From positions 42,111 to 106,110 of the forward strand of contig NIVC01003294.1 in the NCBI GenBank assembly GCA_002269645.1: 64,000 nucleotides of DNA, written 5' to 3'. The DNA comes from Macrostomum lignano (Eukaryota). Position 1 is the stretch's first letter. Each line of letters begins with the position of its first letter. The notes beneath the pieces are model-generated. The model ran no database searches, had not been told where the DNA came from, and worked only from the letters and a program-made list of their open reading frames with translations. The position numbers and the translations under genes are program-made. Positions 1-64,000 of the stretch are shown here, in pieces.

Positions 1-436
1 GGCGCAGTGAAGTGTGCGCCGTGCGCCGGCAAATTGCTGATTTGCGCCGGAAAATTCCGAGGATTCTACCGTCTTCCTGGCTGTGGTTTGGATAGAGTTT
101 GTGCAGTCATTCTGGTCCTATTACCAATCAAACAACTGCTTCTTTTCTTACATGGATTTACAATACAGAAATTATTTGTGTTTGTAATTGTGGCGAGACA
201 AAAACAAAAATAACTTCGATATAACTAGGGCCTATATCAACTATTAGGCCCTAAACTATGTGAACTAGGCCTAGCTACTTAGAAAATATCTGTTGCCACT
301 ATAACCACAGCCATATCTATAGCTATAGCAAAACCCTATATGTTAAAGTTATATTTATTAATTATTGCATTTGTTAGCATTTTCATTTAGAGATTCTGAA
401 AATGATTTTATCATAATTAGTGTCCTATTTATAATT

Positions 437-1652
437 GGGTCCATGAGATTTGAGAAATGCCCGCAGACAAATTGCCCGCCAAGATTTGCCCGCCGAGCTT
501 TTCCTGCCGTAATTTTCCCGCAATGCAATCTGCCTGCGAGTGAATTGCCCGCAGAGATTTGCCTGCCAAGATTTCCGCAATGCTTTTTCCTTTAGTGCTG
601 CATTTACTCGTACATGTAATGTAGCCTTGCGAGTAGCAACAGATTTGCCTGCATTGCGTTTTGTCAACACCCAATGCTAAGTAATATCATTTTTTTATAA
701 AAATATTTAGCCAATCAAATTGCTCCTGTAATATACATGTAATTGTATTTCAAATTTCTCTATGCAGATTTTTCTTGTGGGAGAAGTTTTCATTTCTATA
801 GCAGCATATCAGTGAGCCACATATATTCTATGTAGCTAATGTCCTCCTAGACTAGAGCATGCTCGATGCAATTTTTGGCGCCACAGTTGAGATTTTTTGT
901 GGGAAATGAAAAATCTAAAAAACTAAAATTCCTTTTGCAACAACTTTTCTACAATTATGTCTTGTCAATGGAGGAAAGAATAGAATGGAGTGCTAATCTG
1001 AGCCAGTTATTTTTATCTCGCTCAATCTTAACTTTTAACATCCTTTTCCCCCATTCCTTCCTATTGGCTAAAAGCATATTTTGATGTGAGCTTATACTAT
1101 GCTGGGACAGACCTTTTAGAGGGGAACAAAAGTGAAAACAAGACAAAAAATACTTTGTCTATGGCAGTCACGAGCCAATAGGAAAGAATGGAGGGGAAAG
1201 GGATGTTAAAAGTTAGCTACATAGCATTAGCTACATAGAATATATGTGGCTCACTGATGTGCCACTATAGAAATGAAAACTTCTCCCATAAGAAAAACTT
1301 GCATAGAGAAATTTGAAATACAATTACATGTATACTACAGGAGCAATTTGATTGGCTAAATATTTTTATAAAAAAATGACATTACTTAGCATTGGGTGTT
1401 GACAAAACGCAATGCAGGCAAATCTGTCGCTACTTGCAAGGCTACATTACATGTACGAGTAAATGCAGCACTAAAGGAAAAAGCATTGCGGAAATCTCCA
1501 TGGGCAATTCACTTGTGGGCAGATTGTATTGCAGTCAAATTTCAGCGGGCAAACCCCCTGCAGGCAAATCTCCTGCGAGCAAATCTCGGCAAGAAAAGCT
1601 CGGCGGGCAAATCTTGGCAGGCAATTTGTCTGCGGGCATTTCTCGTGCTCCC
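437..1652. mobile_element. Non-autonomous Mutator-like (MULE/foldback) element with ~410-bp TIRs and 9-bp TSD
   Basis: 437-~850 is the reverse complement of ~1222-1652; the identical 9-mer TTTATAATT flanks both ends (428-436 and 1653-1661); termini GGG/CCC; no transposase ORF. A smaller inverted pair lies in the middle (~1025-1070 vs ~1173-1215). Confidence 0.85.
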
Positions 1653-2799
1653 TTTATAATTATATATGATAAATAGATTTGTTTATTATAGTATATATTG
1701 TCTTCTAATATATATTATATGCAGAAAATATGTTTTGGTATTTTGTTTATTTGTTTATGTGACAGGCCTTTTGGCTCTGTCTTTCTAAACTTCTAACTAT
1801 TAGTGTTTATTAAATATCCTACGAGCTGCCACCAAAGTTGTTACAGGCCTTTCACCTCTTACTTTATCAATTTTAATCCCACCGATTTGCCAACTACAGT
1901 TATCCTGATTATACTTGCTTTTACTCCCTAACTATTTCTTAGAATTTCATTTAAATATTTCTGGGTAGCGTTCTTAGTAGCGTTTCTGGTAGCGTTTCTG
2001 GTAGCTTATGGCTTGCTTTCTGGTAGCGTTCTAGTAGCTTATGGCCTGAGCGGTCTAGTACTGGTATATGTATTAGTGTATAGTCCTAATCGGGCGTTCA
2101 CCGAGACTAGAGGGTCACGGCGCCTCTCTTGGTATATCTCCAAGAATTAGTCCCAATTCCCTTCTCTTAGCAAATTTCTTAGAATCGTTTCACAGGTTTT
2201 GCAAATAAATAAGTCGCTATTTAGCTCAAAGACTTTGAAATGGTTTAGATTGAACTGCTTATTCTGTTCGCAATTATTTGCTCACGAGTAAAAGACAGTT
2301 AGAGTATATTTGTCGCAAAACCGCTCCTATATATAGTGATTTTTCCCACATACGATTAAAACAAAAAAATAATTCTCCAATTTATTTCGCGCATTAAAAC
2401 AAACTATTATTTGGCGTTCGCGTAGATTCAGTTTCTAAGAAAGATTCGAATATACAGTTATTACATTGAAAGAACATTCGAGTATACTATGATAAAGGCA
2501 TAGCACTAGTACAACTTTCCTCCTCTATATATCAAATTTTGAACGAAATACTATATTATATGTATACAGTGAAAAATTGATATCGTAGGAAAATGCAGGT
2601 GAAAAGGTGCAAAGCAAGGTGCAGAAAACACAATTCAGTGCTAAAACAATTGGTGCATAAAATGGTTGTGATAGAACTATTATGTAGGTAAACCATTAAA
2701 GTGAGAACTATTATGGAAGCAAAACGAACTATTATAAAAGTATTATAAAAGGCAAAATTGTTATTAAAGGCAACGCAAAAGTTAGTTCACCTCAATAGT

Positions 2800-3675
2800 T
2801 CAGATAAACATGCAGGGCTCCGGGAGGTCGCGATAGTAGGGCCAGCCGACTTGAGCGAAAAACCATCGGTACTCTTCGTCGAGGACCGTCAGCGCTGGCG
2901 GCGGGTTGGCTCTTATAGCTCGCTGGAGGCGATAGGCGACGTCCTGGAGAACAGCGACAGCTTCCTGGTAACTGAATTGATCCCTCAGAAACTTCAGGTG
3001 TGTCCAAATTTGCGAGCATTGGGGGTAGCGCTGTCGGCTGTCGGATCGGTGGTATGCTACTTTCAGTGCGTATTGCTCAATGTGGAAGCGTAGCTTTTCC
3101 ACCTCTGCTCCGCGAGTCTCCACAAGTTCTCGGACGATGCGATGAAAATCTCTCTGCGAATTCGATTGCTGCTGGCTCGGCTGTAGTGCTGATGGCTGGC
3201 TAGACTGCTGCGCTGATTGCAGGCTCGGCTGCAGCGCTGACTGCTGCGCTGATTGCAGGCTCGGCTGCGACGCTGGCTGCTGAGCTGGCGGTGTCGCAGC
3301 TGTCGATTTCTTCTGCCGTGGTGCCGGGGTCTTTCTCGATGATGGGGCAGCTGGCGGTGACACCAACTGCTGCGTTCGGCTTGATGTCGACGATCCTGGC
3401 GTGGCCTTGACAACATAGGAGCGCACGGGCGCAGCTGCCTGTGCTGCCACCAGGGCGGCGCGCTTCTGCTCGGGGCCTTCGACCCTCATTTGGCGGCAAG
3501 GCGATGAAGCTGGCGATGATGTTCTTGGCCGTTTGCTGGATACACCAGGCGCCTTTGGACGTGTTGCACATCGAAGCGGTGCCTCATTTTCGTCGGTGTT
3601 GGGCGCTGGCTGGGGCTCCATATCGTCTGACAGATTGCCAATTAACTCGTCCAAGATATCAATAGAGTTGTTCAT
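2800..3675 (-). CDS. Extra ORF (291 aa) inside the LTR element, at the ORF3/env position; P/S/Q-rich N-terminus, compact helical C-terminal ~110 aa
   Basis: Uninterrupted ATG-to-stop ORF on the same strand as gag, downstream of the pol tail; no family recognised. Confidence 0.6.
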   Translation of the reverse strand: MNNSIDILDELIGNLSDDMEPQPAPNTDENEAPLRCATRPKAPGVSSKRPRTSSPASSPCRQMRVEGPEQKRAALVAAQAAAPVRSYVVKATPGSSTSSRTQQLVSPPAAPSSRKTPAPRQKKSTAATPPAQQPASQPSLQSAQQSALQPSLQSAQQSSQPSALQPSQQQSNSQRDFHRIVRELVETRGAEVEKLRFHIEQYALKVAYHRSDSRQRYPQCSQIWTHLKFLRDQFSYQEAVAVLQDVAYRLQRAIRANPPPALTVLDEEYRWFFAQVGWPYYRDLPEPCMFI

Positions 3676-3758
3676 TTTGATTTCTCTGCGAATGGCTCTT
3701 AGAATAGAAAGGAAGCTAGCAGTGAGCTATGGGATCTGTGGGGCCTGCGGGGTGCTCG

Positions 3759-3826
3759 TATTTATAGGCTGGCGGGCCGAAAAACTGGACCTCTTCGAAG
3801 CACTCCCCTCGCGCGTGGGGCGGGGC
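3759..3826 (-). promoter_or_regulatory. Candidate internal promoter for the 291-aa ORF (GC box + TATA)
   Basis: Minus-strand TATAAATA at 3759-3766, ~85 bp upstream of the ATG; Sp1-type GGGGCGGGGC at 3817-3826. Confidence 0.45.
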
Positions 3827-4075
3827 ATGCCAGATTTGACAGATTTGACAACTAAATTTTTATGGATTTTCTATTTCTTTTTATAACTTTTTTATTTTTT
3901 GATAGATTTTCTTGAGTAAAGTATCAAATTAAAGATCGCATTTTGTAGATTAATATGGTATTTACAGATTCGCTCTATGTACAGCATGTCAAATTTTATA
4001 AGCAGATAAGTAATTCTAATACGGAATTTTAACTATTTAACACTGTTTCTTATGGGAAATTGCTTACGTCATGAT

Positions 4076-4549
4076 TTAAGGTGCTAAATATTTCGCGTAG
4101 CGCCTTCGGGGCACAAATCCTGTCGCGCCTTCTCTTTCTCTCCTTCGCTGAGTCATCCTAAAGTTATACCTATTCTCTGGCTGAACTCGTTCCTCCTCTA
4201 ACTCTAATGCTCCTTCTTCTTCTTCTGATGGCTCATCTGAGTCAGTCACTCTCTCTGTATTCTCACTGTTCAATTCTTCATTTCCTTCGTTTTCACTCTG
4301 CGAATTCGGATCTGCGAATACTCTCCATTGAATTCTGTTTTCTTCGTCTGAGCTTTCCTCCTCTAAAATTTGAACTTCTGGAATTCTAACTTCTTTTTGT
4401 CTATGGCAAATTCTTTTCTTCGGCTTCGGCGGTTCCTTCTTCTTAGTTGACACTGGTGCTGGTTTTAAATTATTATTAATTTCCTCTGGTAAATCAATTT
4501 CGGATTTCGGTACTGGAGTCAGATTATTTCTATGTTTCTCTTCGAACAA
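4076..4549 (-). pseudogene. Remnant C-terminal tail of Gypsy pol/integrase
   Basis: Acidic/proline-rich low-complexity tail ending in RYNFR (resembles the RYNLR motif at Gypsy pol ends); catalytic domains are absent upstream. Confidence 0.5.
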
Positions 4550-5364
4550 CTTTGCAAATTCTCACAGCTTCTCCTCGAAATCTCATCTTCATTCCATCTC
4601 ATCTCAACTCAACAACTTCTCGACTCAATATCTCGACTCGACCCTGACCTCTCGAAAGCTTCTCTGCTGAACTCATGCCAGCTACAGCTCTACTGTCACG
4701 GGTCCTACAACTCTTAACAAATTCTCAAATCTCGAATCTCCTTCCGCTATCTCAGTTTGGCCTCGTCAGTAGAATCATAGAAATTCTGTATTAATCTGCT
4801 CTTTAGGCCTTACTGCCCTTCCTTTCCTGCATGGCCTGACTCTCTGAACCTTTTTTGGCTCTTCTGAAAGCGTCATCGGCCTCTTCTTTCTGCCTTTGGC
4901 CAATCCGCAATTGGTCAGTATGCGTAGCTGTCCGCGCGTCATGCCAATCTCTGCAATCCAATCTTTTCGACAATTCTCTTCGCACAATTCTGCACAGTTC
5001 TCTCAGCATCAACTTCTCGTCAACTTCTCTGAGTAAAATAATCTTCCTTCAATGTTTTCAGTCCGAAATTGCAGTTCCCTGGCTTTCCTAAATAAGTTTC
5101 TTAGTAAAACGGCCCTTTTAAGGTCAAACGGCCCTTTTAAGGGTCACCTTCCTAAAATTTAATTATTTTATTTCTTTTAGACAGCTTATTTAATCAGTTG
5201 CCTTGCAATATGCCAACAAAATACCTCTTAATCAAATGTTTTTGGGTTTTTCTGAATTTTTTATTCGTTTTTATATTTATGCATATATATTTGAAACATA
5301 TTTACAGATTTGCTTTACAGACACTTTTAATTTGCTGATTCGCTTGAGTTCGCTCACTTTCTGA

Positions 5365-5943
5365 TTATGGCGGCTTCTGCTGGGCGTACCGATTGAAGTT
5401 GATTCGGCACTGGTGTCCTGCTTGAGGCCTAATGGGTCCTGGCTGGTTGCAGAAGAAGCAGTGACCAGGTGTCGGCTCTGGCCTGATTCCACTGAATCTG
5501 TTCAGGCGGCGCGGTCTTGGCACTGACTGCTGCTGCTGCCCTGTCTTTGGTTCTAGGCTAATGTTTGTTAGCACGAAGGTCAAGGTCATTAGACACTCTA
5601 CTAATGCATCAATTCCCTCTTTTCGGTTCTGCTGCTTCGGCTCAAATTCTTCGATTATTCGTCGCCTAATTTCCTGATACTGACTCTGCTCTTTTCTGTG
5701 ACTGATTCGGCGTTTCAGTCCCTCTGGGATGTTTAGATTAGCAAAGAGAGCTTCCTTCTGTTTCTCGCCTGTAATCCCTTGGATTCTGCACTGCTGCTCA
5801 AACGTGTTCATCCACTGCCTAATGTTCTGACCAGGTGTGAACTTTTCTACTTGCACTTCAGCCTCCTTCGATCCTAACTTGAGATGTTTCCTCAGTTCCT
5901 CTGCCAGCATGGCGATGGCATCATTAGCCTGATTCTGATTCAT
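5365..5943 (-). CDS. Gag-like ORF (192 aa) of the LTR element, with degenerate zinc knuckle
   Basis: First ORF after the PBS; capsid-like 'FTPGQNIRQWMNTFEQQC'; 'CFFCNQPGP' is a CX2CX4H knuckle with His replaced by Pro. Confidence 0.7.
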   Translation of the reverse strand: MNQNQANDAIAMLAEELRKHLKLGSKEAEVQVEKFTPGQNIRQWMNTFEQQCRIQGITGEKQKEALFANLNIPEGLKRRISHRKEQSQYQEIRRRIIEEFEPKQQNRKEGIDALVECLMTLTFVLTNISLEPKTGQQQQSVPRPRRLNRFSGIRPEPTPGHCFFCNQPGPIRPQAGHQCRINFNRYAQQKPP

Positions 5944-7120
5944 CTTTTCTCTACGAAAAACTTTTCAAATTATTCTTCGGAATTCTTCTGAATCTAGCTT
6001 TAAGAGTTCGCGCCGTTTCTCTAATCCTTATCGCTGCCACCAGCTGTGACAGGCCTTTTGGCTCTGTCTTTCTAAACTTCTAACTATTAGTGTTTATTAA
6101 ATATCCTACGAGCTGCCACCAAAGTTGTTACAGGCCTTTCACCTCTTACTTTATCAATTTTAATCCCACCGATTTGCCAACTACAGTTATCCTGATTATA
6201 CTTGCTTTTACTCCCTAACTATTTCTTAGAATTTCATTTAAATATTTCTGGGTAGCGTTCTTAGTAGCGTTTCTGGTAGCGTTCTTAGTAGCGTTTCTGG
6301 TAGCTTATGGCTTGCTTTCTGGTAGCGTTCTAGTAGCTTATGGCCTGAGCGGTCTAGTACTGGTATATGTATTAGTGTATAGTCCTAATCGGGCGTTCAC
6401 CGAGACTAGAGGGTCACGGCGCCTCTCTTGGTATATCTCCAAGAATTAGTCCCAATTCCCTTCTCTTAGCAAATTTCTTAGAATCGTTTCACAGGTTTTG
6501 CAAATAAATAAGTCGCTATTTAGCTCAAAGACTTTGAAATGGTTTAGATTGAACTGCTTATTCTGTTCGCAATTATTTGCTCACGAGTAAAAGACAGTTA
6601 GAGTATATTTGTCGCAAAACCGCTCCTATATATAGTGATTTTTCCCACATACGATTAAAACAAAAAAATAATTCTCCAATTTATTTCGCGCATTAAAACA
6701 AACTATTATTTGGCGTTCGCGTAGATTCAGTTTCTAAGAAAGATTCGAATATACAGTTATTACATTGAAAGAACATTCGAGTATACTATGATAAAGGCAT
6801 AGCACTAGTACATTTAGGCCTACCATGAAATTGTTCAAGCCTACAAGCTATATATCAAGTTATAGCACTTGAAACTCTAAATTAAAAGTTTATAGGCCTA
6901 CTTTTAGGCCTAATATATAGCCAGTTTGCTTTTTGCTAGTTTGTCTCTGAAATAGCTAAATAAGTGTTTTGTCTACATATGTTATGGCTATTATGGCTAA
7001 ATAGTTAAACAACTGTTCCTAGTTGCACTTGCACTGATAATTTTATAGTTGGCTTATCTTAATAAAACTTATAAAAGCATAGGCCCTAGTGTTTTTGTCC
7101 ATTGGATAGTGTTCCAATGG

Positions 7121-7400
7121 ATGGGTTATAGTCTAATAGTTAAAGTGTTGGACTCACAACTTGAAGATTATGGGTTCAATTCCTAATCCAACTGAAAAAA
7201 TTGTGTCCTTGAGCAAGACACTTAATTCTATATTGTTTCAGCTTACCTAGCTATAAAATAGTTGCTAGCATTAGCTGGGATAATTGAGGCTATGTGGTGC
7301 CCCTCCCCTCCCCCTAGTCCTTAGATTGAATAGCCATATGCAGCCTTTAGATATGCTATGCAATAGCTGTTGCTAAGCTGTCAGTTGCAAATCTGCCCAT
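7121..7400 (+). mobile_element. tRNA-derived SINE family B, heavily C-to-T/G-to-A eroded copy
   Basis: Colinear with the copies at 13657 and 60361; shares the core TTGTGTCCTTGAGCAAGACACTTAA; contains no CpG. Confidence 0.85.
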
Positions 7401-7432
7401 TATGGCAATTTTGTTATCAATTATTATTAACA

Positions 7433-8056
7433 CAAGGGTTGTCCCAGAAATAGCAAGAAAAACCAGTACAGAGGCTGATTATGATATTCAAAATTGATGC
7501 AACTTGTGTCATAAGTTTAAAAAAATCCAATGGTTGTTTTGCTTTTTAAATGGGGTAAAAAGGTCAATTGATTTAAAAGTTGTGCCTATAATTTAAACAA
7601 TGGAAAGGGGATATAGAGTTAAACCAAATCGAGCCTACTGCTAACCATAGACTAAACTTTTGATGTTTAGTCAGAACCATCGATTCAAAAACAAAAGCAA
7701 ACAAAGAAGCTGAAGAGAAACAAGAGAGCACATAAGCTCTCAAAAAAGCAGAAGCTAATCTGAAGCAGAAGCAGAACAGCTGCAGGCTGAGGGGTGACTT
7801 TGTTGAAAAGTCATCAGTTAAGGGCAATGGCGATGCTGCGTGACCAACTTTGCAGACCCCTCGACTTGGTGTAACTCTACCCCTACCCTTTGTTCTATTT
7901 ATAGACACAACTTTTGAATGAATTGACATTTTACCCCATTTAAAAAGCAAAACAACCGTTGGATTTTTTTCTACTTATGACGCAAGTTGCATCAAATTCA
8001 AATGTCATAGTCAGCCTCTGTACCAGTTTTTCCCACTATTTCTGGGACAACCCTCG
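7433..8056. mobile_element. Tc1/mariner-like MITE with ~128-bp TIRs
   Basis: 7433-7560 is the reverse complement of 7929-8056; terminus CGAGGGTTGTCCC followed by TA on the right (left flank is CA, imperfect). Confidence 0.75.
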
Positions 8057-8391
8057 TATTATTAGTATTGCATTTATTTGTTTACAAAATCGATTAGCAA
8101 TCATGTATATATTATTAATAGGCATCTCAAATATCTTTGTACCAATGATGTTAATTGATACTCTGATCAAACAAGTAAATATATTATCTGGACTATAAAT
8201 TAGTCATTTTATTCATTTAGCATATTTTTTATGGCTTGTGTAACAATCAATTAATTAATCTGCTCCCATGTCCAATTTTGTCCTTGTACTTGTAATGTAT
8301 GCTTGTATTTATCTAAATCTGTGCTAGTTCGTTCTAAAATGAATATGCGCTCCACTCACTACTAAACCTTCAGCTCCATCAGTAGCCAGTC

Positions 8392-10718
8392 ATGGGTGTA
8401 CGCGGCCTGAAGAAGCACCTGAAGCGGGTGAACGCCCCCCGGCACTGGATGCTGGACAAAATGTCCGGCTGCTTCGCCCCCAAGCCGGCCGCTGGGCCGC
8501 ACAAAATGCGCGAATGCCTGCCGCTGTGCCTGTTCCTGCGCAACCGGCTGAAGTACGCGCTCACTTACAAGGAGACCACCAAGATTCTGGCGCAGCGCTC
8601 TATTAAGGTGAGTCTCGTCTCTCGCTCGCTGTTTTCTTTTGGAAGAGGCAGAGATTGTAGTGATAAAAATAATATATCGAGATGGGATGAGAGGAGATAA
8701 ATGAGGAGATGGGTGAGATTGGAGGGCGGAAGGCGTGAGATTGGATGATGGAAAGGGTGAGATTGGAAGGCGGAAGGGGTGAGATTGGAGGGCGGAACTG
8801 GTGAGGTTGCTGGGCGGAACTGGTGAGGTTGCTGGGCGGAACTGGTGAGGTTGCTGGGCGGAACTGGTGAGGTTGCTGGGCGGAACTGGTGAGGTTGCTG
8901 GGCGGAGCTGGTGAGATTAGAGGGTGGAAAGGATGAGATTGGAGGGCGGGAACTGGTGAGATTGGAGGGCGGGAACTGGTGAGATTGGAGCGTGGAAAGG
9001 GTGAGATTTGAGGGTGGAAAGGGTAAGCTTGGAGGGTGGAAGGGTGATATTAGAGGACAAAAGGGATTATTTTAGAGAGTGGAACGGGTGAGATTAGAGG
9101 GCGGAAGGAATGAGACCGGGTTGTTAATAGATCATATTGGAGGTAAAAAAGTGTAGGCCGAATAAAAGACAGAGATGACAAACATTAAAAAAAATTTGAC
9201 ACATGTCAAGTAAAGCCGCTTTGACACGTGTCAAGAGGTGCATGAATTTGACTTCGGTGTCAGATCAGGTTGGCTATAAAGATGTCCCCCGTCTTGGCGC
9301 CCTGCTCAGGTGGACGCCCGCGTCCGCACGGACAAGCGATTCCCGGCCGGCTTCATGGACGTCATCAGCATCGAGCGGACTGGCGAGAACTACCGCCTGA
9401 TCTACGATGTGAAGGGTCGCTTCGCCTTGCACGCGATCACCCCGGAGGAGGCCAAGTATAAGCTGTGCCGCGTGCGCAGGTGAGCGGGGTGGGAGAGTTC
9501 GTTTAGCTTTGTCACACAACCGGCGAGAGGCATTGCTGCCCATTCCGCCGACTCCCCCTGAGCAGGCACACACACAGGAGTGTACAGCGGCCCTAACTTT
9601 ATTTATCGTTAGGCATGTACACTTCACTGTGCCCTGGGGTTGGCCTCAAGGCCGTTAATTGCACAAGCAGAGCCAAGCTGAGATTCCAGTTTAGCCCCAA
9701 ATTAATGCAACTGCACTTGGAATCGAGCCCGGGCCGCTGGCATATCAGAGCGCCGCGCTGGACCACTGGGCTATGCCCCCCCCCGATGTGAATTACAAAA
9801 TTACAAAAAAGTTTTCGTCCATAGGAAGTTTCTCAATTTGTGCTGCACCATCAACTTAACGAAGCTGAAGTTGGCACCAAATTGAGGGCACAGAGAGTGT
9901 AGTACTCAAGCTACCAGTAGTAAACTCCAATCGCCAGAATCCCATTCCCTGAAATCCATCAGCTGAATCCTCTCCAACTTCTCTATAAAACATCTCAAAT
10001 TTAAGTATCATATCTTGCTTTCCCTGTGTGCAGAAATTGACTGCCTCAGACTGAGACTTTTTCTGACTCCTCTCTCCTCTCTGTTCTCATCGCTCCTCTC
10101 CCATCTCTACTCTCTTATCTATCAATTCTCATCTCTCCTCTCCCTTTTATCGCTTGTCTCTCCTCCCTACGAAGGGACCTCTCCCCTATTCTCTCCTCCC
10201 TCCACTATCATCTCTCATCTCTACTCTCTTATCTCTCGTCTCTCCTCTACCTTGTAGTCACTAAAGCTACTGATATGTATCGATAATAAGTTCACAAAGC
10301 TGGCACACATCACCGCAGGGTGGCCACCGCCCATGGCAACGTGCCGCTGCTCAACACGCACGACGCCCGCACCATCCGGTACCCGGACCCGATGGTGAAG
10401 GTCAACGACACGATCAGGGTGGACCTGGCCACCGGCAAGATCATCGACTTCGTGAAGTTCGAGCCCGGCAACCTGTGCATGATCACCGGCGGCGCCAACA
10501 CCGGCCGAGTTGGCGTCATCACCCACAAGGAGCGTCACCCGGACTTTGACATTGTGCACGTGAAGGACTCGCTTGGCCACACCTTCGCCACTAGGGAGAG
10601 CAACGTCTTCGTCATTGGCAAGGGCAACCAGCCCTGGGTGTCGCTGCCGCGCGGCAAAGGCGTCAAGCTGAGCATCGCCGAGGAGCGCGACCGCCGCCTG
10701 GCTGTCACCCGCAAGTGA
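8392..10718 (+). CDS. RPS4: 40S ribosomal protein S4 (eS4), 3 coding exons, 261 aa
   Basis: Exons 8392-8607, 9310-9479 and 10319-10718 with GT-AG junctions in consistent phase (786 nt); translation [59 protein letters not shown] matches eS4. Confidence 0.98.
8695..9112. repeat. G-rich ~20-22-bp minisatellite in RPS4 intron 1
   Basis: Tandem GGTGAG(A/G)TTG..GGGCGGAA(CT) units. Confidence 0.85.
9490..9780 (-). mobile_element. tRNA-derived SINE family A in RPS4 intron 2
   Basis: Minus-strand head with A-box TAGCCCAGTGG and B-box GGCTCGATTCC; body shared with copies at 16555, 22531 and 33030. Confidence 0.8.
10060..10252. repeat. CT-rich low-complexity tract in RPS4 intron 2
   Basis: Degenerate TCTCCTCTC/TCTCATCTC repeats. 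Confidence 0.7.
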
Positions 10719-10951
10719 GCGAGCGGTCTCTGTCACCAATGGCTAACCTGCGGAGAAGTTTGCTTTGAAATCTGAGATTTTTGGAACTCGTTTCACGCTA
10801 TTGTCTGGTTAATGCTTTTTGAGGGTAGGAGAACATTAATAAAATAACAAATTGGCTATCGGCCGTTTGGCTGGTTGGTTTGTTTCGAGTGAATCTTTGG
10901 CCTGGATTGAAACTGATTTTGTTTGACTGGCTTCTCTTTTCCTTTTTTACA

Positions 10952-12755
10952 AGACACCAGATATCTTGGTACTACTCTGAGACACCAAATATCTTGGTAC
11001 TACTCTGAGACACCCTGGAGATATCTTGATACTATTCTGAGACACCCTGGAGATATCTTGGTACTACTCTGAGACACCCTGGAGATATCTTGGTACTACT
11101 CTGAGACACCCTGGAGATATCTTGGTACTACATTAAGACACCTTCAGCACTCATGACACCTTGGTACTACTCTGAGACACCAGACACCTTGGTACTACTC
11201 TGAGACACCCTGGAGATATCTTGGTACTACTCTGAGACACCCTGGAGATATCTTGGTACTACTCTGAGACACCAGATACCTTGGTACTACTCTGAGACAC
11301 CAGACACCTTGGTACTACTCTGAGACACCAGATACCTTGGTACTACTCTGAGACACCAGACACCTTGGTACTACTCTGAGACACCAGATACCTTGGTACT
11401 ACTCTGAGACACCCTGGAGATATCTTGGTACTACTCTGAGACAGCAGACACCTTGGTACTACTCTGAGACACCCTGGAGATATCTTGGTATTACTCTGAG
11501 ACACCAGACACCTTGGTACTACTCTGAGACACCCTGGAGATATCTTGGTACTACTCTGAGACACCCTGGAGATATCTTGGTACTACTCTGAGACACCCTG
11601 AAGATATCTTGGTACTACATTAAGACACCTTCAGCACTCATGACACCTTGGTACTACTCTGAGACACCAGACACCTTGGTACTACTCTGAGACACCCTGG
11701 AGATATCTTGGTACTACTCTGAGACACCCTGGAGATATATTGGTACTACTCTGAGACACCAGATACCTTGGTACTACTCTGAGACACCAGACACCTTGGT
11801 ACTACTCTGAGACACCAGATACCTTGGTACTACTCTGAGACACCAGACACCTTGGTACTACTCTGAGACACCCTGGAGATATCTTAGTATTACTCTGAGA
11901 CACCAGACACCTTGGTACTACTCTGAGACACCCTGGAGATATCTTGGTACTACTCTGAGACACCAGACACCTTGGTACTACTCTGAGACACCCTGGAGAC
12001 ATCTTGGTACTACTCTGAGACACCAGACATTTTGGTACTACTCTGAGACAGCAGACACCTTGGTACTACTCTGAGACACCAGACACCTTGGTACTACTCT
12101 GAGACACCAGACACCTTGGTACTACTCTGAGACACCAGACACGTTGGTAATACTCTGAGACAGCAGACACCTTGGTACTACTCTGAGACACCAGACACCT
12201 TGGTACTACTCTGAGACACCAGACACGTTGGTAATACTCTGAGACACCAGACACCTTGGTACTACTCTGAAACACCCTGGAGATATCTTGGTACTACTCT
12301 GAGACACCAGATATCTTGGTACTACATTAAGACACCTTCAGCACTCATGACACCTTGGTACTACTCTGAGACACCAGACACCTTGGTACTACTCTGAGAC
12401 ACCCTGGAGATATCTTGGTACTACTCTGAGACACCCTGGAGATATCTTGGTACTACTCTGAGACACCCTGGAGATATCTTGGTACTACTCTGAGACACCA
12501 GACACCTTGGTACTACTCTGAGACACCCTGGAGATATCTTGGTATTACTCTGAGACACCAGACACCTTGGTACTACTCTGAGACACCCTGGAGATATCTT
12601 GGTACTACTCTGAGACACCAGACACCTTGGTACTACTCTGAGACACCCTGGAGATATCTTGGTACTACTCTGAGACACCAGACACCTTGGTACTACTCTG
12701 AGACACCAGACACCTTGGTACTACTCTGAGACACCTCAGCATTCCTGACACCTTG
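10952..12755. repeat. 1.8-kb minisatellite of mixed 28-bp and 32-bp units, 3' of RPS4
   Basis: GACACCAGACACCTTGGTACTACTCTGA and GACACCCTGGAGATATCTTGGTACTACTCTGA; a variant spacer CATTAAGACACCTTCAGCACTCAT recurs at ~11131, ~11619 and ~12326. Confidence 0.95.
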
Positions 12756-13656
12756 GTGTTACTTCTGTACATGAAACAGACAAAAACCAAGTGCGAACAA
12801 ATATTTGAGAAATTACTAGTATGCATTTCGTGCAGTCTTGCCGATTTAGTTTAGTTTTTGTATGTGTGCTACTACTTTCAGAAAGAAACTCCTACAAGTA
12901 CTCGTATGAAGGACACTTTACATTACAAGTAAATTTTACGTTTAGGGATTCCACTCTTACATTATACCTCTAGCTCTATGCTTGAACACGCACGTATGTG
13001 TTATCGCTAAGAAGCCTTGCCAAAAATGAATAGCAATACACTAGCGTACTAAAATGTATCCCACGCAGCTAGCTCTTATCTAATGCATGTAACTATACAC
13101 ACCCCAGTTAAGTTCGTATGCGTATAAATTGTAAATTACAGGGCAGTGATTTAACAAGCTTCCTAAATAGCCACTTTTAGCCGGTGCCTCGAGAATTGCA
13201 CGGAAACTATTCTTGAAAGCAAAGATTTTAAGCGAAGCCTTTTAAACAAATCAATAATCATGGAGCCTCCGTTTCGTTGCTTCCGACTTCACCGGCCCGA
13301 CCTAGCGGCCGTGGCTGACTGCCTCGATCGAGCCTGTCGAGACGCTTTCGAAGACGCTAGCGTTGAGTTAATTGACAGCTGTCCGGATTTGTCCGAGCCT
13401 CCGTTTTGCCTGGCCGGCCGAGGCATCTGCGGCGGCGGAGGAGAGAACAGCGGCCCTGTGCTTCTATAGCTGGCGGGGTGCCGTATCTGCTGCCGACGCC
13501 TCAGGTGGAGCAAAGGTTTGGCACTCAACCATGTGGGTTCGATTCCGCCTTAATTAGCTTGTTATTGGATTATTCATGCCCATTGCATGGGGTCACATAC
13601 CCAATTCAAAGACTGACTGTGAGTCCTGTGACGGCGTAACTGTACGCGTGCAACAT

Positions 13657-13925
13657 GGGGTTGCAGCCTAGCGGTAGCTAGAGCGTCGGACTCACGACTT
13701 TAAGGCCGGGGTTCGAATCTCGACCCACTCAAAACAATTTGTGTCCTTGAGCAAGATACTTAAAACTCTGCATTCACCCAGCTGTAAAATTGGTACCAGC
13801 ATTAGCTGGGTTAATTGACGGTATGTGGCGACCCCCCAGTCCTTGGACTGAACAGCCGTACGCAGCCTTCAGATGCGCCGTGCAATGGCTGCGGCTGAGC
13901 TGTCGGTGGCACATCTGCCCATTAG
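13657..13925 (+). mobile_element. tRNA-derived SINE family B (CpG-rich copy)
   Basis: A-box GCAGCCTAGCGG, B-box GGTTCGAATC, then TTTGTGTCCTTGAGCAAGATACTTAA; four copies in the window. Confidence 0.85.
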
Positions 13926-14234
13926 GTCATTCTTGAGTGTGCTTAAGGATCAACAAGGATATGCATTCTGTACATGAAACCGTTTGTTACTTTACTGACT
14001 GAGTCTACTGTCTGCATTTACTACTTGTACTTTAAAGTATGGTAACGTTTGGTATGGTATAATGACGTAACTTTATAAGTATGGTGTACGTACAGGTAAT
14101 TGACGTCTGACTTGACTTGAAAGGATATTGTCGGATCTAAGTCGTCCGGAAAATTCTACTTTCTAGATTTTGCCTATGACCATTCACCACTTGTACTTTT
14201 ATCCTCCCACCTTTGTTTTGCCCTGATTTGGACA

Positions 14235-14682
14235 CCAATTCCTTTGAGAAAGAGAAATTTCCTTTGAGAAGGACACCATTTCCTTTGAGAAGGACACCAC
14301 TTCCTTTGAGAAGGACACCAATTCCTTTGAGAATGACACCATTTCCTTTGAGAAGGACACCAATTCCTTTGAGAATGACACCATTTCCTTTGAGAAGGAC
14401 ACCGTTTCCTTTAAGAAGGACATCATTTCCTTTGAGAAGGACACCATTTCCTTTAAGAAGGACACCAATTCCTTTGAGAATGACACCATTTCCTTTGAGA
14501 ATGACACCGTTTCCTTTAAGAAGGACATCATTTCCTTTGAGAAGGACACCATTTCCTTTAAGAAGGACACCGTTTCCTTTGAGAAGGACACCGTTTTTTT
14601 TTAGAAGGACACCATTTCCTTTGAGAAGGACACCGTTTCCTTTGAGAAGGACACCGTTTCCTTTGAAGACAGGATTTCTTTG
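14235..14682. repeat. 21-bp minisatellite upstream of C11orf54-like exon 2
   Basis: Tandem TTCCTTTGAGAAGGACACCAT; explains the spurious RRTPFPL/KGNGVLL ORFs. Confidence 0.95.
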
Positions 14683-15189
14683 AGAATGATATTTTCTTTT
14701 GACCTTGATAGTTAGCACAGTGAAAATATATACAGTGAAAATCAATTAGTTAACTCTAAATTTTCAGACGCTACGACCTGCGCAACTTGCTGAAAGCGAC
14801 CGGCCATCTTGACGGTCTCATCATCGGCGCTGGCGCTGCTTCGTCGACCAGATTTGGGCGCAACGCTGAGCTCGTGGCCAACCTGGGCCCGCTAGGCAAC
14901 GGATGTCGGGTGGCCAGCCTCCGAGCTGATGGTGAAGACGATGGCACTGAAAATCTGGCTAATTGTCGGTTGAGCAGGCCAGATTTTGCCGAGGCCGGTC
15001 TTATGGTGGACTCTTTGTGCTCCAGCGGCCAGACTGACGGCCCAGTCCTTCGGCTGCGAGCTTCTCGATGGCGTCCGGAGGCTGCGACACCAGATGAGTC
15101 GGCGGCCAAGACAAGAGGCCGCCTGGCGGAGCTGCTGCAACGAGCGCTCGCCAAAGAGTTCTCGGGTGAGTAGAGAATATAAGTGTTTA

Positions 15190-15645
15190 CCTTGGTCTCC
15201 TTCTCAAGTGAAATGGTGTCCTTCTCAAAGGAAACGGTGTCCTTCTCAAAAGAATTGGTGTCCTTCTCAAAGGAAATGGTGTCCTCAAAAGAATTGGTGT
15301 CCTTCTCAAAGGAAATGGTGTCCTCAAAAGAATTGGTGTCCTTCTCAAAGGAAATGGTGTCCTTAAAAGAATTGGTTTCCTTCTCAAAGGAAATGGTGTC
15401 CTCAAAAGAATTGGTGTCCTTCTCAATTAAATGGTGTCCTCAAAAGAATTGGTGTCCTTCTCAAAGGAAATAGTGTCCTCAAAGGAAATGGTGTCCTTCT
15501 CAAAGGAAATTGTGTCCTTCTCAAAGGAATTTGTGTCCTTCTCAAAGGAATTTGTGTCCTTTTCAAAGGAATTTGTGTCCTTCTTAGAGAAAATGGTGTC
15601 CTCAAAGTAAATGGTGTCCTTCTCAAGATAGTTGGTGTTCTTCTG
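15190..15645. repeat. Same 21/18-bp minisatellite in inverted orientation, downstream of exon 2
   Basis: Tandem TGGTGTCCTTCTCAAAGGAAA is the reverse complement of the array at 14235-14682. Confidence 0.95.
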
Positions 15646-15899
15646 AAAGTAAAGTAAGTTAACTTTTGAGTAAAGTATTTTTAAGCTGTTGTACGACGTT
15701 ACGTAGTTACTATTTTATCACATGATGAGAAAATTCAAGGTTGTATATTTGTTTATTTGCATTTTTCATACCGTCTTGTGGCGTCTGAGTTTATGGTAAA
15801 AATAATAAAATTACAACTTTTTGACTACATATTGCTTCTATACCAATCATACGTTTCAGTCCAATTGACTGGTTTCCAATTAAAGGAAACCAGTCAATG

Positions 15900-16450
15900 T
15901 CGATTTTTCCCAACTTTGACACTCTCCGATAGCCATGCAGACCGCTATACGAGCGTATAATGCCTTGTCCTCTATCAAGCTATCAACCAAGTCATTCTCG
16001 GACTGTTTCAAAAGCTTGCAAAACCTGGCAATCCTCAATATGATCAACGTAATCAAGGTACAGTGCAGTGACATATTTGGCAACGAGCTGGTGGATCAAC
16101 TCGCCAAATTAGTGCGCACCACTCAAGCTGTCTGCCAAGAAAATCACCTGTAAGCCGCGCGATTCACAATTGCCTGAGCCATCGAAACCATCTTCTCTGG
16201 AATTGCTGCTCCGAGTATATCGGAAAATGCGAGCCAGCTTTGCGATGCCTGCTATGAATCGCAAAGTATCCGAATACCGGATCTCCTTAAAAAAACTGAC
16301 CTTAGAGACATACCTTACTACGAAGTGGTTCCTTCCCTAACCTCTTTTGTGTGGAACTTCAACGAAGCGCGGAGACATCACCTCGGCTAATCTCTATAAG
16401 GTTGGACGAGCTGACCAACCCGGACCGGATCCGTGCCTTATGGCACATTC
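15900..16450 (+). mobile_element. Degenerate non-LTR retrotransposon (LINE) RNase H fragment
   Basis: Across frames: SDSHA..ALSSIK..DCFKSLQNLA..GNELVDQLAK, matching the RNase HI motifs 'SDSQAAL..AL' and 'GNELADQLAK' of RT-associated RNase H. Repeated at ~21875-22425. Confidence 0.6.
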
Positions 16451-16554
16451 GTCCGGAACTCCGGGCGGATGAAGATTGCTCACGTCACTCTCGAGAGCTC
16501 TTCAGCTGCTGGCAAAGGGTTTTCGATCAGCCACCAAAGCCCCAAGCCTAAAGA

Positions 16555-16790
16555 GGGCCGTAACCCAGTGGTCCAGCGCGGCGCTTTTATGTGCCAGCGA
16601 CCCAGGCTCGATTCCAAGTGCAGTCACATTAATTTGGAGCTAAATTGGAATCTCAGCTTGGGTCTGTTTGGGCAATTAACGCCATTGAGGGCCAACCCCC
16701 AAGGCGCAGTACATGTACATGCCTAAGTGTACAACTGTACATGCCTACCGATAAATAAAGTTAGGGCCGCTGTACACGCCTGTGTGAATG
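16555..16790 (+). mobile_element. tRNA-derived SINE family A copy
   Basis: Colinear with the reverse complement of 9490-9780; A-box TAACCCAGTGG, B-box GGCTCGATTCC. Confidence 0.75.
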
Positions 16791-18459
16791 TTGTTGCGTC
16801 GAGACAAGAGAGCCCTTAAAAGGGCCGTTTTACTACATAACTAATCGGGATTTTTCTTACTACTCTACTGTAAGTAGGCGTCAACGTAAATTTTACGCAA
16901 ACAATTAATACTTTTTTGTGATGCCAAATTTATCGATCGTGCAATAATTCATGTTTGGATGCAAAATATAAGCGCGGGGCCGGTTGTCGCCCTAGTGGAG
17001 CGTACTTTTTGGCCGAATTCTTACTTGCCTAATTATTCGCGGCTTTTCCGTAAAATCGATAAATTGTGGTATCGATTGTGGGATCGAGACACCACAAGTA
17101 TGCCTGTGCGCATGACGGCGTACGTATCCGCGCGCTTGTGTTCTCACGCTTCAAAAAGAAGCATAGCTACTTAAAGAAGCACATCTCAAATATTACAACT
17201 AATCTCTGACAATTCGTGAAGATAAAAATAAATACTTAATAAACATTCAGAAAGCTGAGCTGTCATTTTGACAGAAACTGCATTAAATTCTAAAATCGAT
17301 GTGATAAAATGTTCATGTAATAAAAGCAGAACTGTCCAATCTCAACCTCTATATTTGATGCAAATTGGCGCAGCTAGTCCGCTTTAAGTTTTCCCAAAAC
17401 GGCATTCGCTTCCGTCGATCCTGGTTACTACGCCCTCGAGCATGAGACACCGCGAGGAAGAGCTTGCAAGCAAACTCGTAGGTAGCGTGGGTCCACTGAT
17501 ATCATGTACGAGCACTAGCAACATGCACACTGTTCGCTTCCCTTTGTCTTTGCCCCGTCTATAGCTGGTTCCCCCTAATTAAGCTTTCGTGTATGTAGCA
17601 ATTGTCATCACGTGACCTTAATCATCTATCTGCCACTTTGCTCATTCCATCATTAATAAATTGTTGGTAATATTAAATTGATCTGACGATTTTGCCAAAT
17701 TACACGGCCTGATAGGTATACAATCGTATTATGAGTTGCCGATGTGGCTCAAAGTTGGACGAGGCCTCTCTCTCGCTAATTACTATTGAATTATTTACAC
17801 TCAGCAACAGCTGTTAAAGTTTCCACCCAAGTGATCTCAGGGTAATGCGATTTGCGTCACAAGGCCCTGTGTGCTTAGGCTGTACTGGTGAGGAGAGCTA
17901 TTGATAGAATGGAGAGTTATGGCCTAATTGAGTTGGAATAAAGCTACCACGCGCAGTTCCAGTCCCAATAATGAACATCTGCCTTCGGATGGCAACTTTA
18001 ACACGTTGCTGAGTGTATCCGCATATTGTTAATCCGAAGGGCTTAACTTTGAGCGTCGAAATGATAATTAGATCCTAAATGTACGAGTACGAGCGTAATC
18101 TTTGCTACGTAAGATCGCAGTATTAGCAGTATCCGAAAGAGTCCATGCAGTAGTTGCCTGGTGACTGATTGAAAGCAAAAAACGAAGAACAAAATTTCTG
18201 GCTCATTGTGAAGAAGCTGGTTTATTTTTACGTGTAAAATAAGAATCAAACAACTAAAAGACTAAAAAAGATTTATACTTTAACTATAGTGTAAGAATAG
18301 GTTAAAAGAAATCTTTTAAAGCGTTATACCGGAGACAATTCTGGTTAAAATTATATTGTTACGAGCTCGTTATTAAAATAAAACCAACTGTGAATATGAT
18401 AAACGATAGCATAATGTATACCAGCGTATGTACATTTTAATAAGTAGCATCTTGACAAA

Positions 18460-18996
18460 NNNNNNNNNNNNNNNNNNNNNNNNNNNNNNNNNNNNNNNNN
18501 NNNNNNNNNNNNNNNNNNNNNNNNNNNNNNNNNNNNNNNNNNNNNNNNNNNNNNNNNNNNNNNNNNNNNNNNNNNNNNNNNNNNNNNNNNNNNNNNNNNN
18601 NNNNNNNNNNNNNNNNNNNNNNNNNNNNNNNNNNNNNNNNNNNNNNNNNNNNNNNNNNNNNNNNNNNNNNNNNNNNNNNNNNNNNNNNNNNNNNNNNNNN
18701 NNNNNNNNNNNNNNNNNNNNNNNNNNNNNNNNNNNNNNNNNNNNNNNNNNNNNNNNNNNNNNNNNNNNNNNNNNNNNNNNNNNNNNNNNNNNNNNNNNNN
18801 NNNNNNNNNNNNNNNNNNNNNNNNNNNNNNNNNNNNNNNNNNNNNNNNNNNNNNNNNNNNNNNNNNNNNNNNNNNNNNNNNNNNNNNNNNNNNNNNNNNN
18901 NNNNNNNNNNNNNNNNNNNNNNNNNNNNNNNNNNNNNNNNNNNNNNNNNNNNNNNNNNNNNNNNNNNNNNNNNNNNNNNNNNNNNNNNNNNNNNNN
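18460..18996. other. Assembly gap (537 N)
   Basis: Run of N characters. Confidence 1.
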
Positions 18997-19235
18997 CAAA
19001 AATGAATAGCAATACACTAGCGTACTAAAATGTATCCCACGCAGCTAGCTCTTATCTAATGCATGTAACTATACACACCCCAGTTAAGTTCGTATGCGTA
19101 TAAATTGTAAATTACAGGGCAGTGATTTAACAAGCTTCCTAAATAGCCACTTTTAGCCGGTGCCTCGAGAATTGCACGGAAACTATTCTTGAAAGCAAAG
19201 ATTTTAAGCGAAGCCTTTTAAACAAATCAATAATC

Positions 19236-21142
19236 ATGGAGCCTCCGTTTCGTTGCTTCCGACTTCACCGGCCCGACCTAGCGGCCGTGGCTGACTGCCT
19301 CGATCGAGCCTGTCGAGACGCTTTCGAAGACGCTAGCGTTGAGTTAATTGACAGCTGTCCGGATTTGTCCGAGCCTCCGTTTTGCCTGGCCGGCCGAGGC
19401 ATCTGCGGCGGCGGAGGAGAGAACAGCGGCCCTGTGCTTCTATAGCTGGCGGGGTGCCGTATCTGCTGCCGACGCCTCAGGTGGAGCAAAGGTTTGGCAC
19501 TCAACCATGTGGGTTCGATTCCGCCTTAATTAGCTTGTTATTGGATTATTCATGCCCATTGCATGGGGTCACATACCCAATTCAAAGACTGACTGTGAGT
19601 CCTGTGACGGCGTAACTGTACGCGTGCAACATGGGGTTGCAGCCTAGCGGTTAGCTAGAGCGTCGGACTCACACTTTAAGGCCGGGGTTCGAATCTCGAC
19701 CCACTCAAAACAATTTGTGTCCTTGAGCAAGATACTTAAAACTCTGCATTCACCCAGCTGTAAAATTGGTACCAGCATTAGCTGGGTTAATTGACGGTAT
19801 GTGGCGACCCCCCAGTCCTTGGACTGAACAGCCGTACGCAGCCTTCAGATGCGCCGTGCAATGGCTGCGGCTGAGCTGTCGGTGGCACATCTGCCCATTA
19901 GGTCATTCTTGAGTGTGCTTAAGGATCAACAAGGATATGCATTCTGTACATGAAACCGTTTGTTACTTTACTGACTGAGTCTACTGTCTGCATTTACTAC
20001 TTGTACTTTAAAGTATGGTAACGTTTGGTATGGTATAATGACGTAACTTTATAAGTATGGTGTACGTACAGGTAATTGACGTCTGACTTGACTTGAAAGG
20101 ATATTGTCGGATCTAAGTCGTCCGGAAAATTCTACTTTCTAGATTTTGCCTATGACCATTCACCACTTGTACTTTTATCCTCCCACCTTTGTTTTGCCCT
20201 GATTTGGACACCAATTCCTTTGAGAAAGAGAAATTTCCTTTGAGAAGGACACCATTTCCTTTGAGAAGGACACCACTTCCTTTGAGAAGGACACCAATTC
20301 CTTTGAGAATGACACCATTTCCTTTGAGAAGGACACCAATTCCTTTGAGAATGACACCATTTCCTTTGAGAAGGACACCGTTTCCTTTAAGAAGGACATC
20401 ATTTCCTTTGAGAAGGACACCATTTCCTTTAAGAAGGACACCAATTCCTTTGAGAATGACACCATTTCCTTTGAGAATGACACCGTTTCCTTTAAGAAGG
20501 ACATCATTTCCTTTGAGAAGGACACCATTTCCTTTAAGAAGGACACCGTTTCCTTTGAGAAGGACACCGTTTTTTTTAGAAGGACACCATTTCCTTTGAG
20601 AAGGACACCGTTTCCTTTGAGAAGGACACCGTTTCCTTTGAAGACAGGATTTCTTTGAGAATGATATTTTCTTTTGACCTTGATAGTTAGCACAGTGAAA
20701 ATATATACAGTGAAAATCAATTAGTTAACTCTAAATTTTCAGACGCTACGACCTGCGCAACTTGCTGAAAGCGACCGGCCATCTTGACGGTCTCATCATC
20801 GGCGCTGGCGCTGCTTCGTCGACCAGATTTGGGCGCAACGCTGAGCTCGTGGCCAACCTGGGCCCGCTAGGCAACGGATGTCGGGTGGCCAGCCTCCGAG
20901 CTGATGGTGAAGACGATGGCACTGAAAATCTGGCTAATTGTCGGTTGAGCAGGCCAGATTTTGCCGAGGCCGGTCTTATGGTGGACTCTTTGTGCTCCAG
21001 CGGCCAGACTGACGGCCCAGTCCTTCGGCTGCGAGCTTCTCGATGGCGTCCGGAGGCTGCGACACCAGATGAGTCGGCGGCCAAGACAAGAGGCCGCCTG
21101 GCGGAGCTGCTGCAACGAGCGCTCGCCAAAGAGTTCTCGGGG
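19236..21142 (+). pseudogene. C11orf54: Second copy of the C11orf54-like exons 1-2
   Basis: Near-identical to 13260-15165, including the same frameshift. Confidence 0.7.
19633..19901 (+). mobile_element. tRNA-derived SINE family B (duplicate copy)
   Basis: Copy of 13657-13925 within the duplicated block. Confidence 0.85.
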
Positions 21143-21620
21143 TGAGTAGAGAATATAAGTGTTTACCTTGGTCTCCTTCTCAAGTGAAATGGTGTCCTTC
21201 TCAAAGGAAACGGTGTCCTTCTCAAAAGAATTGGTGTCCTTCTCAAAGGAAATGGTGTCCTCAAAAGAATTGGTGTCCTTCTCAAAGGAAATGGTGTCCT
21301 CAAAAGAATTGGTGTCCTTCTCAAAGGAAATGGTGTCCTTAAAAGAATTGGTTTCCTTCTCAAAGGAAATGGTGTCCTCAAAAGAATTGGTGTCCTTCTC
21401 AATTAAATGGTGTCCTCAAAAGAATTGGTGTCCTTCTCAAAGGAAATAGTGTCCTCAAAGGAAATGGTGTCCTTCTCAAAGGAAATTGTGTCCTTCTCAA
21501 AGGAATTTGTGTCCTTCTCAAAGGAATTTGTGTCCTTTTCAAAGGAATTTGTGTCCTTCTTAGAGAAAATGGTGTCCTCAAAGTAAATGGTGTCCTTCTC
21601 AAGATAGTTGGTGTTCTTCT
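20210..21620. repeat. Inverted 21-bp minisatellite arrays flanking the duplicated exon 2
   Basis: Copies of the 14235-14682 and 15190-15645 arrays. Confidence 0.9.
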
Positions 21621-22530
21621 GAAAGTAAAGTAAGTTAACTTTTGAGTAAAGTATTTTTAAGCTGTTGTACGACGTTACGTAGTTACTATTTTATCACATG
21701 ATGAGAAAATTCAAGGTTGTATATTTGTTTATTTGCATTTTTCATACCGTCTTGTGGCGTCTGATTTTATGGTAAAAATAATAAAATTACAACTTTTTGA
21801 CTACATATTGCTTCTATACCAATCATACGTTTCAGTCCAATTGACTGGTTTCCAATTAAAGGAAACCAGTCAATGTCGATTTTTCCCAACTTTGACACTC
21901 TCCGATAGCCATGCAGACCGCTATACGAGCGTATAATGCCTTGTCCTCTATCAAGCTATCAACCAAGTCATTCTCGGACTGTTTCAAAAGCTTGCAAAAC
22001 CTGGCAATCCTCAATATGATCAACGTAATCAAGGTACAGTGCAGTGACATATTTGGCAACGAGCTGGTGGATCAACTCGCCAAATTAGTGCGCACCACTC
22101 AAGCTGTCTGCCAAGAAAATCACCTGTAAGCCGCGCGATTCACAATTGCCTGAGCCATCGAAACCATCTTCTCTGGAATTGCTGCTCCGAGTATATCGGA
22201 AAATGCGAGCCAGCTTTGCGATGCCTGCTATGAATCGCAAAGTATCCGAATACCGGATCTCCTTAAAAAAACTGACCTTAGAGACATACCTTACTACGAA
22301 GTGGTTCCTTCCCTAACCTCTTTTGTGTGGAACTTCAACGAAGCGCGGAGACATCACCTCGGCTAATCTCTATAAGGTTGGACGAGCTGACCAACCCGGA
22401 CCGGATCCGTGCCTTATGGCACATTCGTCCGGAACTCCGGGCGGATGAAGATTGCTCACGTCACTCTCGAGAGCTCTTCAGCTGCTGGCAAAGGGTTTTC
22501 GATCAGCCACCAAAGCCCCAAGCCTAAAGA

Positions 22531-22766
22531 GGGCCGTAACCCAGTGGTCCAGCGCGGCGCTTTTATGTGCCAGCGACCCAGGCTCGATTCCAAGTGCAGT
22601 CACATTAATTTGGAGCTAAATTGGAATCTCAGCTTGGGTCTGTTTGGGCAATTAACGCCATTGAGGGCCAACCCCCAAGGCGCAGTACATGTACATGCCT
22701 AAGTGTACAACTGTACATGCCTACCGATAAATAAAGTTAGGGCCGCTGTACACGCCTGTGTGAATG
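22531..22766 (+). mobile_element. tRNA-derived SINE family A (duplicate copy)
   Basis: Copy of 16555-16790. Confidence 0.75.
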
Positions 22767-25127
22767 TTGTTGCGTCGAGACAAGAGAGCCCTTAAAAGGG
22801 CCGTTTTACTACATAACTAATCGGGATTTTTCTTACTACTCTACTGTAAGTAGGCGTCAACGTAAATTTTACGCAAACAATTAATACTTTTTTGTGATGC
22901 CAAATTTATCGATCGTGCAATAATTCATGTTTGGATGCAAAATATAAGCGCGGGGCCGGTTGTCGCCCTAGTGGAGCGTACTTTTTGGCCGAATTCTTAC
23001 TTGCCTAATTATTCGCGGCTTTTCCGTAAAATCGATAAATTGTGGTATCGATTGTGGGATCGAGACACCACAAGTATGCCTGTGCGCATGACGGCGTACG
23101 TATCCGCGCGCTTGTGTTCTCACGCTTCAAAAAGAAGCATAGCTACTTAAAGAAGCACATCTCAAATATTACAACTAATCTCTGACAATTCGTGAAGATA
23201 AAAATAAATACTTAATAAACATTCAGAAAGCTGAGCTGTCATTTTGACAGAAACTGCATTAAATTCTAAAATCGATGTGATAAAATGTTCATGTAATAAA
23301 AGCAGAACTGTCCAATCTCAACCTCTATATTTGATGCAAATTGGCGCAGCTAGTCCGCTTTAAGTTTTCCCAAAACGGCATTCGCTTCCGTCGATCCTGG
23401 TTACTACGCCCTCGAGCATGAGACACCGCGAGGAAGAGCTTGCAAGCAAACTCGTAGGTAGCGTGGGTCCACTGATATCATGTACGAGCACTAGCAACAT
23501 GCACACTGTTCGCTTCCCTTTGTCTTTGCCCCGTCTATAGCTGGTTCCCCCTAATTAAGCTTTCGTGTATGTAGCAATTGTCATCACGTGACCTTAATCA
23601 TCTATCTGCCACTTTGCTCATTCCATCATTAATAAATTGTTGGTAATATTAAATTGATCTGACGATTTTGCCAAATTACACGGCCTGATAGGTATACAAT
23701 CGTATTATGAGTTGCCGATGTGGCTCAAAGTTGGACGAGGCCTCTCTCTCGCTAATTACTATTGAATTATTTACACTCAGCAACAGCTGTTAAAGTTTCC
23801 ACCCAAGTGATCTCAGGGTAATGCGATTTGCGTCACAAGGCCCTGTGTGCTTAGGCTGTACTGGTGAGGAGAGCTATTGATAGAATGGAGAGTTATGGCC
23901 TAATTGAGTTGGAATAAAGCTACCACGCGCAGTTCCAGTCCCAATAATGAACATCTGCCTTCGGGATGGCAACTTTAACACGTTGCTGAGTGTATCCGCA
24001 TATTGTTAATCCGAAGGGCTTAACTTTGAGCGTCGAAATGATAATTAGATCCTAAATGTACGAGTACGAGCGTAATCTTTGCTACGTAAGATCGCAGTAT
24101 TAGCAGTATCCGAAAGAGTCCATGCAGTAGTTGCCTGGTGACTGATTGAAAGCAAAAAACGAAGAACAAAATTTCTGGCTCATTGTGAAGAAGCTGGTTT
24201 ATTTTTACGTGTAAAATAAGAATCAAACAACTAAAAGACTAAAAAAGATTTATACTTTAACTATAGTGTAAGAATAGGTTAAAAGAAATCTTTTAAAGCG
24301 TTATACCGGAGACAATTCTGGTTAAAATTATATTGTTACGAGCTCGTTATTAAAATAAAACCAACTGTGAATATGATAAACGATAGCATAATGTATACCA
24401 GCGTATGTACATTTTAATAAGTAGCATCTTGACAAACGAAAAGCTCTGAAATAATGCTACCCTTTTAATTTCGAATTCGTCAAAAGTGAGTTCGAATTAG
24501 ACTTCGAAGTGAGTGAAATTCGATTATCAGAGTATATATTGCCGCGCCATCAACGTGTAGAGCTATTATAAATGAAAAAGGATAAGGAGGATTGCAAAAG
24601 GAGCAGAAAAGAGGGCCGTCAGGAAGACATGAGTAAGACATGAGGAAGACATGAGCACAGTTCACTTGTGACAGCTCAGTTGTTTGTCATAGCTATATAG
24701 GGAAACTATTTTTTGCACTCCAGATGTCAAATTCTGAGCGTCTGCCGTGTGTGATGATGAATTTCACTCACTGAGCATGGCGACACGCGTACACCTGTAT
24801 CTCAACGGACGAATTTCACTTACTTCGTTAAAACAGAAGTATAGCTAACTTTTTCTTACTCTAGCCTATAGACACTAGACGTGATGCTCCAGCTTTTCGA
24901 ACCCTGGTAGCGCTCGAGAATCAAATTGAGAATGCCTATCGATTTTTTTGAACTCACTTTTGACGGTCAATCGAGTTGAAAAGGTATTCAAATAATTCTT
25001 ACGCTTCATTACTTAAATTCATTGTTTACTTATATTAAAAGCATAAAATGGGCTTTTCACTTGTCAGTTTTGTCTTGCCATTTTGCAGAGACTAAATGTA
25101 CTCGAACATTTGTTGGTGGACAGGGCT

Positions 25128-28100
25128 TCAGGGCTTCCTCCCGGTTTCCAAGATGGTTGGTATCCGTGGCGCCAGATGGCCGATCCCCGAAGACGCAATG
25201 GCGATGCCAGTCAGAGGCAGCACGGCTGTCGTCCCAATGCCAATGGCAGCCAACAGACCCCCCACTTTGGAGACCAGTGAGCTCAGGAGACATTTCCATC
25301 GCTGGCGGTACTCATCTTCAGGCATTCCCGTCGTAGCTTTGCGGAATAGCAGAACAGAAGCTTCCACGACGCTGAAGCCAATGATAAAAACGAAACCCAA
25401 ACCTTCACACCAGAATGTTTTGCCATCAGGAACGGCTGGGGTAATGTCTGCAAAGAACTGAATAACTCGGTTGACTAACTTTGCGAACTTTCCGACGCCC
25501 TTAAAAGCGGATGTCGCCGTCAGCGCCCAGTCGCTGAGCTGAAGACTCGTGAATCGACCGTAGATCAGAAAGTTCACAAAGTGCTCGCAGTTATTAAACA
25601 GCAGCTTGTAGTTCCTTGCGCCTTGACAGTCCTTGAACTTCGCATCAATCTTTTCCCAGTCGAGCTCGGTGTTGTGCACCACCTTCTTCAGCTGACCCGG
25701 TCCAGTCACTCGAAGAAATCCGTTGAACTCGTTGATTCCCATCTCCACATTCTCAGCTGGAGCTTCGTAAGTCACGCCTACACCTGTGCACGACTCTGCA
25801 TCCCACTCGACAAGAATGAAGTGCACTCTGGTCACTTTGCCTTGCACCTTACGATATAGCACAATGTGATCGAACTGCTTCAGGCTGGAAGGCGCCACTG
25901 CATCCTCAAGAAATATGGACTCCCCAGGTCGTGAGCTAAGTGTGCCAAACTTGTCCAGCTTAGTCACAGCTTTCTTGATACTCTTCAGTTTTGTTCCAAA
26001 GAGCTTTCGAATGTCGCTGAGTCCCTCGTTTCGTCTTTTGCACTTCAGCCAGTGGCAGAAGTCGTGGCTGGTGACTTTGCTGCCACACTTCTTTTCCTTC
26101 CCTGTCCAACCGCGCATGTCATCGTCCGCGCTCAAGAAAGTGCAGTCCGTGAGCTGATCAATTACTTCGCTGTCGGGTATGACTGACTCAGAGGGACTGA
26201 AACCATCGTAGTTTACTCTCTGAACTGTCTCCTGCTGACTGATGACCAAGACTTCCTTCCTGACGGTCTTGAACTGGTGGTTGTTCTCGTACAAGCGAAC
26301 CTTTACTATGTCGTTGGAATCTTCAAACGTACTGCACTCTCGCATGATCGCATCGTGTGTATAAAAGTTTGGACTCTTGAGAAACTTGATGTGACCTCTA
26401 CCAAAGTTCACCAAGTCCTTTGCACGCTCGATGTCGATGCGGCATTGCTCTCGGTTGCTTCCGTGCTCAATGCTGCACCACCTGGCGAAGTCACGATCAC
26501 TGTTCCACAGAAAGTCGTGCTCTCGCTCACCAAGTCTTGACAATGCTCTTTCGACGACCTTGTCGGGCGAGTACTTTCTGCTTGCTTCGACATTGTAATC
26601 GATGAGGTGTACATGCTGCTTACTTTGTTCATCAATATCAATTTCCATACAATGAGTTTTTAATTGAAATTGCTGGGTTGAGACAGAAGGACTTAACACG
26701 AATGACATCAATTTGCAGACAAGTTTTGTACCGGTAACATTTTCTATAGCCGCCCCTTCTTGAAAACTCTTAGCCTTCTCTGCACCGCTTTCAATACTCG
26801 CTTGATCTGTGAAAACGGTTGGCATCGGAGACTCTGCCAAATCTTTAAAACCTGCGTTTGGTCTTCGATTTGGGTTCTCTACAAGTCGAGCAGTTTTTGC
26901 CTCTTTAGCGCTGTCACTTTCAGAAAAAGTTTCTATAACTATTGTATGTTTGAAGAAACCATACTTATTCCAAAAGCTTATCACGCGGCCTTTCTTTATT
27001 TGCTTAATGTCTGTAACCCTTGTGGCTTTGTAGCTGGGCTTCTCACGACCTCCGCCGTACAGCTCACAATCCTGGTGAACTTCGTTGTGAACGCACAGTG
27101 AAATGCGCTTTTCTTGTTTTAGAATACGGCATTTTAGCTCCATCAGTTCGCCGCTGTCGGTGGAATCTGGCCCTGGGCAGTACTGCACGGTGCGGACTCG
27201 AGTGCCCGACTCAACTGCTCTCACATCCCCACATAACCAAAAACCTCGCCTCCACATCGGGGCGATACCGCCCGGCGATTCGTCTAAACATCGCCGAGCG
27301 ATCGCCCTCATCTCGCCGAAATATCGCGGCTGTCCGCAGGGGCGATATCGTCCCGTATCGCCCGGCGATATCGTTTGGCGAGCAATTGGCGATGAATTGA
27401 CGATACAGTTATAATTCTTGTTTAAATGATAGCATTAAAAATGATTGAAAGAATCAACAGACACAGCTCAATACTGCAAATTTATTATTCCATCAGATAG
27501 CCTATAGCTTTCCTTTAAGTCGCTGGAGACGAAAACTCCACAAGTTCTTATAAATGCCTCCCGATTTTTGAATATATATTTTACTTCAAATGATGCTACT
27601 TACAGCAGCATGTATGGTGAAAATTCAGCTATAAATATGCAGCAGGCAGGGAGAGAAAAATATAATATAGGAGAAAAATAGCAATAGTTAGACTTGAGCA
27701 CTAAAGACTTTCATTTGACAAATATTGAAGACAAATGCTGGGCTGGTTGGCAATAAGAAAAAACATACATTTGACAAGTATGATGCATTCTTGTCATGAT
27801 GCATTCTTGTCAGAATCCTCGAATCTTTAAATGACTTAAATTCGTAACTTAATAAATTTTTGCCCTTTACAAAACCTAAGCCAAGTCAAAATGACACCCA
27901 TAACAATAAAATTTCTTGATAATACCAGGCTGGTATGAACCCGTCTCAATTTGGTCATGCTAATAGAATGACGGTCATGTCATTACATGACTTGAAGTCT
28001 AAGGTGAAAAACCCAGATGACTAAAAAAAACAAAATATTAAATATTTCCGACTTCTTTAACAAGCAATTCGACAGTAAATATCAGTTACTTCACAATGGA

Positions 28101-31100
28101 AAAATTAAATGTAACAAAGTAAAATTCCAGTTACTTTGACTTATCATGCTTGTGCAGAATATCACCCACATCAGAAGTATGCAGTTCAGTTAGTCACCAA
28201 ATAAGTAATTCAAAGGAACAGGAAGTCTAGAACTTTAAATTATTTACCACACTTTGACAGGATGGTACAGGAATGGGCCTCCCAGTCAGTCTCTGGAATT
28301 GAACCTTTGCTTCTGAGGACCTTCAGTCATTCATTGCTCACTCAAGGCCATTGGCATGTTGGTAGGCTGATAATTCATGCTTCGGGAGCATACTTGACAG
28401 ACTGGCCCCCAAAATTGAGATTGTAGAACAGCTGAAAGAAAGGATATAATTGCTTGCATAAATAAAGATGTGAACAAATTTTATTAATCTAGTAAAACTA
28501 GCATTTTTGGTCCAAATGATAAAATAACTAGGATAGTTTCATTTTATATCAGTTCATAAATTTGTAGCTATAGTCTAAATAGAGGTCTTTTGGTATGGAG
28601 AGTTCAAATAATGCATCCATTTTTACTACAAAAAATAACTAGGATAATCCTAATATCAATGCTAAGTACCATAGCTATAACCTGTATAGGGAACAGGGTG
28701 TTAGGCTAGGTAGAAGTATAATATAATATAGTATTAATATAGTATTAGGCCTAGCCTAATCTTTAAAAGAAGCCCACTTTTCTATTTAAGATAAATAGCT
28801 ACTATAAAATATATTAAAAATTGAGATCTAGTCAATTTGAAATGACTAGGCCTAGCCCTAGGGTAGCTAACCTAAACACCAAACCATGGCATAAGAAAAT
28901 GGCTAAGTCAAAAAATATAGATATGGAAAAATGACAATAAACTATAGCCACATATAGTATAGACTACTAGACCTATATTGTAATTGATCTTTAATAGAGA
29001 CTCACTGTTCTATCTAATTTCAAGATCAATGGCCATTATATTCTATAAAATAAGTTTCTAATTAGCATTTAACAATAAGTCAAAGTCTAAAATAAGTTAA
29101 CCTTAATACTTGGACCATGGGGAATATGGCCTATGGGTTATGGTTGGAAAGGCCTATTGTTCTATTCAAGAAGATCAATATCACCATTAATAGCTAGGTA
29201 TAAAAATTTCCACTTGTCAAAAATCCTCCAAAATCCTAAATTTTACATTAGTAGTAGTATTGACATTTGACAAAAGCAGTTTAAGATTTGGACATCAGCA
29301 AGTATTTTATACATCTGATCCTTAAGAAGTCCACAAAAGCTATCTTCTACTTGTAGAATATAGGCTGGAGCTAGTTTAGCTATTTAGAATTTTCCAAAAC
29401 CTAATCAATGCTAGATCAGGTTGAAATTGAAATGAACAATGAAGGAAATTTAAGTTAGGCCCTAATCAACTACATTGGCAGTTGGCACTGATCTAAGTTC
29501 AGTAATAGTTATAATTTCTCTAAAAGAGCCAAAATGCATTTGAATTCTAGAAATGTAATTAAAAGTATGCGTCTACCAACATTTCGAGGTGCAAAATTGG
29601 CATCTGGATGTGCAAAACAAAAGAAATCTAAAAATGAAGTGCTAAAAACACAGTTTGACAAAATAAAACTCTGAGCACTGGACTACTGTTACTATCTACC
29701 ACTATTTACCACAGTTTTTTGTTTCACAAATAATCTTGAGCGTAAGACATGTATAACATATGTAAAAAGGGAACATGCGATCTGATGATCTGTCTTAATT
29801 CGATCAAGACCTCTGACTAGTTGTGCAGCGTCATTTTTAAAAGAGCATACATTTAACGCGTATTTTATCAAATTAATAAATGAATTTTGCAGTCAGAAAC
29901 ACAAAGCAGGACAAGACGACAAAAGAACATATTTTTTATTTTCATATATCAAAACTGCAAATTTAACTTGATATACATCTTATTGGCATCAAAGTTTCAA
30001 GATGAACTTAAAAACAGCGCCAGCCAACCGCTAAAATATCGCGCCGCGATGCACGAACTTGTTTATAAGTACGGTACGATAGACCAAGAAGATAATGCTA
30101 AAACAGAAGAGCATCACTCGCTTGCAACTCACCATTCACGAAGTGACCTTAAATTGCGAATTTATAAGTCGAGTGGGCTAAAATACATGTGAATTAAGCA
30201 TGGATCGCATTCCCAACGTTGTTCTATCGCTCGGCGATGGTGCAATTATCGCCAAGGCATCGAAACTCAAGGTTTTGGCGATTTCGCAAGAATGCGCGCA
30301 AGATGGGCCAATATAGGTTTGAACTTCGTTTTAGTGTCTTTTAGACATATATATAGGACTTTAGAGGCAATTTCCTATCGTATTGATTTATCGCCGATCA
30401 ATATCGCTTAGATATTGCTTAGATATCGCCAGGCGAGATATCGCCTAATATTGCCACGCGATGGGGACGCAAGCCTTTGGCGAGATTCTTGGTTACGTGG
30501 GTCAGTGACCACTCGGTACACGCCGTTCAAGTGAATGATATCACCTGGCTTTAAGAGGCTAGGATTTTGTTTCCGAGGCAACACTTTGGGTTCACACTTT
30601 TTCTCTGGACCTTGCAGAGCAGCTCGTTTCCACTCATCGCCTTGGTGCTCAGTACTCAGCAGTAGCGAGCAAAACGATAAACTCGACTGCTCGGACACCG
30701 GATAAAGAACCCGGTCCAAAAATTGAGTTCGATCACTGAGGTTGATCTCCTTCTGATCCGGAACTGAAGTCACCCGACTGACGGGCTCTGTGAGCACGTG
30801 CTCACACTCGTGAACATATGGAATCCAGGCTGCTTTTCGGGTTACAATTGTAACCAGATACGAATCATCAAGGACCTGTTCCACATCTGTGATCTCTGCA
30901 TGAACTTTACCGAATGGACATTTGATTTCGATGTGATCACCTTCTTTGACAGTGTGGGTTGGGTGCTCATTCGACAGGTAGATTGGAGCCCGACAGCTCG
31001 GACGGTGAGTCGTTGATTCGACCTTGCACCACAAGGCAAACATTTTCGCATTGTTGGAGATTCCGTTGTGCTCTTCTTCATTGAGTCTGCTTCGAGCTCT

Positions 31101-31547
31101 CTGCAGCACTGTCTGAGACGGGTAGCAGCTAACGGGCGGAAACACTTGAAGCCAGCACTTTTCTGTGTTTAGTCTCAGGCTGAATTTCTGTCTGATTATC
31201 CTGTTCGGTGTGATTAAGTTCGATCGACCATAGTGAATGACGTCGATTATGATAAAGTCGGTTGGTGTGTTAGATTGAGTCCTGACGCCCTCAACCACAA
31301 CGAAGTGCACCTGCTTGTAATAGCTGAGCTCGACCACGTCTCCTGGCTTCAGCTTGTCCATGTTCTCCTGAGTGAGTCGGACCTTTCCTTCATCCTTGTG
31401 CTGGTTGTAGAGCTCCTGATCGCTTTCGGTTACCACGTGATATTCGTCGAGCATCGTGTTCAGCTCATCTTCAGCTTCATCGACTCCGCTCTGCTGGAGT
31501 TGCTCTGGTTGTGATTGACGGGTCTGCCTCTGCAGGCTACTTGCCAT
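25128..31547 (-). CDS. Multi-LRAT-domain protein paralog B, split by a DNA transposon into N-part 30502-31547 and C-part 25128-27227
   Basis: Both halves are open frames and align closely, by eye, with the 1058-aa ORF at 50480; breakpoint at RVVTD|VRAVES; C-part retains NNCEHF (~25578-25595) and the hydrophobic tail; 8-aa in-frame deletion (CPSFAVSF) relative to paralog A. Confidence 0.85.
27228..30501. mobile_element. Non-autonomous EnSpm/CACTA-superfamily-like DNA transposon (CCC...GGG, 2-bp TSD)
   Basis: TIRs CCCACATAACCAAAAACCTCGCC / CCCACGTAACCAAGAATCTCGCC (20/23); TC duplicated at 27226-27227 and 30502-30503 compared with the intact paralog; subterminal GCGATAT/ATATCGC repeats at both ends; no transposase ORF. 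Confidence 0.88.
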
Positions 31548-32219
31548 CTTTCTGATTTCTTTTTCTACAAGTTCAATACAAATGAATTTCTAGTATGCGG
31601 GAGAGTACCTTTTAATCAAAAGAAAATCTTTAAAAGCCGTGATGGAAGTACTTACGAATTTTTTAGTTAAAGTTCGATACAGCAGACGAGTAAGTTTTTT
31701 AAGGTTTTTAATACTCGTAGATTAGAATCTTACCTGCTTTGATGAACGTCCCTTTTTTGGGATCTATAGAATTCGAGAGCTAGAATTCGAAAAAAATCTT
31801 TTCTTTACACTTGACTTTGATACCTAATTTTTCGTTTTTTGCCATAATTATACACCCGAACAGTTTTGTGTTTTTTATAAGGTACTAAGAAAGACATCTA
31901 TGTACAACTTCTGCATGACATTCGTTGTGGAATCTGTGTTCAAGTTAGAGAGCGTCGATAACAACTATAAACTTATGAAGAGGAGCTGTATAATATGTTT
32001 TGTGTGCCTTCACCTTACTGCCCCTTGCTCCAGACTGTTGTCATAGAGACAAGCGTTAGCAGTTCTACCCCTGAGTGTACAATCAGATAAAAGGAGCGAG
32101 TGAAGAGAGTCGAGGGTAAGAAAGACTATTTTGGCTGTCTGTTTTTTCTGCAGCTCTTGCAGGCTACACACAGATTATTGCATTTTTCCAGCAGTTGAAT
32201 CACAACAGACTATACGGGA

Positions 32220-34233
32220 ATGTCGCAGCATTCCTCGAAGGTGGCTGTCAAAAGTGCAGCAGACGTTGGTGTTGGCGGCGAATTCACCGAACTGGAACGA
32301 GAAAAGACTGTCATGCTTGAGGAGCTTGTCACCCTGCGTTGCGACGATATCGCCAAAGTGGTGAGCGTCGCCTGAGTGTAAATGAAAGTTAGTGGAACTC
32401 AGCAAATATAGGGGCGGTCAGAGCTACGGCAAGGAGGCGCCTCGGTCCATCAGTTATTAATCCACTATGCGAAGAATGAGTTGTCTTTTTCCCCATATCA
32501 AAACTGGCCTGAGAAGCCATTATCCAGGCGGACAGAGTGTATCTCAGCAGTAACACATATGACTCGCGTCAAAGGACCTGGCTTCGATTCCGTCTGTGGC
32601 CACATTAATTTAGGGCCCGTGTACAAAGGCAAAAATCAATTCCCCTGTATTTTGTGTTCAAGCACCCTAAATGCCCTGAAGAAGGCTTGCACGAGTGTCC
32701 CACCAGCTAACTGACGAGTTCCACTGGTGATTCTGAGCTGCCATAAATTTTTAGGAAGTAGACCGTCCCTAGCGCTTGGAACTGCCTACTCGCCATACCG
32801 GTACGACCCTCACCCCTGTATGAAGCTGGTAAATAGACTGTATAAAGGCCTTGTCCCAGAAAGGCCCATCTGGATTACATTAGCCCCAGAAGTTGGTGCC
32901 ATGCTAGTGATGCTAGTGGATGCTGCAGTTGCATTCAACGCTTGGTAATGTGCACTCACTCTTGGAAGTCTGCACTCACTCTCACTACTGGGCCTGTTCA
33001 ACTCTGAGTGAAGGGTGGTTTTTGCATCTGCCGTAAGAGCCGTAGAGTCTAACGCAGCGCTCTGATTACATGTTCTTGCCTAAGTGTACATGCCTAACGA
33101 TAAATAAAGATAGGACCACTGTACACCCCTGTGTGAGTGTGTGGGGTGTACAGTGGTACGACTGCGTACGTATCCGCGCGCTTGTGTTCCTGCTCAGGGA
33201 GTCGGCGGAATGGGCAGCAATGCCTCTCGCCGGTTGTGTGACAATTTCGCTTAAAGTGCGCGGCAGCTAGGGTGCACACAGCCCCTGTCTCTAATAAAAA
33301 AGGGAAATCTCCCTCTCTGCACTTAATGGGCGCTTATTCAAACTCACAACCATTTGGCGGCCGGAGAGCCGCAGCTCATTAATGGTTGCATCCTTCCTAG
33401 CTGCTGGTCGACTGTTAAAAACTAACACATCACCCATATAGTGGACATGGTACTCCAAAAGATTTTAAGGAGTTTTTCCGCTTCACAAGTTCTTTGCATA
33501 CTAATCATGTTATTGCTTATGTAATATACATGTACGTTAACGACATTTTACTTGACTGTAGCAATAACTTTTTCAGAAGTATCACCCACTGTTGCCTATA
33601 ATTTCATTTCAGCTTGAAGTCGACGAGTCACTTATAACAGACTTGCGGCAGCGTCACAGTTCGAGTACGTGCTCAATAAAGTTAGTTGCTTACAATGTAA
33701 CTCAATAGTCAAATTTATTGTCCCTTTTGTCTTCAACTCCAGCCTGTTGCAGTATCTACGACGCTTGGAGTCAAGGCAACCAGGCGTTGCGACAAATGTA
33801 CAGCGCTTCGCAGCGGGCGCCTCGACTGCGACGCTTTCCAATGGACGAGGAAACATTCAAGCAGCAGCAGCAGCAGCAGGAAAAGGTGCTTCACCAGCAC
33901 AGAAGGCAACGTCTGCCACCAATTCGACCAAGCGCAGCCCAGATCCATCGAGTCATCCAGCCACCGCCGCCTCCGTCGCCAGAGACCCCCTTTTCTGTCG
34001 CTGTTGACCCGGAAGAAATTCGGGTTGATGAAGCTGCGGAGAAGATGCTGACAACCCTGGCTGATCAAGTAGTGTCGGAGAGTCTGTCCGCGGCCGCCGA
34101 TGCCGCTCAATTGCATCTGACAGCTGTTCGCTTGGTCGGGCTGACGGTGGAAAGTGCCCAGAGACGTCTGCATCGAATGAACTCATCTTCGTCAAATGCT
34201 TCGGCGTCGTCTAGAGCTGCATTTGATGGTTGA
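32220..34233 (+). CDS. Predicted 3-exon gene, ~229 aa, unknown function (polyQ/Pro-rich, two amphipathic helices)
   Basis: Exons 32220-32360, 33613-33680 and 33753-34233 join with GT-AG junctions in matching phase (690 nt, no internal stop); AATAAA at ~34419. Further upstream exons are possible. Confidence 0.55.
33030..33245 (+). mobile_element. SINE family A, partial or rearranged copy
   Basis: Shares GTGTACATGCCTAACGATAAATAAAG and GGAGTCGGCGGAATGGGCAGCAATGCCTCTCGCCGGTTGTGTGACAA with the copy at 9490-9780. Confidence 0.7.
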
Positions 34234-34483
34234 TGAGTCCACTGCGACAAGGAAAGCGTCGAAATAATAATTCCACAAACATGACTTCACGACCTAAATC
34301 CTTAAAATCTTTGATTTTGCAGATGTACAGTACATTTATAAGAAGAAGACTTTGCCACCATTTGAACAGCTTGTTGTTTTATCTCTTTTGCCCTACATGT
34401 ACTTGCTTTTGACAATTTAATAAATGGCAAGTTAAGAAAAAAATAAACGAAAAGGAGCAAAATAGTCTATTAATAATAGAATT

Positions 34484-34578
<95 letters not shown>
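34484..34578. repeat. (CTGT)n microsatellite
   Basis: About 23 perfect tetranucleotide units. Confidence 0.97.
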
Positions 34579-34580
<2 letters not shown>

Positions 34581-34784
34581 GACTCTCAGCGTAGATAGAG
34601 ATTATAGGGGTGGGTGCCGCACTGACTCACACAGAGAGAGAGAGCTAAATTGGATAACTCAAACCCCGACGCTGGGGTGGTAAGGGTGAACTTGAACTAA
34701 AAAGAGCTACTTAGTGGTGGCCAATGCCATAAGTAATAGATCAAGTAATGACTAAGCTAAGCTATCTGAAATCACCCCCCTGAG

Positions 34785-36782
34785 TGATCATGAGTTCAAG
34801 TCATCCGCCAGCAAAGTTCGTTCGCGTCGCAGTCAGTTCAAATTCAAGATCGAAGTTGCAAGCGTGTCAGTTGGCTGCGTCCGACGCTGCATGTAGCGCC
34901 TTTGGTGGACTGGCCGGCCGGAGGTGGCTCTTCGGAGACACCTTTGCTGGCGGCACCGGGTTAGTGAGCTCGTTAACAGCTGGTCCGTGTGCCGCCGATG
35001 GAGATGGACCTCAACATCGCAATTGCGGGATCCATCGGACACAACGCTGCCCTCCGCCCAGCAGGTGCCGCCGCCAGCCTTTTGCGTTGGAGCTGAAGTC
35101 GCGAAGTACAACTAGGTCGCCGACTTGAAACTGCTGCAGTGTCGCCATTGAGTGCCCACTCTTGAGCAGATTGCATGAGAATTTGGACAAACCTCCCGAA
35201 TTGCCGTTCGTTGCCAGATAGAACGTCGCTGAGAAAATGTGCCGAATTCGTTGCGCCTAGTGAACTCAATCAGCGCAGCGCAGCCGGTTTGCAGACAGCG
35301 AAGCACCTGACCGAGAATGGCGTCCGAGCGAGTGCTGCGCTCAACCGCCTGGGGCGTTAAGGCGGACCCGGTTTCCACACCCAGCAGCAAGGCGTTGAAG
35401 GCCGGCTCCTCCTCAGCAGCCAGAACAGCGATTCGCAGTTGGCGTGCTTGCTGGTGGGCCGGAACTCCAGCGAGTAGCCGAAACCGGCCAAGCGGATCGC
35501 CCATGCAGCGCTGCATGTGTTTTGATGGTTCATGCAATAAATTGAGTCTTCGCAGTACATAAGCGACATTTTTTCGGCTACTAGCCAAACGAACAAAAAA
35601 ACCAGAAGTGAAAACTCTCCCTGGAGAGCCTGACAACTATATTGCAATAATTTGACCAAAAATCAATTCCTATAAATAAATGGGGTGGGTGCTGCTGAAC
35701 ATTATACTCGTAAATGGGGGCTGGGCTGAAATGTACGTATACAAAAAATTATGATATGAAGAGTACGCGTAGGTGAATGAAAGTACAAGTACGTGTAAAT
35801 AAAGCCTTCTCCTAAACAGCATGCGAGCAGCCGCGTGCTCTGAAATCGCCTTGTTTTCGCCGAAGAAGCCTTGTTGTCGGTCGCGATTACGAACTTGCGA
35901 CCTTGGAGAAACTGGTTGAGGCGCTGGAGGCCGAACATGATCGCTATAGCGCCTCCTTGTCCAACTGCGAGTAGCCTTTTGAGCTGTCGTCAGGCTACGA
36001 CTGGCGAAGGCAGTTGTTCGATCTTTGCCGTCCACTCGGTGCGTCAGCATCACGCCGAGACGATATAGGGGCTGGCTTCGCACTCGAGCCGCAGCGGCAG
36101 CTTAACATCGTAATGCATTATGCTTCAGCTCCAGGGACTCGAGCAAAAGATGATTGGACTTCTCGAAGGCTTGTTGCTGAGGCTCCCCCGTGTCCAGCGC
36201 GCGTTCTTAGTCAGCAGCTGATTCATGGGAGCGACCACCGTGGACAGATGAGGCAGGAACTTGCCGTAGTGTGTCAAAATATGCCCTGGTAAGCTCGGAG
36301 CTGACTGCAGTCCAAGGGTAGCGAGGCGTCCTGCACCGTCGTCACCTTCGCCAGCGGCCGCAGTCCGTTGCTGTCGATCCGGTGGCCCAGATATTCGACC
36401 GAATAGCGGAACAACTTGCACTTGTCCTTGTTCAGCCGTATGCCCGCCTCCTGTAGGCGTTGAAGGATAAGGATAAGATTATCGCTATGATGCTGCAGCG
36501 TTTTGCCCGTCACCAGGATGCGAAGACACGCAGCGCTCCAGATCACCGAGTGGGGAGCTAGCGTGCGTTGGAGCCGCACTGGTTGGTGCGTTCAAGAAGG
36601 GCTTGTTGTCCTCAGACCACGGCAGCTGCAGGAAGGCGTCTGATATGTTCAGCTTAAACCATTTGCAGCCGCCACTACGCTTGCAAATAAGTCCTCAATG
36701 CGCGGCAGTGGGTACAGCTCTGCCCTGGATTATGTGTTATAGGTGAGCTTGTAGTCGCCGCAGATCCTCACCGAACCATTCT
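34785..36782 (-). mobile_element. Degenerate Ty3/Gypsy pol (RT, RNase H, partial integrase)
   Basis: Across frameshifts: CGDYK..YPLPRIEDL, ILVTGKT..LQRLQEAGIRLNKDKC..VEYLGHRID, CEASPY..LGVML..AFASRSLT..YSQLDKEALAIMFGL..TDNK; poly-G PPT-like tract near 34778-34783. Confidence 0.85.
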
Positions 36783-36789
36783 ATCGGCG

Positions 36790-38804
36790 CAGCCCAGTCG
36801 GAATGTTTAAGGGGCGTGATGATGCCGCCAATCTCCATCCTCAGTCTCCTCATCTCCATCGCCTGCCTGAAGTTCGAGCATTATCTGGCAGGCGATCCGA
36901 ACTTCACCGTCATGACGGACCATCGACCTCTTGTGCCGCTCTTCAAACCGGGGTCCCGCCCTCCGCCGCGCATCGAGCGGATGGCCCTCCGCATCCAGCA
37001 CCTCCGCTTCACTTTGTTGTACCGGCCGGGACCTGCCAATCAGGCTGATCTGCTGAGCCGCCAGCCGTTACCGGAGCCCAGGCCAAACATCGGCGAGTTC
37101 ATCGATGCAGCATTCGTCAGTGCCGTGTCAGCAGGTGCCGTGCCAAAAGGAATCCAGCCTTCAGCAGATCCGAGACTCTTCAAGGACTGACACGGAGATC
37201 CAGGCTGCGCTCAGCGCGATCAGAACCGGCAGCTGGAACATGCTCGACCCGGTGCAACGCGCACTAAAGTCCAGCAGCAGCGAACTTTCCGAGAGCGACG
37301 GAATTCTGCTCCGCGGAGATCTCATCGTTGTCCCCGAGTCGCTGCAGAGACCGATTCTGCAGCTGGCCCATACGGGACATCTCGGTGCGGACAGAACCCT
37401 GAAGCGACTGCAGACCAAAGTCTGGTGGCCAAAGATGCGCAGCGACTGCGAAGTATTCGTCAAGTGCTGTGTCGGTTGCCAAGCAGCGGCCACGCACGTG
37501 CACCAGACGCCTTTGAAGCCGACGTAGTTGCCGGACGGACCTTGGCAACTGCTCGGCATGGACTTCTACGGCCCGGTGCAAGGTCAGATGCTGCTGGTCA
37601 CCACGGACCTGTACTCCAAGTACCCGGAAGTCGACATCATGCAGTCAACGACGGCCGGCAACGTGACACCGCATCTGAGACGGCTGTTCGGTCGGCACGG
37701 CATCTCTGCTGAGGTCATCACGGACAACGGGACCGCCCTTTAACTCTGCCAACTTTCGCAGCTTCCTCAGCGGATACGGAGTTCATCATCGGCTCATCTG
37801 TCCACTGCATCCGGACTCCAACGGAGCCACCGAGCGTGTCAACAGCATGCATCGGGAAGGTGGTGAAGACTGCTGTCGCTGAAGGTCGGAACTGGAGAGA
37901 GGCCCTGGACGACTGGCTTCTGGCGTTCCGTACAACGCCTCACCGAGCAACTGGGCAGACTCCGGCCGAGCTCCTCATGGGCAGGCCGATCAACGACGGA
38001 ATCCGAGCCAGCAGACAGCCGAAGTCATCTGATGTCAGCCAGGAAGCCGTGAAGGACTGGAACAGGCGGTACACGCAGCAGATGAAGAGTGCGTTCGACA
38101 GGCGCACGGCCTCAAAGGAGCACCGCATCGTTCCCGGCATGAGTGTTCTTCGCAAGCAGCAGGCACGCAAGAAAACGCAGCTGCCATTCGAAACTCAGCC
38201 ATGGACGGTGCAGGAGATTCGAGGCGACACCTGCATCCTACGGCGAGGCCAGCAGTCTTGTATGCGGCACGTGACCCAGCTGCGGCCTCTGATGGAACCG
38301 TCGGACCAGTCCGCCGGCCAGTCAGCCGGCCAGCCAGCCGGTCAGTCTGCCAGCCAGACCGCTAGTCAAGAAGCAGAGTCTGTGGCTCAGAGACGGCATC
38401 CAAGAGCAGCCCGCGACACGCTGAAGTGCTATACGAGTTAAGTAATTGATCCGACATAACGATCAAGCTGAAGCGGTGTACTTCGTAAACAGTTAATTTT
38501 CTTTAGTTCGAAGTTTTTTTAATTCCTTTGGGGGAGAAGGCAGCGCCTACTATCGTGTGTGTTGGGGGGGGGGTTGTTAGCGGCTGCGCCACGTGACTCT
38601 GCTAGCTCAACCCTTATGCGTACAATATCAAATGTGCAGGGTGCGACTTTAGCCACCATTCTGACTCAGCTCAATAATTCAATAAACATACTGATCGCTA
38701 TTTTTCTCGCCTGCAAGCTTTCGGCAACTATCGACTACAACAAGCAGTCTAGCCTCGTTTCACTCACTACAGTCGGAAGGTCTCGCCTGTGTAGGTCTGC
38801 AACA
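36790..38804 (+). mobile_element. 5'-truncated Ty3/Gypsy element (RNase H end, integrase, probable 3' LTR)
   Basis: TDHRPL..NQADLLSRQP; HHCC zinc finger (HTGHLG..WWPKM..CVGCQ); rve core PWQLLGMDFYGP..SKYPEV..TDNG..SNGATER; G-tract followed by TGT(38575)...ACA(38804); several frameshifts. Confidence 0.85.
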
Positions 38805-39400
38805 CCGTGAATGTGGACGACAGACTGAGACCTGGCAGAGCATCCTCCTGGAAGCACTTCGAGATGATGGTGAGGGCGGAGCCAGTGTATCCACCTCGAA
38901 GCGACATGACTTGCCTTGGAGCAGCAGCTCGATCGATCGCCAGACCATTGCTCGACCCGCTCTGTCTAATGCTGAAGAGCTCAGCGGCTCTGGATTCAAT
39001 TTGTGCAGTTAGAACTACTACACCTTACGGATGTGCATGCAGTGCCCAACTTTTCCGTAGTTGTGGCACTTGGCCTCAAGAAGCTTGCACTGCTGCCGAA
39101 TTTTGAGCTCCAAATGATTGACGGGGACGACCTGCTTGTCGACCTCTTTGGCGCATTCTAGGCTGATTCTTGTGAAGGCAACTGCGCTTCAGCCTGGTGA
39201 GCCATCTCCGACGACGATCTTCTCCGCTGCTTCCAATGCGTCGACACAACAAGCGTCTTGAAGTCGGGCTGTTCAATCTCTAGCAGCTTTTGTACAGTGC
39301 ACGTCGCTGCGGAGACCGAATACAAGCTAGCTGGTCGCGCAGGCTAGCCTCTCGTCCAGATCGAGTGCTAATCCATTTGGATCCGTCTAGCTAATCCGTC
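38805..39400 (-). mobile_element. Degenerate Gypsy gag fragment, probably the 5' part of the minus-strand element at 34785-36782
   Basis: Across frameshifts LRDQLVFGLRSD..QKLLEIEQPDFKTLV and a decayed knuckle CSKASHVASRW. Confidence 0.5.
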
Positions 39401-39970
39401 CAGAGTTTGCAATGCACCGAGGCAGCTTTTATTCCAGTAAATACATACCTGCATCACATGTAATCGAGTGAGACTGCCGGGTTCCTGTACGCAAACGTGT
39501 TGTTGAAAGCTCGGAATCTGGCGGATAGCATTATTGAACTCTTGGAAGAATAATGTTCCTTCAGGACAGCAGCTTCTAAAGCTTTTAAGGTGTGACGATT
39601 AATGCGGTGGCCTCGAAAGTAATCAACGAAGACAAATACGGCAGATGCAAATTTATAGCGGTAGCACTTGATGATAATAACGACTGATGCGGGCGATGGC
39701 CGCAGACTTTATTTATTGTAACGTATGAGAGGACAGTTAAGGCTTGCTATTATTAATTCTGTCTGGGCGGTCAACAGAGATAGGTCAATTAAGTACTTGC
39801 TGGATTCATAAGAAATGCACTGGGCGGCTACGCAACAATAAGTTAGATGATAGACGATAGAGTGAGTCGATATGAGCCTGAGGCAATGGTGACGATGTGA
39901 TGGTGGTGAACGTACGGTGGCGGTGCTCGTAGCGAGAGCTCGTACAGACAGTAGAGGTGGCGTGACTGAG

Positions 39971-42712
39971 CCCAGTCAAAGCAATGCCGTTGCCTCGACG
40001 TCGCTAACACGTCGCAAAATAACGTCGCCAAACCAGCCATTTTGTCGCGCGCGGCGACGTCGCCATTACGACCCCAGGCGACGTCAGAATTTCACGTACT
40101 GGCGACCAAACGGCGACCATCTATTACAGATTGCTTAGCACCTTCAATATAGTGCAAATCTCGAAATCATAATTCAATTAATTTTTACCAAGATTATAGA
40201 TGAAATTAAACGAAGATTAATAAGCTACCTTGCTCTGGTTAAATATCTTGATTGAATTTATAAATTATTCAATATAATTCAATTAAAAAGGTTTTTTGTT
40301 GGTTAATTTAGTTATTATTATCAGAAAAGTAATTTTTACACAGTTACACTCAAAGACAAATGATTTTGAATTTACAAATGCATTTTGAAGTGCAGATATT
40401 TTACTCACTGAGAAGGGTCAAAGGGACAATAAAAAACAGTGTCAAACGAAATTGCTCCAGATTTTACTGTTAAACCTTACAACATGTTGGCAGCATAATT
40501 ATTACTTAAATCGAACCATTTCCTTCTCATCAAGTCCCCCTCGATTCAGACTGCAGAGAACTGGGTCCTGGAGCCGGCGACAGAACTGCACTGCATGCAC
40601 AGCTTGTGGACAAAGCAATTATGCTGCAATGAAATTTATCAGTACATTAGTGACAATTGGACTACAATGCTGAACATTATCATTTTACAACAGGAAAGAA
40701 ATATTAGTTAACAAAAATATGCATAGTGACAGAAGAACTAACCTTCGGGCTTAGATGGTAAACTGCCAGCAAAATCCTGCTGTTGAGAAATTGATGCCAC
40801 AAAGCGACAAAACAAGCATCTTTTAACAGTTTCTGAATTTTGCTGACATCTTTAAAGAAAACGAATGCAAAAATATATTAAGTTTCATTTTTCTAACTTG
40901 AAATATCTGACTTTAAGCATTAAGCATACTCACTATTCTTAAAAGGAAATGGTAGGACACTGAAAGCAGCCAACTTCACCATGGTCCTCCACATCATGAC
41001 TCAGATGCATCAGGAAATAAAGAAATGGAAGTTCCTGCACTTGTCCAGTTATTGTCTTGCTGATGTCCTGATGGACCTGCTTAATGCTCATGAATGTTCC
41101 TCAGGCTTTGTGTTGACATAATCTCTTTGGTATTCTGCTGTAATTAGCTGCAATTGCCTTATCTGATGCACATGATAGGAGCATAACATTATTTAACTTC
41201 TTGGGCAAAGAATGCCATCATGAATGCAAAATTTGATAAAAATATATTATCTGTATATAAGAAACAACAAATGAATATTTTTTCAAGGAAATACGTAGAA
41301 TAAAAGCTTATAAAAATCAATTTTAAATAATCTATAGGTAGCTATTATTTAATGTAAAAATTTATAGGGCCTAGGCCTTTTTAGTAAGTTACATTAATTT
41401 AATTATTAATTTATTAGATAATTATTTAAGATTAAAATAAGATTAGATATTTAATACTTTTATTCGAATTTTTTACTTTCTATCAATAAATTAAGGGATA
41501 AAAGGCAAAAAAAATAGGCTTACTTAAAAGCCAAGTTAGACATAGAAATTGGTCAAGTTTTCAAAGCAAAGTTTTCAAAGCATAAATTATAAAGCAATTT
41601 AAAAGAAATAGACAAAATAGGGCCTAATCAATGGCATGCTAATGGCAATCCCAATACATAGTCATTATAAAAGTATAGGCCTAAAAAATGAAAAAAAATT
41701 TATAAACTAACCTCTTAAATTCCTAATTAATAGTACATTAGACTAATTTTCAAAATATGAATTTTGGCCAAAGATTAGATTAAATAAAGTTAGGGCCTAA
41801 CTATTAACATTAATATGTACATTATTATAAATATAAACAATTTTTTAAATCATATCTTATTAGGCCTAGATAGCCTAGGTCTAGTCAATAGTCTACATTA
41901 TTAAATTAAGGCCTAACAATATAGTAGGCCAACTTAAGCTTATAAAATAAAGTCTCTATTATCCCCTTGCTTGTTTTCCCCTATTTAAAGTCAAATTTTT
42001 ATTGCTTTTTCCAAACCCAGCTTTCTAATGTCATTGTAGGGGCCTAAGCAGAATGATATCATTTGTGTACATAGCATCATAGGTTACTAAGGAACAGGCT
42101 CCACTTTATGAACTTGATTTGACAAGCCTTTTGGTTTGGCCAAAAACACAACACAATATTTATAGATAGGTAGGCATAATTAAATTAGGTTAGCTCATTA
42201 AGATGTAGACAGCACAAAGAAAATGGTAAATTTGAATAATCGTTAAAGACAATTGACCACAGACCTCTATCATCTTATAAATATAAGGTCATACAATATT
42301 ATACCACACAAGGTAAGGTACAGAGATCAAATACAGAATTAATTATTTAGCTATTTGCTTCTGTCTGTCACTATTAATCAGTAAATTTATTTATTGTCAA
42401 AAGAAACAGTTCGTATTTTGCTACTTCGATCAAGAAAATTTTACTATCCATCGTATAACAAACAAACAAATAACCTTCGTGTAGAAATAAAGGATAGTTC
42501 AGCTCAACTAGTTTAAAAATTCATAAAAAGTTATTCCGATTTAAGTAAGGATATAAGATCTTCTATAGCATATCAAATAATTTTTGAATAAAAGCCTACG
42601 TCGCAAGATGACGTCGCCCCGACTAAAACAGTGCAACCAATATTTGCCCGCGACGATGGCGACCAATGGCGACTTCATAGCGACGTCGAGGCGACGTACT
42701 GCCTTGCTTGGG
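39971..42712. mobile_element. Second non-autonomous EnSpm/CACTA-like element (CCC...GGG, 2-bp TSD AG)
   Basis: Imperfect ~35-bp TIRs ending in GCCTCGACGTCGCT; AG on both flanks; subterminal GCGACGTCGC/GGCGAC repeats; AT-rich interior with no ORF. Confidence 0.8.
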
Positions 42713-44009
42713 AGACTTGGCAGAGGCGAGGTAGAACCGGCGGAGAGAGAGAAGGCAATTAGCAAACAAGGAGTGCCGGGGTGGCAAAGGTCTACAGGCG
42801 GGGACGCAAAACCAGACTAACCCCGAGCCCCAGCCAGACAGGACTGATAAGGAGCGGGCTGGGGTGGGTGCGCGAGGAGAACTTAATTTCAGACTAACAT
42901 AATTTATGCGCGACTTTTCTATTGGCCTGCGAGAAAAACAGAAATTATCGATCGCGTACTGTACTGAGGCTTTACAAATGTACGCAAGTTGTTTAAAATT
43001 ATTTGAGCAATTTTAATCAGACGTGAAAGTACGAGACCAATAAATTAACAATATTATAGTTTGGTACCGTATGCTAAAACGGCCCTTGACGGGGCTACTT
43101 AAACTGACAACGTCACAAAGGCTTATAAAGCTTTTAAGGCTTCTAAAGCTTCTAAGGCTTCTAAAGCTTCTTAGGACAGCAGCTACAAAAGTTCTAGGAA
43201 AATTTTGTTTAAATATTTTTTTAAATTAAAAAAAAAATTTTAGATCATTACGGTCCCATGTTTTAAAATCATCATGCATGCATTTTATGCTCAATTTACA
43301 GGTCTTATTTTTACTTTCTGCATCGCTTGTACTTCTTTAGCCTGAATGATTTTATAGGATGGGTGGTATTTCTATTATGTGAACGAGCCTCGCCCTCGGC
43401 GATTGGAGACATTACAGAAGTGAAACCAGGTAAAGTTTTAGATATATTTTAGATACCAGGCATAGGCCTAGCATATATTTTAGATATGCCTAAACTTTTA
43501 GCTATATATATTATACTAGATGATGTAAATTGAGTCTTTGTAGTGTAGTAAGTAGCTATATAAGATGTCATTTTACTATTTTATAGCCATTAATATAAAA
43601 TTTCTGCTCTAAAAATAACTGCTTGTTACCATTTGACTTGGAAATATCTATTTAATATTTCCCAATATAATATTTTAGCATTAGCTAGGCTAGTTTTAGA
43701 GTATCTCATTTACTGACTAAAACTATTAGTTTGGGTTTTCCCATAACCAAAATTTTCAATATAGCTATATCTACCTTGGCTAGCCAATGGAAGCAAAAAC
43801 CAGGCACTTAGGTTTAGCTATTGTAGAGAATATTTGCCAAATTAAGCTATATTAGCTACTTTTTAGCTTGTGTAAAAATGCTATAAGTTTTGAAACAGTA
43901 GCTAAATATTAAGGCTGTATTTGTGTGTATGTATTAAAATGCATAGTTCCTGATTTAGATTTCTATTTAATTTTGGTCTAGGCCTATGCTAAGAGCACCA
44001 GCATGTGTA

Positions 44010-44192
44010 CAGGGGCATAGGGAGGAGAAATGGATGTATCCCCCTAAAGAGCTAGACCAAAACTTTTTTTGTTGCCCTTTGTTGCTATATATGTTACCAT
44101 GTGACTGTCATAACAGTTTTACCTTGGTGTATCCCCCCATAGAAGATTTATCTTGGTGCATCCCCCGTAGGAAATTCCTGGCTAAGCCCCTG
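44010..44192. mobile_element. hAT-like MITE
   Basis: TIRs CAGGGGC(A/T)TAG; perfect 8-bp TSD CATGTGTA. Confidence 0.85.
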
Positions 44193-46295
44193 CATGTGTA
44201 AAGAGAGCATAGCTACATATGCTTTATGTACTTTATCTTAGCTATTCTATAATATTTGGTATATTCTATTCAAAAAGGCAAAAGCCATGAGAAGATTCTG
44301 TTGACTATTCAGTGCATTTTGCTTCTTATCTTAATGGTCTACCTTTAATACAGTCTTATCTCTTTATCCTACTTTATCCTACTAAAAAGCCAAGCAGTCC
44401 CTTTGTCCCAAAGAGTTCCTTTTAAAATGATATGCAACTACTATGCTTGGCGCTGCCATTTTAACAAGCTCTTATTGTAAACAATAAAACTTCTTAAGAT
44501 TTTTTATTTTTCTTTCATATGCACAAGAAACCAAACCAATGACTCAATTACAAAACTATAGTATAGTGTATAACATGCCTTAGCGTAAAATACCGTCATT
44601 TTTGCCAAAAAATGAAATTTTTCGTGTGATTTTTTTCTAAAGCCCTATATACACGTCAATTGAGATTTTCTTCAAAGAAAAAGTGCTCCAATCAAATTAA
44701 AAGATGTTCAACAACTATTCTATTGCTTTTCGCTTAGGTAAATGCATTGGCTTCGATAATGCTTTCGTTTTTGTTGGCGGCAAAAATGACGGTAAAGAAA
44801 AACCGTCAAGTTTGACACGATATCTTCATTTTTGCCAATAACTTTACTATGATTTTATCGCCAATGTATTTTGTATGGAATTACAAAATTTTTAGGGAAA
44901 TCTAAGCCTGCCTATCCTGCATTGATAACTGAAAAAATGAAATGAAAATAATATCTCAGTTTCTCATAAAATAATACTTACTAAATAAAGATTTTTTCAT
45001 ACATGTGCGCTTAAAATTTTTCCAAAAAAGAATCGCTAAATCTTTGAAACAATTTTTGTTTCGAAAATTCTGATAAAATTACAAAAAATATGAATGCAGT
45101 TACTAAAAGTATACTAGTTGCGAGTGTTTTATTGTCAGCTAGTAAGCAACACTGCAACACAAAATTAGTCTCAATATACTAAATCTGACGTGTTGTTTAT
45201 ATGTGTGTAGTGTGTTCGATAACGATCCTCCCAAAGACCTAAAATACTGCCAAGTCAGCGTTTCTATATCTAAAGCTGAGAGGGTTTAACGCGTATGATC
45301 TCTTCCTAGCCGCCTGCAATTCAAATTCGGGACTTATCTACATGTATATATATATTATACTGTATATATTATATAAACTCAAACCTAATATTAGAATAGT
45401 GTCCCAGTAAAAAAAAGTCTGCACTAAAACAGGCGGAAAAAATAATTTAATTAGGACCTTAAGGTGTCAGGCAAATACTGTACTATGATTTATCTAACAT
45501 ATTTATTATATTGACACTAGCTAGAGCGCACAACCGCGACCCACTGCATTAACCCATTGTTCTGTAGCATTACAAGCGCAGCCCCCCGTAAGCAGGGGCG
45601 TAGCGAGGGGGGTATCGGTGTATCGGCCGATACCCCCAAATTTCCAAAGCAAAAATTTTTTTATTTACTTTTTTTAGTTGCAAGTGACCGTTAAGGAAGA
45701 GAAAGGTATCCGAATCGATAGAATAACAATTAACAAACGAATAGAGTGATTATATGTAATAGTATCATTAATAGCTTGTATGCATTAGAAATACATTAAG
45801 GCCTAAGGGGATGTGTGGATCTCAAGTCATTTCATTGCTTTCTTTGTACTCGTATAACTTGGTCCTTGGACAACTATCAACTATCAACTCATTCTCCCTA
45901 CCGACCAACCGACTATTAAGGGGTGAGGGGGGTGAGTGGATAACCGAGGGGGTGGCCGGGTGGGACTGGGGCGTGGCCCGTGGGCAGTCTGCCAGCTGAG
46001 CCAGTGGAATCAGTGATGAACAATGGGGTGGGTTGGCCGCAAGTTACAAGCCAACAGCCCCCCTCCCGGCTCCCGGGGCAATTCGCGTTCAATACACAAC
46101 ACAGTTTTGAACACTGAAGCAAGCCATCAAATCCAACGGCGGGCGGGAAGTCCAGCAGCGAATAAAACTTAAAACGTCTAAAAACGCTCAACATTTCGAC
46201 CAATACTATCTGCTTCTAAAAAGGAACTCATCCAATCGCAAGGCAGCGGGCTGAATAAGAAGCTTTCATTCAAAAAATATATATACATGTATGAA

Positions 46296-46822
46296 GTCAA
46301 CGAATTCAACCCAAATTTGCCAAGCCGGATCAGCAGATTAGCGGCTAAATTTCTACAGGCTACTAGACAGCACTGATACATGTATGATGCAGAAAGAATT
46401 GTTTAAGTAAGTCAATCGGCTTCCAAGATATACAAAGGCGGAGAAATAGCCATCTTATAGTGTATTTAGATAGGAGAAAGTCAACGAATTCAACCCAAAT
46501 TTGCCAAGCCGGATCAGCAGATTGGCGGCTAAATTTCTACAGGCTACTAGACAGCACTGATACATGTATGATGCAGAAAGAATTGTTTAAGTAAGTCAAT
46601 CGGCTTCCAAGATATACAAAGGCGGAGAAATAGCCATCTTATAGTGTATTTAGATAGGAGAAAGTCAACGAATTCAACCCAAATTTGCCAAGCCGGATCA
46701 GCAGATTAGCGGCTAAATTTCTACAGGCTGCTAGACAGCACTGATACATGTATGATGCAGAAAGAATTGTTTAGTAAGTCAATCGGCTTCCAAGATATAC
46801 AAAGGCGGAGAAATAGCCATCT
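46296..46822 (+). repeat. 184-bp tandem repeat, ~3 units
   Basis: GTCAACGAATTCAACCC recurs at 46296, 46480 and 46664. Confidence 0.95.
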
Positions 46823-48507
46823 ATGCATAACTACTCAAAGCTGCTTATAGTTTAGCTAGCTAGCTATCTAATTAATAATCAGGCACTCATACTAATTGTA
46901 GGTTGGTGCATGTGACTGGGCAAGGAAGTCTTGAGACCTATAACTGAAATTTGAAATTTAGCCTATCTGATGAAGGAGGCAGCAGATATTTTAGGCGTTG
47001 TGAAATTTATGCGGTGATATGAAATTTAGGCGTTGTGAAATTTAGGTCTTATGAAAGCGTTCCACTTTTCAGGTCTGGGTCTTTTCTGCATATAATGGCT
47101 TGGAAAGGGTTAGAAAAAAATTAAATAGCTATAGCTAGCTACGCATTGTCCAGCTAGCCATTGGAAAGAGAAGTAATGGGGAGAGCAAAGTAAGAGGAAG
47201 AAAGCTTTTGTTCAGACCGGGAGAGAAGTTTAGCCAAGCTCGAAGCAGTTCAGTTTGGTATAACTTCGGATGCCACGTACGAGTATGAAATCCTTCACTT
47301 AGATAGCTATCTAGAATTTTATATGGTCTGGGTAGGGTTGTGTATCTGCTTTTTTAGACTTTAGTCTAGAATCCGAGACGGACCCAAGAGTCTGAAAAAC
47401 GGATTGGCCCCACGCAAACAACTATTCACTGTCTAGGAAGGGCACTCTTGCCGTTCGCTACTACTAAAATTTCCTTAATATACTAAGCTCCTAAAAATAC
47501 AACAGTGCTTCGTAAACATTAACATCATTAATATTACTAACTCGTAATACAAAAATTAATATTTTTAAGAATACATACTAATTATAAATAATTCCTGTTG
47601 CCATGATATTCCTGGTTGGTTACTAACAAGCCATGAGAACTAACCGTGAAAAGCTTACTCAAATTACTAATCTTGCGCCCCAATTGCCCAGAGAAGCAGG
47701 AATTGGGGAGATATTTTATAGAAGTGCCCGATTCATTAGCTATTAAATTTGACAATTTAATGACTTGTACGCTCGTCTCAAAAGCTATGGATCGGGGCTA
47801 CTGTGAAGATCCCCCGCAATACATCAACTGCAGCTCTCTCAATTAATGTATCACTTAACTTTTCCAATGTTCTTATGATCCATGAATACCCGGCCAGAAG
47901 CAACTCTCCGTAAATTATTTCAATAACAATAACACAAACACTCTGTAAGCATTTGATACAGGACATAATTCTGTCAATATCGTTTTCATGCTCTGAAAAA
48001 CAAAACTAAAACAGTATGTACTTTGATTATAACGGTTTGCCAGAAAAGCTTCTTTGATCACATTGCTTTCTAATAGCTAGCTTTAGAAGCAAAATCATAG
48101 CTTTAGAAAAGCTCAAGCCGACCGGTAGGCTAGAAATAGAAGGACGGTAGAAAGACGGAATAAAATGTAATGTATAATATCAAAGCGACTAGTACTATAG
48201 CGTCTTTAAGTAAGGACTGTATTATAGCTGCTGGTTATTGCTAGCTATAGACAATGATATCTCGATAGCTAATTAAAACTGACTCAGAAAGCAAAGTAAA
48301 ATTTCTTTTTACTGTAGCAGCTACCAGTTGTGGCCCTCCGCTTAGAAAAGATATTTATCTTGCTTTTAAAGGCCCCTGCGTTGTGTCTTGCTTTTCAAAC
48401 CCACCCTAACCGATTCACAATAGAAAATAATTTTCTATACGTGGGCAGTCCACCGGTAAAAATACAGTGAATAGCTAACGCCACCTATCTAAATATAGCC
48501 TGTCTAG

Positions 48508-48683
48508 CAGTGGCAAAGCCAGAAATTTTTTTCATTCAGCTTTTTCACTCTTCTGGGCCCATTCAGCACCCAGGTTAGGGGGTATAGGAGGGCGGGTTTT
48601 TTCTTGGGGATTTCAGAAGGTGGAGCGATTTTTTCAGGAAGGTAAATTTCAAGGAAGGGGCAGGCCCCCCGGCTGCGCCACTG
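48508..48683. mobile_element. hAT-like MITE inserted in a 184-bp unit
   Basis: TIRs CAGTGGC(AA/GC)AGCC; 8-bp TSD CTGTCTAG/CTGCCTAG (1 mismatch). Confidence 0.7.
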
Positions 48684-48687
48684 CTGC

Positions 48688-49682
48688 CTAGTAGCCTGTA
48701 GAAATTTAGCCGCTAATCTGCTGATCCGGCTTGGCAAATTTGGGTTGAATTCGTTGACTTTCTCCTATCTAAATACACTATAAGATGGCTATTTCTCCGC
48801 CTTTGTATATCTTGAAAGCCGATTGACTTACTTAAACAATTCTTTCTGCATCATACATGTATCAGTGCTGTCTAGTAGCCTGTAGAAATTTAGCTGCTAA
48901 TCTGCTGATCCGGCTTGGCAAATTTGGGTTGAATTCGTTGACTTTCTCCTATCTAAATACACTATAAGATGGCTATTTCTCCGCCTTTGTATATCTTGGA
49001 AGCCGATTGACTTACTTAAACAATTCTTTCTGCATCATACATATATCAGTGCTGTCTAGTAGCCTGTAGAAATTTAGCCGCTAATCTGCTGATCCAGCTT
49101 GGCAAATTTGGGTTGAATTCGTTGACTTTCTCCTATCTAAATACACTATAAGATGGCTATTTCTCCGCCTTTGTATATCTTGGAAGCCGATTGACTTACT
49201 TAAACAATTCTTTCTGCATCATACATGTATCAGTGCTGTCTAGTAGCCTGTAGAAATTTAGCCGCTAATCTGCTGATCCGGCTTGGCAAATTTGGGTTGA
49301 ATTCGTTGACTTTCTCCTATCTAAATACACTATAAGATGGCTATTTCTCCGCCTTTGTATATCTTGGAAGCCGATTGTCTTACTGAAACAATTCTTTCTG
49401 CATCATACATGTATCAGTGCTGTCTAGTAGCCTGTAGAAATTTAGCCGCTAATCTGCTGATCCGGCTTGGCAAATTTGGGTTGAATTCGTTGACTTTCTC
49501 CTATCTAAATACACTATAAGATGGCTATTTCTCCGCCTTTGTATATCTTGGAAGCCGATTGACTTACTTAAACAATTCTTTCTGCATCATAAATGTATCA
49601 GTGCTGTCTAGTAGCCTGTAGAAATTTAGCCGCTAATCTGCTGATCCGGCTTGGCAAATTTGGGTTGAATTCGTTGACTTTC
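48688..49682 (-). repeat. Same 184-bp repeat in inverted orientation, ~5.4 units
   Basis: Reverse complement of the 46296-46822 unit. Confidence 0.95.
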
Positions 49683-50479
49683 GCCTAACTAGATTCACAG
49701 CTGCTTACTCCCCTTCGCTACACAAAATGCTACTTTGCTTTTTGTATAAGTATTAGTTCTAGTAGTATGTATCGAATTTTTTGTTTTATAATGTTATCTT
49801 CGAAGTTGGAATGGAGTAAAAAATAGATTTCGTGAAAGTGAAAGTATTTTATTTTCCTACAAGTTTTCCTGCTGTCTCATTGCTCGAAATTAGTACAAGA
49901 GACAAAAGTGATGCAAGAAATTGTAGAAATAGGGCTAAACGGTGGATTTCCTGCCTTTAAATGAGATGAAAAAAATGACGGTAGCTTGTCAAAAATGACG
50001 GTTGCTGGGACCGTCAATTTTGCCAAAGTGTAAAAAACGTTACCGTCACTTTTGCCGCCTTATATTAATACGAATTCGTATTATCCTTCCATATAACCGA
50101 TGCATTTGGATGCTAAATGTTTTCTATTTTTAATAAAGTACTTAATTAATGCCGTAGAGCCAGCCATTAGGTGTTTAGAAGGCTTTATGTAAACACAGTT
50201 TTTTGGACGAAAAAGTCAAACATATTTTTTCCCGCATTTTTAGTGAGAATATTTTTTTCAGTTTCAAATAGCTGATTGAAAGAGAAACTATGCTCTATAA
50301 AATTTTATGTTTTTGAAAGATTTTAGTTTACTCTTTTATTTGTATATTCTATTTTGTAATTATGCTTCTCCAACAAGTAGATAAAGCAAATACATTTTTT
50401 GGCAAAAATGACGATAGTATGGTAAAAATGACGGTATTTTACGCTATATGCTAATAACTTTATCATTTTAGAACTCAGA

Positions 50480-53400
50480 ATGGCAAGTAGCCTGCAGAGG
50501 CAGACCCGTCAATCACAACCAGAGCAACTCCAGCAGAGCGGAGTCGATGAAGCTGAAGATGAGCTGAACACGCTGCTCAACGAATATCACGTAGTAACCG
50601 AAGGCGATCAGGAGCTGTACAACCAGCACAAGGATGAAGGAAAGGTCCGACTCACTCTGGAGAACATGCACAAGCTGAAGCCAGGAGACGTGGTCGAGCT
50701 CAGCTATTACAAGCTGTTACACTTCGTTGTGGTTGAGGGCGTCAGGACTCTGCCGGACACCCCGGCCGACTTAATCATAATTGACGCCATTCACTACGGT
50801 CGGCCGAACTTGATCACACCAAACAGGATCATCAGAGAGAAATTCAGCCTGAGACTCAACACAGAAAAGTGTTGCCTTCATGTGTTTCCACCCGCCAGCT
50901 GCTACCCGTCTCAGACAGTACTGCAGAGAGCTCGAAGCAGACTCAATGAAGAAGAGCACAACGGAATCTCCAACAATGCGACAATGTTTGCCTTGTGGTG
51001 CAAAGTCGAATCAACAACGCACCGTCCGAGCTGTCGAGTTCCAATCTACCTATCAAATGAGCATCCCACCCACACTGTCAACGTCGGTGATCACGTCGAT
51101 ATTGAATGTTTAGTTCGTAAGGGTGATAAGATTCACGCAGAGATCACAGATGTGGAACAGGTCCTTGATGATTCGTATCTGGTTAAAATTGTAACCCGAA
51201 AAGCAGCCTGGATTCCATATGTTCACGAGTGTGAGCACGTGCTCACAGAGCCCGTCAGTCGGGTGACTTCAGTTCCGGATCAGAAGGAGATCAACCTCAG
51301 TGATCGAACTCAATTTTTGGACCGGGTTCTTTATCCGGTGTCCGAGCAGTCGAGTTTATCGTTTTGCTCGCTACTGCTGAGTACTGAGCACCAAGGCGAT
51401 GAGTGGAAACGAGCTGCTCTGCAAGGTCCAGAGAAAAAGTGTGAACCTAGAGTGTTGACTGGGAAACAAAATCCTAGCCTCTCAAAGCCAGGTGACATCA
51501 TTCACTTGAACGGCGTGTACCGAGTGGTCACTGATGTGAGAGCAGTTGAGTCGGGCACTCGAGTCCGCACCGTGCAGTACTGCCCAGGGCCAGATTCCAC
51601 CGACAGCGGCGAACTGATGGAGCTAAAATGCCGTATTCTAAAACAAGAAAAGCGCATTTCACTGTGCGTTCACAACGAAGTTCACCAGGATTGTGAGCTG
51701 TACGGCGGAGGTCGTGAGAAGCCCAGCTACAAAGCCACAACGGTAACAGACGTCAAGCAAATAAAGAAAGGCTGTGTGGTAAGCCTTCGGAATGAGTATG
51801 GTTTCTTCAAGCATGCAGTAGTTATAGAAACTTTTTCTGAAAGTGACAGCTCCGAAGAGACAAAAACTGCTCGACTTGTAGAGAACCCAAATCGAACAGC
51901 AAATGCAGGTGATAAAGATCTGGCAGACTCTCCGATGCCAACCGCTTTGACAGTTCACGCGAGTATTGAAACCGGTTCAGTGCAGCCTAGAATGAGCGAA
52001 GAAGGTGCAGCTGTGGAAAATGATACCGGTACAAAACTTGTCTGCAACCTGATGTCATTCAAGTTGAGTCTTTCTGTCTCAACCCAACTGTTCCAATTAA
52101 AAACTCATTGTATGGAAATTGATATTGATGAGCAAAGCAAGCAGGATGTACACCTCATCGACTACAATGTCGAAACAAGCAGAAAGTACTCGCCCGACAA
52201 GGTCGTCGAAAGAGCGTTGTCAAGACTTGGTGAGCGAGAGCATGACTTTCTGTGGAACAGTGATCGTGACTTTGCCAAGTGGTGCAGCATCGAGCACGGA
52301 AGCAACCGAGAGCAATGCCGCATCGACATCGAGTGTGCAAAGGACTTGGTGAACTTCGGTAGAGGTCACATCAAGTTTCTCAAGAGTCCAAACTTGTACA
52401 CACACGATGCGATCATGCGAGAGTGCAGTAAGTTTGAAGATTCCGACGACATAGTAAAGGTTCGCTTGTACGAAAACAACCACCAGTTCAAGACCGTCAG
52501 GAAGGAAGATTTGGTAATCGGTCAGCAGGAGACAGTTCAGAGAGTAAACTACGATGATTTAAGTCTCTCTAAGTCAATCATGCCCGACAGCAAAGTCATC
52601 GATCAGCTCACTAACTGCACCTTCTTGAGCGCGGACGATGACATGCATGGTTGGACAGGGAAAGAAGCGAAGTGTGGCAGCAAAGTCACCAGCCACGACT
52701 TCTGCCACTGGCTGAAGTGTAAAAGACGAAACGAGGGACTCAGTGACATTCAAAAGCTTTTTGGAACAAAACTGAACGGTATCAAGAAAGCAGTGACTAA
52801 GCTGGACAAGTTTGGCACACTTAGCTCACGACCTGGGGAGTCCATATTTCTTGAGGATGCAGTGGCGCCTTCCAGCCTGAAGCAGTTCGATCACATTGTG
52901 CTGGATCGTAAGGTGCAAGGCAAAGTGACCAGGGTGCACTTCATTCTTGTCGAATGGGATGCAGAGTCGTGCACAGGTGTAGGCGTGACTTACGAAGCTC
53001 CAGCTGAGAATGTGGAGATGGGATTCAACGAGTTCAACGGATTTCTTCGAGTGACTGGACCGGGTCAGCTGAAGAAGGTGGTGCACAACACCGAGCTCGA
53101 CTGGGAGAAGATTGATGCCAAGTTCACGGACTGTCGAGACGCAAGGAACTACAAACTGTTTTTTAATAACTGCGAGCACTTTGTGAACTTTCTGATCTAC
53201 GGTCGATTCACGAGTCTTCAGCTCAGCGACTGGGCGCTGAGGGCGACATCCGCTTGTCCCTCTTTCGCTGTGTCGTTCTTCAAGGGCGTCGGAAAGTTCG
53301 CAAAGTTAGTCAACCGAGTTATTCAGTTCTTTGCAGATATCACCCCAGCTGTTCCTGATGGCAAAACATTCTGGAGTGAAGGTTTGGGTCTCTTGTTTAT

Positions 53401-53656
53401 CATCGGCTTTAGTGCCGTGGAAGCTGCTATTCTGGTATTCCGTAAAGCTACGACGGGAATGCCTGAAGATGAGTACCTCCAGCGATGGAAATGTCTCGTG
53501 AGCTCACTGGTCTCCACAGTAGTCGGTCTGTTTGCTGCCATATTCAGTGGGACGACGGCCCTGCTGCCTCTGACTGGCATCGCCATTGCGTCTGCGGGGA
53601 TCGGCCATCTGGCTCCACGGGTGCCTGCCATTGTGGAATCTAGGCTAAAGCCCTGA
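50480..53656 (+). CDS. Intronless 1058-aa protein with tandem LRAT/PLAAT (H-box/NC, permuted NlpC/P60) domains and a hydrophobic C-terminal tail; paralog A
   Basis: Long open ORF; the last repeat has RVHFILV...YKLFFNNCEHFVNFLIYGRFTSLQ (PLAAT signature NCEHF..YG...S.Q); earlier repeats have LKPGD..H..IHY..NNATMFALWC, NSDRDFAKWC and TSHDFCHWLK; splice-acceptor-like TTTTAG just upstream of the ATG. Confidence 0.9.
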   Translation: MASSLQRQTRQSQPEQLQQSGVDEAEDELNTLLNEYHVVTEGDQELYNQHKDEGKVRLTLENMHKLKPGDVVELSYYKLLHFVVVEGVRTLPDTPADLIIIDAIHYGRPNLITPNRIIREKFSLRLNTEKCCLHVFPPASCYPSQTVLQRARSRLNEEEHNGISNNATMFALWCKVESTTHRPSCRVPIYLSNEHPTHTVNVGDHVDIECLVRKGDKIHAEITDVEQVLDDSYLVKIVTRKAAWIPYVHECEHVLTEPVSRVTSVPDQKEINLSDRTQFLDRVLYPVSEQSSLSFCSLLLSTEHQGDEWKRAALQGPEKKCEPRVLTGKQNPSLSKPGDIIHLNGVYRVVTDVRAVESGTRVRTVQYCPGPDSTDSGELMELKCRILKQEKRISLCVHNEVHQDCELYGGGREKPSYKATTVTDVKQIKKGCVVSLRNEYGFFKHAVVIETFSESDSSEETKTARLVENPNRTANAGDKDLADSPMPTALTVHASIETGSVQPRMSEEGAAVENDTGTKLVCNLMSFKLSLSVSTQLFQLKTHCMEIDIDEQSKQDVHLIDYNVETSRKYSPDKVVERALSRLGEREHDFLWNSDRDFAKWCSIEHGSNREQCRIDIECAKDLVNFGRGHIKFLKSPNLYTHDAIMRECSKFEDSDDIVKVRLYENNHQFKTVRKEDLVIGQQETVQRVNYDDLSLSKSIMPDSKVIDQLTNCTFLSADDDMHGWTGKEAKCGSKVTSHDFCHWLKCKRRNEGLSDIQKLFGTKLNGIKKAVTKLDKFGTLSSRPGESIFLEDAVAPSSLKQFDHIVLDRKVQGKVTRVHFILVEWDAESCTGVGVTYEAPAENVEMGFNEFNGFLRVTGPGQLKKVVHNTELDWEKIDAKFTDCRDARNYKLFFNNCEHFVNFLIYGRFTSLQLSDWALRATSACPSFAVSFFKGVGKFAKLVNRVIQFFADITPAVPDGKTFWSEGLGLLFIIGFSAVEAAILVFRKATTGMPEDEYLQRWKCLVSSLVSTVVGLFAAIFSGTTALLPLTGIAIASAGIGHLAPRVPAIVESRLKP

Positions 53657-56600
53657 ATCGACACCATTGAAGCGGATTTGCGTATTTTAGCTTATCCTTT
53701 TTTCGGCAATAGCTAGAGCTTTTTATATTGGATCGAACCTTACAATCAAAAGATGTCGTCTGAATTTGTACATGCGAGTACGCTCGTACTTATCTTTTAT
53801 AAATAGTTTGTTACGAACTCGTATCTGAATTGCCATCTCCAATTGACCTATATGTATCATCTGTCTATCAAATCTACATCGGTCGATATTTTCTTTTGTA
53901 TACAGTTCATTGACAGCTTGCGTATTAATGCAGGCAAGATCGATAGCTACACTAACCAGTCTAAACTATACATGGTATACTAGTTTATTATTGAATTATT
54001 ATTCATTATTAGAATTAATTGGTTCTGCGTTTAATAGCTATAAAAACAATTGGGCTTTATTTTTCTTTCAGCTACTCCATGCACTACATTTGTTCAAAAA
54101 ATATAATTGAAAAAGTAACTATACTAACGCAAAATTTGGTTATTTTATTTTTTAAAGTCATATGTGCAGTGTAAAGGGTCAACAAGTTGTGTATCAAATA
54201 GCTATGTAGCTTCCTAATAAAATGCCTTGATAATTTGTTTCTTCCTTCCTTGTAGTAGGATTTACATCTACGATAGCCTAATTCGGGTCGGGACCCATCA
54301 GGAGGAGCCAGAGCCGTCCCTCTTGGCGAGGGTGTACATGTATACGTCTGCCAACTCCTTCCCTGGCATTAAACCTGCGTACCCTGGGATCCACTTAACC
54401 TGACATTGCTACTGGCTAGGGGAGTTCTTAGTGGCGTGGCAAAAGAGCCTGCAGCGAGGCCGCGCTTTGCTGTCACAGTGGGTGACGAGATATACATACA
54501 TGTAATTTAGATATAGTCTCTTCTCTTGTACTTTTGGCATTCAGTTCTGCAGCTAGCTTAAGCTAGAGCTGTGATAGCAAGCTAGGACAATTCGTTCTAG
54601 AAGACCGTGTAGCTACATGTAGCTACATGTATATCTGTATAGCGAGTCTGCCATATATCGCGTCGCGCTATAGCTAGCGAGCTGCAGGACATGCGTGGCA
54701 ATGATAAATTGCAATAATGTTTCGTAACCATATGATTTACCGGCGATACAAAAGCTGCTATTTCAGCACCGGACGGCGCCTATACTATATCGGACTTAGC
54801 TAATTCTTTTGAGACATCCTCCGGGGGTGCGTCAGCTGGAAGATATGCTAGCGCCGTTCCTAATTGCTTGTTGCAAACTGATAGATAAAAATTAAATTGT
54901 TAAAACATGCATGTGTAATTTTCGACACATGGATATAAAATTATGCACGTCTTTTAGAACATTGAAACGGATGCAAAATTCTGGAGGTGGGGCGTGAGCC
55001 ATCATAAATAGCTACATATGTAGATATCGAGCTCCTCGACGCAGCATGGCGTCTTTTCCTGACTGAGGATGATCGTCGCGCACTCATCCGCTTCTTGGCA
55101 AGACCGATTGTGCATGGTTGGTGAAAAGACAGATCGGGAAGGTTTTTCCCATGCATTCAGTCAGTGTGTCGGGTTCCGTCTCTCCACGTGAGAATTGCAC
55201 TGCGCGCGTCATCAGATGGAAGCTGCATGAGATGACCCAGCTCGTGATCAGGGAGGGTGCCCCACAGCTAGCCATCTGCTACTTCGGCCGACGTTTCCGA
55301 CAATTATATGTACTTTTATACATTGCATAATGGTATACATGTAGACTTCATACATTAGTAATATCCGTCGGCTGAATCCTAGGCAGCTCACACACTAATT
55401 GTCTTATATTCATTTGGAGTTGTTAGTAGGCTCCACAATACATGTAAGTATCTTCATGTAAATTGAGTCTTGAAGCGGCTTGCGAGTGGAAGCTTGAAAA
55501 GCAGCAAGCGAGCGAAAGATCTTGTGTATATTTGTTTAAGCATAGATTTTATACTTCAGAGAATAGGGAGGTGTGAGTCAGACCGAACTGGCTGGCTGGG
55601 CAAAACTCAGTCTGACTCACTCTGACTCAAAAATGCAGTGCAGGCGTGCAGGGGCCTGTGCACAGGCGGGCCCCGCTCTCAACCGTGCACCAGTCTGGCC
55701 GCCACAGTCTACATATGTACATGTAGAATAGTTTTTATTGGTTGAGTGACGATTTGTATGTATAGCTGACCAACTTAAAAGCATGCCTATATTTGCAGAT
55801 GACGCGAGTGTCCTATTCAAAGTAGATCACAAAAAAGTTTAAGATGACGATCGTTGTAGTAGGATGACGAAGTGTGTATGAACCGACTTAATTGGTTCAA
55901 AGACCGCCCAGCCTTTTTCATACTTCACTGGTCAATGCAAGGACCACTGTATAGCTATATACTTCGTACAGTAGTTGTCCTTGGGTCAGTAGTCATGCTA
56001 AATGCACCTTCGCAATGACTAATAACAATTTATTAAACAAATTTCTATTCAAATAGTAAATTATTAATTTTTTACTATTTTTTTACAGTATTGTTTGTAA
56101 GATAGTAATACTAAAGAAACTTTGTTTAATCTAGAGAGTAATTGCGTTTGTTTTTCAAACTTATGCTGTTTACCATGAATTGAAATTGCGCAAGGGAATT
56201 TGCTAGACTGCCTGTAGTGTTATTATTCTTTTGTATTCTTTAACTGTAACTTAAAGATTTAAGATTTAATTTACTCGGTGCCGCTGACCATACCCCCAAA
56301 ACTGATAAAAAACAACTGTTGAAAAAATATAAAAGCAATGACGAAAAATTTTTACAAACCTGTAATCTCAAGATTCTGTAACACTTTAATAACAGTAGTC
56401 AGTAGGTCTATAACAGTTAACAGTAAAAAAATAAAAACTAAAAAAGAAGTATAGAACTAGAAGTATGGTATAGTAGTGGGTCTATGATCAAGTCAGGGGG
56501 TATGAGTTCCTATTATTTTGTAGCTATGTAGCAATAACAACAACTACTAGCTTGCTCCATAATTTTTTTATAATTGGTACGAAACACTTGGTACATAGGG

Positions 56601-58679
56601 GTCTATTAATTTTTTAGTGCAACTATCAATATACGGCTTCAATTTTTAAATTAGGAATAGTGTGAATGAGCTTTTACAAACATATTAGAAGTTAAGCCAA
56701 GTAAAATTCTTTCTTGTTTAGGCCTAGTTCAAATTTTAGGTTAGGATATTATGTGTCAATAATTTAAATGCAAAAGATCCATAATTTCATAGAAAGGAAA
56801 ACAATTCTATAGACTAAAATTATTTATTGATTCAATAAAGGTTTTCTTTTTGGCAGTTGTTTAGTCTTATTATCCAGTATTAACTAGATAAATAGTAAAA
56901 TATCTTGCTATTTATACTAGGCCCTATTAATAATATTAATAACTAGACAACAAATAACAATTTATTTTCTCTTTCTAGATTTTGAATGCTTAAGTTACTA
57001 AAAATATTCTTTTATAGACTTATAATAAACTTGTAATTACATTAAATAGTATTTTTATAATTACATGGCCACCAATATTATTGGCATTATTCATTTGCAT
57101 TATCTGAGCAACTAAGTTGATCTTTAGCAGTTATAAGCTTATTAAGCTTTCTAGGTAAAAGTTGGCATTGGCACTTGATTAGAACTACAAGAACTTGCTA
57201 AAATGAGAATTGAAAAGGCCATTATTGGTGCTATGCAAGAACTTTATTTTCATGTAAACCTAAACTTAGTGAATTATAGAGATTTAGTATATTTAAAAGT
57301 ATCTAGTTGATAATATAAATTGTATATATAGTTTAAGGTCATTTGAGTCAACAAAATGCAGAGAAGTATTGATAAACAATAATAGATAAAAAGACCATTT
57401 TTAGTATATGGAAATAATTTAATAAAGAAACTATGTATTACATTGCTACCTTTTTTCCTAGATCAATTGTCTATCATTTATTTTTTTAATTTCTAGACTA
57501 GGTTTTGTAATATGTAATAGCCATGCTATAGGGTTGTTATATGCTTTTAATCATAATGGTCCTGACTTTCTAAATTATACTATAGGCCTACTCTGACTAA
57601 AATTAAAACCCTAATTGCTTAAATGAAATATTGTTATTTGTTTCTTTTTCCTTCTTGCTATATTTAAGTCAAGAATGCTAAACTCTATTTAGACAATAAA
57701 ATTGAGTTTTTTTAAAAAGAACAAATTTTACTATATATTAAAATATACTTCTATGTGATATTGCCATAAAAGTATTTCATTTTCCAACCATGCATTCTTG
57801 CTCTTTGTTACTTAAATATATAATGTTATTAGCTTTTATTATAACTGTTGTCATAAAAACAGTGTTAGGCACTGTTAATAAGTATCTTAACTTCTATTAA
57901 CTGCAAGTTTTAGCATTAAAACAAAAAGTTATAACTTATTGACTTATAATTTTGTTAAGTTAATTAAAAGTTAACTGATTATTATTAAAAAACATTATTC
58001 TATTATGATTAAATTATATGGAACATAGAATTTTTGCACTTTTTTTAAACAACCTTCATAATGCACTTTCTTTGTTATTCCATCCTATATACTAAAAATG
58101 AGTTGTCTGTATATGGGTATGCGATTGATTTCAGAAAAAATGGCTCAACCATTTTCTTCAAACTTGCACCATTCGATCAGAAATTTTCCTGGGATGGTAC
58201 ATGCATCTTGGCTAAGACATTGCTCAATATTAAAGGGATTAAATATTCGAAAAACATGCTTTTTTGCAAAGGTCAAGCAGCTCTTTCGACCTGAAATGCA
58301 TTGTAAGAATGCTAGATAAAAACCTGACTGACAGAATTTCAATTCTGATAAAGATTGCATCACAACAAGTTGAAAACAGTGCCAAAGAAATGCACACACG
58401 ACTTGATTTAAATTGCGTAACAATATTGCTAACTTAAATTGACACTGATACTGGCTGACTGAGAAATTGATTATGTCATAACTTTTTACTCTAACCAATT
58501 TGCTATAAGAATTTAATTATAAGGGCCACAATTCATGTTCTCCAATTGACAAGAGATAGCATAGAAGATGCAAACAGACTGGACTGCTAATGCAGCGACA
58601 TGGGTTCGAATCTTAGTAGTGCAAAAAGATTTTTTTATTAAAAAACCTTAAAAACAAAAAATGCTAAACACAAAAAAGC

Positions 58680-58812
58680 ACAATGTCGAACATTATAGAG
58701 CCACAATGTCGAACATTAAAGAGCCACCATGTCTAACATTAAAGAGCCACCATGTCTAACGTTAAAGAGCCACCATGTCAAACATTAAAGAGCCACCATG
58801 TCAAACGTAAAA
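58680..58812. repeat. 23-bp tandem repeat
   Basis: GCCACCATGTCTAACATTAAAGA, ~5-6 units. Confidence 0.85.
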
Positions 58813-58879
58813 GTAAGCGTCATGCCAATTTTAAAGGAGCCACTATAGAGCTAAGGAAATTGTTGCACTAGCTACTTAT

Positions 58880-58980
58880 TGTCTGGTGGATGCTTACTAT
58901 TTAGGGATGCTTGCTATCTGGGGTGCTTGCTATTTGGGGGATGCTTGCTATCTCGGGGATGCTTGCTGTCTTGGGATGAT
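58880..58980. repeat. Short degenerate tandem repeat (GGGGATGCTTGCTAT..)
   Basis: About 5 units of ~18 bp. Confidence 0.7.
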
Positions 58981-59818
58981 TTCTTTTTGCATTGCACTTT
59001 ATTTGAGCAGTTTGTCTGTTGTCTTTGTGAAGGCTTTATTTGGCTGTCTTTTTGTTACTTGTAGAGAACAGATATTCTATCCAGATGTCCCCCAACAGGG
59101 GGCGAAGATTGCTAGTCTTTTCAGCTAAACTGCTATTATAGAGCAGTCATCCAAGCAATTTACAATTTATTAAGTCACAAATAATAAGAAAAACTTATTC
59201 ATAAAAGTATCACATTTTTCATAATATGCTGTTTATCTAAATTAAGAATATTAATTAATTTACAAGTTATATATTTAGATTGTAGCTATGTACATATTTT
59301 TAATTCAGAATCAGAATGATATAACTAGTTTTTGCAATACAATAGGCCAAGGATAAGTTGCAGAATTGATAATTGTTTACTTTGTTGTCAAAATTTGATA
59401 AGTTTCAAAATTAAGTTGCAAATAATCTTAAATGTTATGTATGTATATTTACTATTTTACAGTATTTGCAAACAGTTTTAAAAATATAACAGAGGTAGAA
59501 TGGGATTTTAATTTCACTTGCAAAATCCTAGAATTCTAACAAAAATTGAGAATTTAATCTAGGTCCTGGCCAATCCACAAAAAATTGAATTTGATCCTAC
59601 ATTAGATAGTGATTGTGATTGTAAAACCACTGCTTTCATCCCAAGCTCCTTTAGTATCCTGGTACAAATTGAAGTCCTGGTCTTGAACTATCTATAAATT
59701 TGTAAATCAAATATTTTTTTTTACAAAATGTAATCAGTTTTTTAATAACTTAAATTTTGAATTGAAAATAAATATTTTTATGCTGAATTTATGTAATTGT
59801 TATTATCTGGTTATATAA

Positions 59819-62800
59819 ATGTCTCTGGCTACATTTCGCCATTCTCTGCGGCCATTGTGCCGGCTGGCTCTATACCAGCAAAGAAGTCCCATGAGCGTTG
59901 ATCATCATGCAAGCTCTTCAATGCAAGCTCCTTCTACGGCATTGTCCAGCACAGATTCAAGTGCAGCCGCAGTCTCTGGGGATGCCCAACAGGCCCACCG
60001 GCTGGCCATATTTAACGAAGAGTTCGAGCGTCAATTAAAACGATCCAAACGATCTATTGATAAAATCGAAGTTGTCTATACTGGACCAGACGGTCAGTCG
60101 CATAGTCTGTTTTTAAACAAAGGCGTCTCAACTCCACTAGACGCTGCTAAGCATCTGTCAGAGGAATTGAGCTCGGAATCGGTGCTGGCTATAGTTAATG
60201 GCAGCACAGCCTGGGACATGCATCGGCCATTGAATACCAGCTGTTCCTTGGCGTTTCTTAACTTTAAAACTCCCGGCAGTAAAGAGGAAGCTGATGGTAA
60301 ATATTATTTGGGGTGTATTTAGAGATATGGGAAGAATGAAGAAAGGTAGAAAGGTCGGGAAACTGACAGCTCAGCCGCAGCTATTGCTTATTGCATCTGA
60401 TGGCTGCGTACGGCTGTTCAGTCCAAGGACTGGAGGGTCGCCACACACACCCTCAATTACCCCAGCTAATGCTGGCACCCATTTTACAGCTGGGTGAACT
60501 AAAACAATGCAGAGTTAAGCGTCTTGCTCAAGGACACAAATTGTTCCGAGTGGGATCGGGAATCGAACCCCCGACCTTTCGGTCGGGATTTCAACACTAA
60601 CCGCTAGGCTAGAATCCCCCACTAAGCTACAATCCCCCACTAGGCTACAATTCCCCACTAGGCTACTATTCCCCACTAGGCTAAAGTCCCCCACTAGGCT
60701 ACTATTCCCCACTAAGCTACAATTCCCCACTAGGCTACAATTCCCCACTAGGCTACAATTCCCCACTAGGCTACAATTCCCCACTAGGCTACGATTCCCC
60801 ACTAGGCTACTATTCCCCACTAGGCTACAATTCCCCACTAGGCTACAATTCCCCACTAGGCTACAATTCCCCACTAGGCTACAATTCCCCACTAAGCTAC
60901 AATCCCCCACTAGGCTACTATTCCCCACTAAGCTACAATTCCCCACTAGGCTACTATTCCCCACTAGGCTACAATTCCCCACTAGGCTACAATTACCCAC
61001 TAGGCTACAATTACCCACTAGGCTACAATCCCCCACTAGGCTACAATTCCCAACCCCCATTAGGCTACAAAGATTAAGGACGTTAATGTTATGCATTTTC
61101 TTCTCACTTCTGTATAACATCAATCAGTTTTTACTGATACTAAGAAATTGGTTGAACACAATGCTTTAAATAATTTTCCGATATGTTGTGTGAATAATTT
61201 CTTCGTACCCCAAAAGCCACTTTGCTTAACGAAAAAAGCAAATCGTCTTACGTTGCTATTAAAATTGTTTTCAAAGGTATCAAGTTGTGCAACACAGCGC
61301 TTTGGCGATCGGGCTCTCTACTGATTGGCTCGGTATTCGAGACCGCTTTCAAAGAGGCCTACAATGTCAAGCTGATCAGTTTCCCTATTCCTTACATCAA
61401 AAGTGGAAGCTTCGTCTACGACTGTCAGGTATGAGAACCCGAGATTTTTTTTATTCTGACATTGACAAATACAGGTCAGAGAAATCTCCAGATGACCTTA
61501 ACAGAGACGGGGAAATCCCTAATTGACCTTGGCAGACCGGTGGGAAAATCCCTAAACGACCCTGACAGAACTAATATGGGCAGAACAGCGGGGAATCCCT
61601 ATATTGCCGGCGCAGAGTGGCCGGCGGAGAATCTCTTAATAACCGGGGCAGAATGGTTGGGAATCCCCCAATAACCGGGGCAGAATGGTGGGGGAATCCC
61701 TCAATAACCTGGGCAGAATGTTAGGGAACTCCCTAAATGACCTGAGCAGAATGACGGGGAAATCCCTCAACGACCTGGGCAGAATAGCGGGAGAATCACT
61801 CAACGATCTGGGCAGACTGGTGGGGGAATCCCTCAACGACCTGGGCAGAATGGCGGGGGAATCCCTCAATAACCTTGGCAGAATGGTGGGGAATCCCTCA
61901 ATAAACTTGACAGAATGGCAGGGGAATCCCTCAATAACCTTCGCAGAATGGCGGGTGAATCTCAATAACAGGGGCAGAAAGGCGGGGAATCCTCAATATC
62001 CTTGGCAGAATGGCTCCGAATCCACCAGTAACCTGAGCAGAATGGCGGGTGAATCTCAATAACAGGGGCAGAAAGGCGGGGAATCCTCAATATCCTTGGC
62101 AGAATGGCTCCGAATCCACCAGTAACCTGAGCAGAATGGCGGTGAAATCCCTCAACAACCTGGGCAGAATAGCGGGAGAATCACTCAACGATCTGGGCAG
62201 AATGGTGGGGGAATCCCTCAACGCACCTGGGCAGAATGGCGGGGGAATCCCTCAATAACCTTGGCAGAATGAGGGGAAATCCCTCAATAACCGGGGCAGA
62301 ATGGCGGGGGAATCCCTCAATAACTTTGGCAGAATGGCGGGGGAATCCCTCAATAACCGGGGCAGAATGGCGGGGAAATCCCTCAATAACCTTGGCAGAA
62401 TGGCGGGGGAATCCCTCAATAACCGGGGCAGAATGGGGGAATCCCTAAATAGCCTTGACAAGATAAAAGAACAAATCCACAGGTGTCGCGGGCTGGCAGC
62501 GGCGAGCCGCTAACATGGAGTCCCAGCCGATCGGAATTGCGTGGCCTCAGCCTAGCAGCCGAGCGGCTAATGGCGGCCGATCACGCCTTCCAACCGATGG
62601 ACGCGCCCGGCCCCGTTGTCATGGAGATGTTCAAGCATAACGAAGCAAAACAGGCAGCAATTCGCAGCATACTGCAGTCCAAGCCCGATCAGATTCTAAC
62701 CGTGTATCGCGTTGGCAATTTTGTCGATTTGAGCTCCGGCCCAATGATCTCTCGTACCGGCCTAATTGGCAGGTTCGCCTTTGCCGCTGTGCACCAAATC

Positions 62801-63001
62801 GACGCGCCAGATTTTGGCCAGCTAATGCGAGTGCAGGGCTTCGCCGTGCCGCGCGCTTTCTTGACGCATTTCAGCTCTGTTGAATTGCTGGAACAACGGG
62901 CGGCTGTGTTGAATAGGGCGTTTCTGCCTACTAAGCCTGGCACTCCTAGGAGACCCCAGCAGCAGCAGAAGGACAGGGCTGCTCAGCATGCCGAAGTCTG
63001 A
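59819..63001 (+). CDS. MRPL39: Mitochondrial ribosomal protein L39 (mL39), 3 exons, 382 aa
   Basis: Exons 59819-60296, 61277-61428 and 62483-63001 join in phase (1149 nt); motifs LNKGVSTPLDAAKH..WDMHRPL..C.L.FL.F, ALWRSGSLLIG..AFK..SGSFVYD, YRVGNFVDLSSGPMI..RVQG match mL39; Arg-rich mitochondrial-targeting-like N-terminus. Confidence 0.92.
60361..60619 (-). mobile_element. tRNA-derived SINE family B in MRPL39 intron 1
   Basis: Reverse complement aligns with 13657-13925; B-box GGTTCGATTCC. Confidence 0.85.
60620..61066. repeat. 18-bp minisatellite abutting the SINE head
   Basis: Tandem CCCCACTAGGCTACAATT, ~25 units. Confidence 0.95.
61545..62455. repeat. 32-33-bp minisatellite in MRPL39 intron 2
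   Basis: Tandem GGCAGAATGGCGGGGGAATCCCTCAATAACC(T/G)G variants. Confidence 0.92.
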
Positions 63002-63104
63002 CAGTTTTTGTAGGCCGTCTCGTCTTAAAACAATAATAAGCTATATATAGGACCTGCGTTGCTTTAGCTTCTGGCTTGTGTGTGTGTGTAGAGATCGGGT
63101 TATC

Positions 63105-63525
63105 ATATTTCTTAATCCTCAGATTGGTTTCTCATATTTCTTAATCCTCAGATCGGGTTCTCATATTTCTTAATCCTCAGATTCGGTTCTCATATTTCTT
63201 AATCCTCAGATTGGGTTCTCATATTTCTTAATCCCCAGATTGGGTTCTCATATTTCTTAATCCTTAGATTGGGTTCTCATGTTTCTTAATCCTCAGATTG
63301 AGTTCTCATATTTCTTAATCCTTAGATTGGGTTCTCATGTTTCTTAATCCTCAGATTGGGTTCTCATATTTCTTAATCCTTAGATTGGGTTCTCATGTTT
63401 CTTAATCCTCAGATTGGGTTCTCATATTTCTTAATCCTCAGATTGGGTTCTCATATTTCTTAATCCTCAGATTGGGTTTCCATCTGAATCCCTAGACTGG
63501 GTTCTCATATTTTTAAATCCTCAGA
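63105..63525. repeat. 29-bp minisatellite between MRPL39 and RPS14
   Basis: Tandem TTTCTTAATCCTCAGATTGGGTTCTCATA. Confidence 0.95.
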
Positions 63526-63826
63526 TCCTTTTGTTGTGTCTCCTAATCTTTGCACTTTTGCAACGCAGCTAAGCAATGCCCAATGTTATAGGCAGAAATA
63601 AAACGTTGAGCATGCATGCAATTAATCAATTTTGTATTTGTTTAAATACACAGCGTTGCAGTTATTTTAAAAGATCTTTCATGAATGCGTCTTCTTAGTT
63701 TCTTTATTTTTTTCAATTTCAATTTGTATTAAAATTTTAATTGGTTTCTTTATCACATCGTGTTTTAATTGTCAATTGTCAGCTTTAACACAATCAATGC
63801 ATGCTCACTTTCAGCTCAAGTGACCT

Positions 63827-63970
63827 ATGGCGCCCGCAAAGGAGCACCCAAGAAGGAAGAGCAGGTCCAGCTGGGGCCTCAGGTGGCCGAAGGGAGATTG
63901 TGTTCGGAGTTGCTCACATCTTGCTTCGTTTAACGACACCTTTGTGCACGTCACCGACCGCGACTGGCTC
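63827..63970 (+). CDS. RPS14: 40S ribosomal protein S14 (uS11), first coding exon; gene continues beyond the window; apparent 1-bp deletions
   Basis: Correcting about three single-base indels gives [45 protein letters not shown]; followed by donor GTGAGT at 63971. Confidence 0.85.
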
Positions 63971-64000
63971 GTGAGTAGTGATTGGTTACCTGTTTTTTGT

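Follow-up and report, generated by a model that had tools for sequence, protein, structure and literature searches.

We think it somewhat likely, from its sequence, that the 1058-aa open reading frame at 50480-53656 (+ strand) of the window, the 64,000-nucleotide stretch of Macrostomum lignano DNA analyzed here (assembly GCA_002269645.1), encodes a C-terminally anchored PLAAT-type thiol acyl-enzyme in which five non-catalytic, LRAT-derived modules bind or regulate. Research on PLAAT/LRAT enzymes has treated them as small proteins of a single domain whose action remodels or ruptures membranes. In vertebrates, PLAATs act in organelle clearance in the eye lens, and some of them are virus host factors or tumour suppressors. 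In the family described below, a PLAAT-type head is fused, in two orders, to arrays of its own inactivated copies, which are kept under selection. The M. lignano protein is a natural case of an enzyme joined to a tandem series of pseudo-enzymes that share its fold, and the animal is amenable to RNAi and transgenesis.

The gene and its product

The coding sequence is complete and occupies a single exon. It starts at the first ATG 3' of an in-frame stop at 50429-50431, and its product is identical to the annotated protein called on M. lignano contig NIVC01003294.1. Assignment of the CDS to an 'LRAT domain-containing' protein was based on its Pfam score and on dN/dS against two other copies, both given below. 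The sequence TTTTAG at 50466-50471 (+), 8 nt 5' of the ATG, may be a 3' splice acceptor, possibly for trans-splicing. An alignment of three upstream regions and blastn starts place the beginning of homology with the other gene copies next to this motif, at 50468-50470. Searches of the literature and supplementary tables turned up nothing on the gene identifiers, on multi-LRAT proteins or on LRAT proteins of bivalves; direct reports of expression, localisation or activity of the 1058-aa protein were likewise not found in the literature search.

The modules are described here in order, all on the + strand. A hydrophilic N-terminal region without a signal peptide (aa 1-54, 50480-50641; pLDDT <50 for aa 1-52) precedes A1, a full LRAT-like repeat by HMM, HHalign, Pfam and model (aa 60-176, 50657-51007). 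B1 (aa 198-300, 51071-51379) is a divergent repeat by HHalign and the full-length model, and C1 (aa 336-404, 51485-51691) a truncated one, by HHalign and model, consisting of the five-strand part only. A2 (aa 421-604, 51740-52291), a full repeat by HMM and HHalign, is split by a low-complexity insertion at about aa 456-518 (51845-52033), which is predicted to be disordered (pLDDT <50 at aa 456-516) and is nearly neutral, with a dN/dS of 0.70-0.84 taken over aa 463-542. The divergent B2 (aa 622-750, 52343-52729; HHalign, model) is followed by a helical linker (aa 751-794, 52730-52861) that is poorly conserved by dN/dS and helical in the model. Next comes Act (aa 796-917, 52865-53230), defined by Pfam, HHalign, PDB sequence matches and dN/dS. 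A long helix (aa 918-962, 53231-53365; a low-confidence helix at 910-954 in the model) leads from Act to two or three hydrophobic, transmembrane-like helices at about aa 966-988, 1003-1025 and 1026-1044 (53375-53611; Kyte-Doolittle, model).

Evidence that the modules are LRAT-like

Against Pfam LRAT (PF04970, cut-off 24.3 bits) the whole protein scored 53 bits, in three stretches. Taken alone, Act scored above the cut-off, at 26 bits, and A1 and A2 below it, at 19.6 bits each, with A1 matching over the full length. For a profile comparison by HHalign, an alignment of each module from nine paralogues was set against a profile of 301 non-Macrostomum LRAT repeats. A1 matched at 99.9% (E 2e-34), A2 at 99.6% and Act at 96.9%. 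The values for the other three were 93.7% for C1, over the N-terminal two thirds only (profile columns 5-73), 90.6% for B1, over 39 columns only, and 90.3% for B2, over 101 columns. Among the controls, the linker and the membrane region gave 0.2%, and reversed or column-shuffled profiles gave no more than 3.4% (shuffled B1, ≤0.4%; shuffled B2, ≤3.4%). By these sequence comparisons A1, A2 and Act are robust LRAT-like modules and B1, C1 and B2 divergent ones. A first-pass annotation of this DNA had counted about six repeats, four of them clear. That count agrees with the results: three modules are clear to Pfam, B2 is clear to the profile comparison over its full length, and the remaining two, B1 and C1, match the LRAT profile in part.

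The modules are far apart from one another. When profiles built from the paralogues only were compared, A1-A2 was significant (99.3%) and A1-C1 marginal (84%, E 7e-6), and no other module pair was significant. A plain self-BLASTP of the 1058-aa protein detected no internal repeat, which points to great age or strong divergence of the repeats. A phmmer search of PDB sequences with the whole protein returned noise only. The idea that C1 is a truncated Act-type module, prompted by a 'VHN' motif that both carry on the fifth strand, found no support, as HHalign gave only 0.2%.

Predicted structure and membrane tail

In the full-length AlphaFold model A1, B1, A2 and B2 each have five strands followed by two helices, an order in keeping with the circularly permuted, papain-like NlpC/P60 fold of the LRAT/PLAAT family, in which the Cys helix comes last; C1 has strands only. 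Act has five strands and one confident helix; its NCEHF helix was unmodelled, with pLDDT <50 over aa 887-945. B1 modelled alone (pLDDT 64) was poorer than B1 within the full-length model. Compared with the PDB by Foldseek, the full-length model had no match with E <0.1 and no PLAAT or LRAT among its top matches, and the B1-only model had no significant match. In BFVD the best fold-family match of the model, a weak one, was a 'lecithin retinol acyltransferase' of Catovirus, with a probability of 0.99 and an E of 0.03.

The best PDB matches of both the full-length and B1 models, all of them non-significant, were Tudor, SAWADEE and BAH folds. One could suppose from this that B1, C1 and B2 are not derived from LRAT at all, and are instead Tudor/SH3-like beta-barrel readers, the protein being an LRAT/barrel mosaic. 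The helix-free model of C1 would fit, as would the 'Agenet-like' label that a paralogue fragment carries in UniProt. We consider a mosaic decidedly unlikely. Every one of the PDB Foldseek E-values was ≥0.1. In the profile comparison all three modules match LRAT repeats at 90-94% and the shuffles at ≤3.4%, and the full-length alignment of B2 takes in the Cys helix. Further, the B and C modules of paralogue P0003 matched the bivalve-repeat HMM (3e-6 and 2.8e-5), and HMMs of B1, B2 and C1 each found bivalve LRAT repeats.

The two hydrophobic segments noticed earlier behind the last repeat were borne out by hydropathy, which places them at 966-990 and 1003-1045, the latter possibly a pair of helices. 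As the protein lacks a signal peptide, the array is expected to lie on the cytosolic side, with the protein anchored by its C terminus. The region after Act is colinear with its bivalve counterpart at a non-significant level of similarity (HHalign 18.7%, E 0.0013). The helix at aa 918-962 looks amphipathic by eye.

Triad residues and the Act module

The motifs on which the multi-LRAT reading was originally based are each present once: NNATMF (165-170), SSLSF (291-295), NSDRDF (593-598), TSHDF (737-741) and NNCEHF (896-901). As had been proposed, NNCEHF is restricted to the last repeat, Act. HHalign placed C898 (53171-53173) on the Cys column of the LRAT profile and H820 (52937-52939) on the first-His column, the site of the general base on the second strand. 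The latter column also holds H81 in A1, H219 in B1, H445 in A2 and H642 in B2; C1 has neither the Cys helix nor the His. The second His is kept only in A1 (H105), so that the NNATMF repeat does retain both histidines, with Ala167 in the Cys position. A2 has Phe in the second-His column, and B2 has no His there. The apparent replacement of the second His in the last repeat was also correct, as Tyr838 (52991-52993) occupies that column in Act. In the Cys column the dead modules have, besides Ala167, a tentative Ser292 in B1 (SSLSF lies in the last helix of that module), nothing in C1, Asp595 of NSDRDF in A2 and Ser738 of TSHDF in B2.

The Act sequence NNCEHFVNFLIYG..S.Q aligns with the NCEHFV of the PLAAT2/3 structures 4DOT, 4FA0, 4DPZ and 7ZOM, and PLAAT2/3 are the best PDB sequence matches of Act (E 0.075-0.6). 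In PLAAT enzymes the same Cys/His pair works together with a second polar residue, and a membrane helix lies at the C terminus (PMC4624172). Of the 18 Act matches among M. lignano proteins, 17 conserve Cys898, His820 and the NCEHF..YG..S.Q pattern, as do 90 of 126 relatives.

We know of no characterised PLAAT with Tyr at the second triad position. The low model confidence for the NCEHF helix and the failure of the PDB Foldseek search to return PLAAT or LRAT structures also speak against the acyl-enzyme reading. The incomplete triad raises the question of whether Act is dead too, in which case the whole protein would be a non-catalytic scaffold whose six modules bind lipids or proteins at the membrane. 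Parts of the family can evidently dispense with catalysis, since the first His is an Asp in paralogue P0003, and P0010 and P0027 lack the NCEH site; these proteins still keep the array, and the vertebrate LRATD proteins offer a precedent. Against this stand the conservation of the Cys, the His and the surrounding pattern in most paralogues and relatives, and the dN of Act, 0.017-0.024, which is the lowest among all modules. In other papain-like enzymes, moreover, a Cys-His pair suffices without a third residue. A pure scaffold is unlikely, in our judgment, though it deserves to be taken seriously. The ORF, the map of its modules, the residues in the triad columns, the hydrophobic tail, the purifying selection and the make-up of the family are shown by the data; catalysis by Act, the membrane topology and any role of the dead modules are what we infer from them.

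If the protein is an anchored acyl-enzyme, the course of events can be proposed as follows. The gene is taken to be real and is presumed to be expressed, and its product would face the cytosol and be held in the membrane by the two or three C-terminal helices. Act would work like PLAAT/HRASLS enzymes: His820 would activate Cys898 for attack on an acyl ester in a membrane phospholipid, giving a thioester. Release of the acyl group to water would amount to phospholipase A1/2 activity, and its transfer to an acceptor to acyltransferase activity. A1, B1, C1, A2 and B2, derived from the same fold and with the nucleophile lost, would serve in binding or regulation in the manner of LRATD1/2. The earlier proposal of a membrane-anchored enzyme with a pseudo-enzyme array thus holds for the architecture, a Cys/His module by C-terminal helices preceded by nucleophile-less modules. 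The accompanying assignment of the dead modules as 'sensor/decoy' domains found no support in this analysis.

Gene copies and selection

A second, inverted copy of the gene, with about 92% nt identity, was found by sequence comparison within the window at 25128-31547 (- strand). It is interrupted at codon 352 by a 3.27-kb insertion (27228-30501). In all, the M. lignano copies of the 1058-aa subtype occupy at least four loci, and there are several subfamilies besides, some of them neighbours on one contig. Homology among the copies is confined to the coding sequence and stops at its ends. Retrocopying was rejected as the cause, there being no 3' UTR or poly(A) in common.

Against two other copies the gene at 50480-53656 has a dN/dS of 0.27-0.39, about 0.3 overall. 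By module, the dead modules range from 0.18 to 0.51 and Act is at 0.27; the A2 insert, noted above, is higher. Purifying selection acts on the gene copies, dead modules included.

Some features of the locus might suggest a decaying or transposon-associated duplicate without a function of its own. The ORF has no introns, whereas genes of this genome have about five on average (PMC5730564); its homology to the other copies ends with the CDS; repeats and transposon-like motifs lie on its flanks; and the neighbouring copy is interrupted. We give this explanation hardly any credence. The frame is intact over 1058 codons, and constraint is not only evident but differs by module. In addition, the protein is in GenBank, where the gene models of the assembly derive from RNA-seq transcripts and leave out transcripts that overlap repeats (PMC5730564).

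The dN/dS values also bear on a suggested place for the protein in innate immunity. Under that proposal the pseudo-LRAT modules would be baits or sensors and the active module would rupture membranes, making the protein an innate-immunity or membrane-damage effector. Circumstantial points in its favour are that the family is multi-copy and lineage-restricted, with many copies in bivalves, and that vertebrate PLAATs rupture organelle membranes (PMC10760033). Yet no immune-type domain was found in the 1058-aa protein or nine relatives, the literature search found no expression data or reports linked to infection or wounding, and a dN/dS of about 0.3 across the copies indicates purifying selection rather than an arms race. 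An immune effector is therefore highly unlikely, and membership in an immune system, as first suggested, was not upheld.

Relatives in M. lignano and bivalves

Word-indexed homologue searches, with either the single sequence or the nine-sequence alignment, recovered nothing beyond the protein itself and a single copy, at 79%. An exhaustive HMMER search recovered the family, consisting of M. lignano paralogues and many bivalve proteins, all unnamed; current database labels are only 'LRAT domain-containing' or 'hypothetical'. The generalization that LRAT/PLAAT proteins are single-domain applies to the studied vertebrate enzymes and fails for the databases, which hold dozens of unnamed multi-LRAT membrane proteins from bivalves and M. 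lignano.

The bivalve proteins, such as those of Potamilus (KAK3603616.1), Mercenaria (XP_053378500.1) and Mytilus (XP_076105740.1), are assembled from the same three parts: a single NCEHF module, a set of two to four hydrophobic helices, and arrayed repeats that lack the Cys. A1 (92 bits) and A2 (56 bits; 15 + 41, in two pieces) match the bivalve-repeat HMM and have in common with the bivalve repeats the signature RA.SRLGE...F..WC. The block order is opposite in the two groups. Among long M. lignano relatives the order repeats, Act, helices, with all three blocks present, was found in 10 of 17. The order Act, helices, repeats was found in 39 of 56 long non-Macrostomum relatives, and those looked up by name were bivalves. 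Unlike the M. lignano protein, the bivalve proteins have no evident B-type or C-type modules. The architecture is common to M. lignano and bivalves and already deposited, and is not a new kind of system. Small M. lignano paralogues, matched by the B2 HMM (built on aa 613-752), consist of B2, Act and membrane helices, and so point to the core of the protein.

Among the relatives from outside Macrostomum, which are mainly bivalve, 122 of 211 non-Cys repeats (58%) keep His-His-Ser, a combination present in no module of the M. lignano protein. Such repeats could be Ser-His-His modules with a switched nucleophile, or could have conserved a pocket that binds acyl groups or lipids. Both ideas belong to a bolder reading in which the arrays are not inert: they would mark a spiralian-specific class of membrane-anchored PLAAT-like proteins with a new role for Cys-less repeats, and the Macrostomum form would be a derived one that joins target-recognition or bait modules to a membrane-rupturing head. 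The catalytic head of this derived form would possibly act in defence or organelle clearance. We regard this whole reading as a long shot.

Comparison with known systems

PLAAT/HRASLS 1-5 (PLAAT3, PDB 4DOT) are like Act in having NCEHF, the first His and the YG..S.Q tail, and like the whole protein in being cytosolic, without a signal peptide, and having a C-terminal hydrophobic anchor. They differ in having one LRAT module, of about 160 aa, versus six, five of which lack the nucleophile; one membrane helix versus two or three; and His or Asn (Asn in PLAAT1) at the third triad position, where Act has Tyr. LRATD1/LRATD2 (FAM84A/B) are the counterpart of A1, which has kept both His and lost the Cys as in FAM84B. 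FAM84B/LRATD2 retains H23/H35, has no C113 and is without PLA/AT activity (PMC7140883). Unlike the M. lignano protein, LRATD proteins have one domain and lack both membrane helices and an active partner module in the same chain, and the M. lignano protein offers a tractable route to the ligands of LRAT-fold pseudo-enzymes such as vertebrate LRATD1/2. Viral LRAT/NC proteins (picornavirus 2A H-box/NC and giant-virus LRAT) belong to the same superfamily, but are single-domain and without a specific sequence relationship to the M. lignano protein. Lecithin:retinol acyltransferase itself belongs to the same Pfam family, is membrane-anchored and uses the thioester chemistry proposed for Act, but is a single-domain, retinol-specific enzyme with a His-His-Cys triad.

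The gene and indirect evidence of transcription

The first-pass annotation had described the ORF at 50480-53656 (+) as a 1058-aa multi-LRAT/PLAAT protein with degenerate repeats and one NCEHF repeat. The ORF, on contig NIVC01003294.1 of the flatworm Macrostomum lignano, was confirmed, and an identical entry exists in the public protein collection. Its start is the first ATG downstream of an in-frame stop at 50429-50431, and a TTTTAG 8 nt 5' of the ATG looks like a putative splice or trans-splice acceptor. The coding sequence lies in one exon, in a genome with a mean of about five introns per gene (PMC5730564). The GenBank gene models for assembly GCA_002269645.1 took RNA-seq transcripts as their source, repeat-overlapping transcripts having been taken out (PMC5730564), and the existence of a model for this protein is therefore indirect evidence of its transcription. 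The downstream neighbour, at about 59819-63001 (+), is a called gene for a TGS-domain protein of 382 aa, apparently unrelated to the window protein.

Six LRAT-like modules

From N- to C-terminus the modules are named A1, B1, C1, A2, B2 and Act, the last (aa 796-917) bearing NCEHF. Pfam LRAT (PF04970) scored 53 bits on the whole protein, over three stretches; piecewise, it scored 19.6 bits on A1 (full length), 19.6 on the C-terminal half of A2 and 26 on Act. B1, C1 and B2, tested singly against Pfam LRAT, gave no match, and self-BLASTP found no internal repeats. A repeat HMM was made from 301 repeat instances, mainly bivalve, and iterated only on proteins other than the close M. lignano paralogues, though a few small M. 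lignano proteins, recognised later, remained included. It matched aa 61-176 with 92 bits, aa 422-462 and 543-603 with 15 and 41 bits (a single repeat with an insert between), and aa 804-903 with 11 bits (E 1.8e-5); matches at aa 198-238, 336-387 and 630-694 were weak. The B and C equivalents of paralogue P0003 matched at E 3e-6 and 2.8e-5.

Module profiles from a nine-paralogue alignment were compared, profile to profile, with the 301-repeat profile, giving 99.9% for A1, 99.6% for A2, 96.9% for Act, 93.7% for C1, 90.6% for B1 and 90.3% for B2, as against 0.2% for the linker and membrane regions used as controls and a maximum of 3.4% for B1, C1 and B2 after reversal or column shuffling (twenty versions per module). 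HMMs from B1, B2 and C1 also matched bivalve LRAT repeats. P0003 carries an additional A-B-C set. The triplet therefore behaves as one duplication unit, giving the order A-B-C, A-B-Act and then helices for the window protein.

Predicted fold

In PLAAT structures three helices accompany an antiparallel sheet of four strands, and the Cys sits on a C-terminal helix (PMC4624172). In the full-length AlphaFold2 model (mean pLDDT 62, modules mostly 70-88), two helices come after five strands in each of A1, B1, A2 and B2. C1 is limited to its five strands, and Act has five strands and one confident helix, the NCEHF helix being absent from the model. Foldseek with this model found no PDB match at E <0.1, the best being Tudor/SAWADEE/BAH-type barrels, not PLAATs; B1 modelled alone (pLDDT 64, low confidence) gave no significant match. 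Against predicted viral structures, Foldseek returned a Catovirus 'lecithin retinol acyltransferase' (probability 0.99, E 0.03, 138 columns). The permuted NlpC/P60 fold expected of the repeats is thus supported for all modules by sequence profiles and predicted secondary structure, but was not confirmed by the structure searches with B1 alone or the full-length model.

Catalytic residues and predicted membrane anchor

In PLAATs the nucleophilic Cys is deprotonated by the first His, which is oriented by a second polar residue, His or, in HRASLS1, Asn (PMC4624172). Act has the first His (H820) and the Cys (C898), with Y838 on the second-His column, bearing out the earlier remark that this His was replaced. 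Act continues with NNCEHFVNFLIYGRFTSLQ, and its best PDB sequence matches, PLAAT3 and PLAAT2, fall exactly over this motif with marginal E of 0.075-0.6. A1 retains both His (H81, H105) with A167 at the Cys column, a His-His-no-Cys pattern like that of FAM84B/LRATD2, which is without PLA/AT activity (PMC7140883). A2 has H445, Phe and D595 at the three columns, and B2 has H642, Leu/Tyr and S738. B1 has H219, no second His and probably S292 at the Cys column, the last placed from the motif, unaligned. C1 has neither His, and no helix for the Cys column.

Hydropathy segments at aa 966-990 and 1003-1045, both helical in the AlphaFold2 model, follow a long helix at about aa 918-962. No hydrophobic N-terminus was seen, and with the hydrophobic helices C-terminal, the predicted topology would place the large N-terminal part in the cytosol, like that of PLAATs.

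The best-supported reading is a C-terminally anchored PLAAT-type thiol acyl-enzyme with five LRAT-derived non-catalytic modules. The chief uncertainty is whether Act would be active with Tyr838, because some paralogues are without the first His or the whole catalytic site. For the immune or decoy role first proposed, nothing was found in favour beyond copy number.

Relatives

Run exhaustively over 1.84 billion representative proteins, HMMER gave 111 matching proteins at E <=0.001. Those looked up by name were M. lignano paralogues (P0003-P0007, P0010, P0015, P0027, P0035 and others, some of them neighbours on one contig), bivalve proteins of Potamilus, Mercenaria, Mytilus, Ruditapes and Dreissena, and one bacterial single-domain 'NC domain protein'. 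All names are generic or automatic, mostly 'hypothetical', 'uncharacterized' or 'LRAT domain-containing'; nine relatives had no Pfam domain besides LRAT, and no study of multi-LRAT membrane proteins of the M. lignano or bivalve type was found in the literature. Among relatives of at least 500 aa, an NCEH module followed by helices and at least two repeats occurs in 39 of 56 from outside Macrostomum, and repeats followed by the NCEH module and helices in 10 of 17 from M. lignano.

In the non-Macrostomum, mainly bivalve, relatives (P0008, P0009, P0011, P0016, P0031 and others), 122 of 211 Cys-less repeats have His-His-Ser at the triad columns. Simple decay would be expected to leave a less regular pattern. 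Instead of being decayed pseudo-enzymes, such repeats may use serine as the nucleophile or have kept a conserved pocket for binding.

Gene copies and selection

Three further loci are of the same subtype. P0127 is >90% identical; P0002, on another contig (locus L001), has 1132 aa and 79% identity; and an inverted copy lies in the window at 25128-31547 (-), in segments 25128-27311 and 30408-31547, with ~92% nt identity to the window gene. An AT-rich insertion of 3.27 kb (27228-30501) breaks this last copy at codon 352; it has ATCGCCCGGCGAT-type palindromes close to each end and is probably a DNA transposon of non-autonomous type.

For the window ORF, dN/dS (Nei-Gojobori) was 0.36 in the comparison with P0002 and 0.27-0.39 in that with the in-window copy. 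The module values against P0002 were 0.34 for A1, 0.51 for B1, 0.18 for C1, 0.20 for the C-terminal half of A2 (in-window copy 0.08), 0.24 for B2, 0.27 for Act and 0.29 for the membrane region; the disordered insert in A2 gave 0.84 (in-window copy 0.70). Purifying selection acts on the protein, catalytically dead parts included.

P0002 also differs in A1, where about five additional tandem 36-nt units encoding VEGVRTLPDTPA (L001, about 10284-10467) lie between the two His-bearing strands, making six to seven copies vs one in the window gene.

Flanks and repeat neighbourhood

Homology of the window gene (50468-53657) with 25127-31560 and with L001 9986-13400 runs from ~10 nt 5' of the ATG to 1 nt past the stop, which is surprising at a dS of no more than 0.15-0.22; the broken copy has flanks in common with the P0002 locus. 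A retrocopy origin was rejected, neither UTR nor poly(A) being common to the copies. Gene conversion and flank replacement by transposons are candidate causes of the pattern.

Just 5' of the gene, a 184-bp tandem repeat forms two arrays in inverted orientation, at 46294-46822 and 48682-49698 (2.9 and 5.5 copies, matches 97-98%). The motif AAAATGACGGT occurs 10 times vs 1.25 expected (49972-50052, 50405-50435 and 44592-44793), with a cluster <500 bp 5' of the ATG, in both orientations, an arrangement reminiscent of subterminal repeats in a small transposon. Elsewhere in the window, minisatellites at 14137-14745, 20175-20720 and 60515-61123 read as long ORFs built of GNGVLLK and CSLVGN units, the assembly has a gap of Ns at about 18440-19000, and there are a gag-like ORF at 5365-5943, bearing a CCHC-type motif, and an integrase-like one at 37836-38441; taken together, they indicate a neighbourhood rich in repeats.
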